Program-made: the position numbers and the translations under genes
Assembly: GCA_035496355.1 (NCBI GenBank)
Contig: DATJES010000038.1
Span: forward strand, 4,337 to 68,336
DNA from: Lacunisphaera sp.
GTDB taxonomy: Bacteria; Verrucomicrobiota; Verrucomicrobiia; Opitutales; Opitutaceae
Length of the DNA stretch: 64,000 nt
Direction of reading: 5' to 3'
Shown: piece after piece, positions 1 to 64,000 of the stretch
How the letters are laid out: every line of letters begins with the position of its first letter
Position numbering within the stretch: position 1 is the stretch's first letter
The notes under the pieces: generated by a model
Told to the model about the DNA's origin: nothing
What the model saw: only the letters and a program-made list of their open reading frames with translations
The model's database searches: none

Positions 1-179
1 ATCGTCGCCACGAGGCGGGCGTGATTGGCCTCGTCCCAGAAGGCGGCGAAAGCGACGGCGCGGGAATCGTAGGTGCCGACGCGCTCGGCGGCGCGGGCGG
101 ACCGGGTGACGACGACGACCAGGATCGCGACCAGGAGGGCGAGCGCGATCGTGCGGGGGAGTTGGGCGGGGAGGTTCAT
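1..179 (-). CDS. partial CDS (first 59 codons; continues past the left edge), hypothetical secreted or membrane-anchored protein
   Basis: Minus-strand ATG at 177-179 opens MNLPAQLPRTIALALLVAILVVVVTRSARAAERVGTYDSRAVAFAAFWDE..., a signal/anchor-like N-terminus. The frame stays open to position 1. It is absent from the ORF track because there is no stop in the window. Confidence 0.4.
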   Translation of the reverse strand, partial: MNLPAQLPRTIALALLVAILVVVVTRSARAAERVGTYDSRAVAFAAFWDEANHARLVAT

Positions 180-447
180 CGAGGCGGGGGGTTGGGGAGC
201 GGCTCCGACCGGTCTGGTTCAGGACGAAACGCGGGGCTGGTCCGGTGGTTCCGAGGCGTTCGCCTCCGGCTCGGTGGCGACCAGGACGGTGAGCAGGAAG
301 AGTACGACACTCGCGGAGATCATGGCGCCGATGATACCGGAGGATGCGCCCCGGCGGTTAATCGATAAAAATGCGCCGGCCCATTGAGCACGTTGATGGC
401 CGTCTGCGCGGTCGGCGGAACGGCGGAACGGCGGGCCGCGGCCGCGC

Positions 448-882
448 TCAGTGCGCAGCGAGGAACAGGGCTTTTTCGAGGGCCGCGAAGAAGTCCTGGT
501 AGGGACCGGGCTCCTCGATCGCCACGGCGGCCGCGGTGGGCTTCGATTTGCTCTGCGCATTGGCCCGCACCATGAATTGGCCGCGGCCTTGCGCCTGCAG
601 CGCCACGGTCATGCGCACCTCGTACCCGGCGAGTTTGGTGCCGGTGACGGTGCCGAGCAGGGCATCGGCCTTGTCGATGACGAAGCCGAGGTCCTGCATC
701 GTGCTGATGACCACCCGGAGGAACTGCTCCCGGTCGGTGCCGGGAAGCAGGCGCGACTGATAGCTGCGCAACTCGACCTGGCTGCCGGTGTCAAAGACGG
801 CCACGCCGGGAGCGGTGCCGCAGCCCGCCAACCCGGCCAGCAACGAGGCGATCGCCAGCGGAAAGAAGTGCGGGCGCTTCAT
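448..882 (-). CDS. lipoprotein, unknown function (paralog of 879..1460)
   Basis: 144 aa. MKRPHFFPLAIASLLAGLAGC has a lipobox. The ATG overlaps the upstream stop (ATGA at 879-882). MQDLGFVIDKADALLGTVTGTK parallels LQDLGFTVEGSESRLGVITGSR in the upstream gene. Confidence 0.7.
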   Translation of the reverse strand: MKRPHFFPLAIASLLAGLAGCGTAPGVAVFDTGSQVELRSYQSRLLPGTDREQFLRVVISTMQDLGFVIDKADALLGTVTGTKLAGYEVRMTVALQAQGRGQFMVRANAQSKSKPTAAAVAIEEPGPYQDFFAALEKALFLAAH

Positions 883-1460
883 GATTTCTCCTCCAGGAAT
901 ACGCTGAGGGAAAGCCGCTTGAAGAACTCCGCATAAAACTGCGGATCATCGAGCGTCTCGAAGGACTTGGCCGTCGTGAGCTGCTCGTTCTGGAAGACGA
1001 CCCGCTGCGCGGTCACCCGGACCAGGCACGCGGACGTGGACGCGCTGGTGTCGGGACGGGTGACAACGGAAAGCCGCACGATCTGCGGCTCCTTGACGCC
1101 GCGGATGGCGCCATAGGCGGCGAAGGGGGCCAGATAGGGAACGCAGGCGGTCCAGGCGAGTCGCGAAAGGACCTCAGTGGAATGCAGCGGGCGCCAGGAC
1201 GTGAGTTTTCTCGATCCGGTAATCACCCCCAGCCGGCTTTCACTGCCCTCGACCGTGAAACCAAGATCCTGCAGCACCCCCAGGCTGGCGGACAGCAGGC
1301 GCGATTCGGAAACGCCGGCGTAACGCTGCGTCTGCAAGTCGCGATGCTCCGTGGTCGCGGGCGAAAGCTTCAGCGCCCCGGCGGGCACGCCCCCGCAGCC
1401 GGCGAGCAACACCGGGAGGGCGAGCCAGAGCGGCGACCGGCAATAAAGTGACGCGCGCAA
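879..1460 (-). CDS. lipoprotein, unknown function
   Basis: 193 aa with a signal peptide and lipobox (LPVLLAGCGG). It shares the central motif and a C-terminal FxxFFxxL motif with 448..882. Confidence 0.7.
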   Translation of the reverse strand: MRASLYCRSPLWLALPVLLAGCGGVPAGALKLSPATTEHRDLQTQRYAGVSESRLLSASLGVLQDLGFTVEGSESRLGVITGSRKLTSWRPLHSTEVLSRLAWTACVPYLAPFAAYGAIRGVKEPQIVRLSVVTRPDTSASTSACLVRVTAQRVVFQNEQLTTAKSFETLDDPQFYAEFFKRLSLSVFLEEKS

Positions 1461-1475
1461 GCGATCAGGCCGCGT

Positions 1476-1937
1476 TCAGAATTCCGACGCGTGGTAGGCG
1501 AAGTCGCGGACCTTCTTCTGCTCGTCGAAGCGAATGATCACCGTCAGCGTCCGCTGCGTGCGTGACACCGCGCCGGCGGATTGGGAGACCCCGCCGGTGC
1601 CGCCGCCGACCAGCGAGCCGCCGCTGCCGAACAGCAGCGGGGAAAAGGTGAAGCCGCTTGACGAATGGACCACTTCCGTGGCGATGCGATCATAAGTCCA
1701 GACCTCGCGACGCTCCTCGTCGGTCGTCACAATGTTCGGTGCGCCCAAGGCGGCGATCACCTCGGCGCCCGTCATCCCGAGATGGATTTCCTTTTGCACG
1801 GTGCCGACGGTGAGCCGGTCGGCGATGTCGCCGCGCGCCGCCTCGCGGTGCTGGGGTGCGGACATGCAGCCGCCGAGCGCGAGGGCGGCGGCGACCAAAC
1901 TGAGCGTCGGGCAAGGGGAGCGGAGGAGTGGTTTCAT
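1476..1937 (-). CDS. BamE/SmpA-OmlA-like lipoprotein
   Basis: Only the 3' 462 nt of track ORF 1476..2993 look coding. MKPLLRSPCPTLSLVAAALALGGC has a lipobox. LTVGTVQKEIHLGMTGAEVIAALGAPN resembles the SmpA/OmlA signature. A Gly-rich linker follows. Confidence 0.6.
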   Translation of the reverse strand: MKPLLRSPCPTLSLVAAALALGGCMSAPQHREAARGDIADRLTVGTVQKEIHLGMTGAEVIAALGAPNIVTTDEERREVWTYDRIATEVVHSSSGFTFSPLLFGSGGSLVGGGTGGVSQSAGAVSRTQRTLTVIIRFDEQKKVRDFAYHASEF

Positions 1938-2117
1938 GGGGAGGTGTGCCGTCGAGGCCGGGGTGGAGAACGCATTGCAGGATATCGCAACCGCGCCGGC
2001 CCCGTTAATCGATAATGCCAATGGGACCCATTGAGCGGAATGATGGCCGGATCCGCCGCGCCGGCGGACCCCGGAAGGGAATTGCGTCGACCGGACGGGC
2101 CGGCTGTGATCGGGCGC

Positions 2118-3023
2118 ATGAACGTCCATCACCTGGAGCTGTTCTTCTACGTGGCGCGACACGGCGGCATCAGCCGCGCGGTGCGCAACATGCCGTACGG
2201 GATCCAGCAGCCGGCGGTGAGCAGCCAGATCCGCCTGCTCGAACAGGACCTCGGGGTGAAGCTGTTCGAGCGGAGTCCGTTCAAGCTGACCCCGGCGGGG
2301 ACGGAATTGGACAACTTTGTCCGTCCATTCTTTGAGAACCTGGATGCCATGGCGCTGCGCCTCCGCACCCAAGGGGTCGAGCAACTGCGCATTGGCGCCT
2401 CGGAACTGGTGCTGCGCGATCACCTGCCGGCGGTCATCCAGCGGATGAAACAGAATCATCCGGACCTGCGATTTGCGCTGCGTTCGGGCTTCCAGCCGGA
2501 GCTGGAATCCTGGTTGCATGCCCGCGAGATCGACCTGGCGATCATCCCGCTGCGCGGCCGGGTGCCACCCGGCGTGCGGGGTTTGCGGCTCCTGCGCCTG
2601 CCCCTCGTCTTGCTCGTGCCGAAGCAGGCGAAGGTCAAGTCCGCCGCGGAGTTGCTGGCGCAGAAACGCCCGGTCGAGCACCTGATCTGCCTGCCGCCGA
2701 CGGAAATCATCTGCCAGGTGTTCCAGGCGGGCTTGAAGAAGCGCAACGTGACCTGGCCGCTGGCGGTCGAGGCCAGTTCGATGGAACTCATCACCCAATA
2801 CGTGGCCAATGGCGACGGCGTGGGCGTAAACATCGCGATTCCGTCCGTGGTGCGACACCGGCAGGTGCGTGCCCTGCCGCTGGAAGGCTTCGGCAGCGTT
2901 GAGCTGGCGGCGCTGTGGCACGGCGAACCATCGCCACTGCTCCACGCCGTCCTCCGGGAGATGCTGGACTATGTGACCCGGCAATGGCCGCAATGGGCCA
3001 GCGGCGACAAGCTACCCGGGTGA
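2118..3023 (+). CDS. LysR-family transcriptional regulator
   Basis: Canonical LysR wHTH: HHLELFFYVARHGGISRAVRNMPYGIQQPAVSSQIRLLEQDLGVKLFER. Start trimmed to ATG 2118 (in frame with track ORF 2031). Divergent from the lipoprotein operon. Confidence 0.85.
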   Translation: MNVHHLELFFYVARHGGISRAVRNMPYGIQQPAVSSQIRLLEQDLGVKLFERSPFKLTPAGTELDNFVRPFFENLDAMALRLRTQGVEQLRIGASELVLRDHLPAVIQRMKQNHPDLRFALRSGFQPELESWLHAREIDLAIIPLRGRVPPGVRGLRLLRLPLVLLVPKQAKVKSAAELLAQKRPVEHLICLPPTEIICQVFQAGLKKRNVTWPLAVEASSMELITQYVANGDGVGVNIAIPSVVRHRQVRALPLEGFGSVELAALWHGEPSPLLHAVLREMLDYVTRQWPQWASGDKLPG

Positions 3024-3167
3024 GGCCTGTTGGGCCGGGCGCCGAACCCCGCCGCTCTTCGAGCGGAGAAGCATGAGGCGGGGTCCGGAGACCCCGCCAG
3101 ACAACGCAATTGCGGGCTCCCACCTTCGGACAAAGACGCGCCTCCGCACTTGCCACGGCGGCACGAA

Positions 3168-3935
3168 ATGCAGAATGCCCGCATGTCCCCGCGCCTGTCC
3201 CTCGCCCTTGCTTTTGTTGCCGGCGTGATGAATCTCGGCGCCGTCGCCGCGGTGAAGCCCGAAAACATGCAGCTCTTTCTCCTCATCGGCCAGTCGAACA
3301 TGGCCGGGCGCGGGCACGTCGGTCCCGACGACCAGGTGCCGCATCCGCGCGTATTCATGCTCACGAAAGAACTGGCCTGGGTGCCGGCGGTCGACCCGAT
3401 CCATTTCGACAAGCCGGAGCGCATTGGCGCGGGACTGGCTAAGACCTTTGGGGCGGTCATCGCCGACGCCGACCCGGGCGCGGTAATCGGGTTGATCCCC
3501 GCCGCCTTCGGGGGCAGCGCGCTCGACGAATGGGCGCCGGGCCAGCCGCACTATGTCAACGCCATCGCCCGCGCGAAGGAGGCGATGAAGCACGGGCGGC
3601 TCGCCGGCATCCTGTGGCACCAGGGCGAATCCGACAGCGCGCCCGAGAAGGCCGCGACGTACGCGGCGCGGTTTGCGAAGATGATCGCCCAGCTCCGCGC
3701 CGACCTCGGGGCGGAGAACGTGCCGGTGATCGTCGGCGAGACCGGGCGGTTCCGGCCGGACGGCGCGGCGATCAATGCCGTGCTGGCCACGCTGCCGACC
3801 CGCGTGCCCAAGTGCGCGTTCGTGTCGGCCGAAGGCCTGGGCGACCTGGGCGACCACCTGCATTTCGACACGCCGGCCCTGCACGAATTCGGCCGCCGCT
3901 ACGCGAAGGCCTGGCTGGGACTGAAGGACCGGTGA
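3168..3935 (+). CDS. sialate O-acetylesterase-like (SASA/DUF303) SGNH-type esterase, secreted
   Basis: Signal peptide followed by LLIGQSNMAGRG and ILWHQGESD motifs, typical of the SASA/DUF303 family. Start trimmed to ATG 3168; ATG 3183 is also possible. Confidence 0.75.
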   Translation: MQNARMSPRLSLALAFVAGVMNLGAVAAVKPENMQLFLLIGQSNMAGRGHVGPDDQVPHPRVFMLTKELAWVPAVDPIHFDKPERIGAGLAKTFGAVIADADPGAVIGLIPAAFGGSALDEWAPGQPHYVNAIARAKEAMKHGRLAGILWHQGESDSAPEKAATYAARFAKMIAQLRADLGAENVPVIVGETGRFRPDGAAINAVLATLPTRVPKCAFVSAEGLGDLGDHLHFDTPALHEFGRRYAKAWLGLKDR

Positions 3936-4084
3936 GGCGGGGCGAAGCGGCGAAGGGTGCCCGTTTCAGGTGGGCGGCGCGCCGGTCAAAACTTCGCGTT
4001 GCGCATCCACCGTCCGAGGAACAGCGTAAGGTGTCTTGAACGCGCGGCGGCTGGCCGCCGGCACCCTGATACTCCGACCCTGCC

Positions 4085-5311
4085 ATGAAGATGCCCCCTT
4101 GCTTTCCCCTCTCCGGAATCATCTGCCTCCTGGTTGTTGCCACGCCCGCGGTGGGCACGGAACCTGCCGGCGGCGGCGCCCCGGCGGGACCCGGCCAGGT
4201 GCTCTTCATGGGCACCGACCTCATGTTGCAGTACGAGAAGAAGCTCTACCGGGTCGATGACGTCGAGGGCAGCGCTTTCCGGATCAAGGTCGACGGCAAG
4301 GACGTCTATGTGCCGACCCAGCGCCGTGCGATCAGCCTCCATGTGGACGCCGACCTCAAGCTGGCGGGCTTATCCGTGCAGCTGGACGAACTGGACGCCC
4401 GGGAAGGCTACACCTACGGCAACAATCCCCTGCGGAAGCTCGAGGAAGCCAACCGGAACCAGATGGTGACTCAAGATATGCAGGACACAGCCAAGGCCGG
4501 CATCGAGCACTCGGAAGCCAACTTGATTGCGATCAAGGAAATGACCTCGCACTACACCGATCGAGCCCGGGCGGAGGCCGAGGTCGCCACCGCCGAGGCG
4601 CAGGTCCGGGACAGCTATCATTTCTCGGACTATTCCACGATTTCCGCCGGATCCGACTCGAGCAGCATCGCGGTGGGCGCGCAGCGGATGGCTGAGGCGA
4701 AAGGCAAGTACGATGCGATGGAAGTCTCGTTCAAGGTTTCATCCCCGGTCGAGCTCAAGCAGCCTTACATGGTGATCCTCTACCGGTTTCACGACCCGGC
4801 GGCGAAGCCGGGCGAGAACGGCCTGGCGATCCATGCGCAGGCGCTCGACCCCATCGATGCCAAGCCGCGCTATGTCCATGTGCTGCGCGGCGGCCTGCCG
4901 GTGGGTTTCAAGTACGTGGACAGCGAGGTCCACATCTACAATCGCGGCCGGGAAGTGGCCACCAACCTGTCGGGCAAGCGGGTCGAGCTCACGCGCGCCG
5001 AAGCGCAGCAATACCTGGTGATGAACCACGTCGGCGCGCACAAGGGCGCCACGCTGCCGCCGGCCGCTGTGGCCGGCACGTTGTCGCTCACCCGGCGCGA
5101 GAGCCTGACGCCCGCCCAGCTGACCCGGACGGTCTACGTGAAGGTCGGCCAGGACGGCACCTTGCTCGGCGCTTTCCAGGACCGGGACTGCCAGTCGCCC
5201 GTCGAGGACGCGGGACTGAAGGACGCGCTCGGTGAGGTGTTCTTCGCGCCCGCGCTCGAGGCTGGCAAACCCGTCGAGGGCGTCGCGCGGATGCGGCTGG
5301 CGGAGATTTGA
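4085..5311 (+). CDS. secreted hypothetical protein, tandem paralog 1
   Basis: 408 aa. Signal-like MKMPPCFPLSGIICLLVVATPAVG. Colinear with the next gene. The C-terminal end VFFAPALEAGKPVEGVARMRL faintly recalls a TonB-C-like end; this is a weak match. Confidence 0.75.
   Translation: MKMPPCFPLSGIICLLVVATPAVGTEPAGGGAPAGPGQVLFMGTDLMLQYEKKLYRVDDVEGSAFRIKVDGKDVYVPTQRRAISLHVDADLKLAGLSVQLDELDAREGYTYGNNPLRKLEEANRNQMVTQDMQDTAKAGIEHSEANLIAIKEMTSHYTDRARAEAEVATAEAQVRDSYHFSDYSTISAGSDSSSIAVGAQRMAEAKGKYDAMEVSFKVSSPVELKQPYMVILYRFHDPAAKPGENGLAIHAQALDPIDAKPRYVHVLRGGLPVGFKYVDSEVHIYNRGREVATNLSGKRVELTRAEAQQYLVMNHVGAHKGATLPPAAVAGTLSLTRRESLTPAQLTRTVYVKVGQDGTLLGAFQDRDCQSPVEDAGLKDALGEVFFAPALEAGKPVEGVARMRLAEI
4700..5311 (+). 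repeat. near-identical 3' gene segment, copy 1 of 2 (offset 1301 nt)
   Basis: Manual alignment of 4769-5311 with 6070-6612 gives about 20 mismatches over about 540 nt, with only 2 in the first about 270 nt. The spurious track ORFs 4833..5021 and 6134..6322 translate almost identically. Confidence 0.9.
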
Positions 5312-5319
5312 CCACAGCC

Positions 5320-6612
5320 ATGTCCCTCCAGCCGGCAGCGAACGGAGCCTGGGTTGCGGCCGCCGCTCGCGGGTTGCGGGCGAAGTGCTCACCTGTCGCC
5401 CGCCGGCTGCTGCTGCTGGCCGCGGTCCATCCTGGGCTGGCCGCCATGGCGGGTGGCGCCGATGGCGCGCCCGCGGTGCCCGGCCAGGTGCTCTTCATGG
5501 GCACCGACCTGATGTTGCAATACGAGAAGAAGCTCTACCGCGTGGAGGACGTCGAGGGCAGCGCGTTCCGCATCAAGATCGACGGGAAGGATGTCTATGT
5601 GCCGACGCAGCGGCGCACCATCGGTCTCCACGTTGACGCCGATCTCAAGCTGGCAGGTTTGTCCGTACAGCTGGATGAAATGAAGGCCGCCGAAGGCTAC
5701 ACCTATGGCAACAACCCCCTGCGGAAGCTGGAGGAGGCCAACCGAAACCAAATGGTGACCCAGGACCGGCAGGACTATGCCAACGCCGGCGTCGAGCATT
5801 CCGCTGCGAACCTGGTCGCCGTCCAGAAGAATGCCCAAATGGGAGGGTATGGCGACCCGAACGGGCCCCGGGCCCAGCAGGAGATCATGACCGCCCAGGC
5901 GCAGCTTCAGAACAGCCAGCACTATTCGGATTACTCGACCATCGCGGGGTCGTCGGATTCCAGCAACATCGGCTCGGGCGCCCTGCGGATGGCGGAGGCC
6001 AAGGGCAAATACGATGCGATGGAAGTCTCGTTCAAGGTCTCCTCCCCGGTCGAGCTGAAGCAGCCCTACATGGTGATCCTCTACCGGTTTCACGACCCGG
6101 CGGCGAAGCCGGGCGAGAACGGCCTGGCGATCCATGCGCAGGCGCTCGACCCCATCGATGCCAAGCCGCGCTATGTCCATGTGTTGCGCGGCGGCCTGCC
6201 GGTGGGTTTCAAGTACGTGGACAGCGAGGTCCACATCTACAATCGCGGCCGGGAAGTGGCCACCAACCTGTCGGGCAAGCGGGTCGAGCTCACGCGCGCC
6301 GAAGCGCAGCAGTACCTGGTGATGAACCACGTCGGCGCGCACAAGGGCGCCACGCTGCCGCCGGCTGCCGTGGCCGGCACATTGTCGCTCACCCGGCGCG
6401 AGAGCCTGACTCCCGCCCAGCTGACCCGAACGGTTTACGTGAAAGTCGGCCAGGACGGCACCTTGCTCGGTGCCTTCCAGGACCGGGACTGCCAGTCGCC
6501 CATTGAGGACGCAGGACTGAAGGCCGCGCTCGATGAGGTGTTCTTCGCGCCCGCGCTCGAGGCCGGCAAACCCGTCGAGGGCGTCGCGCGGATGCGGTTG
6601 GCAGAACTCTGA
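5320..6612 (+). CDS. secreted hypothetical protein, tandem paralog 2
   Basis: 430 aa from ATG 5320 (track start 5308 is TTG and overlaps the previous stop). It has the same N-terminal block GQVLFMGTDLMLQYEKKLYRV and a nearly identical C-terminal half. Confidence 0.75.
   Translation: MSLQPAANGAWVAAAARGLRAKCSPVARRLLLLAAVHPGLAAMAGGADGAPAVPGQVLFMGTDLMLQYEKKLYRVEDVEGSAFRIKIDGKDVYVPTQRRTIGLHVDADLKLAGLSVQLDEMKAAEGYTYGNNPLRKLEEANRNQMVTQDRQDYANAGVEHSAANLVAVQKNAQMGGYGDPNGPRAQQEIMTAQAQLQNSQHYSDYSTIAGSSDSSNIGSGALRMAEAKGKYDAMEVSFKVSSPVELKQPYMVILYRFHDPAAKPGENGLAIHAQALDPIDAKPRYVHVLRGGLPVGFKYVDSEVHIYNRGREVATNLSGKRVELTRAEAQQYLVMNHVGAHKGATLPPAAVAGTLSLTRRESLTPAQLTRTVYVKVGQDGTLLGAFQDRDCQSPIEDAGLKAALDEVFFAPALEAGKPVEGVARMRLAEL
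6001..6612 (+). repeat. near-identical 3' gene segment, copy 2 of 2
   Basis: See 4700..5311. Confidence 0.9.
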
Positions 6613-6745
6613 GACGGGTGGCCCGCTTGAACGCTCCAGCGTGGTTCGTAGCCGCGCTTGAGCCGCCGGCGAAAGCGTGGGCGGGAGAAGACACCACGCT
6701 GTCGCAATGCTCGAGCGCGGCTACGACTGATGTCGGCCAGCGCCT

Positions 6746-7231
6746 CTACCGCTTCTGCGGCGTGAAGACCTTGGGCTCGCCGTAGAGATCCGGGTTGGCG
6801 AGGTTGTCCCGGATCAGCTTTTGCGCGGCGGCGGCGTCCTTGGTGTCCTCGGGCACGATCTTGGTGCGGACACCTTTCACGCTCAGCTGCCGTCCATCCG
6901 CCGAGAGTTCCCAGGCATAGTACGCGTATTTGCCATGGAACTCGCCCGGCTGCAGGTCTTGCACGCTGACCAAGGCCGCGTCGCCAATGTCGGAGTGCGT
7001 GACCCGATAGAGGTCGCCGTCCATGGCGACCACGTACGCGTTCCCGTCGAGCTGCCGGACACTCATCTGCTCAAGTTTTTGATCATCCTTGTCGAAGGAC
7101 ACCCAGTTGCCGAGGAGGCGCGGATCGATCGCGCGGGTCGGTTTTTCCGTCAATGGGAAATCGTAATTGCAGCCGGCCAGCAGCAGGCCGCCGGCGAGGA
7201 GGAACCAGGACAGGGGAGCTTTCGTCTTCAT
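6746..7231 (-). CDS. lipoprotein, unknown function
   Basis: 161 aa. MKTKAPLSWFLLAGGLLLAGC has a lipobox. Composition is clean and non-repetitive. Confidence 0.7.
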   Translation of the reverse strand: MKTKAPLSWFLLAGGLLLAGCNYDFPLTEKPTRAIDPRLLGNWVSFDKDDQKLEQMSVRQLDGNAYVVAMDGDLYRVTHSDIGDAALVSVQDLQPGEFHGKYAYYAWELSADGRQLSVKGVRTKIVPEDTKDAAAAQKLIRDNLANPDLYGEPKVFTPQKR

Positions 7232-7373
7232 GGCGAAAGGAGTTTACCCGAAAACCGCGCGATCGGGCAGGAGAATGCGGCGAGAGCCGATTAAGAACAG
7301 CCCAACCGGCTCCAACGCAGCGGACGCGGCGAATAGCCTTTCTTCCGCGAGGAATCGGGCGCAGGGTCGCGCC

Positions 7374-7742
7374 ATGAAGACGCTTCGGCTGGTCCTGCTT
7401 GCCTTGCTCCTCGCGGGCGGGGCGCAAGCGGCGGATCGAACCTTCACGGGCTCGGCGTCGGCCCCCCGGAAGGGCGACGAGCCCTGGCATTATTTCCTGG
7501 TTCTGCACGACAACACGCATGCGTTTTTTCGCACGATCCGGACTGCCCGCAGCAGCATGATCGAGACCGGGACCTGGTCGATCAACGAGTCCGGACATAT
7601 CGCGCTGCAGTTCCTTGATCGCTCCGGTCGGCCGCGCGGGGAGCCGCTGGTCTGGAAACTGGTGGATGGCGTGCTGACGCCCGTAAGCTGGGACAAGGCC
7701 GAGTGGGGCGACAACCGCCCGCCGACGTTGCGCCGCGGCTAG
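7374..7742 (+). CDS. small secreted hypothetical protein
   Basis: Start trimmed to ATG 7374: MKTLRLVLLALLLAGGAQAAD signal peptide, 122 aa. Confidence 0.55.
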   Translation: MKTLRLVLLALLLAGGAQAADRTFTGSASAPRKGDEPWHYFLVLHDNTHAFFRTIRTARSSMIETGTWSINESGHIALQFLDRSGRPRGEPLVWKLVDGVLTPVSWDKAEWGDNRPPTLRRG

Positions 7743-7857
7743 GGGGGCACGCTGCGGGCTCAGGGGTACGCGGCCGCGTTGAGCGGACCGGTCGCGGGCC
7801 GTTCCTTGGCCACCGGTTCAAGCCCAGCGCCAGCCGCAGCGGGCAATGACCGGCGGG

Positions 7858-7889
7858 AAACAAAAAGGCCGCGGCAGTAAGCCGCGGCC
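7858..7889 (-). terminator. rho-independent terminator downstream of hppA
   Basis: The minus strand reads GGCCGCGGC-TTACT-GCCGCGGCC followed by TTTTTGTTT, about 24 nt after the hppA stop. Confidence 0.8.
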
Positions 7890-7912
7890 CGGAGTGAATC
7901 AGTCGTCGCCGA

Positions 7913-10390
<2,478 letters not shown>

Positions 10391-10697
10391 GCTAGGGGTG
10401 TGTAATGAAGTGACAAACCTGCCAAGCGCCGGAAAGCGAGGCCAGTTCAAACTGGATGGCCGCCCGGGGAAGCATTGACGTTTAGGCTGGTTAATCATGC
10501 CTATCAAAGTCCCGCTCCGCGCCCTGTGGTTGCGGAAAATCTCGCGACGGACAGCGTCTTGAGTCCGCCCGACCGGCGGCCCCCCCGCGCGGATGGAACC
10601 GAACCGTAGCCGCATTGGAGCGCCGCGCCAACGTGGTTGCGCCCGGGCCCGCGGCTCAAGCGTGGCTACGCCCCTCTTTGAGACTGCCGTGGCATCC

Positions 10698-10717
10698 GCG
10701 GGGTGAGGGCACCCCGC
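10698..10717 (-). terminator. GC hairpin after the pseudopilin operon (no U-tract)
   Basis: Perfect 8-bp stem GCGGGGTG/CACCCCGC with a 4-nt loop, 13 nt after the stop at 10731. No T-run follows, so terminator function is uncertain. Confidence 0.25.
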
Positions 10718-10730
10718 CCCCAAGCGGCGT

Positions 10731-12134
10731 TCAGAACGTGTGGCTGGTGAAAGCCGAGGCGTAGGTGTTGCGCTGGGCCTCCGTGGTCAACTCCTCCCAG
10801 AGCGAGACTCGATAAGGATTGCCGCCGCCAAAGTCGCTGAGGGATTCGTCGTAGTGGAACGCCGCGTTGCCAGTCAGGGTGATGTTGTTGGCCACGACCG
10901 AGCCGGAAACGTCGCCATTGCCCGCGATGGTGACGTTGGCGGTCGGGGCATAGACGACGCCGGAGAAGGCGCCGTTGCCCTTGATCGAGATATTCTGGCT
11001 GGTCGTGCTGGTGCCCCACACCTGGAAATTCTTGGCCTGCCCCTGGGTCGCCTGGGTCGTGCCGCCGTTGGCCACGCCGTTGCCGGTGATGTCGACGGTG
11101 CCGGCGGTATAGATTTTCAGCGAGCTGCCCGGGGCGATGTAGATGCTGGAGTTGCCGGTCATGCTGATGCTCGAACTGACGATGAGTGTGACGTCACCCT
11201 GGATCGTAAGGACCTTGGTGTTGTTGCCGGAGCTCGAGATGGACGAGATCGTGTAGACATTGGTGGTGCCCGCGGTGCCGATCGTCGTGGGCAGGTCGTT
11301 GTTGCCAAGGGAGGCGAGGCTGCTGCCGCCGGTCGGGGTGCTGACCGGGTCGAAGCTGGCGGAGAAATCCGTGGAGACGCGATTCGGGTCGACCGTCACG
11401 CCCGCCGGGGTGTTGGCGCCCATGATGGAGCCGTTGTTGCCGACGCTCGGGGCCGCCCCGCCGGTGCCGACATAGCCCCAGACGTCGGCTTGATTCACGC
11501 TGACGCTGCCGACGCCGACCGAGATGCTGCCTACGCTGCCGTTGTCGTTCCGGTAGCTGGTATTGTACGGAACCGGGGAGGCCCGCGTCGTGCCGTCGGG
11601 ATTCTTCTCGGAATTCCAGCTGTCGACGGAGGCGTTGTTGCCGTTGAACGTGATGGTGTTTTTCGCCACGAGGCCGTTGGAGAACTTGGACGTCTTGCGG
11701 ATCTGGACCATGACCCATTTTTCGATCGTCTTGCTGGTGTAGCCGCCGAGTGTGACGGTGGCGCGGGCGACGAACTTCGGGGAGGACACACCGGTGTAGT
11801 TGTAGGCGATGACCTGGACGATGCCCGTGCCGCCGCCATCGAAAGTATAGGTACCGGTGGAGGGGAACTGGCGCCAGGCGTTGATCCCGTCGTTGTGCCA
11901 GTCGGACCAGGTATAAGTGGTGTCGTCGACCGCCTTGTTGATGGAATACATCGCCTCCTCGAGGCCGTTCTCGGCCAGATTCATCGCGCCGTTGTTGTAG
12001 AGGGCGCGATTGGAGATGGTGATGCTGGTGCGGGCGAGCTGCAGGTAGCTGGCGATCGAGATGCCGATGATCGAGCACAGCAGGAGGCAGACGATGAGCA
12101 GCGAACCCTTCTGGGAATGGAGGCGGGAGTGCAT
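10731..12134 (-). CDS. GspK/PilX-like minor pseudopilin with a large beta-helix-like C-terminal domain (K1)
   Basis: Start trimmed to ATG 12134. The N-terminus QKGSLLIVCLLLCSIIGISIASYLQLA matches the PilX_N/GspK style (hydrophobic helix, no Glu+5). The C-terminal half has GN-rich repeats (ITGNGVANGG, IKGNGAFSG, IAGNGDVSG, LTGNAAFHYDESL). Colinear with 15714..17144. Confidence 0.7.
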   Translation of the reverse strand: MHSRLHSQKGSLLIVCLLLCSIIGISIASYLQLARTSITISNRALYNNGAMNLAENGLEEAMYSINKAVDDTTYTWSDWHNDGINAWRQFPSTGTYTFDGGGTGIVQVIAYNYTGVSSPKFVARATVTLGGYTSKTIEKWVMVQIRKTSKFSNGLVAKNTITFNGNNASVDSWNSEKNPDGTTRASPVPYNTSYRNDNGSVGSISVGVGSVSVNQADVWGYVGTGGAAPSVGNNGSIMGANTPAGVTVDPNRVSTDFSASFDPVSTPTGGSSLASLGNNDLPTTIGTAGTTNVYTISSISSSGNNTKVLTIQGDVTLIVSSSISMTGNSSIYIAPGSSLKIYTAGTVDITGNGVANGGTTQATQGQAKNFQVWGTSTTSQNISIKGNGAFSGVVYAPTANVTIAGNGDVSGSVVANNITLTGNAAFHYDESLSDFGGGNPYRVSLWEELTTEAQRNTYASAFTSHTF

Positions 12135-12142
12135 GGAAGGAA

Positions 12143-12730
12143 TCAGGCGGTGACGACCTTGTTGCGGAGGATGAAGCGTGCGGAGAGCACGGTGTTGGTG
12201 GCGGCGACGACGGTGGTGTTCGTGCGCGACGCCTGCAGGGATATCTGGATCTGCTTCGTGCTCGCGCTGGAGGCGGTGCAGTCGGAGGCCGACGCGAGCG
12301 ACAGCGAGGTGCCGTTCACGTTGTAGGCGGTGAAGGTGAAGGTGCCGCTGGTGATCCCGGTGATGAGCGTCCGGGTGCTGCCCGAGGCAGTGCGGGAAAA
12401 CGTACCGGCCGAGCTGTCGTAGGCATAGGTCACGGCCACGCCGATGACCGTCAGCGTCACGGAGCTGCTGGAATTCCAAGTGACGGCGCTGGCCTGGCGC
12501 GAATCCTCGGCGAACAACTCGAGGGCGGTGCGGGCCTGCGCTTCCATGTCGCTGTAATTGCGGAGATTGGCGCCGCTGCGGCCCATGAAGAGGAAGGTGC
12601 TGAGCACGGCGGCCAACAGGAACGCAGCCAGCCCGGCGCTGATCATGACCTCGACGAGCGTGAATCCGCGCGCCGCGGCGGCCGGCCGGCGGTCAGGTGG
12701 ACGGATGGGCGACGGTGTAGTAGTAATCAT
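12143..12730 (-). CDS. GspJ-like prepilin-type pseudopilin (J1)
   Basis: AARGFTLVEVMISAGLAAFLLAAV is a classic prepilin cleavage/methylation motif followed by a hydrophobic helix. 195 aa. Overlaps the upstream gene by 38 nt. Confidence 0.8.
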   Translation of the reverse strand: MITTTPSPIRPPDRRPAAAARGFTLVEVMISAGLAAFLLAAVLSTFLFMGRSGANLRNYSDMEAQARTALELFAEDSRQASAVTWNSSSSVTLTVIGVAVTYAYDSSAGTFSRTASGSTRTLITGITSGTFTFTAYNVNGTSLSLASASDCTASSASTKQIQISLQASRTNTTVVAATNTVLSARFILRNKVVTA

Positions 12731-13232
12731 AAAGGCCGTTTTGGGAGTAGATGGCGGTGAAGCTGCGCTGGTGCCAGCGGAGGTCGTAGGACTGCCAGCG
12801 GACCGAGATGGTGATGTCCTTCATCGATCCCGGGTGGTCGGCATCGTCGGCCACGGTGCGCGTGACAGTGTATTTGCCCGAGACGACGGCGCTGGTGCTG
12901 AAATAGGTGGCGCCATCGAAGGTCTCGGTCGCGGGGAGTTCGACGATGCTGTCGACGGCGGTGGTGGACGTCTTGCTCCACGGCATCATGCGGAGCCGCT
13001 CCATCTCGCTCTGGATGATCTGCGAGGCGAGGGTGGTGCCGCGGGCGACATCGACCTGCTTGTACCCGGATTGGATCGCGATGATCGAGGTGGCGATGCC
13101 GAGCGCCATGACAAAGGAGGCCATCGTGACCTCCATGATCGTGAAGGCCCGCCGGTCGCGCAGGCAGCGGCGGGCGGAGAAACGGCCGGTGCCGGCGGAG
13201 GCCGCGCAGGTCGGGACGTGGGTGGTGCGCAT
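12693..13232 (-). CDS. GspI/PilV-like prepilin-type pseudopilin (I1)
   Basis: RRAFTIMEVTMASFVMALGIATSIIAI is a prepilin-like motif. QSEMERLRMMPWS is shared with I2. The 29-aa leader is unusually long, so the start is uncertain. Confidence 0.7.
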   Translation of the reverse strand: MRTTHVPTCAASAGTGRFSARRCLRDRRAFTIMEVTMASFVMALGIATSIIAIQSGYKQVDVARGTTLASQIIQSEMERLRMMPWSKTSTTAVDSIVELPATETFDGATYFSTSAVVSGKYTVTRTVADDADHPGSMKDITISVRWQSYDLRWHQRSFTAIYSQNGLYDYYYTVAHPST

Positions 13233-13293
13233 GCCGGCATCCTACGCCGGCGGCGCCCGCCCGGGAACAGGCGTTGGCCTGCCGAAAGCGGCC

Positions 13294-13986
13294 CTAGCGA
13301 TTAGAGCCGAATGGCGGAGTCGTATTCCGGTTCTCGGTGTAGAGCACGGCGGCCTGGGAGCGGCGGCTGATCTGCAGCTTCTCGAAGATGTTGCTCAGAT
13401 AGTTCTTCACCGTCTTGTCGCTCAGTCCCATTTGCTCCGCGATTTCCTTGTTGGTCTTGCCCTCGGCGACGAAGGCGAGGACGCGGCGCTCCTGCGCGGA
13501 CAGCAGCGCGAGCTTGTCGCCGTCGCTCTGCGGCGGGCCGTTGCGGACGAAGTTGAGCACGCGCGTGGTGACGGCGGGGTCGAGGATGAACTTGCCGGCG
13601 GCGACATCGACGATCGCCTGGTAGAGGCCGGGCGGATTGATCTCCTTCAGCAGGTAGCCATGGGCGCCGCTGCTCATCGCCTCGTAGACAAGGTTGTCGT
13701 CGATGACGGACGTGAGAATGAGCACCTGCGTGTCGGCCTGGCTGGCCAGGATCTGCCGGCAGGCCTCGAAGCCGGAGCCATCCGGGAGGCGGATGTCGAG
13801 GAGGACGACATCGGGCGCCAGGCGCGCGCATTCGGCCACCGCGGTGGCGACGGTGCTGGCCTCGCCGACGACCTGCAGCTGGGAGCCGGTGCCCGGGTTG
13901 GCGAGGAGGGTTTTCAATCCGGTCCGCACGAGCTCGCTGTCATCGACAAGCAGGATCGTGATCGGTTTGATGGCGGTGGCGGGCAT
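13294..13986 (-). CDS. NarL/FixJ (LuxR-type) response regulator
   Basis: Receiver domain (ILLVDDSELVR ... VVLLDIRLPDGSG) plus a LuxR HTH (LSAQERRVLAFVAEGKTNKEIAEQMGLSDKTVKNYLSNIFEKL). Confidence 0.9.
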   Translation of the reverse strand: MPATAIKPITILLVDDSELVRTGLKTLLANPGTGSQLQVVGEASTVATAVAECARLAPDVVLLDIRLPDGSGFEACRQILASQADTQVLILTSVIDDNLVYEAMSSGAHGYLLKEINPPGLYQAIVDVAAGKFILDPAVTTRVLNFVRNGPPQSDGDKLALLSAQERRVLAFVAEGKTNKEIAEQMGLSDKTVKNYLSNIFEKLQISRRSQAAVLYTENRNTTPPFGSNR

Positions 13987-13989
13987 GGG

Positions 13990-15624
13990 TCAGCTGGGTT
14001 GGAGGTTGAACTTTAAAGTGAGTCGCGTGCCCTGGGCGGGCTGGGATTCGAGTCGGAGGCTCGCGCCCATTTCGCGGGCCCGGGCGGACACATTGATGAG
14101 GCCGCTGCCGGCGGTGACGGCGTCCGGGTCAAAGCCCCGGCCATCGTCCTCGAGCGCCAATACAACGGAACCCGCCTCCTCATGCAACCGCAGTGTGATG
14201 CGGGTGGCATCGCCGTGGCGGACGGCGTTGCTGATGCTCTCGCGCACGATCTGCAGGGCGTGGAGCTGGTCGCGCGGCGACAGGCGGCTGGCGGCGGCCG
14301 GGTCGATCCGGAGTTCGAGGCGCACCGGATGCAGCGCCTCCATGGTGGTGGCGAGCGTCTGCAGCGCCGGTGCGAATCCGACGATGCCCTCCGGCTCGAT
14401 GCCCGTGATGAAGCCGCGGACGTCGCGGATCGTCAGGTTCAGGCTGTCGCGCACCGCGCCAAGGCGCCGCACGGCCTCCTCCTGGTCGGTCTCGAGCGCG
14501 GCGCGCGCCGACTCGAGGCCGAGTCCGGCGGCGTAGATCGACTGGATGACGCCGTCATGCAGGTCGCGCGCGAGCCGGGTGCGAAGGGCGGCGGACCGCC
14601 GCAATTCGGCCTCGCTCTCGCGCAGCGCGGCCTCGGTGCGGTTGTGCTCCTCGACCTCGTGCTTCAGCTCGGCGCGCTGGCGGAACGCGGCCTCGGTCAT
14701 GCGGGCCAGGCGCCCGAATTCATCCGCCTGCCGGAGCAGGCCGCCGAGCGGGGCGGGGGAGTTGCCCGCCATGCTGGCTTCGAGCTGCCGGAGCGGGTTG
14801 ATGACCCAGCGCGAGACACCCAGGAAGGTCAGGGTGATCACGATGATGCCGAAGGCATAGAACACATACATGTCATTCCGGTTGTCTTCGAGCAACCGCA
14901 CCAGCGGCTCCGGGTGATAGTAGGCATGGAGCAAGCCCACCGGCCGGCCATCGAGGCCGGCCAGCGGCTGGTCGAGATGGAGGCCGAGGTCCTCGGGCGG
15001 ATGCTCCAGCCGCGTGCCCGGGGCGAAGAGCGCCAGGTCGCTGTCGAGGACGCGACCGATATTCTGCAGGAAGGCGGGGCTCCACAGCTGGCCCGCGAGA
15101 AACCAACCCTGCGGCGCGGTCTGGCGCGCCACATCCGATGAAGGTTGGATCGGTCCGGCGCGCACCTCGAGGACGCCGGCGGGCACCTCGACGAAAAAGC
15201 GGGCAAAACGATCGGCCCGCAGGCGGTCGAGCAGCGGGCCGGTCGACCACGGCAGCCCGCGCATGGGTTCGTCGAGCTGCCGGGCCGCGGCGTAGACCAG
15301 CGAGCCATCGGGTCGGAGCACCCAGGCGGCATTCACATTGAAGGTCTGGAGGCTCGCCTCGATGTTGATGGCGGCCCAGGAACGGTCGCCGGAGCGGACG
15401 AACGCCAGCATTTCGTCCCAATTCGAGTAGTCGGTGGCAAAATTGCGCAGCGACCGGCTGTTGAGCTCGGTGACCTGCTGCAGCAGCTGGGCGCGTTCGC
15501 GGCGCAGGTTGGCGAGCATCGCCTCGGCCTCGCGGAGATGCATCGACCGCAGGACCCCGGCCGTCACGCCGAAGCCGGCGAGCAGGGCGCCGAGCAGCAG
15601 CACGAGGCGGGCTTTGGTACTCAT
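13990..15624 (-). CDS. sensor histidine kinase (HK1): CHASE4-like periplasmic domain, HAMP, HisKA_3 and HATPase
   Basis: DYSNWDEMLAFV ... NVNAAWVLRPDGSLVYA resembles CHASE4. LARDLHDGVIQSIYAAGLGLE is a HisKA_3 H-box. The C-terminal region is an ATPase domain. Start set at ATG 15624 (MSTKARLVLLLGALLAGF) by analogy with HK2. The alternative ATG 15717 overlaps the K2 stop (ATGA). Confidence 0.85.
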   Translation of the reverse strand: MSTKARLVLLLGALLAGFGVTAGVLRSMHLREAEAMLANLRRERAQLLQQVTELNSRSLRNFATDYSNWDEMLAFVRSGDRSWAAINIEASLQTFNVNAAWVLRPDGSLVYAAARQLDEPMRGLPWSTGPLLDRLRADRFARFFVEVPAGVLEVRAGPIQPSSDVARQTAPQGWFLAGQLWSPAFLQNIGRVLDSDLALFAPGTRLEHPPEDLGLHLDQPLAGLDGRPVGLLHAYYHPEPLVRLLEDNRNDMYVFYAFGIIVITLTFLGVSRWVINPLRQLEASMAGNSPAPLGGLLRQADEFGRLARMTEAAFRQRAELKHEVEEHNRTEAALRESEAELRRSAALRTRLARDLHDGVIQSIYAAGLGLESARAALETDQEEAVRRLGAVRDSLNLTIRDVRGFITGIEPEGIVGFAPALQTLATTMEALHPVRLELRIDPAAASRLSPRDQLHALQIVRESISNAVRHGDATRITLRLHEEAGSVVLALEDDGRGFDPDAVTAGSGLINVSARAREMGASLRLESQPAQGTRLTLKFNLQPS

Positions 15625-15713
15625 GTGGGGCCGGAGCCATTCCAACGGACGGCGCGCCCAAGGCAAAACAAAGGGCGCATCGGCGCGGGCCGCGGGGGTG
15701 ACGCCGCCGGGGT

Positions 15714-17144
15714 TCATGGGAGTTGGGCGGCCAGGCTGGAGATCTCGCCGGCAGCGGTGATCTCGCGCCAGGTGCTGACGCCAAAGGGCATGTCGCTGCT
15801 GGCGTTGGCGAGCGACTCGTCATAGTGGAACGCCGCATTGCCGGTGACGTTGATCGTCCGGGCGACAAAGGCGCCCATGACGTCGCCGTTGCCGTTGACC
15901 TGCAGGTCGGCGTTGGGCGCATAGGCGACGGCCCGCAGGGTGCCCTTGCCCGCGACGTGCACGGTCTGGCCGGCATCGCTGGTGTTCGTGCCGTAGAAGG
16001 CGACCGTGCCGGGCCGCACGTTATTGTTCGCCAGGCCGTTTCCGCCGATGAGGATGTCCCCCTCCGCATAGACGACGAGGCTGGAATTGGCGGCGACGAT
16101 GAGGGAGGCGTTGCCGGTCACTTCGAGGGCATGAGCGCCGCTGCCCGCGGTGAGGACGAGGGTGACATCACCATAGATCGTCAACGTGGCATTGCCGGAG
16201 AGCGACACGCTGTTGCAGCGCCATTTGGTGGCCTGGCCGGGGGTGCCGAGCGTGCTGCCGATCGACGCCAGCGGCGTGCCGTCCGTGGGCGCGGTGACGC
16301 TCGGGAAGTCGGCGCTGAAATCGGTCGCCACGCGGGTGGGATCGACCTGCACGCCCGCGGCGGTGTTGCGACCCGTGATCGAGCCTTGGGTGCCGACCCG
16401 CGGCGAACCGCCGCCGGTGTAGACGTAGCCCCAGATGTCGGCCTGATTGACCAGCACGGCGGTATTGTCGACGGACACGCTGGCCACGCTGCCGTGGTCG
16501 TTGCGCGTTGCGGTGCTGTAATCGACCGGCGCGGTCGCGGGGTCGTTGTCCGGGTCGGAGTTCCAGCTGTCGACCGAGGTGTTGGTGCCGGAGAACGTGA
16601 CGGATTGTTTCGCCATCAGGCTCGCGGTGAAGCGCGAGCGCCGGCGAAGGTCGACCTCGATCATCTTGGTGACCGGCGGCTGGTTCAGCGCCTGGATGGT
16701 GGACTGGGCGACGATACGCGGGTTCGTGGCGCCGGTGAACGAATAGTTGTCGACCAGCACGCGGACGGAACCGCTGGTGTTGCTGCCGAAGTCGAAATGG
16801 TCGAAGACCTGTTTCGCGGCCGAGCCGCTCACGGTCCAGCCGGTCCACGCGTCCGCCTGGTGCGCATTGGCGCGATTGAGCGACCACAAGGCCTCCTCGG
16901 CGCCGGCCTCCGCGAGGTTGAACGCCGCGCTCTGCTGGAACCCGCGGTGCGCGAGCCGGGCCGAGCCCAGGCTGAGGTTCATGTAGCTCGTGATGGCCAG
17001 TGCGATCACCGCCATCAGGAGCAGGGCGACGATGAGCACGGTGCCGCGCGCGGACCGGCCAGGCCCGGCCGCCCGGGCGACGGCCCGGCCGGCGGCGCGC
17101 GCGGCGCCGGGGCGAAGCTGGGTGATGGGCGGCAGACGGTGCAT
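15714..17144 (-). CDS. GspK/PilX-like minor pseudopilin with a beta-helix-like C-terminal domain (K2)
   Basis: ARGTVLIVALLLMAVIALAITSYMNL is a PilX_N-like N-terminus. It shares the motifs SVDSWNS, RNDHGSV, VNQADIWGYVYTGG and GNAAFHYDESL with K1. 476 aa. Confidence 0.7.
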   Translation of the reverse strand: MHRLPPITQLRPGAARAAGRAVARAAGPGRSARGTVLIVALLLMAVIALAITSYMNLSLGSARLAHRGFQQSAAFNLAEAGAEEALWSLNRANAHQADAWTGWTVSGSAAKQVFDHFDFGSNTSGSVRVLVDNYSFTGATNPRIVAQSTIQALNQPPVTKMIEVDLRRRSRFTASLMAKQSVTFSGTNTSVDSWNSDPDNDPATAPVDYSTATRNDHGSVASVSVDNTAVLVNQADIWGYVYTGGGSPRVGTQGSITGRNTAAGVQVDPTRVATDFSADFPSVTAPTDGTPLASIGSTLGTPGQATKWRCNSVSLSGNATLTIYGDVTLVLTAGSGAHALEVTGNASLIVAANSSLVVYAEGDILIGGNGLANNNVRPGTVAFYGTNTSDAGQTVHVAGKGTLRAVAYAPNADLQVNGNGDVMGAFVARTINVTGNAAFHYDESLANASSDMPFGVSTWREITAAGEISSLAAQLP

Positions 17145-17737
17145 CAGTTCGTGACCCGTTTGTTGCGCAGGACGTAGCGGGCGGTCACGGCCGACTGCGT
17201 GACGCCGACCGTGGCGATGCTGGAGCGCCGGGCGCGGAGGACCACCTGCAGCTGCTTGGTCTCGAGGTCATTCGTCGCGGTGTTGTCACTGACCCCGTCC
17301 TGTTCGATCTTGTAGCGCTTGAAGGTGAATTCCGGCGCGACATTGCGGACGATGATGCGCCGCGCCGCGGTGGAGGCGCTGTCGCCGGCCACGCGATAAA
17401 GGCAGCCGGCGGTATCGCCGGTGGGGCCGCTGTCATAGGCCCACGTGACCTGCGTGGAGGTGGCGCCGGCGGGAAGGGTGAACGTCACGCTCTGCGCGCT
17501 GTTCCAGTGGACGTCGACGGCGGCGCGCGCATCCTCGGCGAAGGTTTCGAGTCCGCGGCGCACTTCCGTCTCCATCTCGCTCAGGCCGCTGGTGCGGAAG
17601 CCGGACCGGCCGATGAACACGAACGCGCTCAGCACCCCCGCGAGCACGAACGTGCTGAGGGTGGAGGCGATGATCACCTCCACCAGCGTGAAGCCGCGCG
17701 CGGCCGCGGTCCTAGTGCGTGGTGTTGATGTAGTCAT
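17144..17737 (-). CDS. GspJ-like prepilin-type pseudopilin (J2)
   Basis: AARGFTLVEVIIASTLSTFVLAGV motif. Start set at ATG 17737 (MTTSTPRTRT...) by analogy with J1 (MITTTPSPIR...). The track start 17794 is also possible. Confidence 0.8.
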   Translation of the reverse strand: MTTSTPRTRTAAARGFTLVEVIIASTLSTFVLAGVLSAFVFIGRSGFRTSGLSEMETEVRRGLETFAEDARAAVDVHWNSAQSVTFTLPAGATSTQVTWAYDSGPTGDTAGCLYRVAGDSASTAARRIIVRNVAPEFTFKRYKIEQDGVSDNTATNDLETKQLQVVLRARRSSIATVGVTQSAVTARYVLRNKRVTN

Positions 17738-18149
17738 TGAGTCCATCCTTGCCGTAACGCGTGATGAGGCGGGCCGTGTGCTCCCGCCCGTCATAGCCCG
17801 ACCAGGTGGTCGTCAGCGTGATTTCCTTCATGTCGGTCTTGATGGTCGTGATTTGGCGCACGCAGGTGAAGCGGGCGGCGGCGCTGCCGGCCGAGCTGTC
17901 CAGCGTGACCGTGGTTTCGCCCGAACTCTGCAGCGTCTCGAGCTGCGACCAGCTTTTGAGGCGGAGGCGCTCCATTTCCGACTGCATGAGCTGCGTCGCC
18001 AGGGCGAGGTTGCGGGCGGTGTCGACGGCCTGCTGTCCCCGCTGCATCGTCGTGATCGCGGTGACCAGGCCGAAGATGAGCACCACCGAGGCGATCATGA
18101 CCTCGACCAGGGTGAACGCGGCGAGCCGTTCCTGCCGGGCGCGTCTCAT
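17712..18149 (-). CDS. GspI/PilV-like prepilin-type pseudopilin (I2)
   Basis: MRRARQERLAAFTLVEVMIASVVLIFGLV motif. QSEMERLRLKSWS is shared with I1. The ATG overlaps the HK2 stop (ATGA at 18146-18149). Confidence 0.8.
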   Translation of the reverse strand: MRRARQERLAAFTLVEVMIASVVLIFGLVTAITTMQRGQQAVDTARNLALATQLMQSEMERLRLKSWSQLETLQSSGETTVTLDSSAGSAAARFTCVRQITTIKTDMKEITLTTTWSGYDGREHTARLITRYGKDGLNDYINTTH

Positions 18150-19765
18150 GCCGGTTCCTTGCCGGACGGGGGCAGGCGCAGGCTGAGCCGCGTGCCCTGG
18201 CCGGGGGCGGACTGCAGCTGCAGGGCCGCCCGGATCTCGGCCGCGCGCTCGCCCAGGTTGATCAGGCCGCGGCCGGTGCCGGCGCGTTGCGCCGGGTCGA
18301 AGCCGCGGCCGTTGTCCGTGACCTCGAGCACGGCGCCCTCCGCCTCGTCGCGCAGCGTGACCGTGATGCGGGTCGCGGCCCCGTGGCGCATCGCGTTGCT
18401 GATGCCTTCGCGGACGATCTGGAGCAGTTGCACCTCGACCGCGGGCGTCAGGCGGGCGGCCGCGGCGTCGGCGATCCGCACGTCGATCTCGACGGGCGCA
18501 AGGGCGTGCATGGTGCGCGCCAGCGCGCGGACCGCGGCGCCGAAGGTCTGGTAGTCCTGGTTGGGAAACGGCTCGATGTCGTTGATGTAATTCCGGACCA
18601 GGCGAATGGTTTCATTGAGGCTGACGATGCAGTCGGAGATCCGGCCTTCGGCCCCGAACGGATTCTTGCTCATCTGGGTGCGGGCGGCCTCGAGCCCCAG
18701 GCCGGAGGCGTACAGCGCCTGGATGACACTGTCGTGCAGGTCGCGCGCCAGCCGGGCGCGCAGCGACATGGAATGGCGCACCTGTTCCTCGCTGGCCCGC
18801 AGGGCATCCTCGGCGTGCTTGCGCTCGCTGACCTCGTGCTCGAGCGCGCGGCGGGCGGCGAACGAGGATTCGACCAGGCGGGCGACGTGCTGGAACTCGT
18901 CCCGGCGCTCCAGCAGGGGCGCGATCGGCGCGGGATCTTGCCGAGCGAGGCTGTCGCCCACGGCGCGCAGCGGTTGGAGGACCCAGCTCCGGACGCTCAA
19001 GCCCAGGGCCAGCACGAGGAGGGCGCCGAAACCGATGAAGAGGCGGATGACATAGCCGTCCCATTCGATGCTGCTGGTCAGTTCGGCCGGGAGGTCCTGT
19101 TCCATGGCCAGAAGCCGCAGCGGCCGGCCCTTCCAGTCGTTGAGCGGGCGCGAGAAGCGCACGGTCCGTCCGGAAACGGCGGGCGGCGCGGCATCCACCG
19201 GCAGCAGCGTGACGCGACTGTCGCTGATCTGGCCCAGGTGCGCGACCTGCGCCTCGTCCCAGGCGCGACCGGCGAGGAGCCAGCCGCCCCGATCACCTCC
19301 GACGCGCGCGGCGACCACCTGCCACGGGCCGCGCGGGCTGTCGGCGAAGAAGGCGCGCGCTTCGGCGGAAGCCGCGAAATCCGCCACGGGAGGCAGGTCG
19401 GGAAGCGGCACCGCCGGGTTGCGTACCGCCACATGGGCCGGCCGGCCGTCGGCTTGCAGCAGCCACGCGGCGTCGAGCCCGTAGGCCGGCAGGCTCTCGT
19501 CCAGGTGAGCCTTGGCCCACGCCGGATCAGGCTTCTCCAGAAACGCGGCCGTCTCGCTCCAATCGGCAAAGTCAGAGGTGAACTGCCGCAGCGATACCCC
19601 GGTAAGATCGGCCCAATGGGCCAGCTGCATGCGGCTGTCGTCGCGCACGCCCTCGACCATCCGGGCGATATGATCCTGTTCGGCCCGGCGGAGCTGGTAC
19701 AACGCCCCGGCAAAGGCGACGAGCAGCAGACCCAAAACCAGCAGGAGGCGTAGTCTGATGCTCAT
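18146..19765 (-). CDS. sensor histidine kinase (HK2): CHASE4-like domain, HisKA_3 and HATPase; no cognate regulator adjacent
   Basis: Start trimmed to ATG 19765 (MSIRLRLLLVLGLLLVAF). DFADWSETAAFL ... GLDAAWLLQADGRPAH is CHASE4-like. LARDLHDSVIQALYASGLGLE is the H-box. Colinear with HK1. Confidence 0.85.
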   Translation of the reverse strand: MSIRLRLLLVLGLLLVAFAGALYQLRRAEQDHIARMVEGVRDDSRMQLAHWADLTGVSLRQFTSDFADWSETAAFLEKPDPAWAKAHLDESLPAYGLDAAWLLQADGRPAHVAVRNPAVPLPDLPPVADFAASAEARAFFADSPRGPWQVVAARVGGDRGGWLLAGRAWDEAQVAHLGQISDSRVTLLPVDAAPPAVSGRTVRFSRPLNDWKGRPLRLLAMEQDLPAELTSSIEWDGYVIRLFIGFGALLVLALGLSVRSWVLQPLRAVGDSLARQDPAPIAPLLERRDEFQHVARLVESSFAARRALEHEVSERKHAEDALRASEEQVRHSMSLRARLARDLHDSVIQALYASGLGLEAARTQMSKNPFGAEGRISDCIVSLNETIRLVRNYINDIEPFPNQDYQTFGAAVRALARTMHALAPVEIDVRIADAAAARLTPAVEVQLLQIVREGISNAMRHGAATRITVTLRDEAEGAVLEVTDNGRGFDPAQRAGTGRGLINLGERAAEIRAALQLQSAPGQGTRLSLRLPPSGKEPA

Positions 19766-20034
19766 GAGGTGTTTTACAGTGGCGAGGGGGAAGAATGTTT
19801 CTAGCGAGCTTCCCCAATTGGTGCTGGTGCCGGGTCGCATAGGCCCGGGAACCGACCTCAAGAGCAAGTCTTGACGCAATTGTTTAGCGCCTAGGCGGAG
19901 CAATATCCACGAGTTTTACCCTCTAGGGCCATTGGTACCGGCCATTAGCCTCCACGATCGACGTCGTGCGAACGGCCGGCGGCGGTTCGGTCATGGCCGC
20001 GTTGGCCAAGACCAAGGCGATAACCACGCCAAGG

Positions 20035-20490
20035 TCAGCGGGAAATATCGCGCTGGGTGAGGACTTTGAACCCGCGTGAATTCAGCGCCGTGCTCGCGAG
20101 ATCGTTATCCTCGACGCTGAGCACGAGGGCCGACTTTCCTTCGGGGCGCAGCAGGAACGAATACAGGTAATGGATGTTGATCTCGACGGTCAGCAGCGCG
20201 CTCAGCGCCCCCTTGAGCTGCGACTCCTTGGATAGCTCGACGACCACGACATCGCACTCGGTGAAGGAAAAATTGGAGGCGGCCATGAGTTCGCGCGCTC
20301 GCTCGGGGTCATCCACGATGAGGCGGTCGATGGCGCAGTCCGTCGTATCGAGCGTGGTCATCGCCATGATGTGCACGTTGTGCTTCGACAGCAGCGCGAT
20401 CAGGTCCAGCAGCTGGCCGACGCGGTTGGCCAGGAACACCGAGAATTGCTTCACAGGATCGGCGGAAAGCGGGACGGCGGTATCGGACAT
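20035..20490 (-). CDS. ACT-domain-containing protein
   Basis: 151 aa in two ACT-like halves (FSVFLANRVGQLLDLIALLSKHNVHIMAM ... VVVELSKESQLKGALSALLTVEINIHYLY). Confidence 0.5.
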   Translation of the reverse strand: MSDTAVPLSADPVKQFSVFLANRVGQLLDLIALLSKHNVHIMAMTTLDTTDCAIDRLIVDDPERARELMAASNFSFTECDVVVVELSKESQLKGALSALLTVEINIHYLYSFLLRPEGKSALVLSVEDNDLASTALNSRGFKVLTQRDISR

Positions 20491-20537
20491 GGCGGAGACG
20501 CAAGGTAGGCCGGGGGTCGCACGCGGTCAATGCCAGC

Positions 20538-21482
20538 TTGTGCGGGCTTGAGCCGGGCCCGGGGCCGGCTAGCGTCGGCGCCGTGTCCCCGCCCGATCCC
20601 CACCTGCAGGTAACCCAGCGCGCCCACGAGAGCGCGCGGCTCGTGCTGCGCGGGCTCGCGCTGAACATGGTGCTCGCCGCGGTGAAATTCGCCGGCGGCG
20701 TGTTCGGCCATACCTACGCCCTCATCGCCGACGCGGCGGAATCGATGCTGGACGTGCTGAGCTCGCTGCTGGTGTGGGCGGGATTCCGCGTGGCGGCCCA
20801 TCCCCCGGACGCGGACCATCCCTACGGGCACGGCAAGGCCGAGCCGCTGTCGGGCCTGGTGGTGGCCGGCATGATCTTCCTGATGGCCGGCTGGGTGGCG
20901 ACGCACGCCCTGCACGAGATCGTTTCCCCGCACCAGGCCCCGGCGTGGTGGACGCTGATCGTGCTGGCCGGCGTGATTGTCACGAAGACCTGGTTCTCGC
21001 GCCGGCTGGGCATAGCGGGCAAGCAGGCGGGCAGCACGGCGCTCGGCATCGAGGCGTTGCACCACTGGTCGGACGCGATGACCTCGGGCGCGGCCTTCAT
21101 CGGCATCTCGATCGCCCTGTGGGCGGGCCCCGGCTGGGAAACGGCCGACGACTGGGCGGCGCTCTTCGCCTGCGTGATCATCGCGTTCAACGGCCTGGGC
21201 ATGTTCACGCAGGCGCTCGGAGACGTGATGGACACGGCGGCGCCAAAGAACTTCGAGCAGGAGATCCGCTCGCTCGCGCTGGCGGTGCCCGGCGTGCAGG
21301 CGCTCGACAAGGTGCGCGCGCGGAAGAGCGGGCTGAGCCATCTCGTGGACATCCAGGTGCGGGTGGACAGCGATCTCACGGTGCGCGCGGGGCATGAGAT
21401 CGCGCACGCGGTCAAGGATGCGCTGATCGGCTCGCCCCTCGCGATCAGCGACGTGACGGTGCACATCGAACCGATGAAATGA
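20538..21482 (+). CDS. cation diffusion facilitator family transporter
   Basis: TM2 and TM5 metal-site motifs ADAAESMLDVLSS and HHWSDAMTS, and a C-terminal cytoplasmic domain ending in VTVHIEP. The start is uncertain: the track start is TTG and internal GTG codons are possible. Confidence 0.8.
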   Translation: MCGLEPGPGPASVGAVSPPDPHLQVTQRAHESARLVLRGLALNMVLAAVKFAGGVFGHTYALIADAAESMLDVLSSLLVWAGFRVAAHPPDADHPYGHGKAEPLSGLVVAGMIFLMAGWVATHALHEIVSPHQAPAWWTLIVLAGVIVTKTWFSRRLGIAGKQAGSTALGIEALHHWSDAMTSGAAFIGISIALWAGPGWETADDWAALFACVIIAFNGLGMFTQALGDVMDTAAPKNFEQEIRSLALAVPGVQALDKVRARKSGLSHLVDIQVRVDSDLTVRAGHEIAHAVKDALIGSPLAISDVTVHIEPMK

Positions 21483-21532
21483 ACGCCGCCGCCACCGGCC
21501 CGGGCGGACGGGGCGGTCGCGTGCCGGGCGGG

Positions 21533-21703
21533 CTACTTGAGTTTTTGCGCCACCTTCCAGCCGGCGTAGACGCCGACAATGCTGCCGACGCCGCTGATGA
21601 AGAAGTTGCCCAGGGACCACATGTCCATGCCCAGCGCGCCGGCGAGCACACTGCCAAGGATTCCGCCGAGCGTCGTACCGACGAAGATGCAAAGTTTCAT
21701 CAT
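21533..21703 (-). CDS. small glycine-zipper membrane protein (56 aa, below the ORF-track cutoff)
   Basis: Hand translation of the minus strand gives MMKLCIFVGTTLGGILGSVLAGALGMDMWSLGNFFISGVGSIVGVYAGWKVAQKLK*. It has two hydrophobic GxxxG-rich helices and sits in an otherwise empty gap. Confidence 0.5.
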   Translation of the reverse strand: MMKLCIFVGTTLGGILGSVLAGALGMDMWSLGNFFISGVGSIVGVYAGWKVAQKLK

Positions 21704-21837
21704 GGCGGTTCCGGAAAATGGGAGATTTTACGTTCATGGCGAGGGTCAACTGATAACGACGGTGAGGCCGTTTAATTCACCATGAGGCCCCAGCCTTTCC
21801 CGTTTACTCCCCCGGCGCCTTGGCTTTCGCTGCCGCC

Positions 21838-23658
21838 ATGAAGATCCACGCCAAACCCCTGAGCAAGAACCCGCACCTGATCCGGTGGGTCAACAAGATG
21901 GCGGCCTTGTGCCAGCCGGACCGGATCCATTGGGTGGACGGCTCCAAGGCCGAATACGACGCCTTGTGCGGGCTGATGGTGCGGAACGGCACGTTCATCA
22001 AGCTGAACCAGCGCAAGTGGCCCGGGTGCTACCTGGCCCGGTCGGATGCGAGCGACGTGGCGCGCGTCGAGGACCGCACGTTCATCTGCAGCCAGTCGAA
22101 GGAGGCCGCCGGCCCGACGAACAACTGGGTCGACCCCTACGAGATGAAGAAGACCCTGCGCGGCCTCTTCAGCGGCTGCATGCGCGGCCGCACGATGTAC
22201 GTGCTGGCCTTCAGCATGGGCCCGATCGGCTCGCCCATGTCGCAGATCGGCGTGGAGCTGACCGACTCGCCGTACGTCGTCGTGAACATGCGCATCATGG
22301 CGCGGATCGGTCTCAAGGTCTTCCAGCTCATCGACCGGAACTTCAAGCGCGTCGTGCCCTGCGTGCACTCGGTCGGCGCGCCGCTGAAGAAGGGCCAGGC
22401 CGACGTGCCGTGGCCGTGTAACAAGGAGAAGTACATCGTCCACTTCCCCGAGACGCGCGAGATCTGGTCCTTTGGCTCGGGATACGGCGGCAACGCCCTG
22501 CTTGGGAAGAAGTGCTTCGCGCTGCGCATCGCCAGCGCGATGGCGCGCGACGAGGGCTGGATGGCCGAGCACATGCTCATTGTCGGCGTCGAAAACCCGC
22601 AGGGGCAGAAGGCCTACGTCGCGGCGGCCTTTCCCAGCGCCTGCGGCAAGACGAATTTCGCGATGCTGATTCCGCCGCCGGCGTTCGCCAAGAAGGGCTG
22701 GAAAGTGTGGACCGTCGGCGATGACATCGCGTGGATCAAGCCCGACGCCACGGGGCGGCTGCGCGCCATCAATCCCGAGGCGGGCTTCTTCGGCGTGGCG
22801 CCCGGCACCAGCCAGGTCACCAACCCGAACGCAATGCAGACGCTGGCCCGCAACGCCATCTTCACCAACGTGGCGCTGACCGACGACGGCGGCGTCTGGT
22901 GGGAAGGGATGACGGATGAGCCGCCGGCGCACGCGCTCGACTGGCAGGGCCGCGATTGGACGCCGGCGCTCGCCCGGGAGAAAGGAGCGAAGGCCGCGCA
23001 TCCGAATTCGCGCTTCACCGCCCCGGCGGCGCAATGCCCGACGATCGACCCGGATTGGGAGAAGCCCGAGGGCGTGCCGATCAGCGCCATCGTGTTCGGC
23101 GGACGCCGGGCGAGCACGATGCCGCTCATCTACCAGGCCTTCAACTGGTCGAGCGGGGTCTATGTCGGCGCGACCATGGGTTCGGAGATGACGGCCGCCG
23201 CCGCCGGCACGCTCGGCAAGGTGCGCCGCGACCCGATGGCCATGCTGCCGTTCTGCGGCTACCACATGGGCGACTATTTCCGGCACTGGATCAACATGCA
23301 GCGCAACCTCAGCGAGACGCCGCGGATCTTCCACGTGAACTGGTTCCGCAAGGATCGCGACGGGAAATTCATCTGGCCCGGCTTCTCCGAGAACATGCGC
23401 GTGCTCAAATGGATCTTCGACCGGGTGCGCGCCGGCGGCCGGGCGAAGGAGACGCCCATCGGATGGATGCCCCGTTACAAGGACATCGAGTGGGAAGGGC
23501 TCGAGTTTTCCGAGGCGCAATTCGACGAGCTGCAGCGCTTCGACCGCGCGGCCTGGCGGACGGAAGTGCTCGGGCACGAGGAGCTCTTCATCGACCTGCA
23601 TTCCCGGATGCCCAAGGAGCTGATGTTCGAACGCGAGCTCCTGATCTGCCGGATGTGA
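21838..23658 (+). CDS. pckG: phosphoenolpyruvate carboxykinase (GTP)
   Basis: Full-length colinear match to GTP-PEPCK hallmarks: [49 protein letters not shown]. Start trimmed to ATG 21838. Confidence 0.95.
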
Positions 23659-23776
23659 CATTCACGGCGGCAGCGGTGGCGGCGCGTTCGCCCCGGCCGG
23701 CCGCCCGGAAGTTGATCGTCGAAGCCCGCCCCGGCGGAATGGCCGGAACCGGCGGCGCGCACGGGGTCTAAACTCC

Positions 23777-24607
23777 ATGCGTCCCTGGTTCCTGGGCCTG
23801 GTTTTGCCGGTGCTGGCGGCCGGCCTGCGCGCCGGGGAAGAGCCGCGGGCCGCGACCGCCGCCGAGATCGCGTTGTTCAAGGATGCGATCAAGAACACCG
23901 AGCAGGACCCGAACCATTGGGCTTACACGGAGACCACGGTGAAGAGGATCGGCCTGCACGGCAAACCGAAGGGCGAGACGATCGTGCGCTTCGACCCCTC
24001 GAAACCATGGCCCGAGCAATACACGCCGCTGCAGATCGAGGGTCGGCCGCCGACGGAAATGCAGCGGCAGAAATATCGCGAACGCGGCGAACAGCGCGGC
24101 CGCGCCTTCGCGCGCCGGCAGGAGGAAGCGGCCGCCGCGGCCGATCCGACCGCGCCCGCGCGGCCCACGCGGCCGGCAAAAAAGGAGCGAAGCGTGACCG
24201 CCGACCTGGAGCATCCGCGTGTCGTCAGCGACGATGGCGAGACGATGGTTTTTGACGTTCCGCTGATCGAACACGGCACGGGTGTCCCGGTGGAAAAGAT
24301 CGAGGTCCGCGCGGTCGTCGCCAAAGGGCCGCGGCAGGTTCGGCACGCGAGTCTGCGCGTGAAGGATTCCTTCCGGCTGAAGATGGTGGCCAAGGTCAAG
24401 GCCGGCGAGGCCAGCGTCGACTTCGCGGTGGTCGACCCGAATTTCGGCCCGGTCATGACGGCGGCCGTTGGCAGTTTCGGCGCATCGTTGATGTTCGTGC
24501 CTGTGCACGGCGTGTTCAGCACAACGCGGACGGATTGGCGGCGCGTGAAGTCGTACGACGAAAGGCTGCAGGTGAAGCTGGCGCCGCTGCAGCTGCTCGG
24601 GTTCTAA
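23777..24607 (+). CDS. secreted hypothetical protein
   Basis: 276 aa. Signal peptide MRPWFLGLVLPVLAAGLRAGE. A charged, low-complexity middle section. No recognised motif. Confidence 0.6.
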   Translation: MRPWFLGLVLPVLAAGLRAGEEPRAATAAEIALFKDAIKNTEQDPNHWAYTETTVKRIGLHGKPKGETIVRFDPSKPWPEQYTPLQIEGRPPTEMQRQKYRERGEQRGRAFARRQEEAAAAADPTAPARPTRPAKKERSVTADLEHPRVVSDDGETMVFDVPLIEHGTGVPVEKIEVRAVVAKGPRQVRHASLRVKDSFRLKMVAKVKAGEASVDFAVVDPNFGPVMTAAVGSFGASLMFVPVHGVFSTTRTDWRRVKSYDERLQVKLAPLQLLGF

Positions 24608-24676
24608 GAATTAGGCAAGGTTGGCGGGGCGGCGAATGGCTGGCCGCGGAACCACAAAAAACTTCCAGCCCACCGC

Positions 24677-25222
24677 CTAGTGGATCGCGGGCGCGCCCCG
24701 CGCCGGCCAGACCGCGACAACGTACAGGGCGATCATCACGAGCGCGCAGGCGACGCGGACGACGGTGCCGAAGAGAAAACCGAGGGCGGCGCCGGCGCCG
24801 GACTTCCACGCCGCCCGGTCCGAGCGCTTGGCGCCGAGCTTCTCGGCCGCCACCGCGCCCAGCAGCGTGCCGAGGATCAACGCCGGCAGGGAAAAGAACA
24901 TCCCGGCCAGGGCGCCGCCGGAGGCCCCGGCCAGGCCCCACTTGCTGCCGCCGAAGAGCCGCGCACCGATCAGGGTGCACGCGAAGTCCGCGAGGAGCGA
25001 CAGGAGCCACACGGCGGCGACCCAGCCGACCGCGGCCCACGACAGGGTGTCCGCCAGGAGCCATTTCTGGAGCAGGACCCCGATCATGATCAGCGTCGTC
25101 CCGGGCAAGAGGGGCACGGCGGAACCGATGAGGCCGGCGAGCAGCAACAAACCCACGAGAACCCAGTAGACGATGGTCACGTTCCCAAGGACATGCCCTG
25201 GCGGGTGGAGTTGCAAATCCAA
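24677..25222 (-). CDS. DUF456-family membrane protein
   Basis: 181 aa with four hydrophobic segments. GLIGSAVPLLPGTTLIMIG and the Gly-rich helices resemble DUF456. Confidence 0.55.
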   Translation of the reverse strand: MDLQLHPPGHVLGNVTIVYWVLVGLLLLAGLIGSAVPLLPGTTLIMIGVLLQKWLLADTLSWAAVGWVAAVWLLSLLADFACTLIGARLFGGSKWGLAGASGGALAGMFFSLPALILGTLLGAVAAEKLGAKRSDRAAWKSGAGAALGFLFGTVVRVACALVMIALYVVAVWPARGAPAIH

Positions 25223-25361
25223 CCCGGCGGCCGACGGCGGGCCGGCCGCGCCCCTCTGAAACGCAGGCCAACTTCACTCTTGCCCGCTCTGGGGCGGCAC
25301 CCATTTTCGGCGCGACGCTTTCCCGCAGTCCACCCCCACGCAGCCTCCAACCCCGAAACAA

Positions 25362-25973
25362 ATGAGTGCGACGAATGCTACCCAAATCATCGACAATACG
25401 GCGAACCCCGCGCCTCTCGGCCTCCTGGCCTTCGGCATGACCACGGTCTTGTTGAACTGTCACAACGCCGGATTTTTCGCGCTGAACGCCATGATCCTCT
25501 CCATGGGAATCTTCTTCGGCGGCTTGGCGCAAGTGGTGGCGGGGATCGAGGAATGGAAGAAGAACAACACGTTTGGCGCCACCGCGTTCACGTCCTATGG
25601 ATTCTTCTGGCTGACGTTTGTCGGCCTGGTGCTGCTGCCCAAATTGCCCGGCGGGGCCGCGGCGACGGACTCGACCGCCTTGGCCGCCTACCTCGCGATC
25701 TGGGGTGTGTTTACGCTCGGCCTGTTCTTTGGCACGCTGAGACTCAACCGGGCCCTGCAGTTCATCTTTGCCTCCCTGACGCTCCTGTTCTTCCTGCTCG
25801 CGATCCATGTGCAAACCGGCAGCGAGGCTCTGGGCAAATTCGCGGGTTACGAGGGCATCGTCTGCGGCGCGTCCGCCATGTATGCGGGTTTCGCCCTCGT
25901 GTTGAATGAGGTGTATGGCCGGGTGGTCCTACCGCTCGGGATCGTGGCCAAGCCGGCCCTGACGCAGGCTTGA
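25362..25973 (+). CDS. satP: acetate/succinate transporter, GPR1/FUN34/YaaH (SatP) family
   Basis: N-terminal [18 protein letters not shown] signature, six TM segments, 203 aa. Confidence 0.85.
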
Positions 25974-26038
25974 TTCGACGCCGCCTCGGTCCCGATGCCA
26001 ATGTTCCGGTCCGGCCGGACCCGAGGCAGCGGCGGACG

Positions 26039-27322
<1,284 letters not shown>

Positions 27323-27344
27323 GGGAATTTCACTCCACGCCATC

Positions 27345-28982
27345 ATGAAAACCCACCGTCTCATCCGCGGGCTGTTCATCAGCCTGATCCTGCTGCCGCT
27401 CGTCGCGCGCAGCGAGCCGGAGCCGTTCTATGCCGGGCTCGGCACGCATACCCGTCACGTCACGACCGCCTCACCCGAGGCGCAGAAGTACTTCGACCAG
27501 GGCCTGCGCTTTTATTACGGCTTCAACCACGGCGCGGCGATCCGGTCCTTCGCGGAGGCCGCGCGGCTTGACCCGACATGCGCCATGGCCCACTGGGGCA
27601 TCGCGCTGGCGAATGGGCCGCACATCAATTTCCCCGCCGTGCCGCCGCCCGCCGCCGAGGCGGCGTGGAAGGAGCTCGGCCTGGCGCAGCAGCACGCGGC
27701 CGGCGCGACGGCGGTCGAGCGCGACCTCATCGCCGCGCTGGCGACGCGCTACGCCAACCCGCAGCCGGACGACCGCAACGCGCTCGACCGTGCCTACGCG
27801 GACGCCATGCGCAGGGTCTGGCGGGCGCATCCGGACGATGCGGATGTCGGCGCACTGTTCGCCGAAGCGATGATGGACCTGCGGCCGTGGGACCAGTGGA
27901 CGCCCTCGGGACAGCCCGAGCCCGGCACCGACGAGATCCTCGCCACGCTCGACGCGGTGCTGAAGCTCGATCTCCACCATCCATTCGCCAATCACCTTTA
28001 CATACACGCCATCGAGGCTTCGCCCCATCCCGAGCGGGCCGTACCCGCGGCGGATCGCATGGTCAACCTGCAGCCGGGCCTGGCGCACAACGTCCACATG
28101 CCGTCGCACATCTACATCCGCGTCGGCCGCTGGCAGGATGCGATCGAAGCCAACGTGCGTGCGGTCGACGCCGACCGGCGCTACCGCGCGGTGGCCGGGC
28201 CGCCGCAGGGCTTCATCGTCGTCTACATCGCACACAACCGGCACATGCTGGCCTACGCCGCCATGATGACCGGCCAGCGGAAGCTGGCGCTCGAGCACAT
28301 CGGCGCGATGGTGGCGGAGCTGCCGGAGGAGGCGCTGAAGGATTTCGGCCTGGAGGCGTTCGCCGCGATGCCGTACGAGGTGATGACGCGTTTCGGGCAA
28401 TGGGACGAGATCCTCGCCGCGCCGGATCATCCCGACTGGATGCCGTTCACGCGCACCATGCGCCATGCCGCGCGCGCCATCGCGCTCGCCGCGAAGGGCG
28501 ATCCGAAAGCGGCGCGGGCGGAGCAGGCGTTGTTCAAGGCCGAGGCGGAACGCGTCCCGGCCGACGAAATCGCCGGCAACAACACCAGCCGCCAGGTGCT
28601 GACGGTCATCACGCCGATGGTTGAGAGCGAGATTCTCTACCGCGAGGGCAAGGTCGACGCAGGCGTCGCGACCTTGCGCGCGGCCGTGCAAGCCGAGGAC
28701 GCGCTGCGCTACGACGAGCCGCCCGGCTGGCTGCTGCCGGTACGGCATTCGCTCGGCGCCGTGCTAATGCAGGAGCGCCGGTACGCCGAAGCCGAGCAGG
28801 TGTATCGTGACGATCTTGCCCGGCTGCCGAACAACGGCTGGTCGCTCTTTGGCCTGGCGGAAGCGCTGCGCTACCAGCGCAAGCACGCCGAAGCCGAACC
28901 GATCGAGAGGCAATTCAAGGCCGTCTGGGCCAAGTCCGAGGTAGAACTCCACAGCTCCTGCCTCTGCCAGCCGGGAATTTGA
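27345..28982 (+). CDS. secreted TPR-like repeat protein
   Basis: Start trimmed to ATG 27345 (MKTHRLIRGLFISLILLPLVARS). Helical repeats with TPR-like AxxYFDQGLxxYYGFNH and AEAEQVYRDDLARLPNNGWSLFGLAEAL. Confidence 0.65.
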   Translation: MKTHRLIRGLFISLILLPLVARSEPEPFYAGLGTHTRHVTTASPEAQKYFDQGLRFYYGFNHGAAIRSFAEAARLDPTCAMAHWGIALANGPHINFPAVPPPAAEAAWKELGLAQQHAAGATAVERDLIAALATRYANPQPDDRNALDRAYADAMRRVWRAHPDDADVGALFAEAMMDLRPWDQWTPSGQPEPGTDEILATLDAVLKLDLHHPFANHLYIHAIEASPHPERAVPAADRMVNLQPGLAHNVHMPSHIYIRVGRWQDAIEANVRAVDADRRYRAVAGPPQGFIVVYIAHNRHMLAYAAMMTGQRKLALEHIGAMVAELPEEALKDFGLEAFAAMPYEVMTRFGQWDEILAAPDHPDWMPFTRTMRHAARAIALAAKGDPKAARAEQALFKAEAERVPADEIAGNNTSRQVLTVITPMVESEILYREGKVDAGVATLRAAVQAEDALRYDEPPGWLLPVRHSLGAVLMQERRYAEAEQVYRDDLARLPNNGWSLFGLAEALRYQRKHAEAEPIERQFKAVWAKSEVELHSSCLCQPGI

Positions 28983-28985
28983 GCA

Positions 28986-30260
28986 TCAGTTCTTCGGCGG
29001 CCGGGCTCCGGTGCGGAGCGGCAGATCGCCCAGGTAATGGCCGATCCATGATTCGACCGGTACCCCGCGCGCGGGCTCGTAGTAGAATTGCCGGAAAACC
29101 TCGCTGCTGGCACTGGCGAGCGTGGACAGGTCGGGGGTGTTCCGGGCTGCGGCGATCCGACCGATAAGAGCGGGATCCGCCTTGGGATAGGCCTTCGGGT
29201 CCTGGAGATAGTCGCGCACGAAACGATCGACAAACTCGTAGTCAGCTTGCACGTAAAACAAACTGGCGAGCGCGGAGGCGTCTCCACTGGTGGCCGCTTC
29301 AGAAAGGAGTTCGCGAACCGCGGGGTCGTTGGTCACATAGAGTTCACGCCAGGCCTCCTGGATCACGTAAGGATCGGCCGGCTGGTCGCCGTTTTCCCCG
29401 CCGGATTTCTGCGCGGCGACCGCGGTGACAAAATTCAGGGCCGCTCGATCCCCGGCCAGGGCAAACATCGCCCAGGCGGCGGCGACGCGGGTCCGCATAT
29501 CTGTGGTGCTCTCGTAGGTCTCCTTGGCAAACGCGTAGCCATCGACCGACCCCAAAAGACCGAGGTTGCGCAGGGTCCCGGCGATCGTTTCCTCCCGCGC
29601 AGCTGCCTCGACGTAGGGCAGGAACTGGGGGTTGCCTTGAATGGCCATGATGCCGGCGACCCAGCGATTGCCGAACGCCTTTTGCAGGCCCAGCAACAAG
29701 TCGGCTGGGATGGCTTGCAGGTTTCGATCGAGCACGTCGGCGGCGTGCAGCAGTTCGGGGGCCGCTTCGCCCTGGGCATCCGGGGCCGCCCGCAGGATCT
29801 GCAAAAGGGTTTCGCGCCCGGCGGCCGAACCCAACGAAAAAAGGAGGTCCGCGGCATTGATGCGCACCTTGAGATCGGGATCGGTGAGGGCGGATTGGAG
29901 GACGCGAATGGCATCATCGCGCTTAAATCGAGGATCCCTCAGTTCGCTCAGCGCCAGCCAGCGTTCGCGTCCGTCGACGGCCTTCCGGAGTTTCTCCACG
30001 ACGCGGTTGATCGAAAATCGCTCCTGGTCACGAGCGATCGTCGCGGCTGCGAAGGCCGAGACTTCACCGCTATCCTGGCCACCGCCCAGCCCTCCGGCCA
30101 AAGGCGGTTTGTCACCGCGTGGCGGCGCCGACCCAGCTCGCGGCGCGGTGGATGAGCGCACCGCGGCCGGTATCGAGGGAGCCGAGGCGCGCCTCCAGAC
30201 GAGGAGTGCGGCAACGACGATGACCCCGGCAGCGAGAATGACGGATAGGGCCTTCTTCAT
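28986..30260 (-). CDS. membrane-anchored HEAT/armadillo-like repeat protein
   Basis: N-terminal anchor MKKALSVILAAGVIVVAALLVW. HEAT-like units (DDAIRVLQSALTDPDLKVRINAADLLFSLG). Sits 3 nt downstream of the HAF-repeat gene. Confidence 0.55.
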   Translation of the reverse strand: MKKALSVILAAGVIVVAALLVWRRASAPSIPAAVRSSTAPRAGSAPPRGDKPPLAGGLGGGQDSGEVSAFAAATIARDQERFSINRVVEKLRKAVDGRERWLALSELRDPRFKRDDAIRVLQSALTDPDLKVRINAADLLFSLGSAAGRETLLQILRAAPDAQGEAAPELLHAADVLDRNLQAIPADLLLGLQKAFGNRWVAGIMAIQGNPQFLPYVEAAAREETIAGTLRNLGLLGSVDGYAFAKETYESTTDMRTRVAAAWAMFALAGDRAALNFVTAVAAQKSGGENGDQPADPYVIQEAWRELYVTNDPAVRELLSEAATSGDASALASLFYVQADYEFVDRFVRDYLQDPKAYPKADPALIGRIAAARNTPDLSTLASASSEVFRQFYYEPARGVPVESWIGHYLGDLPLRTGARPPKN

Positions 30261-30263
30261 GGG

Positions 30264-32621
30264 TCAATGAGTGTCAACCGGCGGCGGCGGACCGGGCCAC
30301 GTGGAGCTGCCACTGTTCAGGAAGGCGGCTAGCTGATCGTCAATGGACAAGTGCCCGCCGGGAGCCAGCGCGAACCGCCGGCGTTCGTCGCCATAGTCTC
30401 GGACGTATATTCGAATATCATTGAAGTGGGATGTGCCTGTGACGGTTCCGGCTTTCCAACTCGAGTCCACACTCAAGTTGATTCGGGAATCGGAGTCCCG
30501 CCCGTCCGGTCCGAGGGCGGTAATGATGTTGGCGAAGATATATGGGGCGTCCCGCTGAAACAGGGCATAATTGGGCACTCGGCCCTCGAGCCCGACCCGG
30601 CCGGCGACATAGTAGCTCACTGAGTCGTTGGCGGAATTGATGACCAACCTTCCGCTGGCTGGCGCCGTTTCAGAGGTGATAAAGCTTTGTTCGCTGTTGC
30701 CTTCCAAGTCCCACTCAACACCCCGGGCACTGACGCTGAATTGGCGAAGTTTCTGCGGCGCCTGCTGGAATTTCGTCGGACCGACATCCCACCCACCATC
30801 GAGCAATTTTATCGAATCGACATCGATCTTGCCACCAGTGCTCAGCCGGTAGCGCAGCTGGCCTTGGATATACATTCGATACGAGCGTTCGGACAACAAG
30901 TTGTCCAAATCTTCACCGGCTACAAGATTGTCCAAGGAAACCAAGTCCGGGAAATCGTTGAGGAGGCCTTGAACCATCCAGTATTTGTCCTCGATGTTCG
31001 CCGGTCGCAAGGGCGTGTGGGCTGGTGTTTTCAGGCCTGTGACGTCGCCGTAATTCGCAAATTGAAATCCAGTCCATATCTTCGCGTTAATATCCAGCGG
31101 AAGGCCAAGCAGCAGGAGTTTGCTGGCGGCAGAGATGAAGCTTTCTTTTGGCGCCAGGTAGCTGGAGACTAACGCCGATTTCAGGATGAGTTGTCTGGCC
31201 AAGCTCAGTTCGTAGTCATTGACTGGTTTGATCTGGCCGACGACCAAGTAATCCGCGGTGCGCCAACCGACGACTTGGGTAGATGTCAATGTGATGGCCG
31301 GGGCAGCTGGAGGAGTAATGACGCACCTGAGTTCGTAAGTCCCAGGCGGCCAGTCGAGCTTAGCGTCGAGCAGAGACCAGGAGGTCACATCCACACCTTC
31401 TGGGCCTTGGATTGTCTGATGGGTGAGTCCAGCGGTTTGGACGGCCGACCATTTGAACGAAGCCCCCGGCGGTGCATTCTCGACGCGCCAGGCGACAAGA
31501 TCGCCGGTGTTTTGGCCGGCATAGACCGGTTCGGCCTCCGCGAGAGGCACGTTGCTGCTCCATCTGGAGAACGGGTCGTCGCGGTTCACGAAGGAAGTCG
31601 AGATTTTTGGTTCGGCCAAAGCGCCGGGAGAAATGATAAAGCCGCGCCACGCACCGTTGTGCCGACCCTCGCCGGCGATTTGGCCGGCTTCATTGACGGC
31701 GTAAAGATTCAGGCGATCCCAGCCGGAACCGTTCGTCACCAAGGGCAGCAGATCGGCGATTTCGAAATTACCGGTGGAATTCTTCAACCAGATTACCGCT
31801 CTGGTGTCTGCATTTCCCACGACCACGCCCGCATTATTCAAGGCGGAGGCATATACATTTTGAGCACCTGGAGGTATTGGCAACGCCTGTGTTCCTGAGC
31901 TCGCGTTCCAGATGAACGATCTTGTGCCGTTACTGGTGCTGTAAGTTCCGACAACGTCTCCGCGATCATTGATGCCCCAAGCATCGCCTTGGCCGATGTT
32001 GCCGGCCGGGAGAGGAATAAGAGTTGGTGTCGTGAACAACCAATAGACCGGACGGCGGCCATTCGGCCCAATGGAAGCGCCGGCGGAAGAGCCGAGATTG
32101 TTGATGGCCACGGGACGGGCTTCATAGTCGCCAGGCAGGAAACTGAACGAATTGAAGGTTCCAGCTTGCCAGCGATACCCGGCGGAGGCGACGCCCCCAA
32201 GCCCGACGACCACGCCGGAGTTGTTCATCGCGTAGGCTTCGCTGATATATTCGCCTGCCGGCGGTATGATCGGCTGCATGGTCGTACCCTGCGAAAAGAA
32301 CGCGCCGGAATTGCTTACTGTCGGGAAGAAATCACCGGCCGCTTGACCGAAGTCATTGAGGGCGTACGTCACACTGAACTCCGCGGCAATTGACTGAATG
32401 TTAGCCGGCAGGCCTTGGGTCCAAATTACGGCGCGGCTGCCGGAGTATCCCGCCGCCTGGCCGGATTCATTTAAGGCATAGGCGCCACAGTAGGTGTCGT
32501 CGGCCAACGGTGGGAGTTCGGCGATCGTATAGGGTTGGGCGGAAGCCAACCCTTGAGATGCCAGAAGAAGGAGGCACGCGATGGCGGTGCTTATAGCCTC
32601 CGTAGAGGATCTTGAATGCAT
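30264..32621 (-). CDS. secreted HAF-family extracellular repeat protein with an unknown C-terminal domain of about 400 aa
   Basis: Start trimmed to ATG 32621 (signal AIACLLLLASQGLASA). At least 7 repeats of the HAF type (AYALNESGQAAGYS, TYALNDFGQAAGDF, AYAMNNSGVVVGLG, AWGINDRGDVVGTY, ASALNNAGVVVGNA, LYAVNEAGQIAGEG). Confidence 0.75.
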   Translation of the reverse strand: MHSRSSTEAISTAIACLLLLASQGLASAQPYTIAELPPLADDTYCGAYALNESGQAAGYSGSRAVIWTQGLPANIQSIAAEFSVTYALNDFGQAAGDFFPTVSNSGAFFSQGTTMQPIIPPAGEYISEAYAMNNSGVVVGLGGVASAGYRWQAGTFNSFSFLPGDYEARPVAINNLGSSAGASIGPNGRRPVYWLFTTPTLIPLPAGNIGQGDAWGINDRGDVVGTYSTSNGTRSFIWNASSGTQALPIPPGAQNVYASALNNAGVVVGNADTRAVIWLKNSTGNFEIADLLPLVTNGSGWDRLNLYAVNEAGQIAGEGRHNGAWRGFIISPGALAEPKISTSFVNRDDPFSRWSSNVPLAEAEPVYAGQNTGDLVAWRVENAPPGASFKWSAVQTAGLTHQTIQGPEGVDVTSWSLLDAKLDWPPGTYELRCVITPPAAPAITLTSTQVVGWRTADYLVVGQIKPVNDYELSLARQLILKSALVSSYLAPKESFISAASKLLLLGLPLDINAKIWTGFQFANYGDVTGLKTPAHTPLRPANIEDKYWMVQGLLNDFPDLVSLDNLVAGEDLDNLLSERSYRMYIQGQLRYRLSTGGKIDVDSIKLLDGGWDVGPTKFQQAPQKLRQFSVSARGVEWDLEGNSEQSFITSETAPASGRLVINSANDSVSYYVAGRVGLEGRVPNYALFQRDAPYIFANIITALGPDGRDSDSRINLSVDSSWKAGTVTGTSHFNDIRIYVRDYGDERRRFALAPGGHLSIDDQLAAFLNSGSSTWPGPPPPVDTH

Positions 32622-32936
32622 GGGCCGAGTCCGATCGATGGAAATATCCAACCACCCGGAGGTGTCTGGCGGCCCGCCGGCTGCGAAAGAAGGAGAACTC
32701 GTGGTATCAAGACAATCCGGCAAATGGCCCTAACAGCGGGGATATATCAGGATCGTCTTCGACGACCGCATCGAGCACCAGGCAATCGCAAGGACCAGCC
32801 CCGGCGCGTGCAAATCGCCAGCTTCCAGGCAGGGCCGGCGCGCCGGGCCGCGACAGCAAACGGCCTGCCGGCGAGCGGTGGCCCTACAGTTCAAGCGACA
32901 AAGCGCAGCGATCCTATCGAGCGGGAAACGGGAGAT

Positions 32937-35936
32937 TTAGTCCTCCTCGGGAGGCGTGAAGCCGCGGCGGAGGACATTCTCGGCGATGAGGCGCGGGAAG
33001 AGGAAGTTTTCGAGGTACTCGCGGCCGCCGGCCTTGGTGCCGCCGCCGGACATCTTGAACCCACCGAACGGGTGCCGCTGGACGATCGCACCCGTGCAGC
33101 CGCGGTTGAGGTAGAGGTTTCCGACGAGGAATTCCTGCTGCGCACGCTCGAGTGCCCGCGGGCTGCGGGAGAAGAAGCCGCCGGTGAGCGCGTAGTCGCA
33201 CTGGTTGGCCATCGCGAACGCCTCGTCGAGGTCCTTTGCCTTCAGCACCGACAGCACCGGCCCGAAGATTTCCTCGCGGACGATCTTGTGTGTGACCTTG
33301 CAGTCGGTGAACACGGTCGGCGGCACGTAGTAGCCGCCGCTGGCGACGGCCTCGGGCGAGAGCCGCGCCTGCCAGGCGAGCTTCGCCTCCTTCTTGCCGG
33401 CTTCGATGTAGCCGAGGATCGATTTCTGCGCGGCCTCGTCGATGACCGGGTTGACGATGGTGCCGGGCAGGGAAGGGTCGCCCACCGGCAGCGCCGAGCA
33501 CGCGGCGACAAATCGGTCCATAAAGCGATCGTAGACGCCCTCGAGCACGATGAGTCGCGACAGCGCCGAGCATTTCTGGCCGGCGAAACCGAACGCGCTG
33601 TAGAGCGCGGCCGGAATCGCCTCGTCGAGGTCGGCGTCGTTGTCGATGATCATGGCGTTCTTGCCGCCCATCTCGCAGACGACCTTCTTGAGGTTGAGCT
33701 GGCCGGGTCGGGTCTTGCCCGCTTCCTCCCAGATGCCGCAGCCGACCTCGCGCGAGCCCGTGAAGGCGATGAAGTCCACCTGCGGATGCGCCACGAGATG
33801 CGCGCCGGCGTCGGCGCCGGAGCACGGGAGGTAGTGCAGCGCGCCGGGTGGTGTGCCGGCCGCCATCATGATGTCCATGAGGAACGCGCCGATGATCGAG
33901 GTCTGCCGCGCCGGTTTGATGATGACGCAGTTGCCGGCGACGAGCGGGGCGACGGTGAGGCCGGTGAGGATCGCGAGCGGGAAGTTCCAGGGCGCGACGG
34001 CGACGCCGACGCCGCGCGGCGTCCAGGTCTGGATGCAACGTTCGCCCGGCACATGCTGCGTCACGACTGGCTTCGCCATCCGGCGCATCTCGACGGCGTA
34101 GAAGCGCAGAAAGTCGATCGCCTCGGACACGTCGCCATCGGCCTCGACCCACGGCTTGGCGCCCTCGAGGATCAACAGCGAATTGAGCTCGAGCCGGCGC
34201 GATTCCATCAGGTCGGCGGCGCGCTCAAGGATTTTTGCGCGTTCATCGGCGGGCGTGGCGCGCCATTTCGGAAAGTAGGCGACGGACGCAGCGACGGCGT
34301 CGTCGGCATCCTGCACGGTGCCCTTGGCCCAATAGCCAACGACCTGGGCCGGTCGTGCCGGGTTGACCGACGGCAGGAATGGCCGGTCCGTGACCTTTTT
34401 GCCGTTGATGATGCAAGGCCATTTTTTGCCGAGCTGGGTCGCCTCGAACTGTTTCAAGGCGGTGCGCTGCTTGTCGCGGTTGGCGGCGAGGGAGAAATCG
34501 GTGTTGGCGGCGTTGATGAACTCGCCCTTTGCGCGCGGTTTGCGCGCCAGCGGTTCAGACGCCGCGGCGATGGCGTTGACCGGGTTGCCGAGGAGCTGCT
34601 CCTTTGTCGCCTCACCCATGTTCTTGATACGGAGGAAGCCCTCGTTGGACGTGTTCTCGAGGAGGCGGCGGACGAGGTAGGCCATGCCCGGCAGCAGCTG
34701 GCCGATGGCGCAATATTCGCGGACGCGATGGCCCATCTGCAGCAATGCAGCCTTCAACTCATCGGCCATGCCGAAGAGCGCCTGGAACTCGTAGGCGCGA
34801 GGGTCGATGCCGAGGCGCTCGGCCTGCACGATCGCGTGGGCGCAGGATCGGACGTTGTGCGACGCGAAATTCGGCGTCACGACGTCGATGTTCTCGAGCA
34901 GGAAGACGGTCAGCTTCTCGTAATTCGCGTCGGACTCGGGCTTGCGCTGCCACACCGGTGCGGGCCACTCGCGCTGCTGGGCGATGATGGTCTCGTAGTC
35001 CCAGTACGCGCCCTTCACGAGGCGGATGCTGAGGCGACGCTGGCGCTGGCGCGCCCAGGCGACGAGATCGCGCAGGTCGGCCTCGCAGTCGCGCAGGTAG
35101 GCCTGGAGCGCGATGCCGATGGCGGGCTTTTGCGCGAACTCCGGCTCCTCGAAGATCGACTTGAAGAGCGCGAGCGTCAGGTCCTTCAGCTTGTAGCTCT
35201 CCATGTCGAAGTTGATCAGCGCGCCGACCTCGGCGGCACGGCGCAGGATGGGGCGGAGGCGCTCCTTGAGGGCGGCGATGGAGTTTTCCGGATCGGCGGG
35301 GTGGACGTCAGGCGTGAGCGCCGAGATCTTGACCGAGAGGTTCAGCCGCGGGAGCGGTCCGGCTGGACCGACGTCGCTGAAGGCCGGCGCGGGCTCCTTG
35401 GCGAAGAACTTCGAGACCGAGTCGAGGATCTCGAGGTTGCGCTGGAGGAAGACATCCGCCTCGGCGTCGTTGACGACGGTCTCGCCGAGGAGGTCGATCG
35501 TGGTGGCGAGCCCGAGCTTGGCGTTCTTCTTGATCTGCTTGATCAGGTCCTCGCCGGTCTCGCCGGCCACGAACTGGCCGGCCATGTCGACGATCTGGGC
35601 TTTCACCGGCCCGGCGACGAGCGCGGGCGCGAAGGACGACGCGGCCAGGCCGGCCTTGAGCGCCGGGTTCAATTCGACGGCCTTGTCGCCGAGGTATTCC
35701 TGCAGGTGGCGGACGATCTCGGCGGAGCTGTCGAGCGAGGGCAGCACATCGACGAACCGGAAGAGCTGGGTCTTGAACGCCGGGTCCTTCATCGACCAGT
35801 CCATCAGGCGCGCGTAGGCACCTTTCTTGGAGAACAAGGCCGGCGGCGGCTGCTGGTCCATGAGGGCGAAGATTTTTTCGCCTTTCGCGCGGACGGCGGA
35901 TTCGATTTTGGGGTCGGGAACGAGGAAGTTGCTCAT
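32937..35936 (-). CDS. putA: bifunctional proline dehydrogenase / L-glutamate-gamma-semialdehyde dehydrogenase
   Basis: 999 aa from ATG 35936. N-terminal PRODH barrel (RLVKGAYWDYE) plus an ALDH domain (FTGSREVG, EMGGKNAMIID, GQKCSA). No N-terminal RHH DNA-binding domain is visible. Confidence 0.95.
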   Translation of the reverse strand: MSNFLVPDPKIESAVRAKGEKIFALMDQQPPPALFSKKGAYARLMDWSMKDPAFKTQLFRFVDVLPSLDSSAEIVRHLQEYLGDKAVELNPALKAGLAASSFAPALVAGPVKAQIVDMAGQFVAGETGEDLIKQIKKNAKLGLATTIDLLGETVVNDAEADVFLQRNLEILDSVSKFFAKEPAPAFSDVGPAGPLPRLNLSVKISALTPDVHPADPENSIAALKERLRPILRRAAEVGALINFDMESYKLKDLTLALFKSIFEEPEFAQKPAIGIALQAYLRDCEADLRDLVAWARQRQRRLSIRLVKGAYWDYETIIAQQREWPAPVWQRKPESDANYEKLTVFLLENIDVVTPNFASHNVRSCAHAIVQAERLGIDPRAYEFQALFGMADELKAALLQMGHRVREYCAIGQLLPGMAYLVRRLLENTSNEGFLRIKNMGEATKEQLLGNPVNAIAAASEPLARKPRAKGEFINAANTDFSLAANRDKQRTALKQFEATQLGKKWPCIINGKKVTDRPFLPSVNPARPAQVVGYWAKGTVQDADDAVAASVAYFPKWRATPADERAKILERAADLMESRRLELNSLLILEGAKPWVEADGDVSEAIDFLRFYAVEMRRMAKPVVTQHVPGERCIQTWTPRGVGVAVAPWNFPLAILTGLTVAPLVAGNCVIIKPARQTSIIGAFLMDIMMAAGTPPGALHYLPCSGADAGAHLVAHPQVDFIAFTGSREVGCGIWEEAGKTRPGQLNLKKVVCEMGGKNAMIIDNDADLDEAIPAALYSAFGFAGQKCSALSRLIVLEGVYDRFMDRFVAACSALPVGDPSLPGTIVNPVIDEAAQKSILGYIEAGKKEAKLAWQARLSPEAVASGGYYVPPTVFTDCKVTHKIVREEIFGPVLSVLKAKDLDEAFAMANQCDYALTGGFFSRSPRALERAQQEFLVGNLYLNRGCTGAIVQRHPFGGFKMSGGGTKAGGREYLENFLFPRLIAENVLRRGFTPPEED

Positions 35937-36401
35937 GGGAATCGGCGCTGCGGCCGAATGGAGTTGTTTGGCTCCAAGGTGCCTCCCGGCAGAAAAGATG
36001 GCAAGGTCGGCGCGGTCACCCAAACGGAGCAAAACCCGTTCTTATTGCGGATGTAAGCATGGCGGCCGGCGAGTGGCGAAGGTCGCGCGGCCTGGGCGGG
36101 AATTCAGGGCCGCTCGATGCGGCTACAGCAGAGGTGGGAGCCTGCGGGCAGGCGAAGGGCTGGTGTCGATCCCGCAACATCGCCGGCCAGTAGGCTCCGA
36201 CAATACGCGAGCCGCGACCAACGACGGACGCATTGGAAGCAACCCCAAACGGAGGAATTTTGCCCTCGACGAATTGCCAGTCCGCGCCGTCCGATATCCA
36301 CCCGGGCGAGCGCCTTGAGCACTCGCTTATGGGCTTGGCGGATCGGGTTTTGCGTGGCAGGAGGATTATGCAACTCTGCCCCGGCACGCCGTGTTCTAAG
36401 C

Positions 36402-36998
36402 GTGAATGAAGATCCCACAGTGCACACAACCACTAACGAAGGCGTAACCAGCCCGCCGGACTTCACCACCTTCATGCGCAACTACCAGGACATGGTCTAT
36501 TCCACCGCGGTGCGGCTCATCGGCAACGAGACGCAGGCGGAGGACATTGCCCAGGAGGTGTTCATCAAAGCCCACGAGCATTTCGACAACCTGCGCTCCA
36601 GCCCGACGGCGGGCGGCTGGCTGAAGACCGTGGCGACGAACCTTTCGATCAATCACATCCAGCGCTACAAGAAGCGCTGGACCTTCTTCTCCGACATCGT
36701 CCATCGCGACGACGAGGGCGAGGAGAAGGAAGTCGAGTTCGCGGCGCCGGACAATTTCTTCGCCGGCATGGACTCCGGCGAGCGCCGGGAGTGGATCGAG
36801 CGGGCGCTGGAGAAGCTGCCCGAACACCAGCGCGTCCCGCTCGTGCTGTTTCATTTCGAGGACATGCCCTACGAGGAGATCGCCAAGAAGACGCGGGTCT
36901 CGCTCAGCAAGGTGAAGACGGACATTCTCCGCGGCCGCGAGGCCCTCGCCAAGATTCTGCTCCGCAGCGGAGCAACCCACGAACGTTTCGCCACCTGA
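36402..36998 (+). CDS. ECF (sigma-70 family) RNA polymerase sigma factor
   Basis: Region 2 (YQDMVYSTAVRLIGNETQAEDIAQEVFIKA, GWLKTVATNLSINHIQ) and region 4 (LPEHQRVPLVLFHFEDMPYEEIAKKTRVSLSKVKTDILRGR). Start guessed at GTG 36402. Confidence 0.85.
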   Translation: MNEDPTVHTTTNEGVTSPPDFTTFMRNYQDMVYSTAVRLIGNETQAEDIAQEVFIKAHEHFDNLRSSPTAGGWLKTVATNLSINHIQRYKKRWTFFSDIVHRDDEGEEKEVEFAAPDNFFAGMDSGERREWIERALEKLPEHQRVPLVLFHFEDMPYEEIAKKTRVSLSKVKTDILRGREALAKILLRSGATHERFAT

Positions 36999-37007
36999 GG
37001 ACAAGCC

Positions 37008-37604
37008 ATGAACCCGGAAAAGATGTCCCCTGAGGAACTCGAGCAATTCATCCACCGCGAACTCCGCGCGCTGCCGGCGCGGAAGGCGCCGGTCGGATTC
37101 GAGGCGCGCTTCCAGGCCAGGCTCGCGGCGCGGCAGGCGCAGGCGGCGCTGTCACCCGAACAACTGGAACAGCTCGTCCACCGCGAACTGCGCGCTCTCC
37201 CGCCGCGCCGGGCCCCGCAAACACTCGAGGCCCGCGTCCTGGCGGCGATCGAACGGCAGGCGACGATCCCGTGGTACCACCGGTCGTGGTCGTACTGGCC
37301 GGCCCCGGTCCGCGCGGCCTTCGTCGGCGTCGGCACCCTGGTGGCCGCGCTCGCCGTGGTCGCTTTCTACCAGATGAGCCAGGGCGCCGCCGTCGCCTCG
37401 GTCGACCAGCGCATCGGCGCCGGCTTCGACTGGATCGGGCGGCTCGTCGCGGCGGGCAAGTGGACCGTCAATCTCGCGCAGCAGCAGATCGCGAACATCC
37501 CGCCGCTCTGGCTGTATGGCGGCCTCGCCTTCATCGGCGCCATGTACGCCACCTTCATCGGCCTCGGCACGGCCGCCTACCGTTACCTCTATCGCAACAA
37601 CTAA
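37008..37604 (+). CDS. putative anti-sigma factor (membrane protein) with an internal duplication
   Basis: Lies 9 nt after the sigma gene. The N-terminal cytoplasmic region has two copies of SPE(E/Q)LEQ(F/L)(I/V)HRELRALP(A/P)R(K/R)AP, followed by 2-3 TM helices. Confidence 0.6.
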   Translation: MNPEKMSPEELEQFIHRELRALPARKAPVGFEARFQARLAARQAQAALSPEQLEQLVHRELRALPPRRAPQTLEARVLAAIERQATIPWYHRSWSYWPAPVRAAFVGVGTLVAALAVVAFYQMSQGAAVASVDQRIGAGFDWIGRLVAAGKWTVNLAQQQIANIPPLWLYGGLAFIGAMYATFIGLGTAAYRYLYRNN

Positions 37605-39467
37605 GTGTTTCCCGTGAAAAGCGTCAGTCACCTCAAATATTTGCTCCTCCTCCTGCTGGGCCTCGGCTTGGTCGCCGGTCCCGCATTGCGGGCTGAGGAC
37701 ACCCCCGCGACTGCGGCGCCCGACAAACCGGCCGCTTCCGCGGAAGCGACGAAAACGCCCGAGGCCAAGCCGGCCGACGCGGCCGTCCCGGCCGAACAGG
37801 TTGCGGCTCCCGCTGAATCAAATCCGCCGCCCCCCGTGGCGCCGGCCGCCGAAGCGAAACCGGCGGAAGCCGCCGCCCCGGCGGCCGAATCAAACCCGCC
37901 GCCCGCGGTCGCGCCGGCGGCGGAATCCAGTGAGACCAAGCCGGCGGCCCCGGCGCGTCATCGCCGCCACGGCGGCCGCTCCGCCAACGAAAAGTTCACC
38001 TTCGGCGGCAACAGCACGCTGGCGGCTGGCGAGTCGGCCGATGCGGTCATCTCGATCCTCGGTTCGTCGACGTCGGCGGGCGAGGTGGGCGACGCCGTGG
38101 TCTCAGTCATGGGCAGCAGCCGGATGACCGGCGGGACTGTCGGCGACTCGGTGGTTTCCGTCCTCGGCGACTCCTATGTGAACGGTCACGTTCGCGGCCA
38201 GGTCGTCGCGGTGCTCGGCAACGTCGAGCTCGGGCCCGATGCCGTCGTTGACGGCGACATCGTGTGCGTTGGCGGCGAGTACAAACACGACCCGAACGCG
38301 GTGCACCACGGCAATGTGCAGAACGTCGCGATCGCCGGCCATCATTTCAATTTCGGCGCCCTGTCGGCCTGGTTCGAGAAATGCGTGCTCTATGCGCGGC
38401 CGCTCGCCTTCGATGCGCGCCTGTGGTGGGCGTGGACCATCGCCCTGGCCTTCCTCGGTTTCTACACCTTGGTCGCGCTGATGGCGCCGACGGGCGTGAA
38501 CAAGTGCGTGGAAACGCTCGAGCAGCGGCCGGGATCCTCGCTGCTGTCGGCCCTCCTGACGCTGTTGCTCACGCCGGTCGCCTTCATCCTGCTCTCGCTC
38601 ACGCTCGTCATTGCGATCGGGGTCGTGCTGATCCCGGCGTTGTCGCTCGGGCTGTTCTGTGCCGCGCTTTTCGGCAAGGTGGTCATGCTCGCTTGGCTCG
38701 GTCGCCGCATCACGAAGCTCGCGGGCGAAGGCGTCTGGTCGCACCCGGTGTTCGGCGTGTTGATCGGCGGCGTGATCGTCCTGTTGCTCTACACCGTTCC
38801 GATCGCCGGTTTCGTGGTCTACAAGCTGCTCGGCATCCTGGGGCTCGGGGTCGTGGTCTACACGCTGATTCGCGTGAGCCAGGCCAGTCGTCCGCCGAAG
38901 CCCGCGACGGTGCCCGGCGCGATGCCGATGGCCGCGGCTGCCCCGCTGGCCACGCCGGTGGTCCCCGCCGCCCCCGGCGCCCCCGAAGCGGTGCCGCCGG
39001 TGATGCCGGGAGAATCGGCTCCGGCCGTGGCGCCCCTGGCCGCGTTGCCGCCGGTCATCTCGGCCGTGACGCTGCCGCGCGCCGGGTTCTGGATCCGTGT
39101 CGGCGCCGCCTTCCTCGATTTCATCATGGTTTTCGTGGGTGGCGTGATACTCCTGAAGGGCATCCTGCATCTCGGCCTCGGCCCGGGTATCATCTTCCTC
39201 GCCTGGATCGTCTACCACCCGGTCATGTGGAAGCTAAAGGGCACGACGATCGGCGGCATCATCTGCAACCTGAAGGTCGTGCGGGTCGATGACCGGCCGA
39301 TCGATTGGGGCGTGGCCATCGTGCGCGCCTTCACGGCCTTCATGTCCTTCATCGCCTGCGGCCTTGGCTTCATCTGGGTGGCCTTCGACGACGAGAAGCA
39401 ATCCTGGCACGACAAGGTTGCCGGCACGACGATCGTACGGGTGCCGAAGGGCACGCCACTGCTTTGA
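37605..39467 (+). CDS. membrane protein: Pro/Ala-rich region, bactofilin-like beta-helix repeats, multi-TM region, C-terminal RDD domain
   Basis: GTG start at 37605 or 37614, directly after the previous stop. Repeats GDAVVSVMGSS / GDSVVSVLGDS / GQVVAVLGNV. C-terminal AGFWIRVGAAFLDFIMV ... WHDKVAGTTIVR is RDD-like. Confidence 0.7.
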   Translation: MFPVKSVSHLKYLLLLLLGLGLVAGPALRAEDTPATAAPDKPAASAEATKTPEAKPADAAVPAEQVAAPAESNPPPPVAPAAEAKPAEAAAPAAESNPPPAVAPAAESSETKPAAPARHRRHGGRSANEKFTFGGNSTLAAGESADAVISILGSSTSAGEVGDAVVSVMGSSRMTGGTVGDSVVSVLGDSYVNGHVRGQVVAVLGNVELGPDAVVDGDIVCVGGEYKHDPNAVHHGNVQNVAIAGHHFNFGALSAWFEKCVLYARPLAFDARLWWAWTIALAFLGFYTLVALMAPTGVNKCVETLEQRPGSSLLSALLTLLLTPVAFILLSLTLVIAIGVVLIPALSLGLFCAALFGKVVMLAWLGRRITKLAGEGVWSHPVFGVLIGGVIVLLLYTVPIAGFVVYKLLGILGLGVVVYTLIRVSQASRPPKPATVPGAMPMAAAAPLATPVVPAAPGAPEAVPPVMPGESAPAVAPLAALPPVISAVTLPRAGFWIRVGAAFLDFIMVFVGGVILLKGILHLGLGPGIIFLAWIVYHPVMWKLKGTTIGGIICNLKVVRVDDRPIDWGVAIVRAFTAFMSFIACGLGFIWVAFDDEKQSWHDKVAGTTIVRVPKGTPLL

Positions 39468-39471
39468 CGGC

Positions 39472-39513
39472 GTCACCGGGACCGGCTGCGGCCCGGTGAC
39501 AGCCTTTTCGTTT
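39472..39513 (+). terminator. probable rho-independent terminator
   Basis: GTCACCGGG-(11 nt)-CCCGGTGAC followed by AGCCTTTTCGTTT, 5 nt after the stop. Confidence 0.5.
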
Positions 39514-39551
39514 GCGGTCGGGCGGGGCTCGGCCCTAGGGAATTGTCGCCT

Positions 39552-40037
39552 ATGGCAAAGCCACTGGTCGGAATAATCATGGGCAGCTCCTCGGATTGGG
39601 AGACGATGCGGCATGCCGCCGCGACGTTGGAGCAGCTCGGCGTGCCGTACGAGAAACGCGTGGTCAGCGCGCACCGCACGCCGCGGCTGATGGTGAGCTA
39701 CGCGGAGGCGGCGGAAAAGAGGGGCTTGCAGATGATCATTGCGGGGGCGGGCGGGGCGGCGCACCTGCCGGGAATGGTGGCCTCACTCACCACGCTGCCG
39801 GTGCTCGGCGTGCCCGTGGAGTCGCGGTCCTTGAAAGGCCTGGATTCGCTGCTGTCCATCGCGCAGATGCCCGGCGGGGTGCCGGTGGCGACGTTTGCCA
39901 TCGGGCGGGCCGGGGCGGTGAACGCCGCGCTGTTCGCGGCGGCGGTGCTGGCCCAGGGCGGGGGGAAGACGCGCGCGGCATGGAAGAAATTCCGCGCGCG
40001 CCAGACCCGCAAGGTCCTGCAAGCAAAGCTTCCGTGA
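39552..40037 (+). CDS. purE: N5-carboxyaminoimidazole ribonucleotide mutase
   Basis: [36 protein letters not shown] and PVLGVPV signatures. Start at ATG 39552. Confidence 0.95.
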
Positions 40038-41200
40038 GCCAAGGCGATGTGATCCTCCCCGGCGGCACCATCGGCGTCCTCGGCGGCGGACAGCTGGGTC
40101 GGATGCTGGCGCAGGCTGCCGGCCGACTGGGTTACCGGGTGCATGTATTCGAGCCGAGCGGGCCGTGTCCCGCGGGCGAGATGGCCCGCAAGGAGATCAA
40201 CGCGCCCTACGAGGACGTGGCGTCGCTGGCAGCGTTCGCGCGGGAATGCGACGTGGTAACGTATGAATTTGAAAACGTGCCGGCGGCACCGTTGCGTGAG
40301 ATTGAAGGGCTGACCCGCCTGCACCCGCACTGGAAGGTGCTCGAGACCTGCCAGAATCGCTCGCGCGAGAAGAACTGGCTGCGGACCCGCGGATTTCCGC
40401 GGGCTCAATTCGCCGAGGTCCCGGCCGGCGGCGACGTGGCCGCGGGCATTCGCCAAGTCGGCCTGCCGTGCGTCGTAAAGACCGCCGACTTCGGCTACGA
40501 CGGCAAGGGTCAGGTCAAGGTGCGCGAGGAACAGGAGATCCTGGCCGCGGCCCGGGCCTTTGCCAACCGGGCCTGCGTGATCGAGCAATGGATCGATTTC
40601 GCGGGCGAGATTTCGGCGGTGGTGGCCCGCGCCGCGTCCGGGGCCGTGCGAGTTTTTCCGGTCACGGAGAACATCCACACGAACCACATCCTGGATTTCT
40701 CCATCGTGCCGGCGCGGGTGCGACCGGCGGTGGCGGACGCGGCGGAAGACCTGGCGCGGGGTATCGCGGAGGCGATCGGACTGGTGGGCGTGATGGGCGT
40801 GGAGATGTTCGTGACCAGGGACGAAAAGGTGCTGGTGAATGAGCTGGCGCCGCGGACCCACAACAGCGGTCACTGGACGCTCGACGCATGCATGACATCG
40901 CAGTTTGAACAGCAGGTGCGCGCCATCTGCGGACTACCGCTCGGCGACGTGACTCTCACTTCGCCGGCGGTGATGGTGAACATCCTCGGCGATGCCTGGG
41001 GACTGCGGGCGGGCTCGAGCCGCGCGCCGGTGGAACCCGATTGGGCCGGGCTGCTCGGCCACGCCAGCACGAGGCTCCATCTCTATGGAAAGCGCGAACC
41101 GCGCCCTGGCCGGAAAATGGGCCATTTCACGGTCATGGCGGGCAGCGCTGACGAGGCGTTAAAACTGGCGCAGGCCGCCAAGGCGCGTTTGTCGCGATAG
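40034..41200 (+). CDS. purK: N5-carboxyaminoimidazole ribonucleotide synthase
   Basis: GTG 40034 overlaps the purE stop (GTGA). [14 protein letters not shown], an ATP-grasp core ([14 protein letters not shown]) and C-terminal [16 protein letters not shown]. Confidence 0.9.
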
Positions 41201-41239
41201 GGTCCGGCCCGGGCGGACTGCGGCTTCGGTCTCCGGTCA

Positions 41240-42580
41240 TCAGTGCGCGGGCTGGATCACGCCGCGGCATTCGCCGAACCCGATCCGCCGAAAGCCGGGG
41301 CGCTCGGCATAGCCGCGCAGGATGATTTCGTCGCCATCTTCGAGGAAGCCGCGCGTTTCGCCGTTGGCCAGGCGGAGTGATTTGGTCCCGCGTTGCGTAA
41401 GCTCGAGGAGGCAGCCACATGATTCGGCGGTCGGACCGGAGATGGTCCCGCTGCCCAAAAGGTCTCCCGGAGAAAGATTGCAGCCATTGCTGGTGTGATG
41501 GGTCACCAGCTGCGCCAGGGTCCAATACACTTCCCGGAAGCGCCCGGTGGAAAGGAGCACGGGCGACGCGCCTGAAGCACGCGAGCGCTGGGTGGATACC
41601 CAGGCTTCCACGATGATATCCAGGCCGCCTGCCGCCTCATTGTCGGGACTCGACAAATAAGGCAGGGGGCGGGGCTCGCCGTTCGGACGCGGCGCGGCGG
41701 GCACGCGGAAAGGTGCCAGGGCTTCCATCGTCACCACCCAGGGAGAGATGGAGGTGGCGAAGCTCTTCGAGAGGAACGGGCCGAGCGGCTGGTATTCCCA
41801 TGACTGGATGTCGCGAGCCGACCAGTCGTTGAGCAGGACGAGGCCGAAAAGGTGATGCTCCGCCTTGGCCAGGGAAATCGGCGTCGCGAGCGAACTGCCC
41901 GGGCCGATGAACGCACCCAGTTCGAGTTCATAATCCAGCTCGGTGCTGGGGCCGAAGGAGGGTATTGCCGCCGCGGCTGTTTTCGTTTGCCCGGACGGAC
42001 GGCGCACCGCGGTTCCACTGACGACGATCGACGATGCCCGCCCATGGTAGCCTATTGGCACCCAGGCATAATTGGGCAGCAGCGGCCGTTCGGGCCGGAA
42101 CATGGCCCCAACGCGAGCGGCATGGTGGCGTGAGGCATAGAAGTCCGTGTAGCCGCCAATTCGGGTTGGAACCATCATCTCTGCGGCGGCGGCAGGCAGG
42201 AGGCATTCGGCTACCGTGGCGCGAAGCGGCCCGGCGGGACAGGTTGCCTCGTCCAAGAGATCGCAAAGGGCGCGGCGCAGGGCCGAGATGGCTTCCGGTC
42301 CCAAAGCCATCAACGCCGAGAGGTCTTTTGCCTGGCACGCCGCCCTCACCTCAGCCGCCGCTTCGGAGGCGAGGGCAAACTTCGCCAGGTTCTTTGCCGT
42401 GATGGCCCGTACGTCGAGGATCGATGATCCGATTGCCACGCCAAGGGCCGGTGCGGCTCCGGTGCCCGTGCGGCGAAAAAGTCCCAGCGGCAGGTTCTGG
42501 AGCGGGAAGTCGGTCCCCGGCTCGTTGGCAGACTCTATCCAGCTGCGCCTGGTGGCATCGTGGGTCGGATTGAGTGTCAT
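41240..42580 (-). CDS. fahA: fumarylacetoacetase
   Basis: SWIESANEPGTDFPLQNLPLGLF N-terminus and FGLVLLNDWSARDIQSWEYQPLGPFLSKSF core. The start is ATG 42580, 42592 or 42607. Confidence 0.85.
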   Translation of the reverse strand: MTLNPTHDATRRSWIESANEPGTDFPLQNLPLGLFRRTGTGAAPALGVAIGSSILDVRAITAKNLAKFALASEAAAEVRAACQAKDLSALMALGPEAISALRRALCDLLDEATCPAGPLRATVAECLLPAAAAEMMVPTRIGGYTDFYASRHHAARVGAMFRPERPLLPNYAWVPIGYHGRASSIVVSGTAVRRPSGQTKTAAAAIPSFGPSTELDYELELGAFIGPGSSLATPISLAKAEHHLFGLVLLNDWSARDIQSWEYQPLGPFLSKSFATSISPWVVTMEALAPFRVPAAPRPNGEPRPLPYLSSPDNEAAGGLDIIVEAWVSTQRSRASGASPVLLSTGRFREVYWTLAQLVTHHTSNGCNLSPGDLLGSGTISGPTAESCGCLLELTQRGTKSLRLANGETRGFLEDGDEIILRGYAERPGFRRIGFGECRGVIQPAH

Positions 42581-42827
42581 ATTCGGGGTCATAAGCACCG
42601 GCGCCAACAGTCCCAGACGGCGCTGCGAGGATCACTGCGCGAGCTGGATTTAAACACGAGTATTTCTTTCGGATTCGATTGAAAGGCGCGGGACTTCCGT
42701 AAGTGAGAGTCATCGCATTCCCGGGCGATTTCCGGGGCGTTAGCTACATAACTTATTGGTCAATAGATAAAAACTAATGGGGGTCCTGAAGACTCTCGGC
42801 CGGAGATAATTATTGAATCCCGGCGTG

Positions 42828-42861
42828 GAAAATGCACCATCCGTCGCAAGAAAATAGCCGT
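42828..42861 (+). promoter_or_regulatory. candidate operator: GAAAATGC (22-nt start-to-start spacing) GAAAATAGCCGT upstream of TBDR1
   Basis: The 12-mer GAAAATAGCCGT (42850-42861) recurs exactly at 49043-49054 upstream of TBDR2. A half-site-like GAAAATGC lies 22 nt upstream. The region is AT-richer than its surroundings. Confidence 0.3.
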
Positions 42862-42880
42862 TTGAGGCGTTTTTCTGCTA

Positions 42881-42921
42881 ACACACACAACCTAAGAACT
42901 ATGAACAATAGCTCCGTAAGT
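42881..42921 (+). promoter_or_regulatory. CA-rich leader plus a conserved 31-nt translation-start block (copy 1)
   Basis: CCTAAGAACTATGAACAATAGCTCCGTAAGT (42891-42921) is identical to 49179-49209. It is preceded by ACACACACAA. There is no GGAGG-type SD. Confidence 0.5.
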
Positions 42922-45681
42922 TATCTACGGAAGCCCTTGGCGTTGCTTTGCGCCGGGCTTTCGTTGTTCGCGGCCCAAGCCGCTTTTGCCCAGACGACCA
43001 GTCAGTCGTCGACTACTGACGAAACGATGAAGCTGGATAAGTTTGTGGTCACGGGCTCCTACATCCCGGCTGCTCTGGACGAGGCCAAGGCCCTTCCCGT
43101 CCAGGTGCTCGATGCCCAGGCGATCCAGCTTTCCGGCGTCAACACCAACGTCCTCGACGTCCTGAAAAAGACGGTGCCCCAGATTCAGGGCGCCAACAAC
43201 ATCGGCATTGAAAACGCCAACATCGCTGGCGGTGCGAACAACGGTGGTTCGCAGGTTTCGCTGCGCAACATCGACACGCTGGTGCTGATCAACGGCCGGC
43301 GCGTGGCGGCCTCGGCCGTCGCGGCGGGTGGTGAATCCGGCACAGGCGGCGAGTTCGTCGACCTGAACATGGTTCCGATCTCGGCCGTCGAGCGCATCGA
43401 AGTTCTGACCGACGGTGCGTCCGCCATCTACGGTACCGATGCGGTCTCGGGCGTGATCAACATCATCCTGAAGAAGGATTACACCGGCGCGGAGATGAGC
43501 TTCCACTACACGATGGCCCCGAATGACACGGGTGGCTATTGGCGCCAGCGGTCGGTTTCCGCCCAGGCTGGAGCCGGCGACGAGAAGACGCACCTCATGA
43601 TGTCGTTCGAATGGTCGCAGAATGCCCCGCTCTGGGAGCGTGACGTCTCCTACGACAATCCCTCCTACGGCACCTCCTCCTATCCCGGTATCATCAGCAA
43701 GGGCAGCGCCTTCTACACGCTGAAGACCGGCCTGAACAAGCCCTCGAACACGACCCCGGATTCGGTCGCCAACCTCGTGGCGGCCGGCATTTATACCGGA
43801 CCCTCGGCCGACGTTACGACCGGATTCAACTTGTCCGAAAAGCCCACGATTCTCTCCAACGTCGACAAGCGCATCGCGACGGTTTCGGGCACGCACAAGA
43901 TTACCGACAGCCTCTCGATCAATGCCGACCTGATCTACGCCACGACCGAGACGGAATACCAACTCAACCCGCAACCCGTCACGGCTTCGAGCACGACGCT
44001 GATTGGCTACGGTGTTTCGCCGATTACTGATACCGGTTTCACGATCCGCAACCGCTTCATCGCCGGCCCGAACCGCATCTACAACAACAAGACAAACTTC
44101 TATCGCGGCACGGCTGAACTCGTGGGCAAGGTCAACGAGTACTTCAACTGGAACGCCTGGGTGAATTACAACTATTCGTACCAAGTCGCGCTGGGCAAGA
44201 ACCAGATCCTCAACTCTGCCCTCTTGAGCGCCCTCCAGAACGGGTTGATCGACCTGTTTGCCCGCACGCAGGACCCGACGAATCTGGCGAAGGCGAATAT
44301 CTTCGGCACGTCCGAGGCCATCTACAAGAGCGAGCTGGTCACGTACAATGCGCTGGCCAATGGCAAGGTCTGGGACCTTCCCGCCGGTGAAATCCGCTAT
44401 GCGGCCGGTTTCGAATACCGCCGTGAGGCGCTCAACGCGACCGCTGACTACAACAGCGTGATCCCGCCCGGCGCGACGACCTCGCTCTGGAACAACGGCA
44501 CCTCGCTCAGCCCGTTTGACAATGCGCGCAATGTGAAGAGCGAATTCGCCGAACTGAAGATTCCCGTCACCAGCCCGTCGCAGAACATCCCCGGGCTGCA
44601 CCTGATGAGCCTCGACGGCGCGGTCCGCCACGAGTCTTACAGCGATGGCAATTCGACCACCGTGCCGAAGGTTTCGCTGCGTTACCTGCCGGTCAACGAC
44701 GAGATCGCGCTCCGCGCCACCTACGCCAAGTCGTTCACGGCGCCGACGCTCTACGACCTCTACGGCCCGTCGTCCTCCGGCTTCACGACGCCGCTGGGTG
44801 GCTTGAATTCATACACGAGCTCGGGCTCGGCCACCGGCAACAAGTTCGCGAACCTGCAGGGCTTCCAGCTCAACGGCTTCAACCCGGCGCTCAAGCCGTC
44901 GAACGCCAAGAGCTATACCGCGGGCATCGTTTACTCGCCGAAGGCCGTCAAGGGCCTCGAAGTCTCGGTCGACTACTACAACATCAAGCAGACCGACCTG
45001 ATCGGCTCGCCCGGTGGCACCACGACCATGGTGCAATCGGTTGAGGCGCTCGGACCTGCGTCGCCGTTCGCCCAGTATGTGACCCTCGGCGGGTTCGCCG
45101 GCCAGGGCGGCACGATGGTCACGGCCCCCGGCCAGGCCTCGACCAACATCACCAACCTCTACGTGATCCAAGGCTTGGTTAACATCGCCAGCCAGGAGCA
45201 GCACGGCTTCGACATCAACGTGAAGTACACACTGCCGGTGAAGGAATACGGCCACATCACGATCAATACGGAGTGGGCGCTCCTGCAGAAATTCCTGCTC
45301 AAGAACGGACCGACCGACTCCGGCACCGACTATGCCGGGTTCGACGATTACGGCACCCTGCCGAAGTATCGCTCCTACACGACGTTCGACTGGAACTACC
45401 AAGGTTACGGCGCCACGCTGGGTGTTACGCACCTCGCGGCGGTCGACAACCTCAGTGGTGACCACATCCCGTCGTACACAACCCTGGACATCCAGGGCCG
45501 CTACGACCTCGGCAAGCTGAACCCGATGCTCAAGGGCGCGAGCCTCGGCTTGGGCGTGAACAACTTCACGAACAAGAAGCCGAACCTCGACCGGACGAAC
45601 TATTCCAGCCCGCCGTTTGACGGCAGTGCGTATAGCTTCTTCGGCCGGATCTACTTCATGGATCTGAAGGTGAAGTTCTGA
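42901..45681 (+). CDS. TonB-dependent outer-membrane receptor (TBDR1)
   Basis: Signal peptide ending AAFAQ. Plug domain (KLDKFVVTGS, RIEVLTDGASAIYGTDAVSGVINIILKK). Long beta-barrel ending in F (FMDLKVKF). Confidence 0.9.
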   Translation: MNNSSVSYLRKPLALLCAGLSLFAAQAAFAQTTSQSSTTDETMKLDKFVVTGSYIPAALDEAKALPVQVLDAQAIQLSGVNTNVLDVLKKTVPQIQGANNIGIENANIAGGANNGGSQVSLRNIDTLVLINGRRVAASAVAAGGESGTGGEFVDLNMVPISAVERIEVLTDGASAIYGTDAVSGVINIILKKDYTGAEMSFHYTMAPNDTGGYWRQRSVSAQAGAGDEKTHLMMSFEWSQNAPLWERDVSYDNPSYGTSSYPGIISKGSAFYTLKTGLNKPSNTTPDSVANLVAAGIYTGPSADVTTGFNLSEKPTILSNVDKRIATVSGTHKITDSLSINADLIYATTETEYQLNPQPVTASSTTLIGYGVSPITDTGFTIRNRFIAGPNRIYNNKTNFYRGTAELVGKVNEYFNWNAWVNYNYSYQVALGKNQILNSALLSALQNGLIDLFARTQDPTNLAKANIFGTSEAIYKSELVTYNALANGKVWDLPAGEIRYAAGFEYRREALNATADYNSVIPPGATTSLWNNGTSLSPFDNARNVKSEFAELKIPVTSPSQNIPGLHLMSLDGAVRHESYSDGNSTTVPKVSLRYLPVNDEIALRATYAKSFTAPTLYDLYGPSSSGFTTPLGGLNSYTSSGSATGNKFANLQGFQLNGFNPALKPSNAKSYTAGIVYSPKAVKGLEVSVDYYNIKQTDLIGSPGGTTTMVQSVEALGPASPFAQYVTLGGFAGQGGTMVTAPGQASTNITNLYVIQGLVNIASQEQHGFDINVKYTLPVKEYGHITINTEWALLQKFLLKNGPTDSGTDYAGFDDYGTLPKYRSYTTFDWNYQGYGATLGVTHLAAVDNLSGDHIPSYTTLDIQGRYDLGKLNPMLKGASLGLGVNNFTNKKPNLDRTNYSSPPFDGSAYSFFGRIYFMDLKVKF

Positions 45682-45707
45682 TTCCCCTCCGATCCGTATC
45701 TGTCTTC

Positions 45708-45738
45708 GCGCCCCTCGTTTTCGAGGGGCGCTTTTTTT
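45708..45738 (+). terminator. rho-independent terminator after TBDR1
   Basis: GCGCCCCTCG-TTTT-CGAGGGGCGC followed by TTTTTTT. Confidence 0.9.
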
Positions 45739-45800
45739 GCGCCCACCTCGGGGCCGAGGCGAAAATCGCGTTGCCCGGTCCCATCGGCGGCGGCATTGAG

Positions 45801-46418
45801 ATGGCCATGATACGACAGCTGCTGGTTGGTACGATGCTCTGCGCCACGGCGGTGTTCGGCGGAACGAAGGAAGGTGGATTCAGCGGGTCGATCAACCCTG
45901 CCGATTTTCAGGCAGCCGGGCTCAACCGCCTCACCCCGGCGGAGCGGCAGCGCCTCGACGAGCTCGTGGCGGCATACCGGAACACCGCAGAGGAAAAGGT
46001 CCGGCGCACCGCGGAAGCCGACGTCAAGGCTGCGCAGGCCGAGGCGAAGGCGGCCCAGGCGGCGACCAACGCCGCCAAGGCCGAGGTCCAGGCCGCGAAG
46101 GCGGAAGCGGGCGAAACGAAGAGAGAGAGCCGGGGTTTCTTCGCCAAGGCCAGGGTCGAAGTGGTCCCGGGAACGATGATCGAGTACGCCGTGATCAAAT
46201 CCACGATCCTCGGCAAGTTCGAGGGCTGGGAGGGTCGCAAGGTGTTCCGCCTCGCGAACGGCCAACAATGGCAGGTGATGAATGCCGGCGAAAGCTATTA
46301 CACGCGGCCCACCGAAAACATGGAGGTCGAGATCGCCCCGGCCCGGATGGGCGGGTTCTGGATGAATTTCCCCACGCTGCAAACGCGCGTGCGCGTCCGC
46401 CTGATCTCCGAGAAATAA
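45801..46418 (+). CDS. secreted hypothetical protein (paralog of 56797..57372)
   Basis: Signal MAMIRQLLVGTMLCATAVFG. AGLNRLTPAERQRLDELV motif. Ala/Lys/Glu coiled segment. C-terminal FRLANGQQWQV ... YY ... VEI ... VRVRLI block shared with the paralog. Confidence 0.7.
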   Translation: MAMIRQLLVGTMLCATAVFGGTKEGGFSGSINPADFQAAGLNRLTPAERQRLDELVAAYRNTAEEKVRRTAEADVKAAQAEAKAAQAATNAAKAEVQAAKAEAGETKRESRGFFAKARVEVVPGTMIEYAVIKSTILGKFEGWEGRKVFRLANGQQWQVMNAGESYYTRPTENMEVEIAPARMGGFWMNFPTLQTRVRVRLISEK

Positions 46419-46554
46419 CCGCGCCGAGCGGCCTGCCGCCGCGCGAGCAGGCCGGGGGAGCGGCAGCGCATGTCCCGCGCGTCCGTGCTCCGGGGCAAAT
46501 TGCGCGGCGGCTTCGCCGGCATCCCACCCATGAGTCCTTAGTCCAACGCGAAGA

Positions 46555-46678
46555 CTTTCGCCCTCCGGCGGTTCTCAACCCCCGCATTCAGCTGAAGAAA
46601 CTTTACGGCGTTGACTACCGCCTCGAGTTCCTGCGCGACCCGCGCGGCTTTACCACCGTGGCCTTGGACCGGCCATGA
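46555..46678 (+). pseudogene. remnant of the 3' end of a LytS-type histidine kinase gene
   Basis: Translates to ...NPRIQLKKLYGVDYRLEFLRDPRGFTTVALDRP*, versus the intact kinase end NTRAQLEKLYGVDYRLEFLPDPGGITTVALDLP (48010-48110). DNA similarity is clear. Nothing kinase-like lies upstream in any frame that I can read. Confidence 0.6.
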
Positions 46679-46936
46679 CGCATGATGGCTCCGCCGAAAA
46701 CATTGGCGACGGGGCTCCCCCGCTGCCGGACACGTTCTCGAGCGACTCGGCTGGCGCGGGCGAATACGGCCCGATCGGCCGCACATTCGTCACCTCCGCA
46801 GAGTACAAATTCTGAGCCCAGCTTCGAACCTGTTTGATGCAGGTTTCCGGGCCGGCCCTTTGCTGGCGTGGCGCCGGTCGGGGCCGCCGTCACCGGGTTA
46901 AAATGGTGGTTGCGACCGGTGGCGAAGTGATCCCAC

Positions 46937-48145
46937 ATGCGCTGCGGTCCTGTCGTGAACTTGAGCCTGAGCAGTCTGAGTTCGTTTTTTGGATGTTCGA
47001 CTCCCCGCGGACGGCGGACCCTGCAGGTCCAGCTGCTCCTGCTTCTTGGTCTGAGCACGCTCCTCTACATCGGTTTTCCCGGCACCCGCAAGTGGCAGCA
47101 ATTTGCCGAGGAAGAACACCTGCGGACGATCATTCGCGGATGGGACGGGCTCGCCTGGTATGTCTGGGTGGGCACCGCGCCGTTCATGCTGGTCCTGATC
47201 CATCGGTATCCGCTCACCGGCGGACGCATCCGGCAAAACCTTGGCGGCATCCTGCTGGGCAGCCTCACGCTCTACCTGGTCGCGGCCAACGTGCGCTTTC
47301 TCTGCCGGGTGCTGTCGGAGTTCTGGGGAGGGGCCAATCCCTCCGACCTCATCGCCCTCGATGCCTACCTCTACAACACATTCGGCCTGCTTCCGCTGGA
47401 CGTGCTCACGTATTGTGGCTTCTTCGCCGTGTCGTTCTCCGTCGATTACTACTTTCAGTACCGCCAAGATGCGGAGGAAGCGATGCGGCTGCAGCTCCGC
47501 GCCGCGAAGTTGCAGACGGACCTGACCAGGTCCGAGCTCGCCGCCCTGCGCGGGCAATTGCACCCGCACTTCCTGTTCAACAGCTTCAACGCGCTCGCCA
47601 CGCTCGTACGCCAGAAAAAAAACAGCGAGGCGGTGGAGATCATCGCCCAGCTCAGTGCGCTGCTCCGACTCGCGATCGAGCGGACCGGGCTGACCGAGAT
47701 TCCGCTGCATCAAGAGATGGATTTCATCGAGCGTTACCTGGCCATTGAGCGCGTGCGCTACGCGGAAAAGCTGCGCATCGAGCTCGCCGTGGACCCGGCC
47801 ACCTTGGACGCGCTCGTGCCCAACATCGTCCTGCAGCCGCTGGTGGAGAATGCCATCAAGCACGGTATTTCCAGACGGACCACCCCCGGGACCGTCCGCC
47901 TGGCGTCGTCGGCGGCGGGCGGACGACTGCGGATCATGATCAGCAACGACCGGGCCGATGAGCCCGCCGCCGGCGCGGTGGATCGCAGCGCGAGCACGGG
48001 CATCGGGCTGGCCAATACACGAGCGCAGCTGGAAAAGCTGTACGGCGTTGATTACCGGCTCGAGTTCTTGCCCGACCCGGGCGGCATAACTACCGTTGCG
48101 CTGGATTTGCCTTTGCGTATGGTGGCTCCGATGCAGACGCCGTGA
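46937..48145 (+). CDS. LytS/YehU-type sensor histidine kinase
   Basis: Multi-TM N-terminus. H-box LRGQLHPHFLFNSFNALATLV (His_kinase family). N-box LQPLVENAIKHGI. G-box TGIGLANTRAQLEKLYG. Confidence 0.85.
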   Translation: MRCGPVVNLSLSSLSSFFGCSTPRGRRTLQVQLLLLLGLSTLLYIGFPGTRKWQQFAEEEHLRTIIRGWDGLAWYVWVGTAPFMLVLIHRYPLTGGRIRQNLGGILLGSLTLYLVAANVRFLCRVLSEFWGGANPSDLIALDAYLYNTFGLLPLDVLTYCGFFAVSFSVDYYFQYRQDAEEAMRLQLRAAKLQTDLTRSELAALRGQLHPHFLFNSFNALATLVRQKKNSEAVEIIAQLSALLRLAIERTGLTEIPLHQEMDFIERYLAIERVRYAEKLRIELAVDPATLDALVPNIVLQPLVENAIKHGISRRTTPGTVRLASSAAGGRLRIMISNDRADEPAAGAVDRSASTGIGLANTRAQLEKLYGVDYRLEFLPDPGGITTVALDLPLRMVAPMQTP

Positions 48146-48981
48146 ATCAGCCCATCCGCACACTGGTTGTCGACGATGAGCCGCTGGCTCGCGAGGGTAT
48201 CCTCACGTTGCTGGCCCAGGACCCCGAGATCGAGGTGATCGGCAGCTGTGCGGATGGACAGACCGCGCTGACTGCGATTCGCAACCAACGCCCGGATCTG
48301 GTGTTTCTCGACGTGCAGATGCCCAAGCGCACGGGGTTCGAAGTAATCGGCGAGCTCAAGCCCGCCGAGCGCCCGGCCGTGGTCTTTGTCACCGCGTACG
48401 ACCAATATGCGATTCAGGCATTCGAAAACTGCGCGGTCGACTACCTCTTGAAGCCTTTTCGCGATTCCCGTTTCGCCGGCGCGCTCGCCCGGGCCAAGGC
48501 CGAAATCCGCCGCCAGCGGGTGGTTGGCATGGGTGAGACGATGGAACACCTCCTCGCGTGCGTGCAGGCGATGGTGCGGACAGGCGCGAGCCCGGCGGAA
48601 GCCCCGGCGAGCGTCGCGCCGACCGCGCCCTCCGACCGGGTGGTCATCAAGGCTGGCAGCGACCTGCACTTCATCAAGACAGCCGAAATCGTCTGGGTCG
48701 AAGCCCAGGCCGACTTCGTCCGGGTCCACACCACCGGTACCGCGCAGTTGGTGCGGGAGACCCTGCAAAGCTTTGAGCGGCGGGTTGACCCGGCCAAGTT
48801 TCTCCGGATCCACCGATCCTCCCTGGTGAATCTCGACCATGTGAAGAAGGTCACCCCCGCTCTTTACGGCGATTACATCGTCCTCATGAGCGACGACACC
48901 AAGCTGCGCCTGAGTCGAAAAAACCGGGGCCGGCTCAAGCAGATCATCGCGCGGCTTTCTGCGTCCGGGGAATTAGACTGA
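48142..48981 (+). CDS. LytR/AlgR-family response regulator (receiver plus LytTR)
   Basis: GTG 48142 overlaps the kinase stop (GTGA). Receiver TLVVDDEPLAREG ... DLVFLDVQMP. LytTR domain FIKTAEIVWVEAQADFVRVHT ... FLRIHRSSLVNLDHV. Confidence 0.9.
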   Translation: MNQPIRTLVVDDEPLAREGILTLLAQDPEIEVIGSCADGQTALTAIRNQRPDLVFLDVQMPKRTGFEVIGELKPAERPAVVFVTAYDQYAIQAFENCAVDYLLKPFRDSRFAGALARAKAEIRRQRVVGMGETMEHLLACVQAMVRTGASPAEAPASVAPTAPSDRVVIKAGSDLHFIKTAEIVWVEAQADFVRVHTTGTAQLVRETLQSFERRVDPAKFLRIHRSSLVNLDHVKKVTPALYGDYIVLMSDDTKLRLSRKNRGRLKQIIARLSASGELD

Positions 48982-49042
48982 GCGGATTGGTGGTCCGACT
49001 CGTCGCGATGGCGCCTCGGCCGCGATGGCCGTCAAAAACGCG

Positions 49043-49054
49043 GAAAATAGCCGT
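49043..49054 (+). promoter_or_regulatory. second copy of the GAAAATAGCCGT motif, upstream of TBDR2
   Basis: Exact 12-mer match to 42850-42861. Here it lies about 135 nt upstream of the ATG, versus about 40 nt for TBDR1. Confidence 0.3.
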
Positions 49055-49170
49055 GCCGTTCGTCGTAGTTTTGGCGCCATCCATTCGGAGAAGGCTGCAC
49101 TTCATCGATATGCTGTTGCTGCGGATTATGACACAAGTAGGCAGGCCGCAAATACGGCAACGTATTTAAC

Positions 49171-49209
49171 ACAACACACCTAAGAACTATGAACAATAGC
49201 TCCGTAAGT
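49171..49209 (+). promoter_or_regulatory. CA-rich leader plus the conserved 31-nt translation-start block (copy 2)
   Basis: ACAACACA followed by CCTAAGAACTATGAACAATAGCTCCGTAAGT, identical to copy 1. Confidence 0.5.
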
Positions 49210-52200
49210 AATCTGCGGAGGCCTTTGGCGCTGCTTGGCGTCGGGCTCTCCCTGATCGCGGCTCAGGCCGCTTTTGCCCAGCAGAAGACCGACCCCAGCG
49301 AAGAGCAGCCGGTGAAGCTGGAAAAGTTTGTCGTCACAGGCTCCAACATTCCCATGACCGAAACCGCGGTCGAGGCGGGCATGTTCCCCGTTGCGGTCAT
49401 CGACCGCACCGCGATCGACCAGACCGGCTACACGACGGCGGCGGACCTGCTGCAAAAGATCACGGTCTCGAACGGCGGATCGGTGCCGCTTTCGAACAAC
49501 GCCACCGGTTTCACCCCGTCCGCCGCATCGACGTCGGTCCACGGACTCGGGCCGGAAGCAACGCTCGTCCTGATCAACGGACACCGGGTGACGACCTATC
49601 CGATCGGCACGGGCGGCACCACCGCCTTCGTCGACTTGAACACCATTCCATTGTCCATGGTGGAACGGGTCGAAGTCCTGAAGGACGGCGCCTCCGCCAA
49701 TTACGGCGCTGATGCCGTCGCGGGCGTCGTGAACATCATCCTGCGCTCAAACTACGAGGGCACCGAGGTCAACGTCGGTTACGGCAACACGACCACCCGG
49801 GACTCGTCGGAATTCACGAGCAGCATCACGACCGGCGTAAGCAACGACAAGGGGCACATGACGGTCGGCTTCAACTTCTCCAGCCGCGATGGCATTGCCA
49901 ACCGCGACCGTTCTTATTCGGCCGTTCCGCCCTTCCTGAGTTCGAACGCCTCCCCGATCAACGCCCAGATCAGCCAGCTGGCCTACGACGAGGCGCTCGG
50001 GCTTGCGCCCGGCACGCCCGCGCCGGGTTCGGCCGCCAGCAAGATTGTCTTCTTCGGCACGCCCGGTCTCTTCAAGTCGGGGACCAACAAGACCGATCCC
50101 AACGGCAACCTCGATACCACCGCGACCAACGACGGTCACGTGGCGCCCGGCCAGTGGATTTATTCCAGCGGCCGCAGTTCGGCGACCAACTACAACCAAT
50201 GGTCGGACTCCTATCCGCCGTCGGTCCGCTATGGCGTGCTGGTGAACGGTGACCGGAAGATTTTCGGCACCGACAACATCAAGTTCTACTACGATGGTTC
50301 CTTCCAGCGGAACTACGAGGAAAACACCCTCGCGCCGTCCGCCACCGGCAGCTTCCTGACCCCGGGTCAGACCACCTTGATCATCCCGGCCCGCACGGCC
50401 AACCCGATCCTGACCATCAGCAAGAGCGGCGTCATCCAGCAGGTTGCCGCAGGCACGCCGCTACCCGCCGGATGGGCCCCGAGCGTGGGCACGGTCGTGG
50501 ATGTCAACGGTCTGGTACAGCGCGAGGCTCCGGCCGGCGCCTACAATCCGAACAACCCGTTCAACCAGGACATCACCGACGGCACCCGTTTCCGCCTCGC
50601 CGACTTCGGCAATCGCGTCTTCCGCGACACCAACGATGCGTTCATGGCGTCGGTGGGAATCAAGGCCGACAACTTCCTCGGAAACTGGAGCGCCGACATG
50701 GGTTTCCGCTACAGCCAGGTGGCCCTGCACACGGACGACAGCCTCGTTTCGACTTCCCGGTTCAACAAGGTGTTGAACCAGAATGATCCGATCTTCAATC
50801 CTTCGAGCGCCAGCTACATTGGCACCGGCACCGCCTACAATCCATTCGGCTATTTTGGCGTGCCCATCGCCGCCAACAGCGGCGTCGTTACCTATGCGAC
50901 CTCGCGCGTCAAGGACTTCGATGTCTCCTCGCTCGGCAACGTCTGGCTCGGCGTGAGCAATCCCAGCATCTATACGCTGCCGGCTGGCGACATGGGTGTC
51001 GCCGCGGGCGTCGACTATCGCGACGAACAGCTGACGCAATCGCCCGACTCGCTGAACCAGCTCGGCGACACCATCGGTAGTTCGCCCGCCACGCCGACCA
51101 ACGCCCGCCGCAAGATCGTAGCGTACTACGCCGAGGCGAATCTCCCGCTGGTCGCCCCGAAACAGAACATTCCGGGCTTCCACGAGCTGAGCATGAATCT
51201 GGCCGCCCGTTACGAAGACTTCGTGACGAGCAAGATCACCCAGACTGTGCCCAAGGTCGGCCTGCACTGGCAGCCGATCGACGACACCTTCGTCATCCGC
51301 GCCTCGTACGGCAAGGGCATCCGGCAGCCGTCGCTCTATGAGCTTTATTCCGGCAACACCGCGGGCCTCCAAAACCTGTCCGATCCGCGCACCGGCGCGG
51401 TGATTCAGGAGACACCGACCATCGTGGGCAGCAACCGTCTGCTCCGCCCGGAGAAGACCAAGTCGCTCACGATTGGCGCGGTTTGGACCCCGAAATTCAC
51501 CGCCCTCAACGGCTTCACCGTCTCGCTCGATTTGTGGCGGGTGGAGCGCGACGGCACGGTCGCATCCGACCTGCAGAACACGCTGGACCGCTGGTTTGGC
51601 ACCGCCCCCGGCGGCAAGCAGCCGGGTGAATCCGTGTTGCTGGATCCCGCCGGCAACATTGTGCAGGTCATTGCTCCCTTCGTGAATTCGGGCAAGACGA
51701 CCGCCAAGGGCTTCGATGCCAGCGCCAGCTATTTGCTCAAAACGCAGAGCGCCGGCCGGTTCGACTTCCAGGTCGCGACCAGCTACCTGGATTCCTTCAA
51801 GTACGCTTCGCTGCCCGGCATCCCGCAGACGGAGTATGCCGGCTATGACACCACCGCCGGCATCGATTCCTCGACCGGCGCGATCGTCAACCCCGGCACC
51901 GGCAACGACGGGTACATCAAGTGGAAGACCCGGGCGACGGTCGAATGGACCTACAAGGGCTATGGTGCCAACGTGACGGGCAACTTCACTGACGGGTTCA
52001 AGGATATCGATCTGAACGGCGACCCGTATGATGTGAAGTCCACCTGGACCTACGATGCCCAGATCACGTACCAGCTGCACGGCGAGCTTGGTTCCTACCT
52101 ACGGGACATCAAGTTGACGGTCGGCTGCCTCAACGTGTTCGACAAGAATCCGCCGACTTCATTTGGCGGCGGCAACAACTCGACGGGTTATCCGGGCTTC

Positions 52201-52254
52201 CTCTACAGCTCCGTCGGCCGCTTCGTCTACGGCTCACTCAGCAAGAAATTCTGA
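49189..52254 (+). CDS. TonB-dependent outer-membrane receptor (TBDR2)
   Basis: MNNSSVSNLRRPLALLGVGLSLIAAQAAFAQ signal. Plug (KLEKFVVTGS, RVEVLKDGASANYGADAVAGVVNIILR). Barrel ending SLSKKF. Confidence 0.9.
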   Translation: MNNSSVSNLRRPLALLGVGLSLIAAQAAFAQQKTDPSEEQPVKLEKFVVTGSNIPMTETAVEAGMFPVAVIDRTAIDQTGYTTAADLLQKITVSNGGSVPLSNNATGFTPSAASTSVHGLGPEATLVLINGHRVTTYPIGTGGTTAFVDLNTIPLSMVERVEVLKDGASANYGADAVAGVVNIILRSNYEGTEVNVGYGNTTTRDSSEFTSSITTGVSNDKGHMTVGFNFSSRDGIANRDRSYSAVPPFLSSNASPINAQISQLAYDEALGLAPGTPAPGSAASKIVFFGTPGLFKSGTNKTDPNGNLDTTATNDGHVAPGQWIYSSGRSSATNYNQWSDSYPPSVRYGVLVNGDRKIFGTDNIKFYYDGSFQRNYEENTLAPSATGSFLTPGQTTLIIPARTANPILTISKSGVIQQVAAGTPLPAGWAPSVGTVVDVNGLVQREAPAGAYNPNNPFNQDITDGTRFRLADFGNRVFRDTNDAFMASVGIKADNFLGNWSADMGFRYSQVALHTDDSLVSTSRFNKVLNQNDPIFNPSSASYIGTGTAYNPFGYFGVPIAANSGVVTYATSRVKDFDVSSLGNVWLGVSNPSIYTLPAGDMGVAAGVDYRDEQLTQSPDSLNQLGDTIGSSPATPTNARRKIVAYYAEANLPLVAPKQNIPGFHELSMNLAARYEDFVTSKITQTVPKVGLHWQPIDDTFVIRASYGKGIRQPSLYELYSGNTAGLQNLSDPRTGAVIQETPTIVGSNRLLRPEKTKSLTIGAVWTPKFTALNGFTVSLDLWRVERDGTVASDLQNTLDRWFGTAPGGKQPGESVLLDPAGNIVQVIAPFVNSGKTTAKGFDASASYLLKTQSAGRFDFQVATSYLDSFKYASLPGIPQTEYAGYDTTAGIDSSTGAIVNPGTGNDGYIKWKTRATVEWTYKGYGANVTGNFTDGFKDIDLNGDPYDVKSTWTYDAQITYQLHGELGSYLRDIKLTVGCLNVFDKNPPTSFGGGNNSTGYPGFLYSSVGRFVYGSLSKKF

Positions 52255-52283
52255 TTCCAGAATCCAATTGCAGCTTTGACCTC

Positions 52284-52309
52284 AGCGCCCCCGCAAGGGG
52301 GCGCTTTTT
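52284..52309 (+). terminator. rho-independent terminator after TBDR2
   Basis: AGCGCCCCC-GCAA-GGGGGCGCT followed by TTTT. Confidence 0.8.
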
Positions 52310-52369
52310 CCTGCCCGGAGCTCATGACCCGCCCCGGGCCCGGCAACGCCGGTGGCCTCGCCTCCGATC

Positions 52370-54325
52370 ATGATACGAATCCATCTCCGAGTGTTCGCCA
52401 TCGGCTTCGCGCTGATCACGGCGGCGGTCGCAGCCACCGACCGGGTTCCCATCGACGCGTTCTTCGGCCTCCCCGGCATTCGCCAGCCGCGCCTTTCGCC
52501 TGACGGACGCAAAATCGCCTTCTTGTTCCCGAAGGACGGGCGCCTGGCTCTCGGACTCTTCGATCGCCTGAGCAACGAGGCGCACCTGGTCGTCGAAGGC
52601 ACGGATGACAACATCACCGGGTTCTTCTGGAAGGGCGATGACCGGCTGGTCTTCGGCGGCGACGTCAACGGCAGCGAATCCAATTTCATCGGCGTGACGG
52701 ACCTTGCCGGAAAGCGGATTTTGCGCCTCGCGGAGTCGGCCCGACGCACGGACGGCACGATCTACGGGAGCACGGCGGGCATCGTCAGCGAGTTGCGGGG
52801 CGACCCGGAACACATCCTCATGCAGGGCTTTTTCGTGGGCGATGTCGACCATGCCCAGTTCATCGGCTCGGACGAAACGGTCGAGCGCATCGATCTGCGC
52901 ACCAAGGCTCGCTCCCAACTGCTCAATCTTTCGCCGGACAATGACCTTTTCTATCGCCAGGTGCTGGCGGACAACGCCGGCGTCGTGCGGCTGGCCGAGC
53001 GCCAACGGGAGCACGAGATCGTCTTTCAACTGCGCGACGACAACAAGGGATCCTTTGAGAACGTCGCGCGGTTTCCGGTGAACGGCTATGCGGAAACCTG
53101 GCAGCCACTCGGGTTTTCCGGCGACAACCGCACCCTCTACCTGATCTCCCGCGAGGAGCACGACCGGGGCGCGCTCTATGCCTACAACACGACCACCCGG
53201 ACCCGCGGGGCGGCGATCTTCGAACCACCGGAGGGCGAGATCGAGGACGTGGTGATGAATTATGATCGCAGCCGCCTGTTGGGCGTGGCTTACGTGTCCG
53301 ACCGCCTGCATTACCACTGGTTTGACCCGGAGCGGGGCTCGCTGCAGGCCAAGCTGGAAAACACCTTCAAAGACATGGAGTGCCGCATCGTCAGCAGCTC
53401 AGCCGACGAAAACGTGCATCTCGTCAGTGTCCGCAGTGATCGCGATCCCGGCACTTACTACATTCTCGACCTCAAGCATCCTGCCCTGATCGCCTTCAAG
53501 CACGTCCGCGATCGCATCGATCCGCGGCAGATGCAGCCGATGCAAGCCATCACCTTTCAGGCCCGCGATGGGTTGCTCCTGCATGGCTATCTGACGCTTC
53601 CGGCCGGCCGCGAGGGCGGGCGCGTGCCCCTGATCATCCATCCCCACGGCGGGCCCTTTGGCGTGCGCGACGAATGGGGATTCGACCCCGAGGTGCAGTT
53701 TCTCGCGAACCGCGGGTATGCCGTGCTGCAGGTCAACTACCGCGGCTCGGGCGGCTACGGGCGCGATTTCCTGGAGAAGGGGCGCTATCAGTGGGGCCGC
53801 GCCATGCAGGACGATTTGTCCGACGGCGTGAAATGGGCGGTCGCCGCCGGCATCGCGGACCCGCGGCGCGTGGCCATCTACGGTGCGAGTTACGGCGGCT
53901 ATGCCGCGCTGGCCGGCGTCACCCTCACGCCGGACCTGTATTGCTGTGCGGTCAACTACGTGGGGGCGTCCGACCTGACCATCACCTTCAAGAACAAGGG
54001 CGACGATGCCTTCCTGACCAATCGCGACTTTAGTTATCAAAAGGAGTGGGTCGGCAAAACCGAAGTGGAACTGGAGGAGAGGTCCCCGGTGAACCTCGTC
54101 GGGCGCATCCGCGTGCCGACGCTTCACGCCTATGGCGAAAACGATCCACGGGTGAAGTTCGACCATTGGCGCCGTTTGGAGGCGCAGCTCAAGAGGTTCA
54201 AAAAGCCCTATGTCGGAATCATCGAGGAGAACCAGGGCCACGGCTTTCGCAACGAAGAGGCCTCCCTCCGGTTTTACCGTGAAATGGAGAAGTTTCTCGC
54301 CACCAACCTCGCGCCGCCGCCATGA
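52370..54325 (+). CDS. S9-family serine peptidase (prolyl oligopeptidase / DPP-like), secreted (S9a)
   Basis: Start trimmed to ATG 52370 (signal MIRIHLRVFAIGFALITAAVAA). N-terminal propeller region (LSPDGRKIAFLF). Catalytic domain with the nucleophile elbow IYGASYGGY. C-terminal GENDPRV ... QGHGF (Asp/His). Confidence 0.85.
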   Translation: MIRIHLRVFAIGFALITAAVAATDRVPIDAFFGLPGIRQPRLSPDGRKIAFLFPKDGRLALGLFDRLSNEAHLVVEGTDDNITGFFWKGDDRLVFGGDVNGSESNFIGVTDLAGKRILRLAESARRTDGTIYGSTAGIVSELRGDPEHILMQGFFVGDVDHAQFIGSDETVERIDLRTKARSQLLNLSPDNDLFYRQVLADNAGVVRLAERQREHEIVFQLRDDNKGSFENVARFPVNGYAETWQPLGFSGDNRTLYLISREEHDRGALYAYNTTTRTRGAAIFEPPEGEIEDVVMNYDRSRLLGVAYVSDRLHYHWFDPERGSLQAKLENTFKDMECRIVSSSADENVHLVSVRSDRDPGTYYILDLKHPALIAFKHVRDRIDPRQMQPMQAITFQARDGLLLHGYLTLPAGREGGRVPLIIHPHGGPFGVRDEWGFDPEVQFLANRGYAVLQVNYRGSGGYGRDFLEKGRYQWGRAMQDDLSDGVKWAVAAGIADPRRVAIYGASYGGYAALAGVTLTPDLYCCAVNYVGASDLTITFKNKGDDAFLTNRDFSYQKEWVGKTEVELEERSPVNLVGRIRVPTLHAYGENDPRVKFDHWRRLEAQLKRFKKPYVGIIEENQGHGFRNEEASLRFYREMEKFLATNLAPPP

Positions 54326-54427
54326 GCAGCCAACCCGGTCCGGTCACCGGCGCATCGGTGACGGTCGCGCGGCAAACGCGAACCACCAACCGCTGGGCGG
54401 TGCCACCGCTTCCGGATTGCCTGGCTT

Positions 54428-56335
54428 GTGTCTGATCTCCCGACAACCCGCCGCCGGCGCGGTGGAACGGCTTGGGGCGGCGGGCTCGCGATGCTCATCG
54501 GCGGTTGGGGTGCGCTGGCTTTGCTGGGAGCTTGGCTGGACGGAAGCCCGCCCCGCCGCCCCCCCGACAACCGGCCGATAGCGAGAACGAGGGGTGACTA
54601 TGTTTCGTCGAACGCCTGCCGGGCCTGCCATCCGGGCAACTACGCGAGCTGGCACGCCTCCTTCCATCGCACGATGACGCAGGTGGGTGTGCCGGCCGCG
54701 AGGCGTGGCGAACTGGCGGACCTGCGGCTCTCCCGGAATGGATGGGACTACGCGGTCGCGCGCCAGGGCCGCGCGTTTTTCGTTCGCCGCAAGCCGGCCG
54801 GGGCGCCGGTGTCCGCCTATGGCGATCCGCGGCAGCTCGTGCTCACCACCGGCTCGCACCATCTTCAGATCTTCTGGGAGGAAACCGGCACCGGGCGGAC
54901 GCTGGTGCAGTTCCCGTTTGCGTACATCGTGGCGACCGGGACGTGGGCTCCCGTCATCCAGACATTCCTCGCCCCGCCCGAATTCAAGAGCCTCTACGAT
55001 GTCGGCGAATGGAACGGTGCCTGCATGCAGTGTCACACCACCGCTCCCCTCGGGCGCTTTGTCGGCGGCGACCGCTTCGACTCCCAAGTCGCCGAATTCG
55101 GCATCAGCTGCGAGGCCTGCCACGGCGAAGGGGCTGAACACATCGCGCGCAATCGAAACCCGCTGCGCCGGTTTGCGCTCCATCTGGGCGGCCAGGCCGA
55201 TCCGACCATCGTCAATCCGGCCCGGCTCGACGCCTACGCGTCGACCCTGACCTGCGGCCAATGCCACAGCATTTCCGCCTTCGTCGACGTAAGTGACAAG
55301 ATCGCCTGGACCCAATTTGGCCGCAAATACCGGCCCGGGCAGGAGGAGCTGCCGCAGAAATTCGTCCTGCAGCCGAACACGGCGGACCATGCCGCCCAGA
55401 AGCAGGCGATCCTGCGGAACAATCCGCACTACTTCAGCGACCGTTTCTGGCCCGACGGCATGGTCCGGGTCACCGGCCGGGAGATGAACGCCGTGCTGGC
55501 CTCGCCGTGTTTCAAGGGCGGCCATTTCAGCTGCGTGAGCTGCCACGAGATGCACGCGCCAACGGCTGGCGACGCCGCGTTGCCAACGTGGGCCGACGGG
55601 CACCAGCTCGTGGCCCCGGACGACTCCAACGCCGCGTGCCTGCAGTGCCACCGGGAGATCGGCGCCAAATTGGCCGCCCATACCCACCATGCGGCGGGAT
55701 CGACGGGCAGCTCCTGCTACAACTGCCACATGCCGCACACCGCGTTCGGCTTGTTGCGCGCGATCCGCAGTCACCAGGTGTCATCGCCGTCGGTGCAGGA
55801 GACGCTGCAGCAGGGACGACCCAACGCCTGCAACCTTTGTCACCTCGACAAGCCGCTCGGCTGGACCGCGGAGAAACTGGCCGCGTGGTATGGCCGGCCG
55901 GCGCCGGCGCTGTCGGACGACGACCGGCGGATCGCCGCTGGCGTGCGGTGGCTCCTGCAGGGCAATGCGGGCGTGCGGGCGCTCACGTCCTGGAGCATGG
56001 GCTGGCAACCGGCGCAGCAGGCCTCCGGGCGTGACTGGCTATATCCCTACCTGTTCACCGGATTGAACGACCCCTATGCGGTCGTCCGGTTCATCGCCTG
56101 GCGGTCGCTGCGGACACTGCCGGGATACGGGGATTTCCCGTTCGACGACACGCAGGAAGGGGCGCACCTCGACGCCGCCGTACACGCCGGTTACGGGGAG
56201 TGGCGGCAGCGTGTCGTCGCGCCGGCGACCTTTCCCGCGAGCACCGGCCTCGCGCCCGACGGAGGATTCGAGGAGGATATTTTCCGGCGATTGCTGCACC
56301 AACGCGATCAGTCCCCGGTCTTTATCGTCGAATAG
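54428..56335 (+). CDS. multiheme (8 x CxxCH) c-type cytochrome with a C-terminal HEAT-like repeat region
   Basis: Motifs CRACH, CMQCH, CEACH, CGQCH, CVSCH, CLQCH, CYNCH and CNLCH (first at 54617, last at 55829-55843). The first motif context NACRACHPGNYASWHASFH is cytochrome-c554-family-like. The tail has DPYAVVRFIAWRSLRTL HEAT-like units. The start is GTG 54428 or ATG 54491. Confidence 0.8.
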   Translation: MSDLPTTRRRRGGTAWGGGLAMLIGGWGALALLGAWLDGSPPRRPPDNRPIARTRGDYVSSNACRACHPGNYASWHASFHRTMTQVGVPAARRGELADLRLSRNGWDYAVARQGRAFFVRRKPAGAPVSAYGDPRQLVLTTGSHHLQIFWEETGTGRTLVQFPFAYIVATGTWAPVIQTFLAPPEFKSLYDVGEWNGACMQCHTTAPLGRFVGGDRFDSQVAEFGISCEACHGEGAEHIARNRNPLRRFALHLGGQADPTIVNPARLDAYASTLTCGQCHSISAFVDVSDKIAWTQFGRKYRPGQEELPQKFVLQPNTADHAAQKQAILRNNPHYFSDRFWPDGMVRVTGREMNAVLASPCFKGGHFSCVSCHEMHAPTAGDAALPTWADGHQLVAPDDSNAACLQCHREIGAKLAAHTHHAAGSTGSSCYNCHMPHTAFGLLRAIRSHQVSSPSVQETLQQGRPNACNLCHLDKPLGWTAEKLAAWYGRPAPALSDDDRRIAAGVRWLLQGNAGVRALTSWSMGWQPAQQASGRDWLYPYLFTGLNDPYAVVRFIAWRSLRTLPGYGDFPFDDTQEGAHLDAAVHAGYGEWRQRVVAPATFPASTGLAPDGGFEEDIFRRLLHQRDQSPVFIVE

Positions 56336-56353
56336 CCCAAAATCCGTTCACCC

Positions 56354-56779
56354 ATGCGCCAATCCAATTCTCATCTTCGCTTCGGCTGGTGGTCGCTGCT
56401 GGCCTATCTCTCCCTCGGACTCGCGTTGGACCTGTTGCACGGCTTCAAGCTTGGCTGGTATTTGGACGCAGGCAACGAGGTGCGCCGGCTGATGCTGACG
56501 CTGGCGCACGCGCACGGCACGCTGGTCGGCCTGGTCAACGTCATCGCCGGATTGACGCTGCGGACCCTCCCGGGCCTCCGGTTCTCGCGGTCGGCTTCAT
56601 TGGCACTGCGAAGCGCGGGCGTGGTCTTGCCGCTCGGTTTCCTGTGCGGGGCATTCCGTATTCATGGCGGCGACCCCGGTGTGGCGGTGTTTCTCGTCCC
56701 GCTGGGTGCGCTCCTCCTGATTTACGGCGTCGGTGGCGCGATGCGCGCCGTCGTCGCCGCCACCCAGGAGGAATCCTGA
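56354..56779 (+). CDS. 4-TM membrane protein with a conserved His cluster, unknown function
   Basis: 141 aa, 18 nt after the cytochrome gene. Four hydrophobic helices. HGF and LAHAHGTLVGL motifs lie at helix ends. Confidence 0.6.
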   Translation: MRQSNSHLRFGWWSLLAYLSLGLALDLLHGFKLGWYLDAGNEVRRLMLTLAHAHGTLVGLVNVIAGLTLRTLPGLRFSRSASLALRSAGVVLPLGFLCGAFRIHGGDPGVAVFLVPLGALLLIYGVGGAMRAVVAATQEES

Positions 56780-56796
56780 CGATCAGCGCCAGAGCG

Positions 56797-57372
56797 TCAC
56801 TGGATCCGTTTGACGGCGACGTCGAAATTCTTGCCGACCGAGGGAATCCGAATCCGGTAGCCAAAGCGCGTACGAATGATGGTCACCTTGGGGTTCGGGA
56901 TCGGCGTTCCCTGATAATAGGTGTCGCGAACCCGCTGTTCCCAGACCTGGCCGTTGTCGAGGTGGAACAGGGTGTGGCCGCTCAAGCCGCGAAACGGTTC
57001 GGTCATCTGCGCGTCAAGTTCGGTGACCTCGCCCTCGTCCTTCGAACCCTTCGCCGGAAGCTGTTCGGCGCCGAAGTCCTTGATCCGGACCCAGAGGCTT
57101 TTCTTCTCCACCGGCGTCCCGGCCGGAACAGTCGTGGCGGCCGCGGCAGGGTGCGCCGGATCGGAAGCGCTGGCGGCGGGACCGGACGCTTCCGTGTTGC
57201 CCAGCCCGCGCTCATGCAGGGCGCGCAACAACGCCGTCCGCTCCGCGGCGCTGAGCTTCTCCAGGCCGGCCTGGCGGTATTCGTCCGGGGTAAAGATCGT
57301 CCGCAACGAGTCGTCCGCGCGCAAGGCGCCGGCGGCGACGAGGCAGAGGGCCAGACCCACCGCCCGTGCCAT
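56797..57372 (-). CDS. secreted hypothetical protein (paralog of 45801..46418)
   Basis: Start trimmed to ATG 57372 (MARAVGLALCLVAAGALRA). AGLEKLSAAERTALLRAL motif. C-terminal FHLDNGQVWEQ ... YY ... VTII ... VAVKRI block. Confidence 0.7.
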   Translation of the reverse strand: MARAVGLALCLVAAGALRADDSLRTIFTPDEYRQAGLEKLSAAERTALLRALHERGLGNTEASGPAASASDPAHPAAAATTVPAGTPVEKKSLWVRIKDFGAEQLPAKGSKDEGEVTELDAQMTEPFRGLSGHTLFHLDNGQVWEQRVRDTYYQGTPIPNPKVTIIRTRFGYRIRIPSVGKNFDVAVKRIQ

Positions 57373-57611
57373 GCGGTGGTCGACGCGCAACGTGACGAGA
57401 ATGCGGGCAGTCATGAGTGGACTGCGGAAACTATGGCCGCGGCCGTCGGTCACTGTCGATGCTATTAAGGTCGCGGAACCCGCCCGCTTCCCACGAAGCG
57501 CCGACGGCCCGGACGTCCGGCACCTGCACGCGCGCTTCGGCCCCGGCGACAGCCTGTTTGAAAATGCGCTGAACCTGTGGCGGACCGGTCCTCCATCGAA
57601 CGGCCTGGGGC

Positions 57612-59588
57612 TCAGGGCGCCGATCCGAGATATCGGGCGAAGAAGGCCTCGAGTCGTTTGTAGTATTCGATCCGGTTCGATTCGTTGTAGAAACCGTGCC
57701 CCTCGTTGCGTTCGAGCAGAATCTCATACGGCTTGTGGAAGCGCTTAAGCTTCGCTTCCAGGCGCGTCCATTGCGCAATGTCGACCCGCGGATCATTGAA
57801 TCCGTAGGCGTTGAAAAGGGGGACCCGGATGTTCTCCACAAAATTGATCGGTGAGCGCGACTCCAGGTAGGCGTGATCCATGCCGAGATGTTCGCGATAA
57901 AAGATGTCCGAGCTCCGGGTGCCCCGATTGCGGCCCATGTTGACCAGGAGCGTCAGGTCGGAGGGGCCGACGTAGTTTGCGCCGCAGCAGTAAAGTTCCG
58001 GAGTGAAGACCAGGCCGGCCAGCGTGGCATAGCCGCCATAGCTGGCGCCGTAAATGGCCACCCGCGCCGGATCGGCGATGCCTTGGGCGACGGCCCAGTG
58101 CACGGCATCCATCAAATCCTGCTGCATCTTTCCACCCCATTCATAATACCCGGCGCTCTCGAAGGAGCGGCCATACCCGCCCGAACCGCGATAATTCACC
58201 TGCAGCACCGCATAGCCCCGGTTGGCCAGAAACTGGACTTCGCCATCATAACCCCAGTCGTCCCGAATGCCATAAGGGCCGCCGTGCGGATGGATGATGA
58301 GCGGCACCCGGACGGCTCCGGATCCAAGGGGGCGGGTGAGATAACCATGCAGGACCAGCCCGTCGCCCGCCGTGAAGCTGATCGGTTCCATCGGGCACAT
58401 CTGCTCCGGGTGGATGCGCGCGTTGACCTTGCCGATCAGGCCCATTCTCCCGGCGGCCAGGTTCAGCACATAATAGGTGCCGGGGTCCCGGTCGCTGGCC
58501 GCCCGGATCACCAGGGTTTTCTCGTCCTCGGATGCGCTCACGACGTCATTGGCGGTGCCCGGGAGTGAACGGTCGATCACCTGCTGCAGGCTCTCCCGGT
58601 GCGCATCGAAGAAATGGTAGTGCCGCTTGTCGGTTACGTAGGTCACGCCGTACAGGCGGGATCGGTCCCACGAGGTCAGGACGTTCTCGATTTCTCCCTC
58701 GGGCGCGCGGAAGAGGGGCGGTCCGAGCTCGCGGGTGCGTACATTCAACGCCTGCAATACCGGGGTGTCGGAGCCATCGGAGTTGAGGAGATACAAAGTT
58801 TCATTGTCGGCGCCGAAGAAGAGAAACTCCCACGACGGCGCCCCGCCGGGCGACTCCGCCACCTTCCGATAGACATCCTCCGGTGCCGGCCGGACCTCAT
58901 AGACGAGATTTCGACCCGCCAGCCGGCTGCGGGCACGGAGGCGGCCGGCATTGTCGGCCACGTTGCGGCTGTCGAAAAATCCCTGGATTTCGTCGTGGGC
59001 TACGGGCGGATCGTAGTGCGCCACGGAGGTGCGGGTGCCATCGCGCACATCGACCAGGTACATGGAAAATGTATTGCCGCCCGTTTCTTTGCGCCCGAAG
59101 ACTAGCAGGTGGTACGGATCGTATCGCAGGTGGTCGACGATCCACATGACATTTGCGTCTTCATTGTACCGTTCCTGGTACGCCTCGGACAACGCCAGGA
59201 CCCGACGCTTCGCTCCGGGCTTGGGCGCGGCGACGGGAACCGAGCGCCAGGCGGAGATTTCCTCGCCGCCGATGTCGCCCCCATAGACGATATAATCATT
59301 TCCCTTCCAGAAGAATTGCTTGATGTTTTCGTCCTGGGCGGAAACCAGGGCTTCGGGTGCGCCGCCGCTGGCGAGATCCATGAGCGCGACGCCGACCTTT
59401 CCATAGCCCAAGGTGGTCAGGAAGGCGAGATGCCGGCCATCCGGCGAGATCTGGGCCGAGCGGATATCCGGCTCGACGAAGAAATCCTCAAGGGGGATCG
59501 TGGTGCCCGGCGCCGGAATGAAACCAAGCAGGCTCACGCACCACGCGGTAGCGATCAGTCGGAAGCGGAGGGACAGTGCTTTCATCAT
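57612..59588 (-). CDS. S9-family serine peptidase, secreted (S9b, paralog of S9a)
   Basis: Start trimmed to ATG 59588 (MMKALSLRFRLIATAWCVSLLG). ISPDGRHLAFL propeller region. PLIIHPHGGPYGIRDDWGYDGEVQFLANRGYAVLQVNYRGSGGYGRSF and IYGASYGGY are nearly identical to S9a. Confidence 0.85.
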   Translation of the reverse strand: MMKALSLRFRLIATAWCVSLLGFIPAPGTTIPLEDFFVEPDIRSAQISPDGRHLAFLTTLGYGKVGVALMDLASGGAPEALVSAQDENIKQFFWKGNDYIVYGGDIGGEEISAWRSVPVAAPKPGAKRRVLALSEAYQERYNEDANVMWIVDHLRYDPYHLLVFGRKETGGNTFSMYLVDVRDGTRTSVAHYDPPVAHDEIQGFFDSRNVADNAGRLRARSRLAGRNLVYEVRPAPEDVYRKVAESPGGAPSWEFLFFGADNETLYLLNSDGSDTPVLQALNVRTRELGPPLFRAPEGEIENVLTSWDRSRLYGVTYVTDKRHYHFFDAHRESLQQVIDRSLPGTANDVVSASEDEKTLVIRAASDRDPGTYYVLNLAAGRMGLIGKVNARIHPEQMCPMEPISFTAGDGLVLHGYLTRPLGSGAVRVPLIIHPHGGPYGIRDDWGYDGEVQFLANRGYAVLQVNYRGSGGYGRSFESAGYYEWGGKMQQDLMDAVHWAVAQGIADPARVAIYGASYGGYATLAGLVFTPELYCCGANYVGPSDLTLLVNMGRNRGTRSSDIFYREHLGMDHAYLESRSPINFVENIRVPLFNAYGFNDPRVDIAQWTRLEAKLKRFHKPYEILLERNEGHGFYNESNRIEYYKRLEAFFARYLGSAP

Positions 59589-59677
59589 GGCTGGCGGTGG
59601 CGTTAGAAAAAACGGCGCCGGCGATTGCGGCAACCCCGGATCCGGGCGCCTTGCCGCCGGGATGGCTGCAGCGCCGC

Positions 59678-61597
59678 TCAGCGGGATCTTCCCACCCGAA
59701 CCTCAAGCTCGGCGGCATTGGCCTGCCAGTCGGGCGCAGGCCAGCCGCGCTCCGGCGCGCGGCGGCCAAGAATCTTTGGCCCGCGCGACCCGCGGATCGG
59801 CCGGGACTCGACCCCATTGGTGAGGATCACCTGGCTGATCGCCACCTGGCCGATGCCGCGGACCGCGATGCGCAGCGGGTGATCCGGCGAGTCCAGCGGG
59901 GCGATGAACTCACGTCTGATCCTGGTGCGCGGGCGGGCGGCATGGGCGCGAAACTCGATCGTGAAACGGCCCGCGATCTCCCGCCACGACCCGTCGCCCG
60001 TCATTTGCTCGACCACGACCCGTTGGAGCGCCGGGGCGAAGTTATGCACCATGAACTGCAGCTGCCAGGCGCCCGCCACGGGCGATTTTTGCCACGCGAT
60101 TTCCGGTCGGCGTGCGACGGACCGGAGCCAGCGGCGCCACGACGCCAGGCGCACGGCATCCTGCCGGAGCATCGCGACGTTGGGGTTGGACTGGCTCCGA
60201 CGACGACTGCGTCGCCACATGGCATCGGCCGCCGTACGAGCGGCGGGAATCGCACGGGCAAAATCGGCCGCGGCTTCGCCGGCTTGCTTGATCCCGCTGG
60301 CGACCGCAGCCGCATCGCCCTTGGCCAGCAGGCGGCGCCATTGGTGGACGCGGCGCGCCGCCTGGCGCACGAAAACGTCGCGGCGCGCGAGATAGTGCCG
60401 GAAATCCACGCTCGCGGCCAGGGGCGTCGGCCACGATTCCACCGCGATGCGCCGGAAGAATCTTTCGTCGGCTTCGCACGGCTTGGGGCTCTCGGTGCCG
60501 CCGAAGACATCCCAGCGCTCGTTGATCTGCCACCGCGCGTAGCCGGCGAAGGCGTGGACGTCGGCGGCGAGCAACGCGCGGGCGTGCCTGGGTTTCGTTT
60601 TGCCGGGGAACAGCCGGTCCAGGCCGTGCGCCACCAGGGTCGTATTGTCGTCCTGGTCGGGCTCGAGCCAGAGCGACGCCGCTGCGGCATCGACCAGCGT
60701 CGTCGTTTCCATCGCCAGGCGGTTGGGCTCCCACGAAGTGATCAGCAGGCCTTCGGCATCGACGGCGGCGCAGCGCTCCCACCAGGAACGAATGTTGGCG
60801 AGCCGGTCGCCGAACACCGGCAGCGGCTCGTGGCGGAACGCGCCGTTCATCGCGCAGCCGAAATAGCCGATACCCCGCTTGCGCAGGGCGGGTGCGAGGT
60901 CGCGCTCGGCGAAGTTGAAAAGTTCGACCCGCGGTTTCCGGCCGAAAGGATAGTAGTACCAGTCGTAGGCGGCGATGCCGGCCGGCAGCTGCGGTATGGC
61001 CTCGGGCACGAAATAGAGCATGTCGGCCCAGAGGCCCAGCCGCAGGTCATGGCGTCGCGTGATCTCAGCGAGGCGATGCACGTGGCCGGCGAACAGCCCG
61101 GCCAGCCCGCGCTGTTCAACCTCCGCGCGACAGCGGGGGCACTTGCCCAGGTGGTACGACTCATCGAGGCCCACGTGGAGCTTGCCGGCGGTGGCGAACG
61201 GCGCCAGGTCGCGAACCAGCCGCCCGGCCAGTTCGGCGGTCCGCGGATGCAGCGGACAAATCTGACCCTGCGCCAGGGGACGGCCGTGGGCGTCGCGGAG
61301 TTCGTTGAGATCCCGCCATGCCGGGTGTTTGATCACGTATTGGGTGTGGCCGAGCAAATTGGCGATCGGCACGACCCCGATCCCGCAGCGGCCCGCAGCC
61401 CGGACGAGCTGATCCAGTTCCTCGATGGGCCAGGCGTCGGCGCGGCCGAGACCCGGCAGGCTGGGGTAGTGCACCGCGTCTTCCAGATGCAGGTACAGCT
61501 CGTTGTAGCCCCAGGCGGCATAGCGGGGCAGCAGCGATCGCAGGAAATCCGGCCGCTCGACCTGTCGGGCCAGGTCCCACTGGAAGGCCCGGATCAT
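59678..61597 (-). CDS. GH20-like (beta-N-acetylhexosaminidase catalytic-domain-like) protein with an unknown C-terminal half; no signal peptide
   Basis: RAFQWDLARQ ... GYNELYLHLEDA ... IGVVPIANLLGHT ... LHVGLDES follows the GH20 TIM-barrel motif order (R-x-x-x-D, HWH-like, PE-x-D-x-PGH-like, GGDE-like). Confidence 0.5.
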   Translation of the reverse strand: MIRAFQWDLARQVERPDFLRSLLPRYAAWGYNELYLHLEDAVHYPSLPGLGRADAWPIEELDQLVRAAGRCGIGVVPIANLLGHTQYVIKHPAWRDLNELRDAHGRPLAQGQICPLHPRTAELAGRLVRDLAPFATAGKLHVGLDESYHLGKCPRCRAEVEQRGLAGLFAGHVHRLAEITRRHDLRLGLWADMLYFVPEAIPQLPAGIAAYDWYYYPFGRKPRVELFNFAERDLAPALRKRGIGYFGCAMNGAFRHEPLPVFGDRLANIRSWWERCAAVDAEGLLITSWEPNRLAMETTTLVDAAAASLWLEPDQDDNTTLVAHGLDRLFPGKTKPRHARALLAADVHAFAGYARWQINERWDVFGGTESPKPCEADERFFRRIAVESWPTPLAASVDFRHYLARRDVFVRQAARRVHQWRRLLAKGDAAAVASGIKQAGEAAADFARAIPAARTAADAMWRRSRRRSQSNPNVAMLRQDAVRLASWRRWLRSVARRPEIAWQKSPVAGAWQLQFMVHNFAPALQRVVVEQMTGDGSWREIAGRFTIEFRAHAARPRTRIRREFIAPLDSPDHPLRIAVRGIGQVAISQVILTNGVESRPIRGSRGPKILGRRAPERGWPAPDWQANAAELEVRVGRSR

Positions 61598-61623
61598 GCC
61601 GCGACTCGTCGCTTGCGATGCAT

Positions 61624-62574
61624 TCAGGTGCGCTTCTTTTGGATCAGCTGCTCGAGCTTCACGATGTCGGCCGCAAAGAGCCGGATGCCCTCGGCCGTCT
61701 TGTCCACCGCCATGGGATCCGCATTGAAGGCGTAGCGAAAGGCCTTTTCGTCGAACGTCACGCGCTCAACTGGAGCCGACTTGGCCCGCGCCGGGTCGAG
61801 TTTCCGCTCGACGGGTTCCGTGGACGCCTTGAGTTCGTGCAGGAGCGGCGGGCTGATGGTGAGCAGGTCGCAACCGGCCAGCTCCAGCACCTCGCCCTTG
61901 TTGCGGAACGAGGCGCCCATCACTTCCGTCGCATGGTCGAATTTCTTGAAGTACGTATAGATCTCGGTGACTGACTTCACGCCCGGGTCCTCCGCCGGGG
62001 CAAAATCACGTCCCGCATTCTTCTTGTGCCAGTCGAGAATCCGGCCGACGAACGGCGAGATCAGCCGCACCCTGGCCTCCGCGCAGGCGACGGCCTGGGC
62101 AAACGAAAACAGCAGGGTCAGGTTGCAGTTGATCTTCTCCTTCTGCAGCTGCTCGGCGGCCTTGATGCCTTCCCACGTCGAGGCCAGCTTGATGAGCACC
62201 CGTTCCCGCGGCATGCCGGCCTTTTCATATCGGGCGATGATTTCGCGCGCCTTGGCCATCGACCCCTCCCGATCGAAGGACAGGCGGGCGTCGACCTCCG
62301 TGGATACGCGCCCGGGCACGATCTTCAGGATCTCGACGCCGAAAAGCACGAGCAGCCGGTCGATGATCTGGTCCGGCCGGGCCGCGGCCCCGGCGTCCTT
62401 CACCGCTTGGTCGACCAGATGCGCGTACGCCGGCATGACGGCAGCCTTCAGGATCAGGCTGGGGTTCGTGGTGGCATCCTGCGGCGTGTACTCCTTCAGC
62501 GTGGCGAAGTCGCCCGTGTCGGCGACCACCGTGGTGAACTGTTTGAGACGATCGAGCTGGTTTGAGGCATTCAT
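61624..62574 (-). CDS. tal: transaldolase
   Basis: Start trimmed to ATG 62574. [42 protein letters not shown] and [11 protein letters not shown] (Schiff-base Lys region). Confidence 0.95.
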
Positions 62575-64000
62575 GGCGTGGCGGAAAGCGGGGCGGAGCG
62601 GGGCAGTGCGGGGTGGGCGCGGAGGTAATTCTTCATCCATTCGATGCCCCCGGCTTCATCGTGAAACGCCCCATCGAGCTGCGATTCGAACGCAGCGTCG
62701 AGCGCCGGCGTGAAGCTCGGCCCGGGGCTCAACCCGAGCGCGATCAGGTGGCGCCCCAGCACGATGGGCTTGGGCGCGGCGTGCTCCACCGCGAGCCGTT
62801 GGGCCGAAGCCCGCAGGAGTTCGAGCCGCTGCACGGTCTGCTGCGAGATCAGCGGCGGGCGGCCCAGATGATCCGCCTGCATGACGGCGATCAGCTCGTC
62901 GAGCGTGGCCGGCGCGATCTTGCGCGCGAGGCGGCGCACCGTGGTATCGCGAAACTCCATCGGGCCGTGGTGGTGAAGCAGGTGGTTGACGACCAACAGG
63001 CGCACCCGCTCGACCAGGTCCAGCGGCGCACCGATCCGGTGCAGGAAACTCCCGGCCAACGGCCCGCCGGCCGCCTCGTGCTCCGGGCTCACCCACCGAA
63101 GCTGGCCGCGCTTGCGCGCCTGCTTCGTGGTTGTCGCCTTCCCGAAATCATGGGCGAGCACGCTCAACGACAGAATGCGACGGGTTTCCACCGCGCCCTG
63201 GGTCCAGGCCGGCAGGCCGACGAGCGCATCCAGACAGTGGCCGGTGTGAACAAACACGTCGCCCTCGGGGTGCCATTCCGGTTCCTGCGGGAGACCGTCC
63301 AGCGCGGCGATTTCCGGAAAATGACGCAGCCATCCCGCCTGCTTGAGCACCACCAACCCGGCCGACGGCTTCACCGCCTTGGTCGCCCATTTGTCCCATT
63401 CGCTCCAAACCCGCTCGATCGCGAGTTCGCCGTAGGTGCTGCTGATCGACTGACAAAGGTCGGCCGTTTCGGGCGCCAGTGCGAAGTCGAAGCGCGCCGC
63501 GAGCTGGAAGGCGCGCAGCACGCGCAAGGGGTCTTCCCCAAAGGCGCCGCTGGTATGGCGCAGTACCTTGTGCTTCAAGTCGGCGACGCCACCGTGGAAA
63601 TCAAGCACCCGCTGCTCGAGCGGATCGTAGGCGATGGCGTTGACCGTGAAATCGCGCCGGGCGGCGGCCTCGGCATCCGTCAGGGTCGGATCGGGCTCGA
63701 CGACGAAGCCCCGATGGCCGGCGCCGGTCTTGGATTCGCGACGCGGCAGGCTGAAGTCGTACTCCGCGCCATCGAGGCGAACTTTCAGCACCCCGAAGCT
63801 CCGCCCGACGACATCGGTGGGCCCGAACGGTGCCAGGGCCCGGCCCAGGGCTTCATAGTCGAGGCCGTGCACCTCGACATCAAAGTCCTTCGGCTCGAGA
63901 CCCAGCAGCCAGTCGCGCACGCAGCCCCCGACCAGACGCGGACGCCCGCCCACCTGCCGGAGGGCGCGCAACGCGGCGAGAAGGGCGGGGGAGAGCTTCA
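62571..64000 (-). CDS. cca: CCA tRNA nucleotidyltransferase with an HD domain (5' end at or just beyond the right edge)
   Basis: [26 protein letters not shown] head domain and an HD region (LAHDFGKA). The stop overlaps the tal start (ATGA at 62571-62574). The frame is open to 64000 (..[15 protein letters not shown]). The window ends in TG, so the ATG probably straddles the edge. Confidence 0.85.

Follow-up and report, generated by a model that had tools for sequence, protein, structure and literature searches.

The window analysed here, a 64,000-nt stretch of Lacunisphaera sp. DNA taken as a whole, carries on its minus strand an array of nine genes in the order HK2-I2-J2-K2, HK1-RR-I1-J1-K1 (Table 1). 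The host is a soil or freshwater verrucomicrobium of the family Opitutaceae. All nine open reading frames lie at or near the coordinates given in a preliminary description of this DNA, and the ORF list and sequence agree with that description as to genes, motifs, junctions and colinearity. The array is tightly packed. The HK2 stop and I2 start share ATGA at 18146-18149, J2 and K2 meet in a 1-nt TGATG overlap at 17144, the I and J genes overlap by 26 nt (I2/J2) and 38 nt (I1/J1), and RR follows HK1 after 3 nt; should HK1 start at 15717, a further ATGA at 15714-17 joins it to the K2 stop. The HK2 start at 19765 agrees with an independent Logan gene call (539 aa). Between copy 1 and copy 2, identities are 36% for I (E=6e-28), 43% for J, 42% for K (over 462 aa) and 40% for HK. 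Only four prepilin-type motifs, which are class-III signals, occur in the window, namely those of I1, J1, I2 and J2.

Table 1. Features of the array and its flanking elements, in window coordinates.
Feature	Coordinates	Strand	Description
HK2	18146..19765	-	CHASE4 + HisKA_3 + HATPase_c; ORF open to 19903
I2	17712..18149	-	145 aa, predicted PilV/GspI-like minor (pseudo)pilin
J2	17144..17737	-	197 aa, prepilin-type, in PilW/GspJ position; ORF open to 17794
K2	15714..17144	-	476 aa, predicted PilX/GspK-type tip pilin
HK1	13990..15717	-	CHASE4 + HisKA_3 kinase; alternative start 15624
RR	13294..13986	-	NarL/LuxR-type response regulator, receiver + GerE HTH
I1	12693..13232	-	179 aa, predicted PilV/GspI-like minor pilin, paralogue
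J1	12143..12730	-	195 aa, prepilin-type protein, paralogue
K1	10731..12134	-	467 aa from ATG 12134; ORF open to 12479
Promoter-like element before I1	13239..13312	-	5' part overlaps RR end
Intergenic region upstream of HK2	19766..20034	-	two GG(G/C)CCTA copies

Pfam places CHASE4, HisKA_3 and HATPase_c in both kinases (E-values of 1e-14, 9e-10 and 2e-14 for HK2, and of 1.8e-18, 9e-13 and 2e-13 for HK1). In each, the CHASE4 domain lies between transmembrane segments; those of HK2, at residues 1-26 and 236-264, flank a periplasmic domain. HK2 is a membrane sensor histidine kinase without an adjoining cognate regulator, and HK1 is paired with RR, which shows Response_reg (1.7e-23) and GerE (7e-20) domains and matches the NarL (2.9e-42) and MadR (3e-44) HMMs, both below their equivalog cut-offs.

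The I proteins appear weakly but consistently PilV/GspI-like. I2, with the motif RLAA/FTLVEV (AFTLVEV), matches the TIGR02523 PilV model (E=1e-7) over residues 12-123, most of the protein, and scores better there than against gspI (E=1.4e-4), both matches falling below curated cut-offs. I1, with DRRA/FTIMEV (AFTIMEV), matches gspI and PilV weakly (E about 0.009), while across the I family the gspI model finds 49 of 51 members and PilV 47. J1 and J2 share the motif ARG/FTLVEV (GFTLVEV) and exceed the cut-offs of PF07963 N_methyl (21.6 and 22.9 bits, respectively; cut-off 21.2) and TIGR02532 (18.1 and 17.1 bits; cut-off 16.3). F+1 and E+5 are invariant in all homologues whose motif was located (109 of 109 for I, 137 for J), and residue -1 is G or A in both families, with Ala replacing Gly in ~30% of I and 23% of J proteins. 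An AF2 model of J2 (pLDDT 82) predicts a 55-residue helix (residues 18-72) and then nine beta-strands, an outline of pilin type, in which a long helix is followed by a beta-sheet. This model had no significant Foldseek match in the PDB, nor did the J globular domain match GspJ/PilW significantly by Foldseek, PDB-profile or hhalign comparison. Many J homologues bear the JGI name 'PilW'.

K1 and K2 have RG or KG ahead of a hydrophobic stretch that lacks Glu at +5 (KG/SLLIVCLLL in K1); R33-G34 of K2 is at least 90% conserved. K2 reaches 20.7 bits against PilX_N (cut-off 25.5), GspK is weakly matched by 26 of 38 K proteins and the NCBIfam tapirin model by 35 of 38 K N-termini, all matches of I and K to named pilin HMMs lying below curated cut-offs. 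DUF7305 is found in both (2.5e-18 in K2, 8.7e-25 in K1). As modelled by AF2 (pLDDT 85, pTM 0.73), K2 consists of an N-terminal helix, a small beta-sheet and a large beta-solenoid, the DUF7305 region, of roughly 280 residues. Its best Foldseek match is Thermus ComZ (6qvi_B, E=1e-6, prob 1.0), with a low global TM-score of 0.27, and the next is the solenoid of the ice-binding protein 4nuh (E=8e-5). These two matches are the relatives reported for ComZ itself, a tip pilin whose GspK-like pilin domain bears an inserted solenoid of ice-binding type (PMC6561018), and the architecture of K2 is ComZ-like. No sequence similarity between K and ComZ is detectable, so the DNA-binding lysines of ComZ cannot be mapped on K. 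A subunit bearing so bulky a solenoid would find a place only at the fibre tip. The preliminary equation of I, J and K with GspI, GspJ and GspK (PilV, PilW and PilX) stands for I, by its HMM matches, and for K, by its PilX_N-like N-terminus and ComZ/GspK-like fold; it is not supported for the globular part of J.

A promoter-like element precedes I1. Repeats of GGC(T/C)CTA / TAGGGCC / CAGGCC lead to the box CGCCTGTTCC, a 19-nt spacer and a -10-like TAGGAT, which stands 6 nt from the I1 ATG at 13232, so that a leaderless or near-leaderless transcript is predicted. Related loci have an element of equal layout before their I genes; a strict composite pattern gave 36 matches on both strands of 1.44 Mb, each directly before an I gene, although the window copy lies outside this pattern because it has TTCC in place of T[AT]AC. 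The repeat GG(G/C)C(C)TA shows a 10-14x enrichment in front of I genes, whose conserved element probably yields a leaderless transcript. Upstream of HK2, GG(G/C)CCTA copies occur at 19930 and 19846, the closest related loci carry GGCCCTA about as far upstream of their first kinase, and the repeat motif is about 4x enriched in that position. No sigma-70 consensus was found in the region upstream of HK2, which is likely the promoter region of the HK2-I2-J2-K2 unit. That RR binds the promoter-like element is our conjecture.

Recurring in 80 Opitutaceae loci, the array is far beyond chance. Of 68 informative loci, 65 have a kinase immediately upstream and 66 have a regulator; 54 of 59 loci hold two or more cassettes. 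Family-wide, the K proteins fall into a K1-type and a K2-type orthologue group, each with fixed array positions (the K1-type group has 58 members in 53 loci, window included), as expected of the old, kept duplication that had been proposed, and I1 orthologues occupy the second-cassette position. The arrangement of one kinase per cassette, by contrast, is confined to the clade of the window; in other loci the array as a whole is preceded by one or two HK-RR pairs. In some 21-29 of the 80 related loci, but not in the window, the array adjoins helicase-nuclease genes of addA/addB type.

The isolation of the array from any machinery, remarked upon for the window, extends to its relatives. Pfam scans of 30 other ORFs in the window found no ATPase, platform protein, secretin, peptidase or major pilin, and regular expressions for the PilB/GspE Walker A and PilD motifs had no match in the window or in the 80 related loci. 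Within the window, and to a distance of 10 kb around each of these loci, no pilus or secretion core gene was seen, nor a major pilin, a FimU/GspH-like fourth minor pilin, PilY1 or a prepilin peptidase, so that the link to a pilus is indirect. Type IV pilus components including PilT have been reported in Opitutaceae isolates (PMC7251102).

We consider it reasonably probable that the two old, diverged I-J-K sets are alternative, signal-regulated PilV-PilW-PilX(ComZ-like) complexes that prime and tip a type IV pilus made elsewhere. I, J and possibly K would insert into the inner membrane and undergo cleavage by a prepilin peptidase whose gene lies elsewhere; the members of one set would then join through their N-terminal helices into a complex, prime a pilus on a machine likewise encoded elsewhere and come to lie at its tip, where the K solenoid may serve as plug and as adhesin or receptor. 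K1-type and K2-type sets would provide alternative tips, perhaps of two filament kinds. The two CHASE4 kinases may sense periplasmic or extracellular cues and act through the single NarL-type regulator on the conserved promoter directly before I1, and probably also on the region upstream of HK2. As each set of tip genes stands beside a sensor kinase, the cell may choose its tip. Signal-controlled alternative tip modules had been suggested at the outset; this is still the best reading, strengthened by the conserved kinase-pilin linkage and the promoter-like element.

A sub-case of this explanation, which we regard as rather unlikely, would have at least one cassette build a tip for a competence (DNA-uptake) pilus, in which K is the DNA receptor, while the other serves adhesion or motility, mirroring the cyanobacterial split into Com and EPS sets. 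ComZ, the best structural match of K2, binds DNA and is a proposed DNA receptor (PMC6561018), the cyanobacterial Com-type PilX/PilV set is needed for transformation, and the addA/addB-like neighbours of some Opitutaceae arrays recall the E. coli ppd minor-pilin operon, which adjoins recC. However, K and ComZ have no detectable likeness in sequence, the addAB synteny, not shared by the window, may be coincidental, no comEA, comEC, dprA or other competence genes were seen near the array, and the papers searched do not report natural transformation for the family.

Opitutaceae degrade polysaccharides and secrete many enzymes, which would suit a second possibility: that the cassettes are GspI-J-K tip complexes of a T2SS pseudopilus encoded elsewhere, with kinases switching the tip and perhaps the substrate range. 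The gspI and GspK matches favour it, as do the closeness of the ComZ pilin domain to GspK and the equivalence of the I-J-K unit to the crystallised GspK-I-J trimer (named in PMC6561018). We nevertheless think it unlikely. Known minor pseudopilins sit in the gsp operon, as in gspG-H-I-J-K of the E. coli T2SS, whereas the Opitutaceae arrays never do so in 80 loci; the K solenoid resembles the surface-exposed tip pilins ComZ and cyanobacterial PilX rather than the alpha-domain of GspK; I2 prefers the PilV model; and the JGI/COG names of the homologues are PilW and PilX.

It is very unlikely that the proteins build no filament at all and are pilin-like surface proteins, membrane-anchored or released by peptidase, whose prepilin signal would serve only for export or anchoring and whose complex, like the beta-helix binders of tapirin type, would act on its own as adhesin or substrate binder. 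The lack of machinery near any locus, the lack of a recognisable GspJ/PilW fold match for J and the weak tapirin matches of K agree with this, as does the presence of tapirin C-terminal domains among Foldseek matches that fall short of significance. Yet the tapirin matches cover no more than the N-terminal helix or lack significance (E 0.16-0.22), the invariant F+1/E+5 and 55-residue helix are characteristic of subunits packed into type IV filaments, and the strict, translationally coupled I-J-K triplet mirrors core minor-pilin sets.

Membership of the TIGRFAMs 'Verru_Chthon cassette' (proteins A-D), a relationship raised in the preliminary description, is scarcely credible and, in the strict sense, refuted by HMM thresholds: although those too are repeated prepilin-like cassettes of Verrucomicrobiota, and TIGR02598 (protein B) weakly matches 33 of 51 I proteins (best E=3e-6) and TIGR02599 (protein C) 5 of 57 J proteins, I2 reaches 16.4-16.6 bits where the TIGR02598 cut-off is 51.4, the matches of I proteins to GspI and PilV are stronger and more frequent, K has no match, there are three genes here and four there, and we found no literature on the cassette.

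Read as alternative tips of a type IV pilus, the cassettes resemble systems described before in cyanobacteria, Thermus, Myxococcus and Pseudomonas, and their novelty is lower than at first thought. In gene order, sizes and translational coupling, I-J-K corresponds to pilV-pilW-pilX and gspI-J-K, and K carries its solenoid as do Thermus ComZ and cyanobacterial PilX. Paralogous minor-pilin sets (Com, EPS) with a beta-solenoid PilX prime distinct pili in cyanobacteria (bioRxiv 10.64898/2026.02.12.705559), Myxococcus has three interchangeable minor-pilin clusters (PMC7541494), and in Pseudomonas the two-component system FimS-AlgR controls the minor-pilin operon fimU-pilVWXY1E (PMC5979040).

Nine tightly packed genes, all on the minus strand, occupy positions 10731-19903 of the window, whose G+C content is 64-70%. 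They form two cassettes, HK2-I2-J2-K2 and HK1-RR-I1-J1-K1, in which HK denotes a sensor kinase, RR a response regulator, and I, J and K the PilV/GspI-like, PilW/GspJ-position and PilX/GspK-type genes, respectively. The gene junctions in the preliminary description are exact to the nucleotide (ATGA at 18146-18149, TGATG at 17144, and I genes that run 26 and 38 nt into J), and an independent gene call on a public contig carrying an identical K2 gives the same gene set. Between the cassettes, paralogues share 36% (I), 43% (J), 42% (K) and 40% (HK) identity.

Genes of the two cassettes, and the promoter-like element preceding I1, in window coordinates
Feature	Position	Strand	Description
HK2	18146-19765	-	sensor kinase
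I2	17712-18149	-	145 aa
J2	17144-17737	-	197 aa
K2	15714-17144	-	476 aa
HK1	13990-15717, or start at 15624	-	sensor kinase
RR	13294-13986	-	response regulator
Element before I1	13239-13312	-	CGCCTGTTCC, 19 nt, TAGGAT, GCCGGC, ATG at 13232
I1	12693-13232	-	179 aa
J1	12143-12730	-	195 aa
K1	10731-12134	-	467 aa

The closest relatives of the window are Lacunisphaera and Opitutaceae metagenome-assembled genomes, including a syntenic contig (DASZRV010000066; locus L001) whose array and flanking genes are 85-98% identical to those of the window in amino-acid sequence. When genomes representing species were searched by pattern, 184 relatives of K were confirmed; the best 80 of these 184, all from Opitutaceae, Opitutales or unclassified Verrucomicrobiota, were analysed by mapping the nine window proteins onto their loci. 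With H for kinase, R for regulator and ijk for one cassette, the resulting architectures were HR-ijk-ijk (19 loci), the window's own H-ijk-HR-ijk (14), HRHR-ijk-ijk (six) and three-cassette versions (at least five), with occasional extra K genes in a few loci. Cassettes comprised three genes, I-J-K, in all 80 loci. Among the 68 loci with enough upstream sequence, a CHASE4 kinase lay directly upstream of the first pilin gene in 65 and a regulator was present in 66, while 54 of the 59 loci with context on both sides held at least two K genes.

These K genes fall into a K2-type group (77 members, one per locus, 76 in first position) and a K1-type group (58 members in 53 loci, mostly in second position); as the loci were recruited via K2-like patterns, only the K1-type result is independent. 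The preliminary description had proposed an old duplication with both copies kept. The separate groups across the sampled Opitutaceae uphold this, and place the duplication before the divergence of those taxa. Additional K genes without accompanying I and J (e.g. ...ijk-k) were seen among loci L014, L026, L027, L034 and L036, and a third or fourth complete cassette in L026, L029, L052, L053, L058, L063, L067 and L073. The extra K genes and extra cassettes suggest ongoing diversification of the tip subunit.

The AFTLVEV-type motifs noticed earlier in the I and J proteins are indeed class III signals, i.e. a charged leader, Gly (or Ala) at -1, Phe at +1, Glu at +5 and then some 20 hydrophobic residues. 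I1, I2, J1 and J2 all carry one, with Ala at -1 in both I proteins, and no other prepilin motif occurs in the 64 kb. J2 belongs to the N_methyl family by both PF07963 (22.9 bits, cut-off 21.2) and TIGR02532 (17.1 bits, cut-off 16.3), and J1 exceeds the same cut-offs with 21.6 and 18.1 bits. Neither I1 nor I2 matches PF07963 at E<=0.01; TIGR02532 matches 24 of 51 I-family members at E<=0.1. Of the homologues from the 80 related loci, 109 of 160 I and 137 of 154 J proteins had a motif that could be located, and in these Phe+1 and Glu+5 were invariant (109/109 and 137/137), the -1 residue being G, A or S in 74, 34 and 1 of the I proteins and G or A in 105 and 32 of the J proteins.

Assigning I and J to particular minor pilin families is a matter of weaker signals. 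I2 aligns with the PilV model TIGR02523 over residues 12-123 (E=1e-7, 32.5 bits, below the cut-off of 52.2) and with the gspI model TIGR01707 at 22.3 bits (below 44.35), I1 scores about 16.5 bits on either model, again below cut-off, and among 51 diverse I-family members PilV is matched by 47 and GspI by 49 at E<=0.1, all sub-cut-off. On these profile matches we take I to be a remote PilV/GspI relative. For J, the gspJ model TIGR01711 matches just three of 57 family members (best E 0.017), a search of PDB sequences with the family profile returned N-terminal pilin segments alone, at E>0.1 and thus not significant, and hhalign against E. coli GspJ/PpdB covers residues 3-50 and no further. The AlphaFold2 (AF2) model of J2 (pLDDT 82) has a generic pilin outline, a 55-residue helix followed by nine strands; its best Foldseek match (E 0.17, among unrelated proteins) is not significant, so that the identity of J as GspJ/PilW is not confirmed by fold. 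Many J homologues are labelled PilW by JGI, and 26 of 57 J proteins weakly match the model of HpsC, a cyanobacterial pseudopilin. When the I, J and K families were aligned by hhalign with GspG/H/I/J/K and PpdA/PpdB/YgdB/PpdC of E. coli K-12, the shared N-terminal helix alone was recovered, without discrimination between them; their profiles found nothing significant among PDB sequences, where crystal constructs lack that helix.

The PilX/GspK-style N-terminus of K, a hydrophobic helix without Glu at +5 (RG/TVLIVALLL in K2, KG/SLLIVCLLL in K1), is as first described, with R33 and G34 conserved at 90% or more in 38 sequences. K2 scores 20.7 bits on PilX_N (PF14341), just below the cut-off of 25.5, a precomputed PF14341 match exists for two of 120 listed K homologues, and the K family reaches 13.8 bits on GspK (NF037980) against a cut-off of 130. 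Both proteins are members of DUF7305 (PF23981, cut-off 27), with 67.1 bits for K2 and 88.1 for K1, as are all 120 listed homologues. In the AF2 model of K2 (pLDDT 85, pTM 0.73), a small sheet and an extended beta-solenoid accompany a long helix (residues 33-93). Foldseek ranks Thermus thermophilus ComZ first among PDB structures (6qvi_B, E=1e-6, prob 1.00, 547 aligned columns), followed by the ice-binding protein 4nuh (E=8e-5), at low global TM-scores of 0.26-0.27. As judged from this one predicted model, K is similar in fold to ComZ, joining a pilin domain to a beta-solenoid, and the elements of K2 follow one another as helix, about five strands, solenoid and one late strand, an order that would allow the solenoid to be inserted ahead of the final strand. 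The K-family profile did not find ComZ among PDB sequences at E<=10. Two other identities were rejected, namely tapirin, whose HMM matches the N-terminal helix alone and whose Foldseek E-values (0.16-0.22) are not significant, and bactofilin, at 17.5 bits against a cut-off of 27.9. In public data the wider K/DUF7305 family amounts to 8,441 clusters at 50% identity with E<=1e-3, 793 of them with E<=1e-30, and our reading of K supplies a first functional hypothesis for these DUF7305 proteins (approximately 8,400 clusters).

That no pilus or secretion machinery lies in the window, as the preliminary description stated, is borne out by both Pfam and pattern scans. The 30 further ORFs scanned encode regulators, transporters, metabolic enzymes, TonB-dependent receptors and peptidases, and none matches an assembly ATPase, platform protein, secretin, prepilin peptidase or major (pseudo)pilin in Pfam. 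Patterns for the Walker A motif of PilB/PilT/GspE and the PilD active site have no match in the window, nor in the 80 loci when flanks of at most 10 kb per side are included; in this sample, therefore, machinery is never adjacent to the array. Recurrent neighbours are addA/addB-like genes, gyrB, a zinc-ribbon protein and parts of ABC transporters. Together, the scans and these neighbours rule out a local complete T2SS or type IV pilus (T4P) cluster. Type IV pilus components, including PilT, have been reported in Opitutaceae isolates (PMC7251102).

Several features of the surroundings deserve mention in their own right. Divergent AddB-like (PD-(D/E)XK) and AddA-like (UvrD and PDDEXK) genes are found 0.5-0.8 kb away from the array in approximately 21-29 of the 80 Opitutaceae loci, e.g. 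L062:2890-5754 (-), L012:833-4120 (-), L037:15470-18076 (+) and L034:15856-16638 (-), with gyrB and a CT398-like zinc-ribbon gene downstream; the window itself lacks this synteny. The minor-pilin operon ppdA-ppdB-ygdB-ppdC of E. coli likewise abuts recC. The arrangement may be coincidence or a hint of a link to DNA uptake. Within the window, 4085-5311 (+) and 5308-6612 (+) are tandem paralogues of 408 and 434 aa with signal-peptide-like N-termini and a common block, PGQVLFMGTDLMLQYEKKLYRV(D/E)DVEGSAFRIK, neither of which has a Pfam match. An 819-aa ORF at 30264-32723 (-), also with a signal-peptide-like N-terminus and no Pfam match, adjoins a HEAT-repeat protein (28986-30260); the stretch 30001-32000 has the lowest GC of the window (0.585), and the region of this ORF may therefore be foreign DNA. 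A second and unrelated sensory unit lies at 42832-52254 (+): a LytS-type histidine kinase (46937-48145) next to a LytTR response regulator (48142-48981), with a TonB-dependent receptor gene on either side (42832-45681 and 49189-52254). Searched against Rfam, the window gave no match to a riboswitch or any other RNA family. ARAGORN reported a 98-nt 'tRNA-???' with a four-base anticodon (tgag) at 62670-62767 (-), probably a false positive given that it lies within ORF 62571-63971 and has no Rfam tRNA match.

HK1 and HK2 each contain CHASE4, HisKA_3 and HATPase_c domains, and RR a receiver and a GerE helix-turn-helix of NarL type, all above Pfam cut-offs. Two transmembrane segments bracket CHASE4 in each kinase, which puts the sensor on the periplasmic side. 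Neither kinase nor RR reaches any NCBIfam equivalog cut-off, so they are not NarX/L, LiaS/R, MctS/R or the like, and constitute an uncharacterised member of the CHASE4-HisKA_3/NarL-type class.

The array also contains a promoter-like element. Where an I gene comes after RR or K, the intergenic region ahead of it has a common layout, of which about 60 related loci have equivalents: the repeat GG(G/C)C(C)TA / AGG(G)CC in two or three copies and a GCCT(C/G)T(A/T)AC box, then a spacer of about 19 nt and a TAnnnT hexamer (mostly TAGAGT), usually 6 nt from an ATG or GTG. A strict composite pattern has 36 matches on both strands of 1.44 Mb, every one directly before an I gene; the slightly degenerate I1 copy of the window, whose repeats extend into the end of RR, falls outside it. 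Since the -10-like box sits 6 nt from the start codon, a leaderless transcript is predicted, and the position of the TAnnnT box, if read correctly, implies leaderless mRNAs in Opitutaceae. The repeat motif is enriched 10-14-fold before I genes and about 4-fold before the first kinase (in the window, copies lie upstream of HK2 at 19930 and 19846), and the NarL-type regulator may bind at these repeats. In the window, I2-J2-K2 lacks an element of this kind and, being translationally coupled to HK2, is probably transcribed from upstream of HK2. A scan of 10300-20600 for sigma-70 promoters and terminators gave results at chance level. The element may be a useful handle on verrucomicrobial promoters generally.

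We interpret the array as most probably encoding alternative, signal-regulated tip or priming complexes for a type IV pilus. I, J and K would be the core minor pilins of such a filament. Through their N-terminal helices, the members of one set would join in a priming complex topped by K; this complex would start a fibre on a machine encoded elsewhere and remain at its tip, where the K solenoid could plug the fibre and bind a target. The K1-type and K2-type sets would then give alternative tips or alternative filaments, and a fourth minor pilin (FimU/GspH type), absent here, may be shared and encoded elsewhere. By analogy with other systems, what the CHASE4 kinases sense may be a ligand from outside or the pool of minor pilins in the membrane. 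Extended further, and with considerable reservation, the array might be a family-wide switch of the Opitutaceae: CHASE4 kinases, responding to environmental ligands or to unassembled minor pilins, could act through one NarL-type regulator on the conserved leaderless promoter and so choose whether a K1-, K2- or third-type set primes the pilus, reprogramming the same machine between, for example, adhesion to polysaccharides or surfaces and DNA capture. We know of no described case in which cassette-linked kinases make a ligand-gated choice between alternative tip complexes.

As a special case of this pilus model, one set could form the tip of a competence pilus with K as its DNA receptor. The ComZ match of K favours this and the addAB synteny does so weakly, being present in about a quarter to a third of related loci; we consider it improbable. 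A T2SS pseudopilus tip is a less probable reading still. Like the GspI-GspJ-GspK tip (E. coli gsp operon; PDB 3CI0 cited in PMC6561018), to which the preliminary description had compared the cassettes, ours have the same gene order, similar relative sizes, a K without Glu5 and weak GspI matches for I. The analogy holds to that extent and is not confirmed for J, which has no match beyond the N-terminal helix; moreover, the genes lie outside any gsp operon, K bears a beta-solenoid in place of the alpha-helical insertion of GspK, no HMM score reaches its cut-off, and hhalign to E. coli GspI/J/K aligns no more than the N-terminal helix. That the proteins form a stand-alone surface complex is very doubtful.

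It is actively studied how one type IV pilus machine can serve adhesion, motility and DNA uptake alike, and the current answer, from cyanobacteria and Myxococcus, is alternative minor-pilin tip complexes. Read as alternative pilus tips, the locus would be a compact, conserved verrucomicrobial version in which the sets stand beside presumed sensors, a regulator and a recognisable promoter element, making the regulatory logic (which cue, which tip) directly testable. For pili in Opitutaceae, a family of abundant polysaccharide degraders, it would likewise provide an initial hypothesis of function. In the papers searched, queries on the Verru_Chthon cassette, DUF7305/PF23981 and Opitutaceae minor pilins found nothing relevant and no description of such a system in Verrucomicrobiota, Opitutaceae pili being mentioned there as gene inventory only. 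The tandem three-gene cassettes, the family-wide physical linkage to CHASE4/NarL genes and the I-specific promoter element set the array apart from known systems, although the whole is neat and amenable to experiment more than it is surprising.

The preliminary description had suggested a relative of the Verru_Chthon cassette (TIGR02596, TIGR02598, TIGR02599, TIGR02600), which also consists of repeated prepilin-like cassettes in Verrucomicrobiota and whose protein B is weakly matched by I. Strict membership does not survive: I2 scores 16.4-16.6 bits on TIGR02598 (cut-off 51.4), at E<=0.1 TIGR02599 matches just five of the 57 J proteins, none of the models recognises K, and there are three genes here rather than the four, A-B-C-D, that we take to make up that cassette. 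Overall, the curated HMM cut-offs for PilV, GspI, GspJ, GspK, PilX_N and Verru_Chthon are not reached; those for N_methyl (J), DUF7305 (K), CHASE4/HisKA_3 and the NarL-type domains are.

Myxococcus xanthus, too, has several paralogous minor-pilin clusters, serving one major pilin and one machine. Either cluster 1 or cluster 3 of its three minor-pilin/PilY1 clusters is alone enough for piliation, the minor-pilin complex primes assembly and stays at the tip, and a delta-fimU3 mutant still extends some pili (PMC7541494). Its clusters, however, comprise four minor pilins and PilY1 each and are dispersed rather than tandem, with no dedicated kinase reported beside each. In Pseudomonas aeruginosa, fimS-algR and fimU-pilVWXY1E provide the pilV-pilW-pilX gene order and the two-component control of a minor-pilin operon that we propose here (PMC5979040). 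There, membrane-located minor pilins act back on the kinase (PMC5979040), which by analogy is a plausible model for the present kinases. FimS is an unorthodox kinase and AlgR a LytTR-type regulator, unlike the CHASE4 and HisKA_3 kinases and NarL/GerE-type regulator of our array, and Pseudomonas has one set with FimU, PilE and PilY1, whereas two or three sets, no PilY1 and a solenoid on K are found here.

The functionally closest systems are Thermus ComZ and the cyanobacterial minor-pilin sets. ComZ carries an ice-binding-type solenoid inserted in a GspK-like pilin domain, is too bulky for any place except the pilus tip, and binds its neighbour minor pilin PilA2 (PDB 6QVI; PMC6561018). ComZ is the top match of the K2 model and, as for the ComZ solenoid, an ice-binding protein comes second; K also shares the hydrophobic N-terminal helix without a canonical prepilin motif and the location beside small minor pilin genes, and would likewise be too bulky for any place but the tip. 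Sequence-level similarity is lacking, however, global TM is only 0.27, and the Thermus locus (pilA1-pilA2-pilA3-comZ-pilA4) is single-copy with no adjacent two-component system.

The cyanobacterial sets, PilX_Com/PilV_Com and PilX_EPS/PilV_EPS with PilW and FimT, are described as priming pili that differ in shape and in function, under opposite regulation (Schuergers et al., bioRxiv 10.64898/2026.02.12.705559). They belong to another phylum, and the likeness is drawn from the published description of the sets; the present cassettes differ in having three genes and no FimT/FimU-like member, in standing in tandem in one array, and in their linked CHASE4/HisKA_3 kinase and NarL-type regulator, where cyanobacteria use CRP-family regulators and cAMP/c-di-GMP. 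Common to both are two or more paralogous minor-pilin sets per genome, a PilX-type protein with a bulky ice-binding-type beta-solenoid, proposed in cyanobacteria to substitute for PilY1 as tip plug or adhesin, and the proposal that differentially regulated sets prime distinct filaments on a shared machine.
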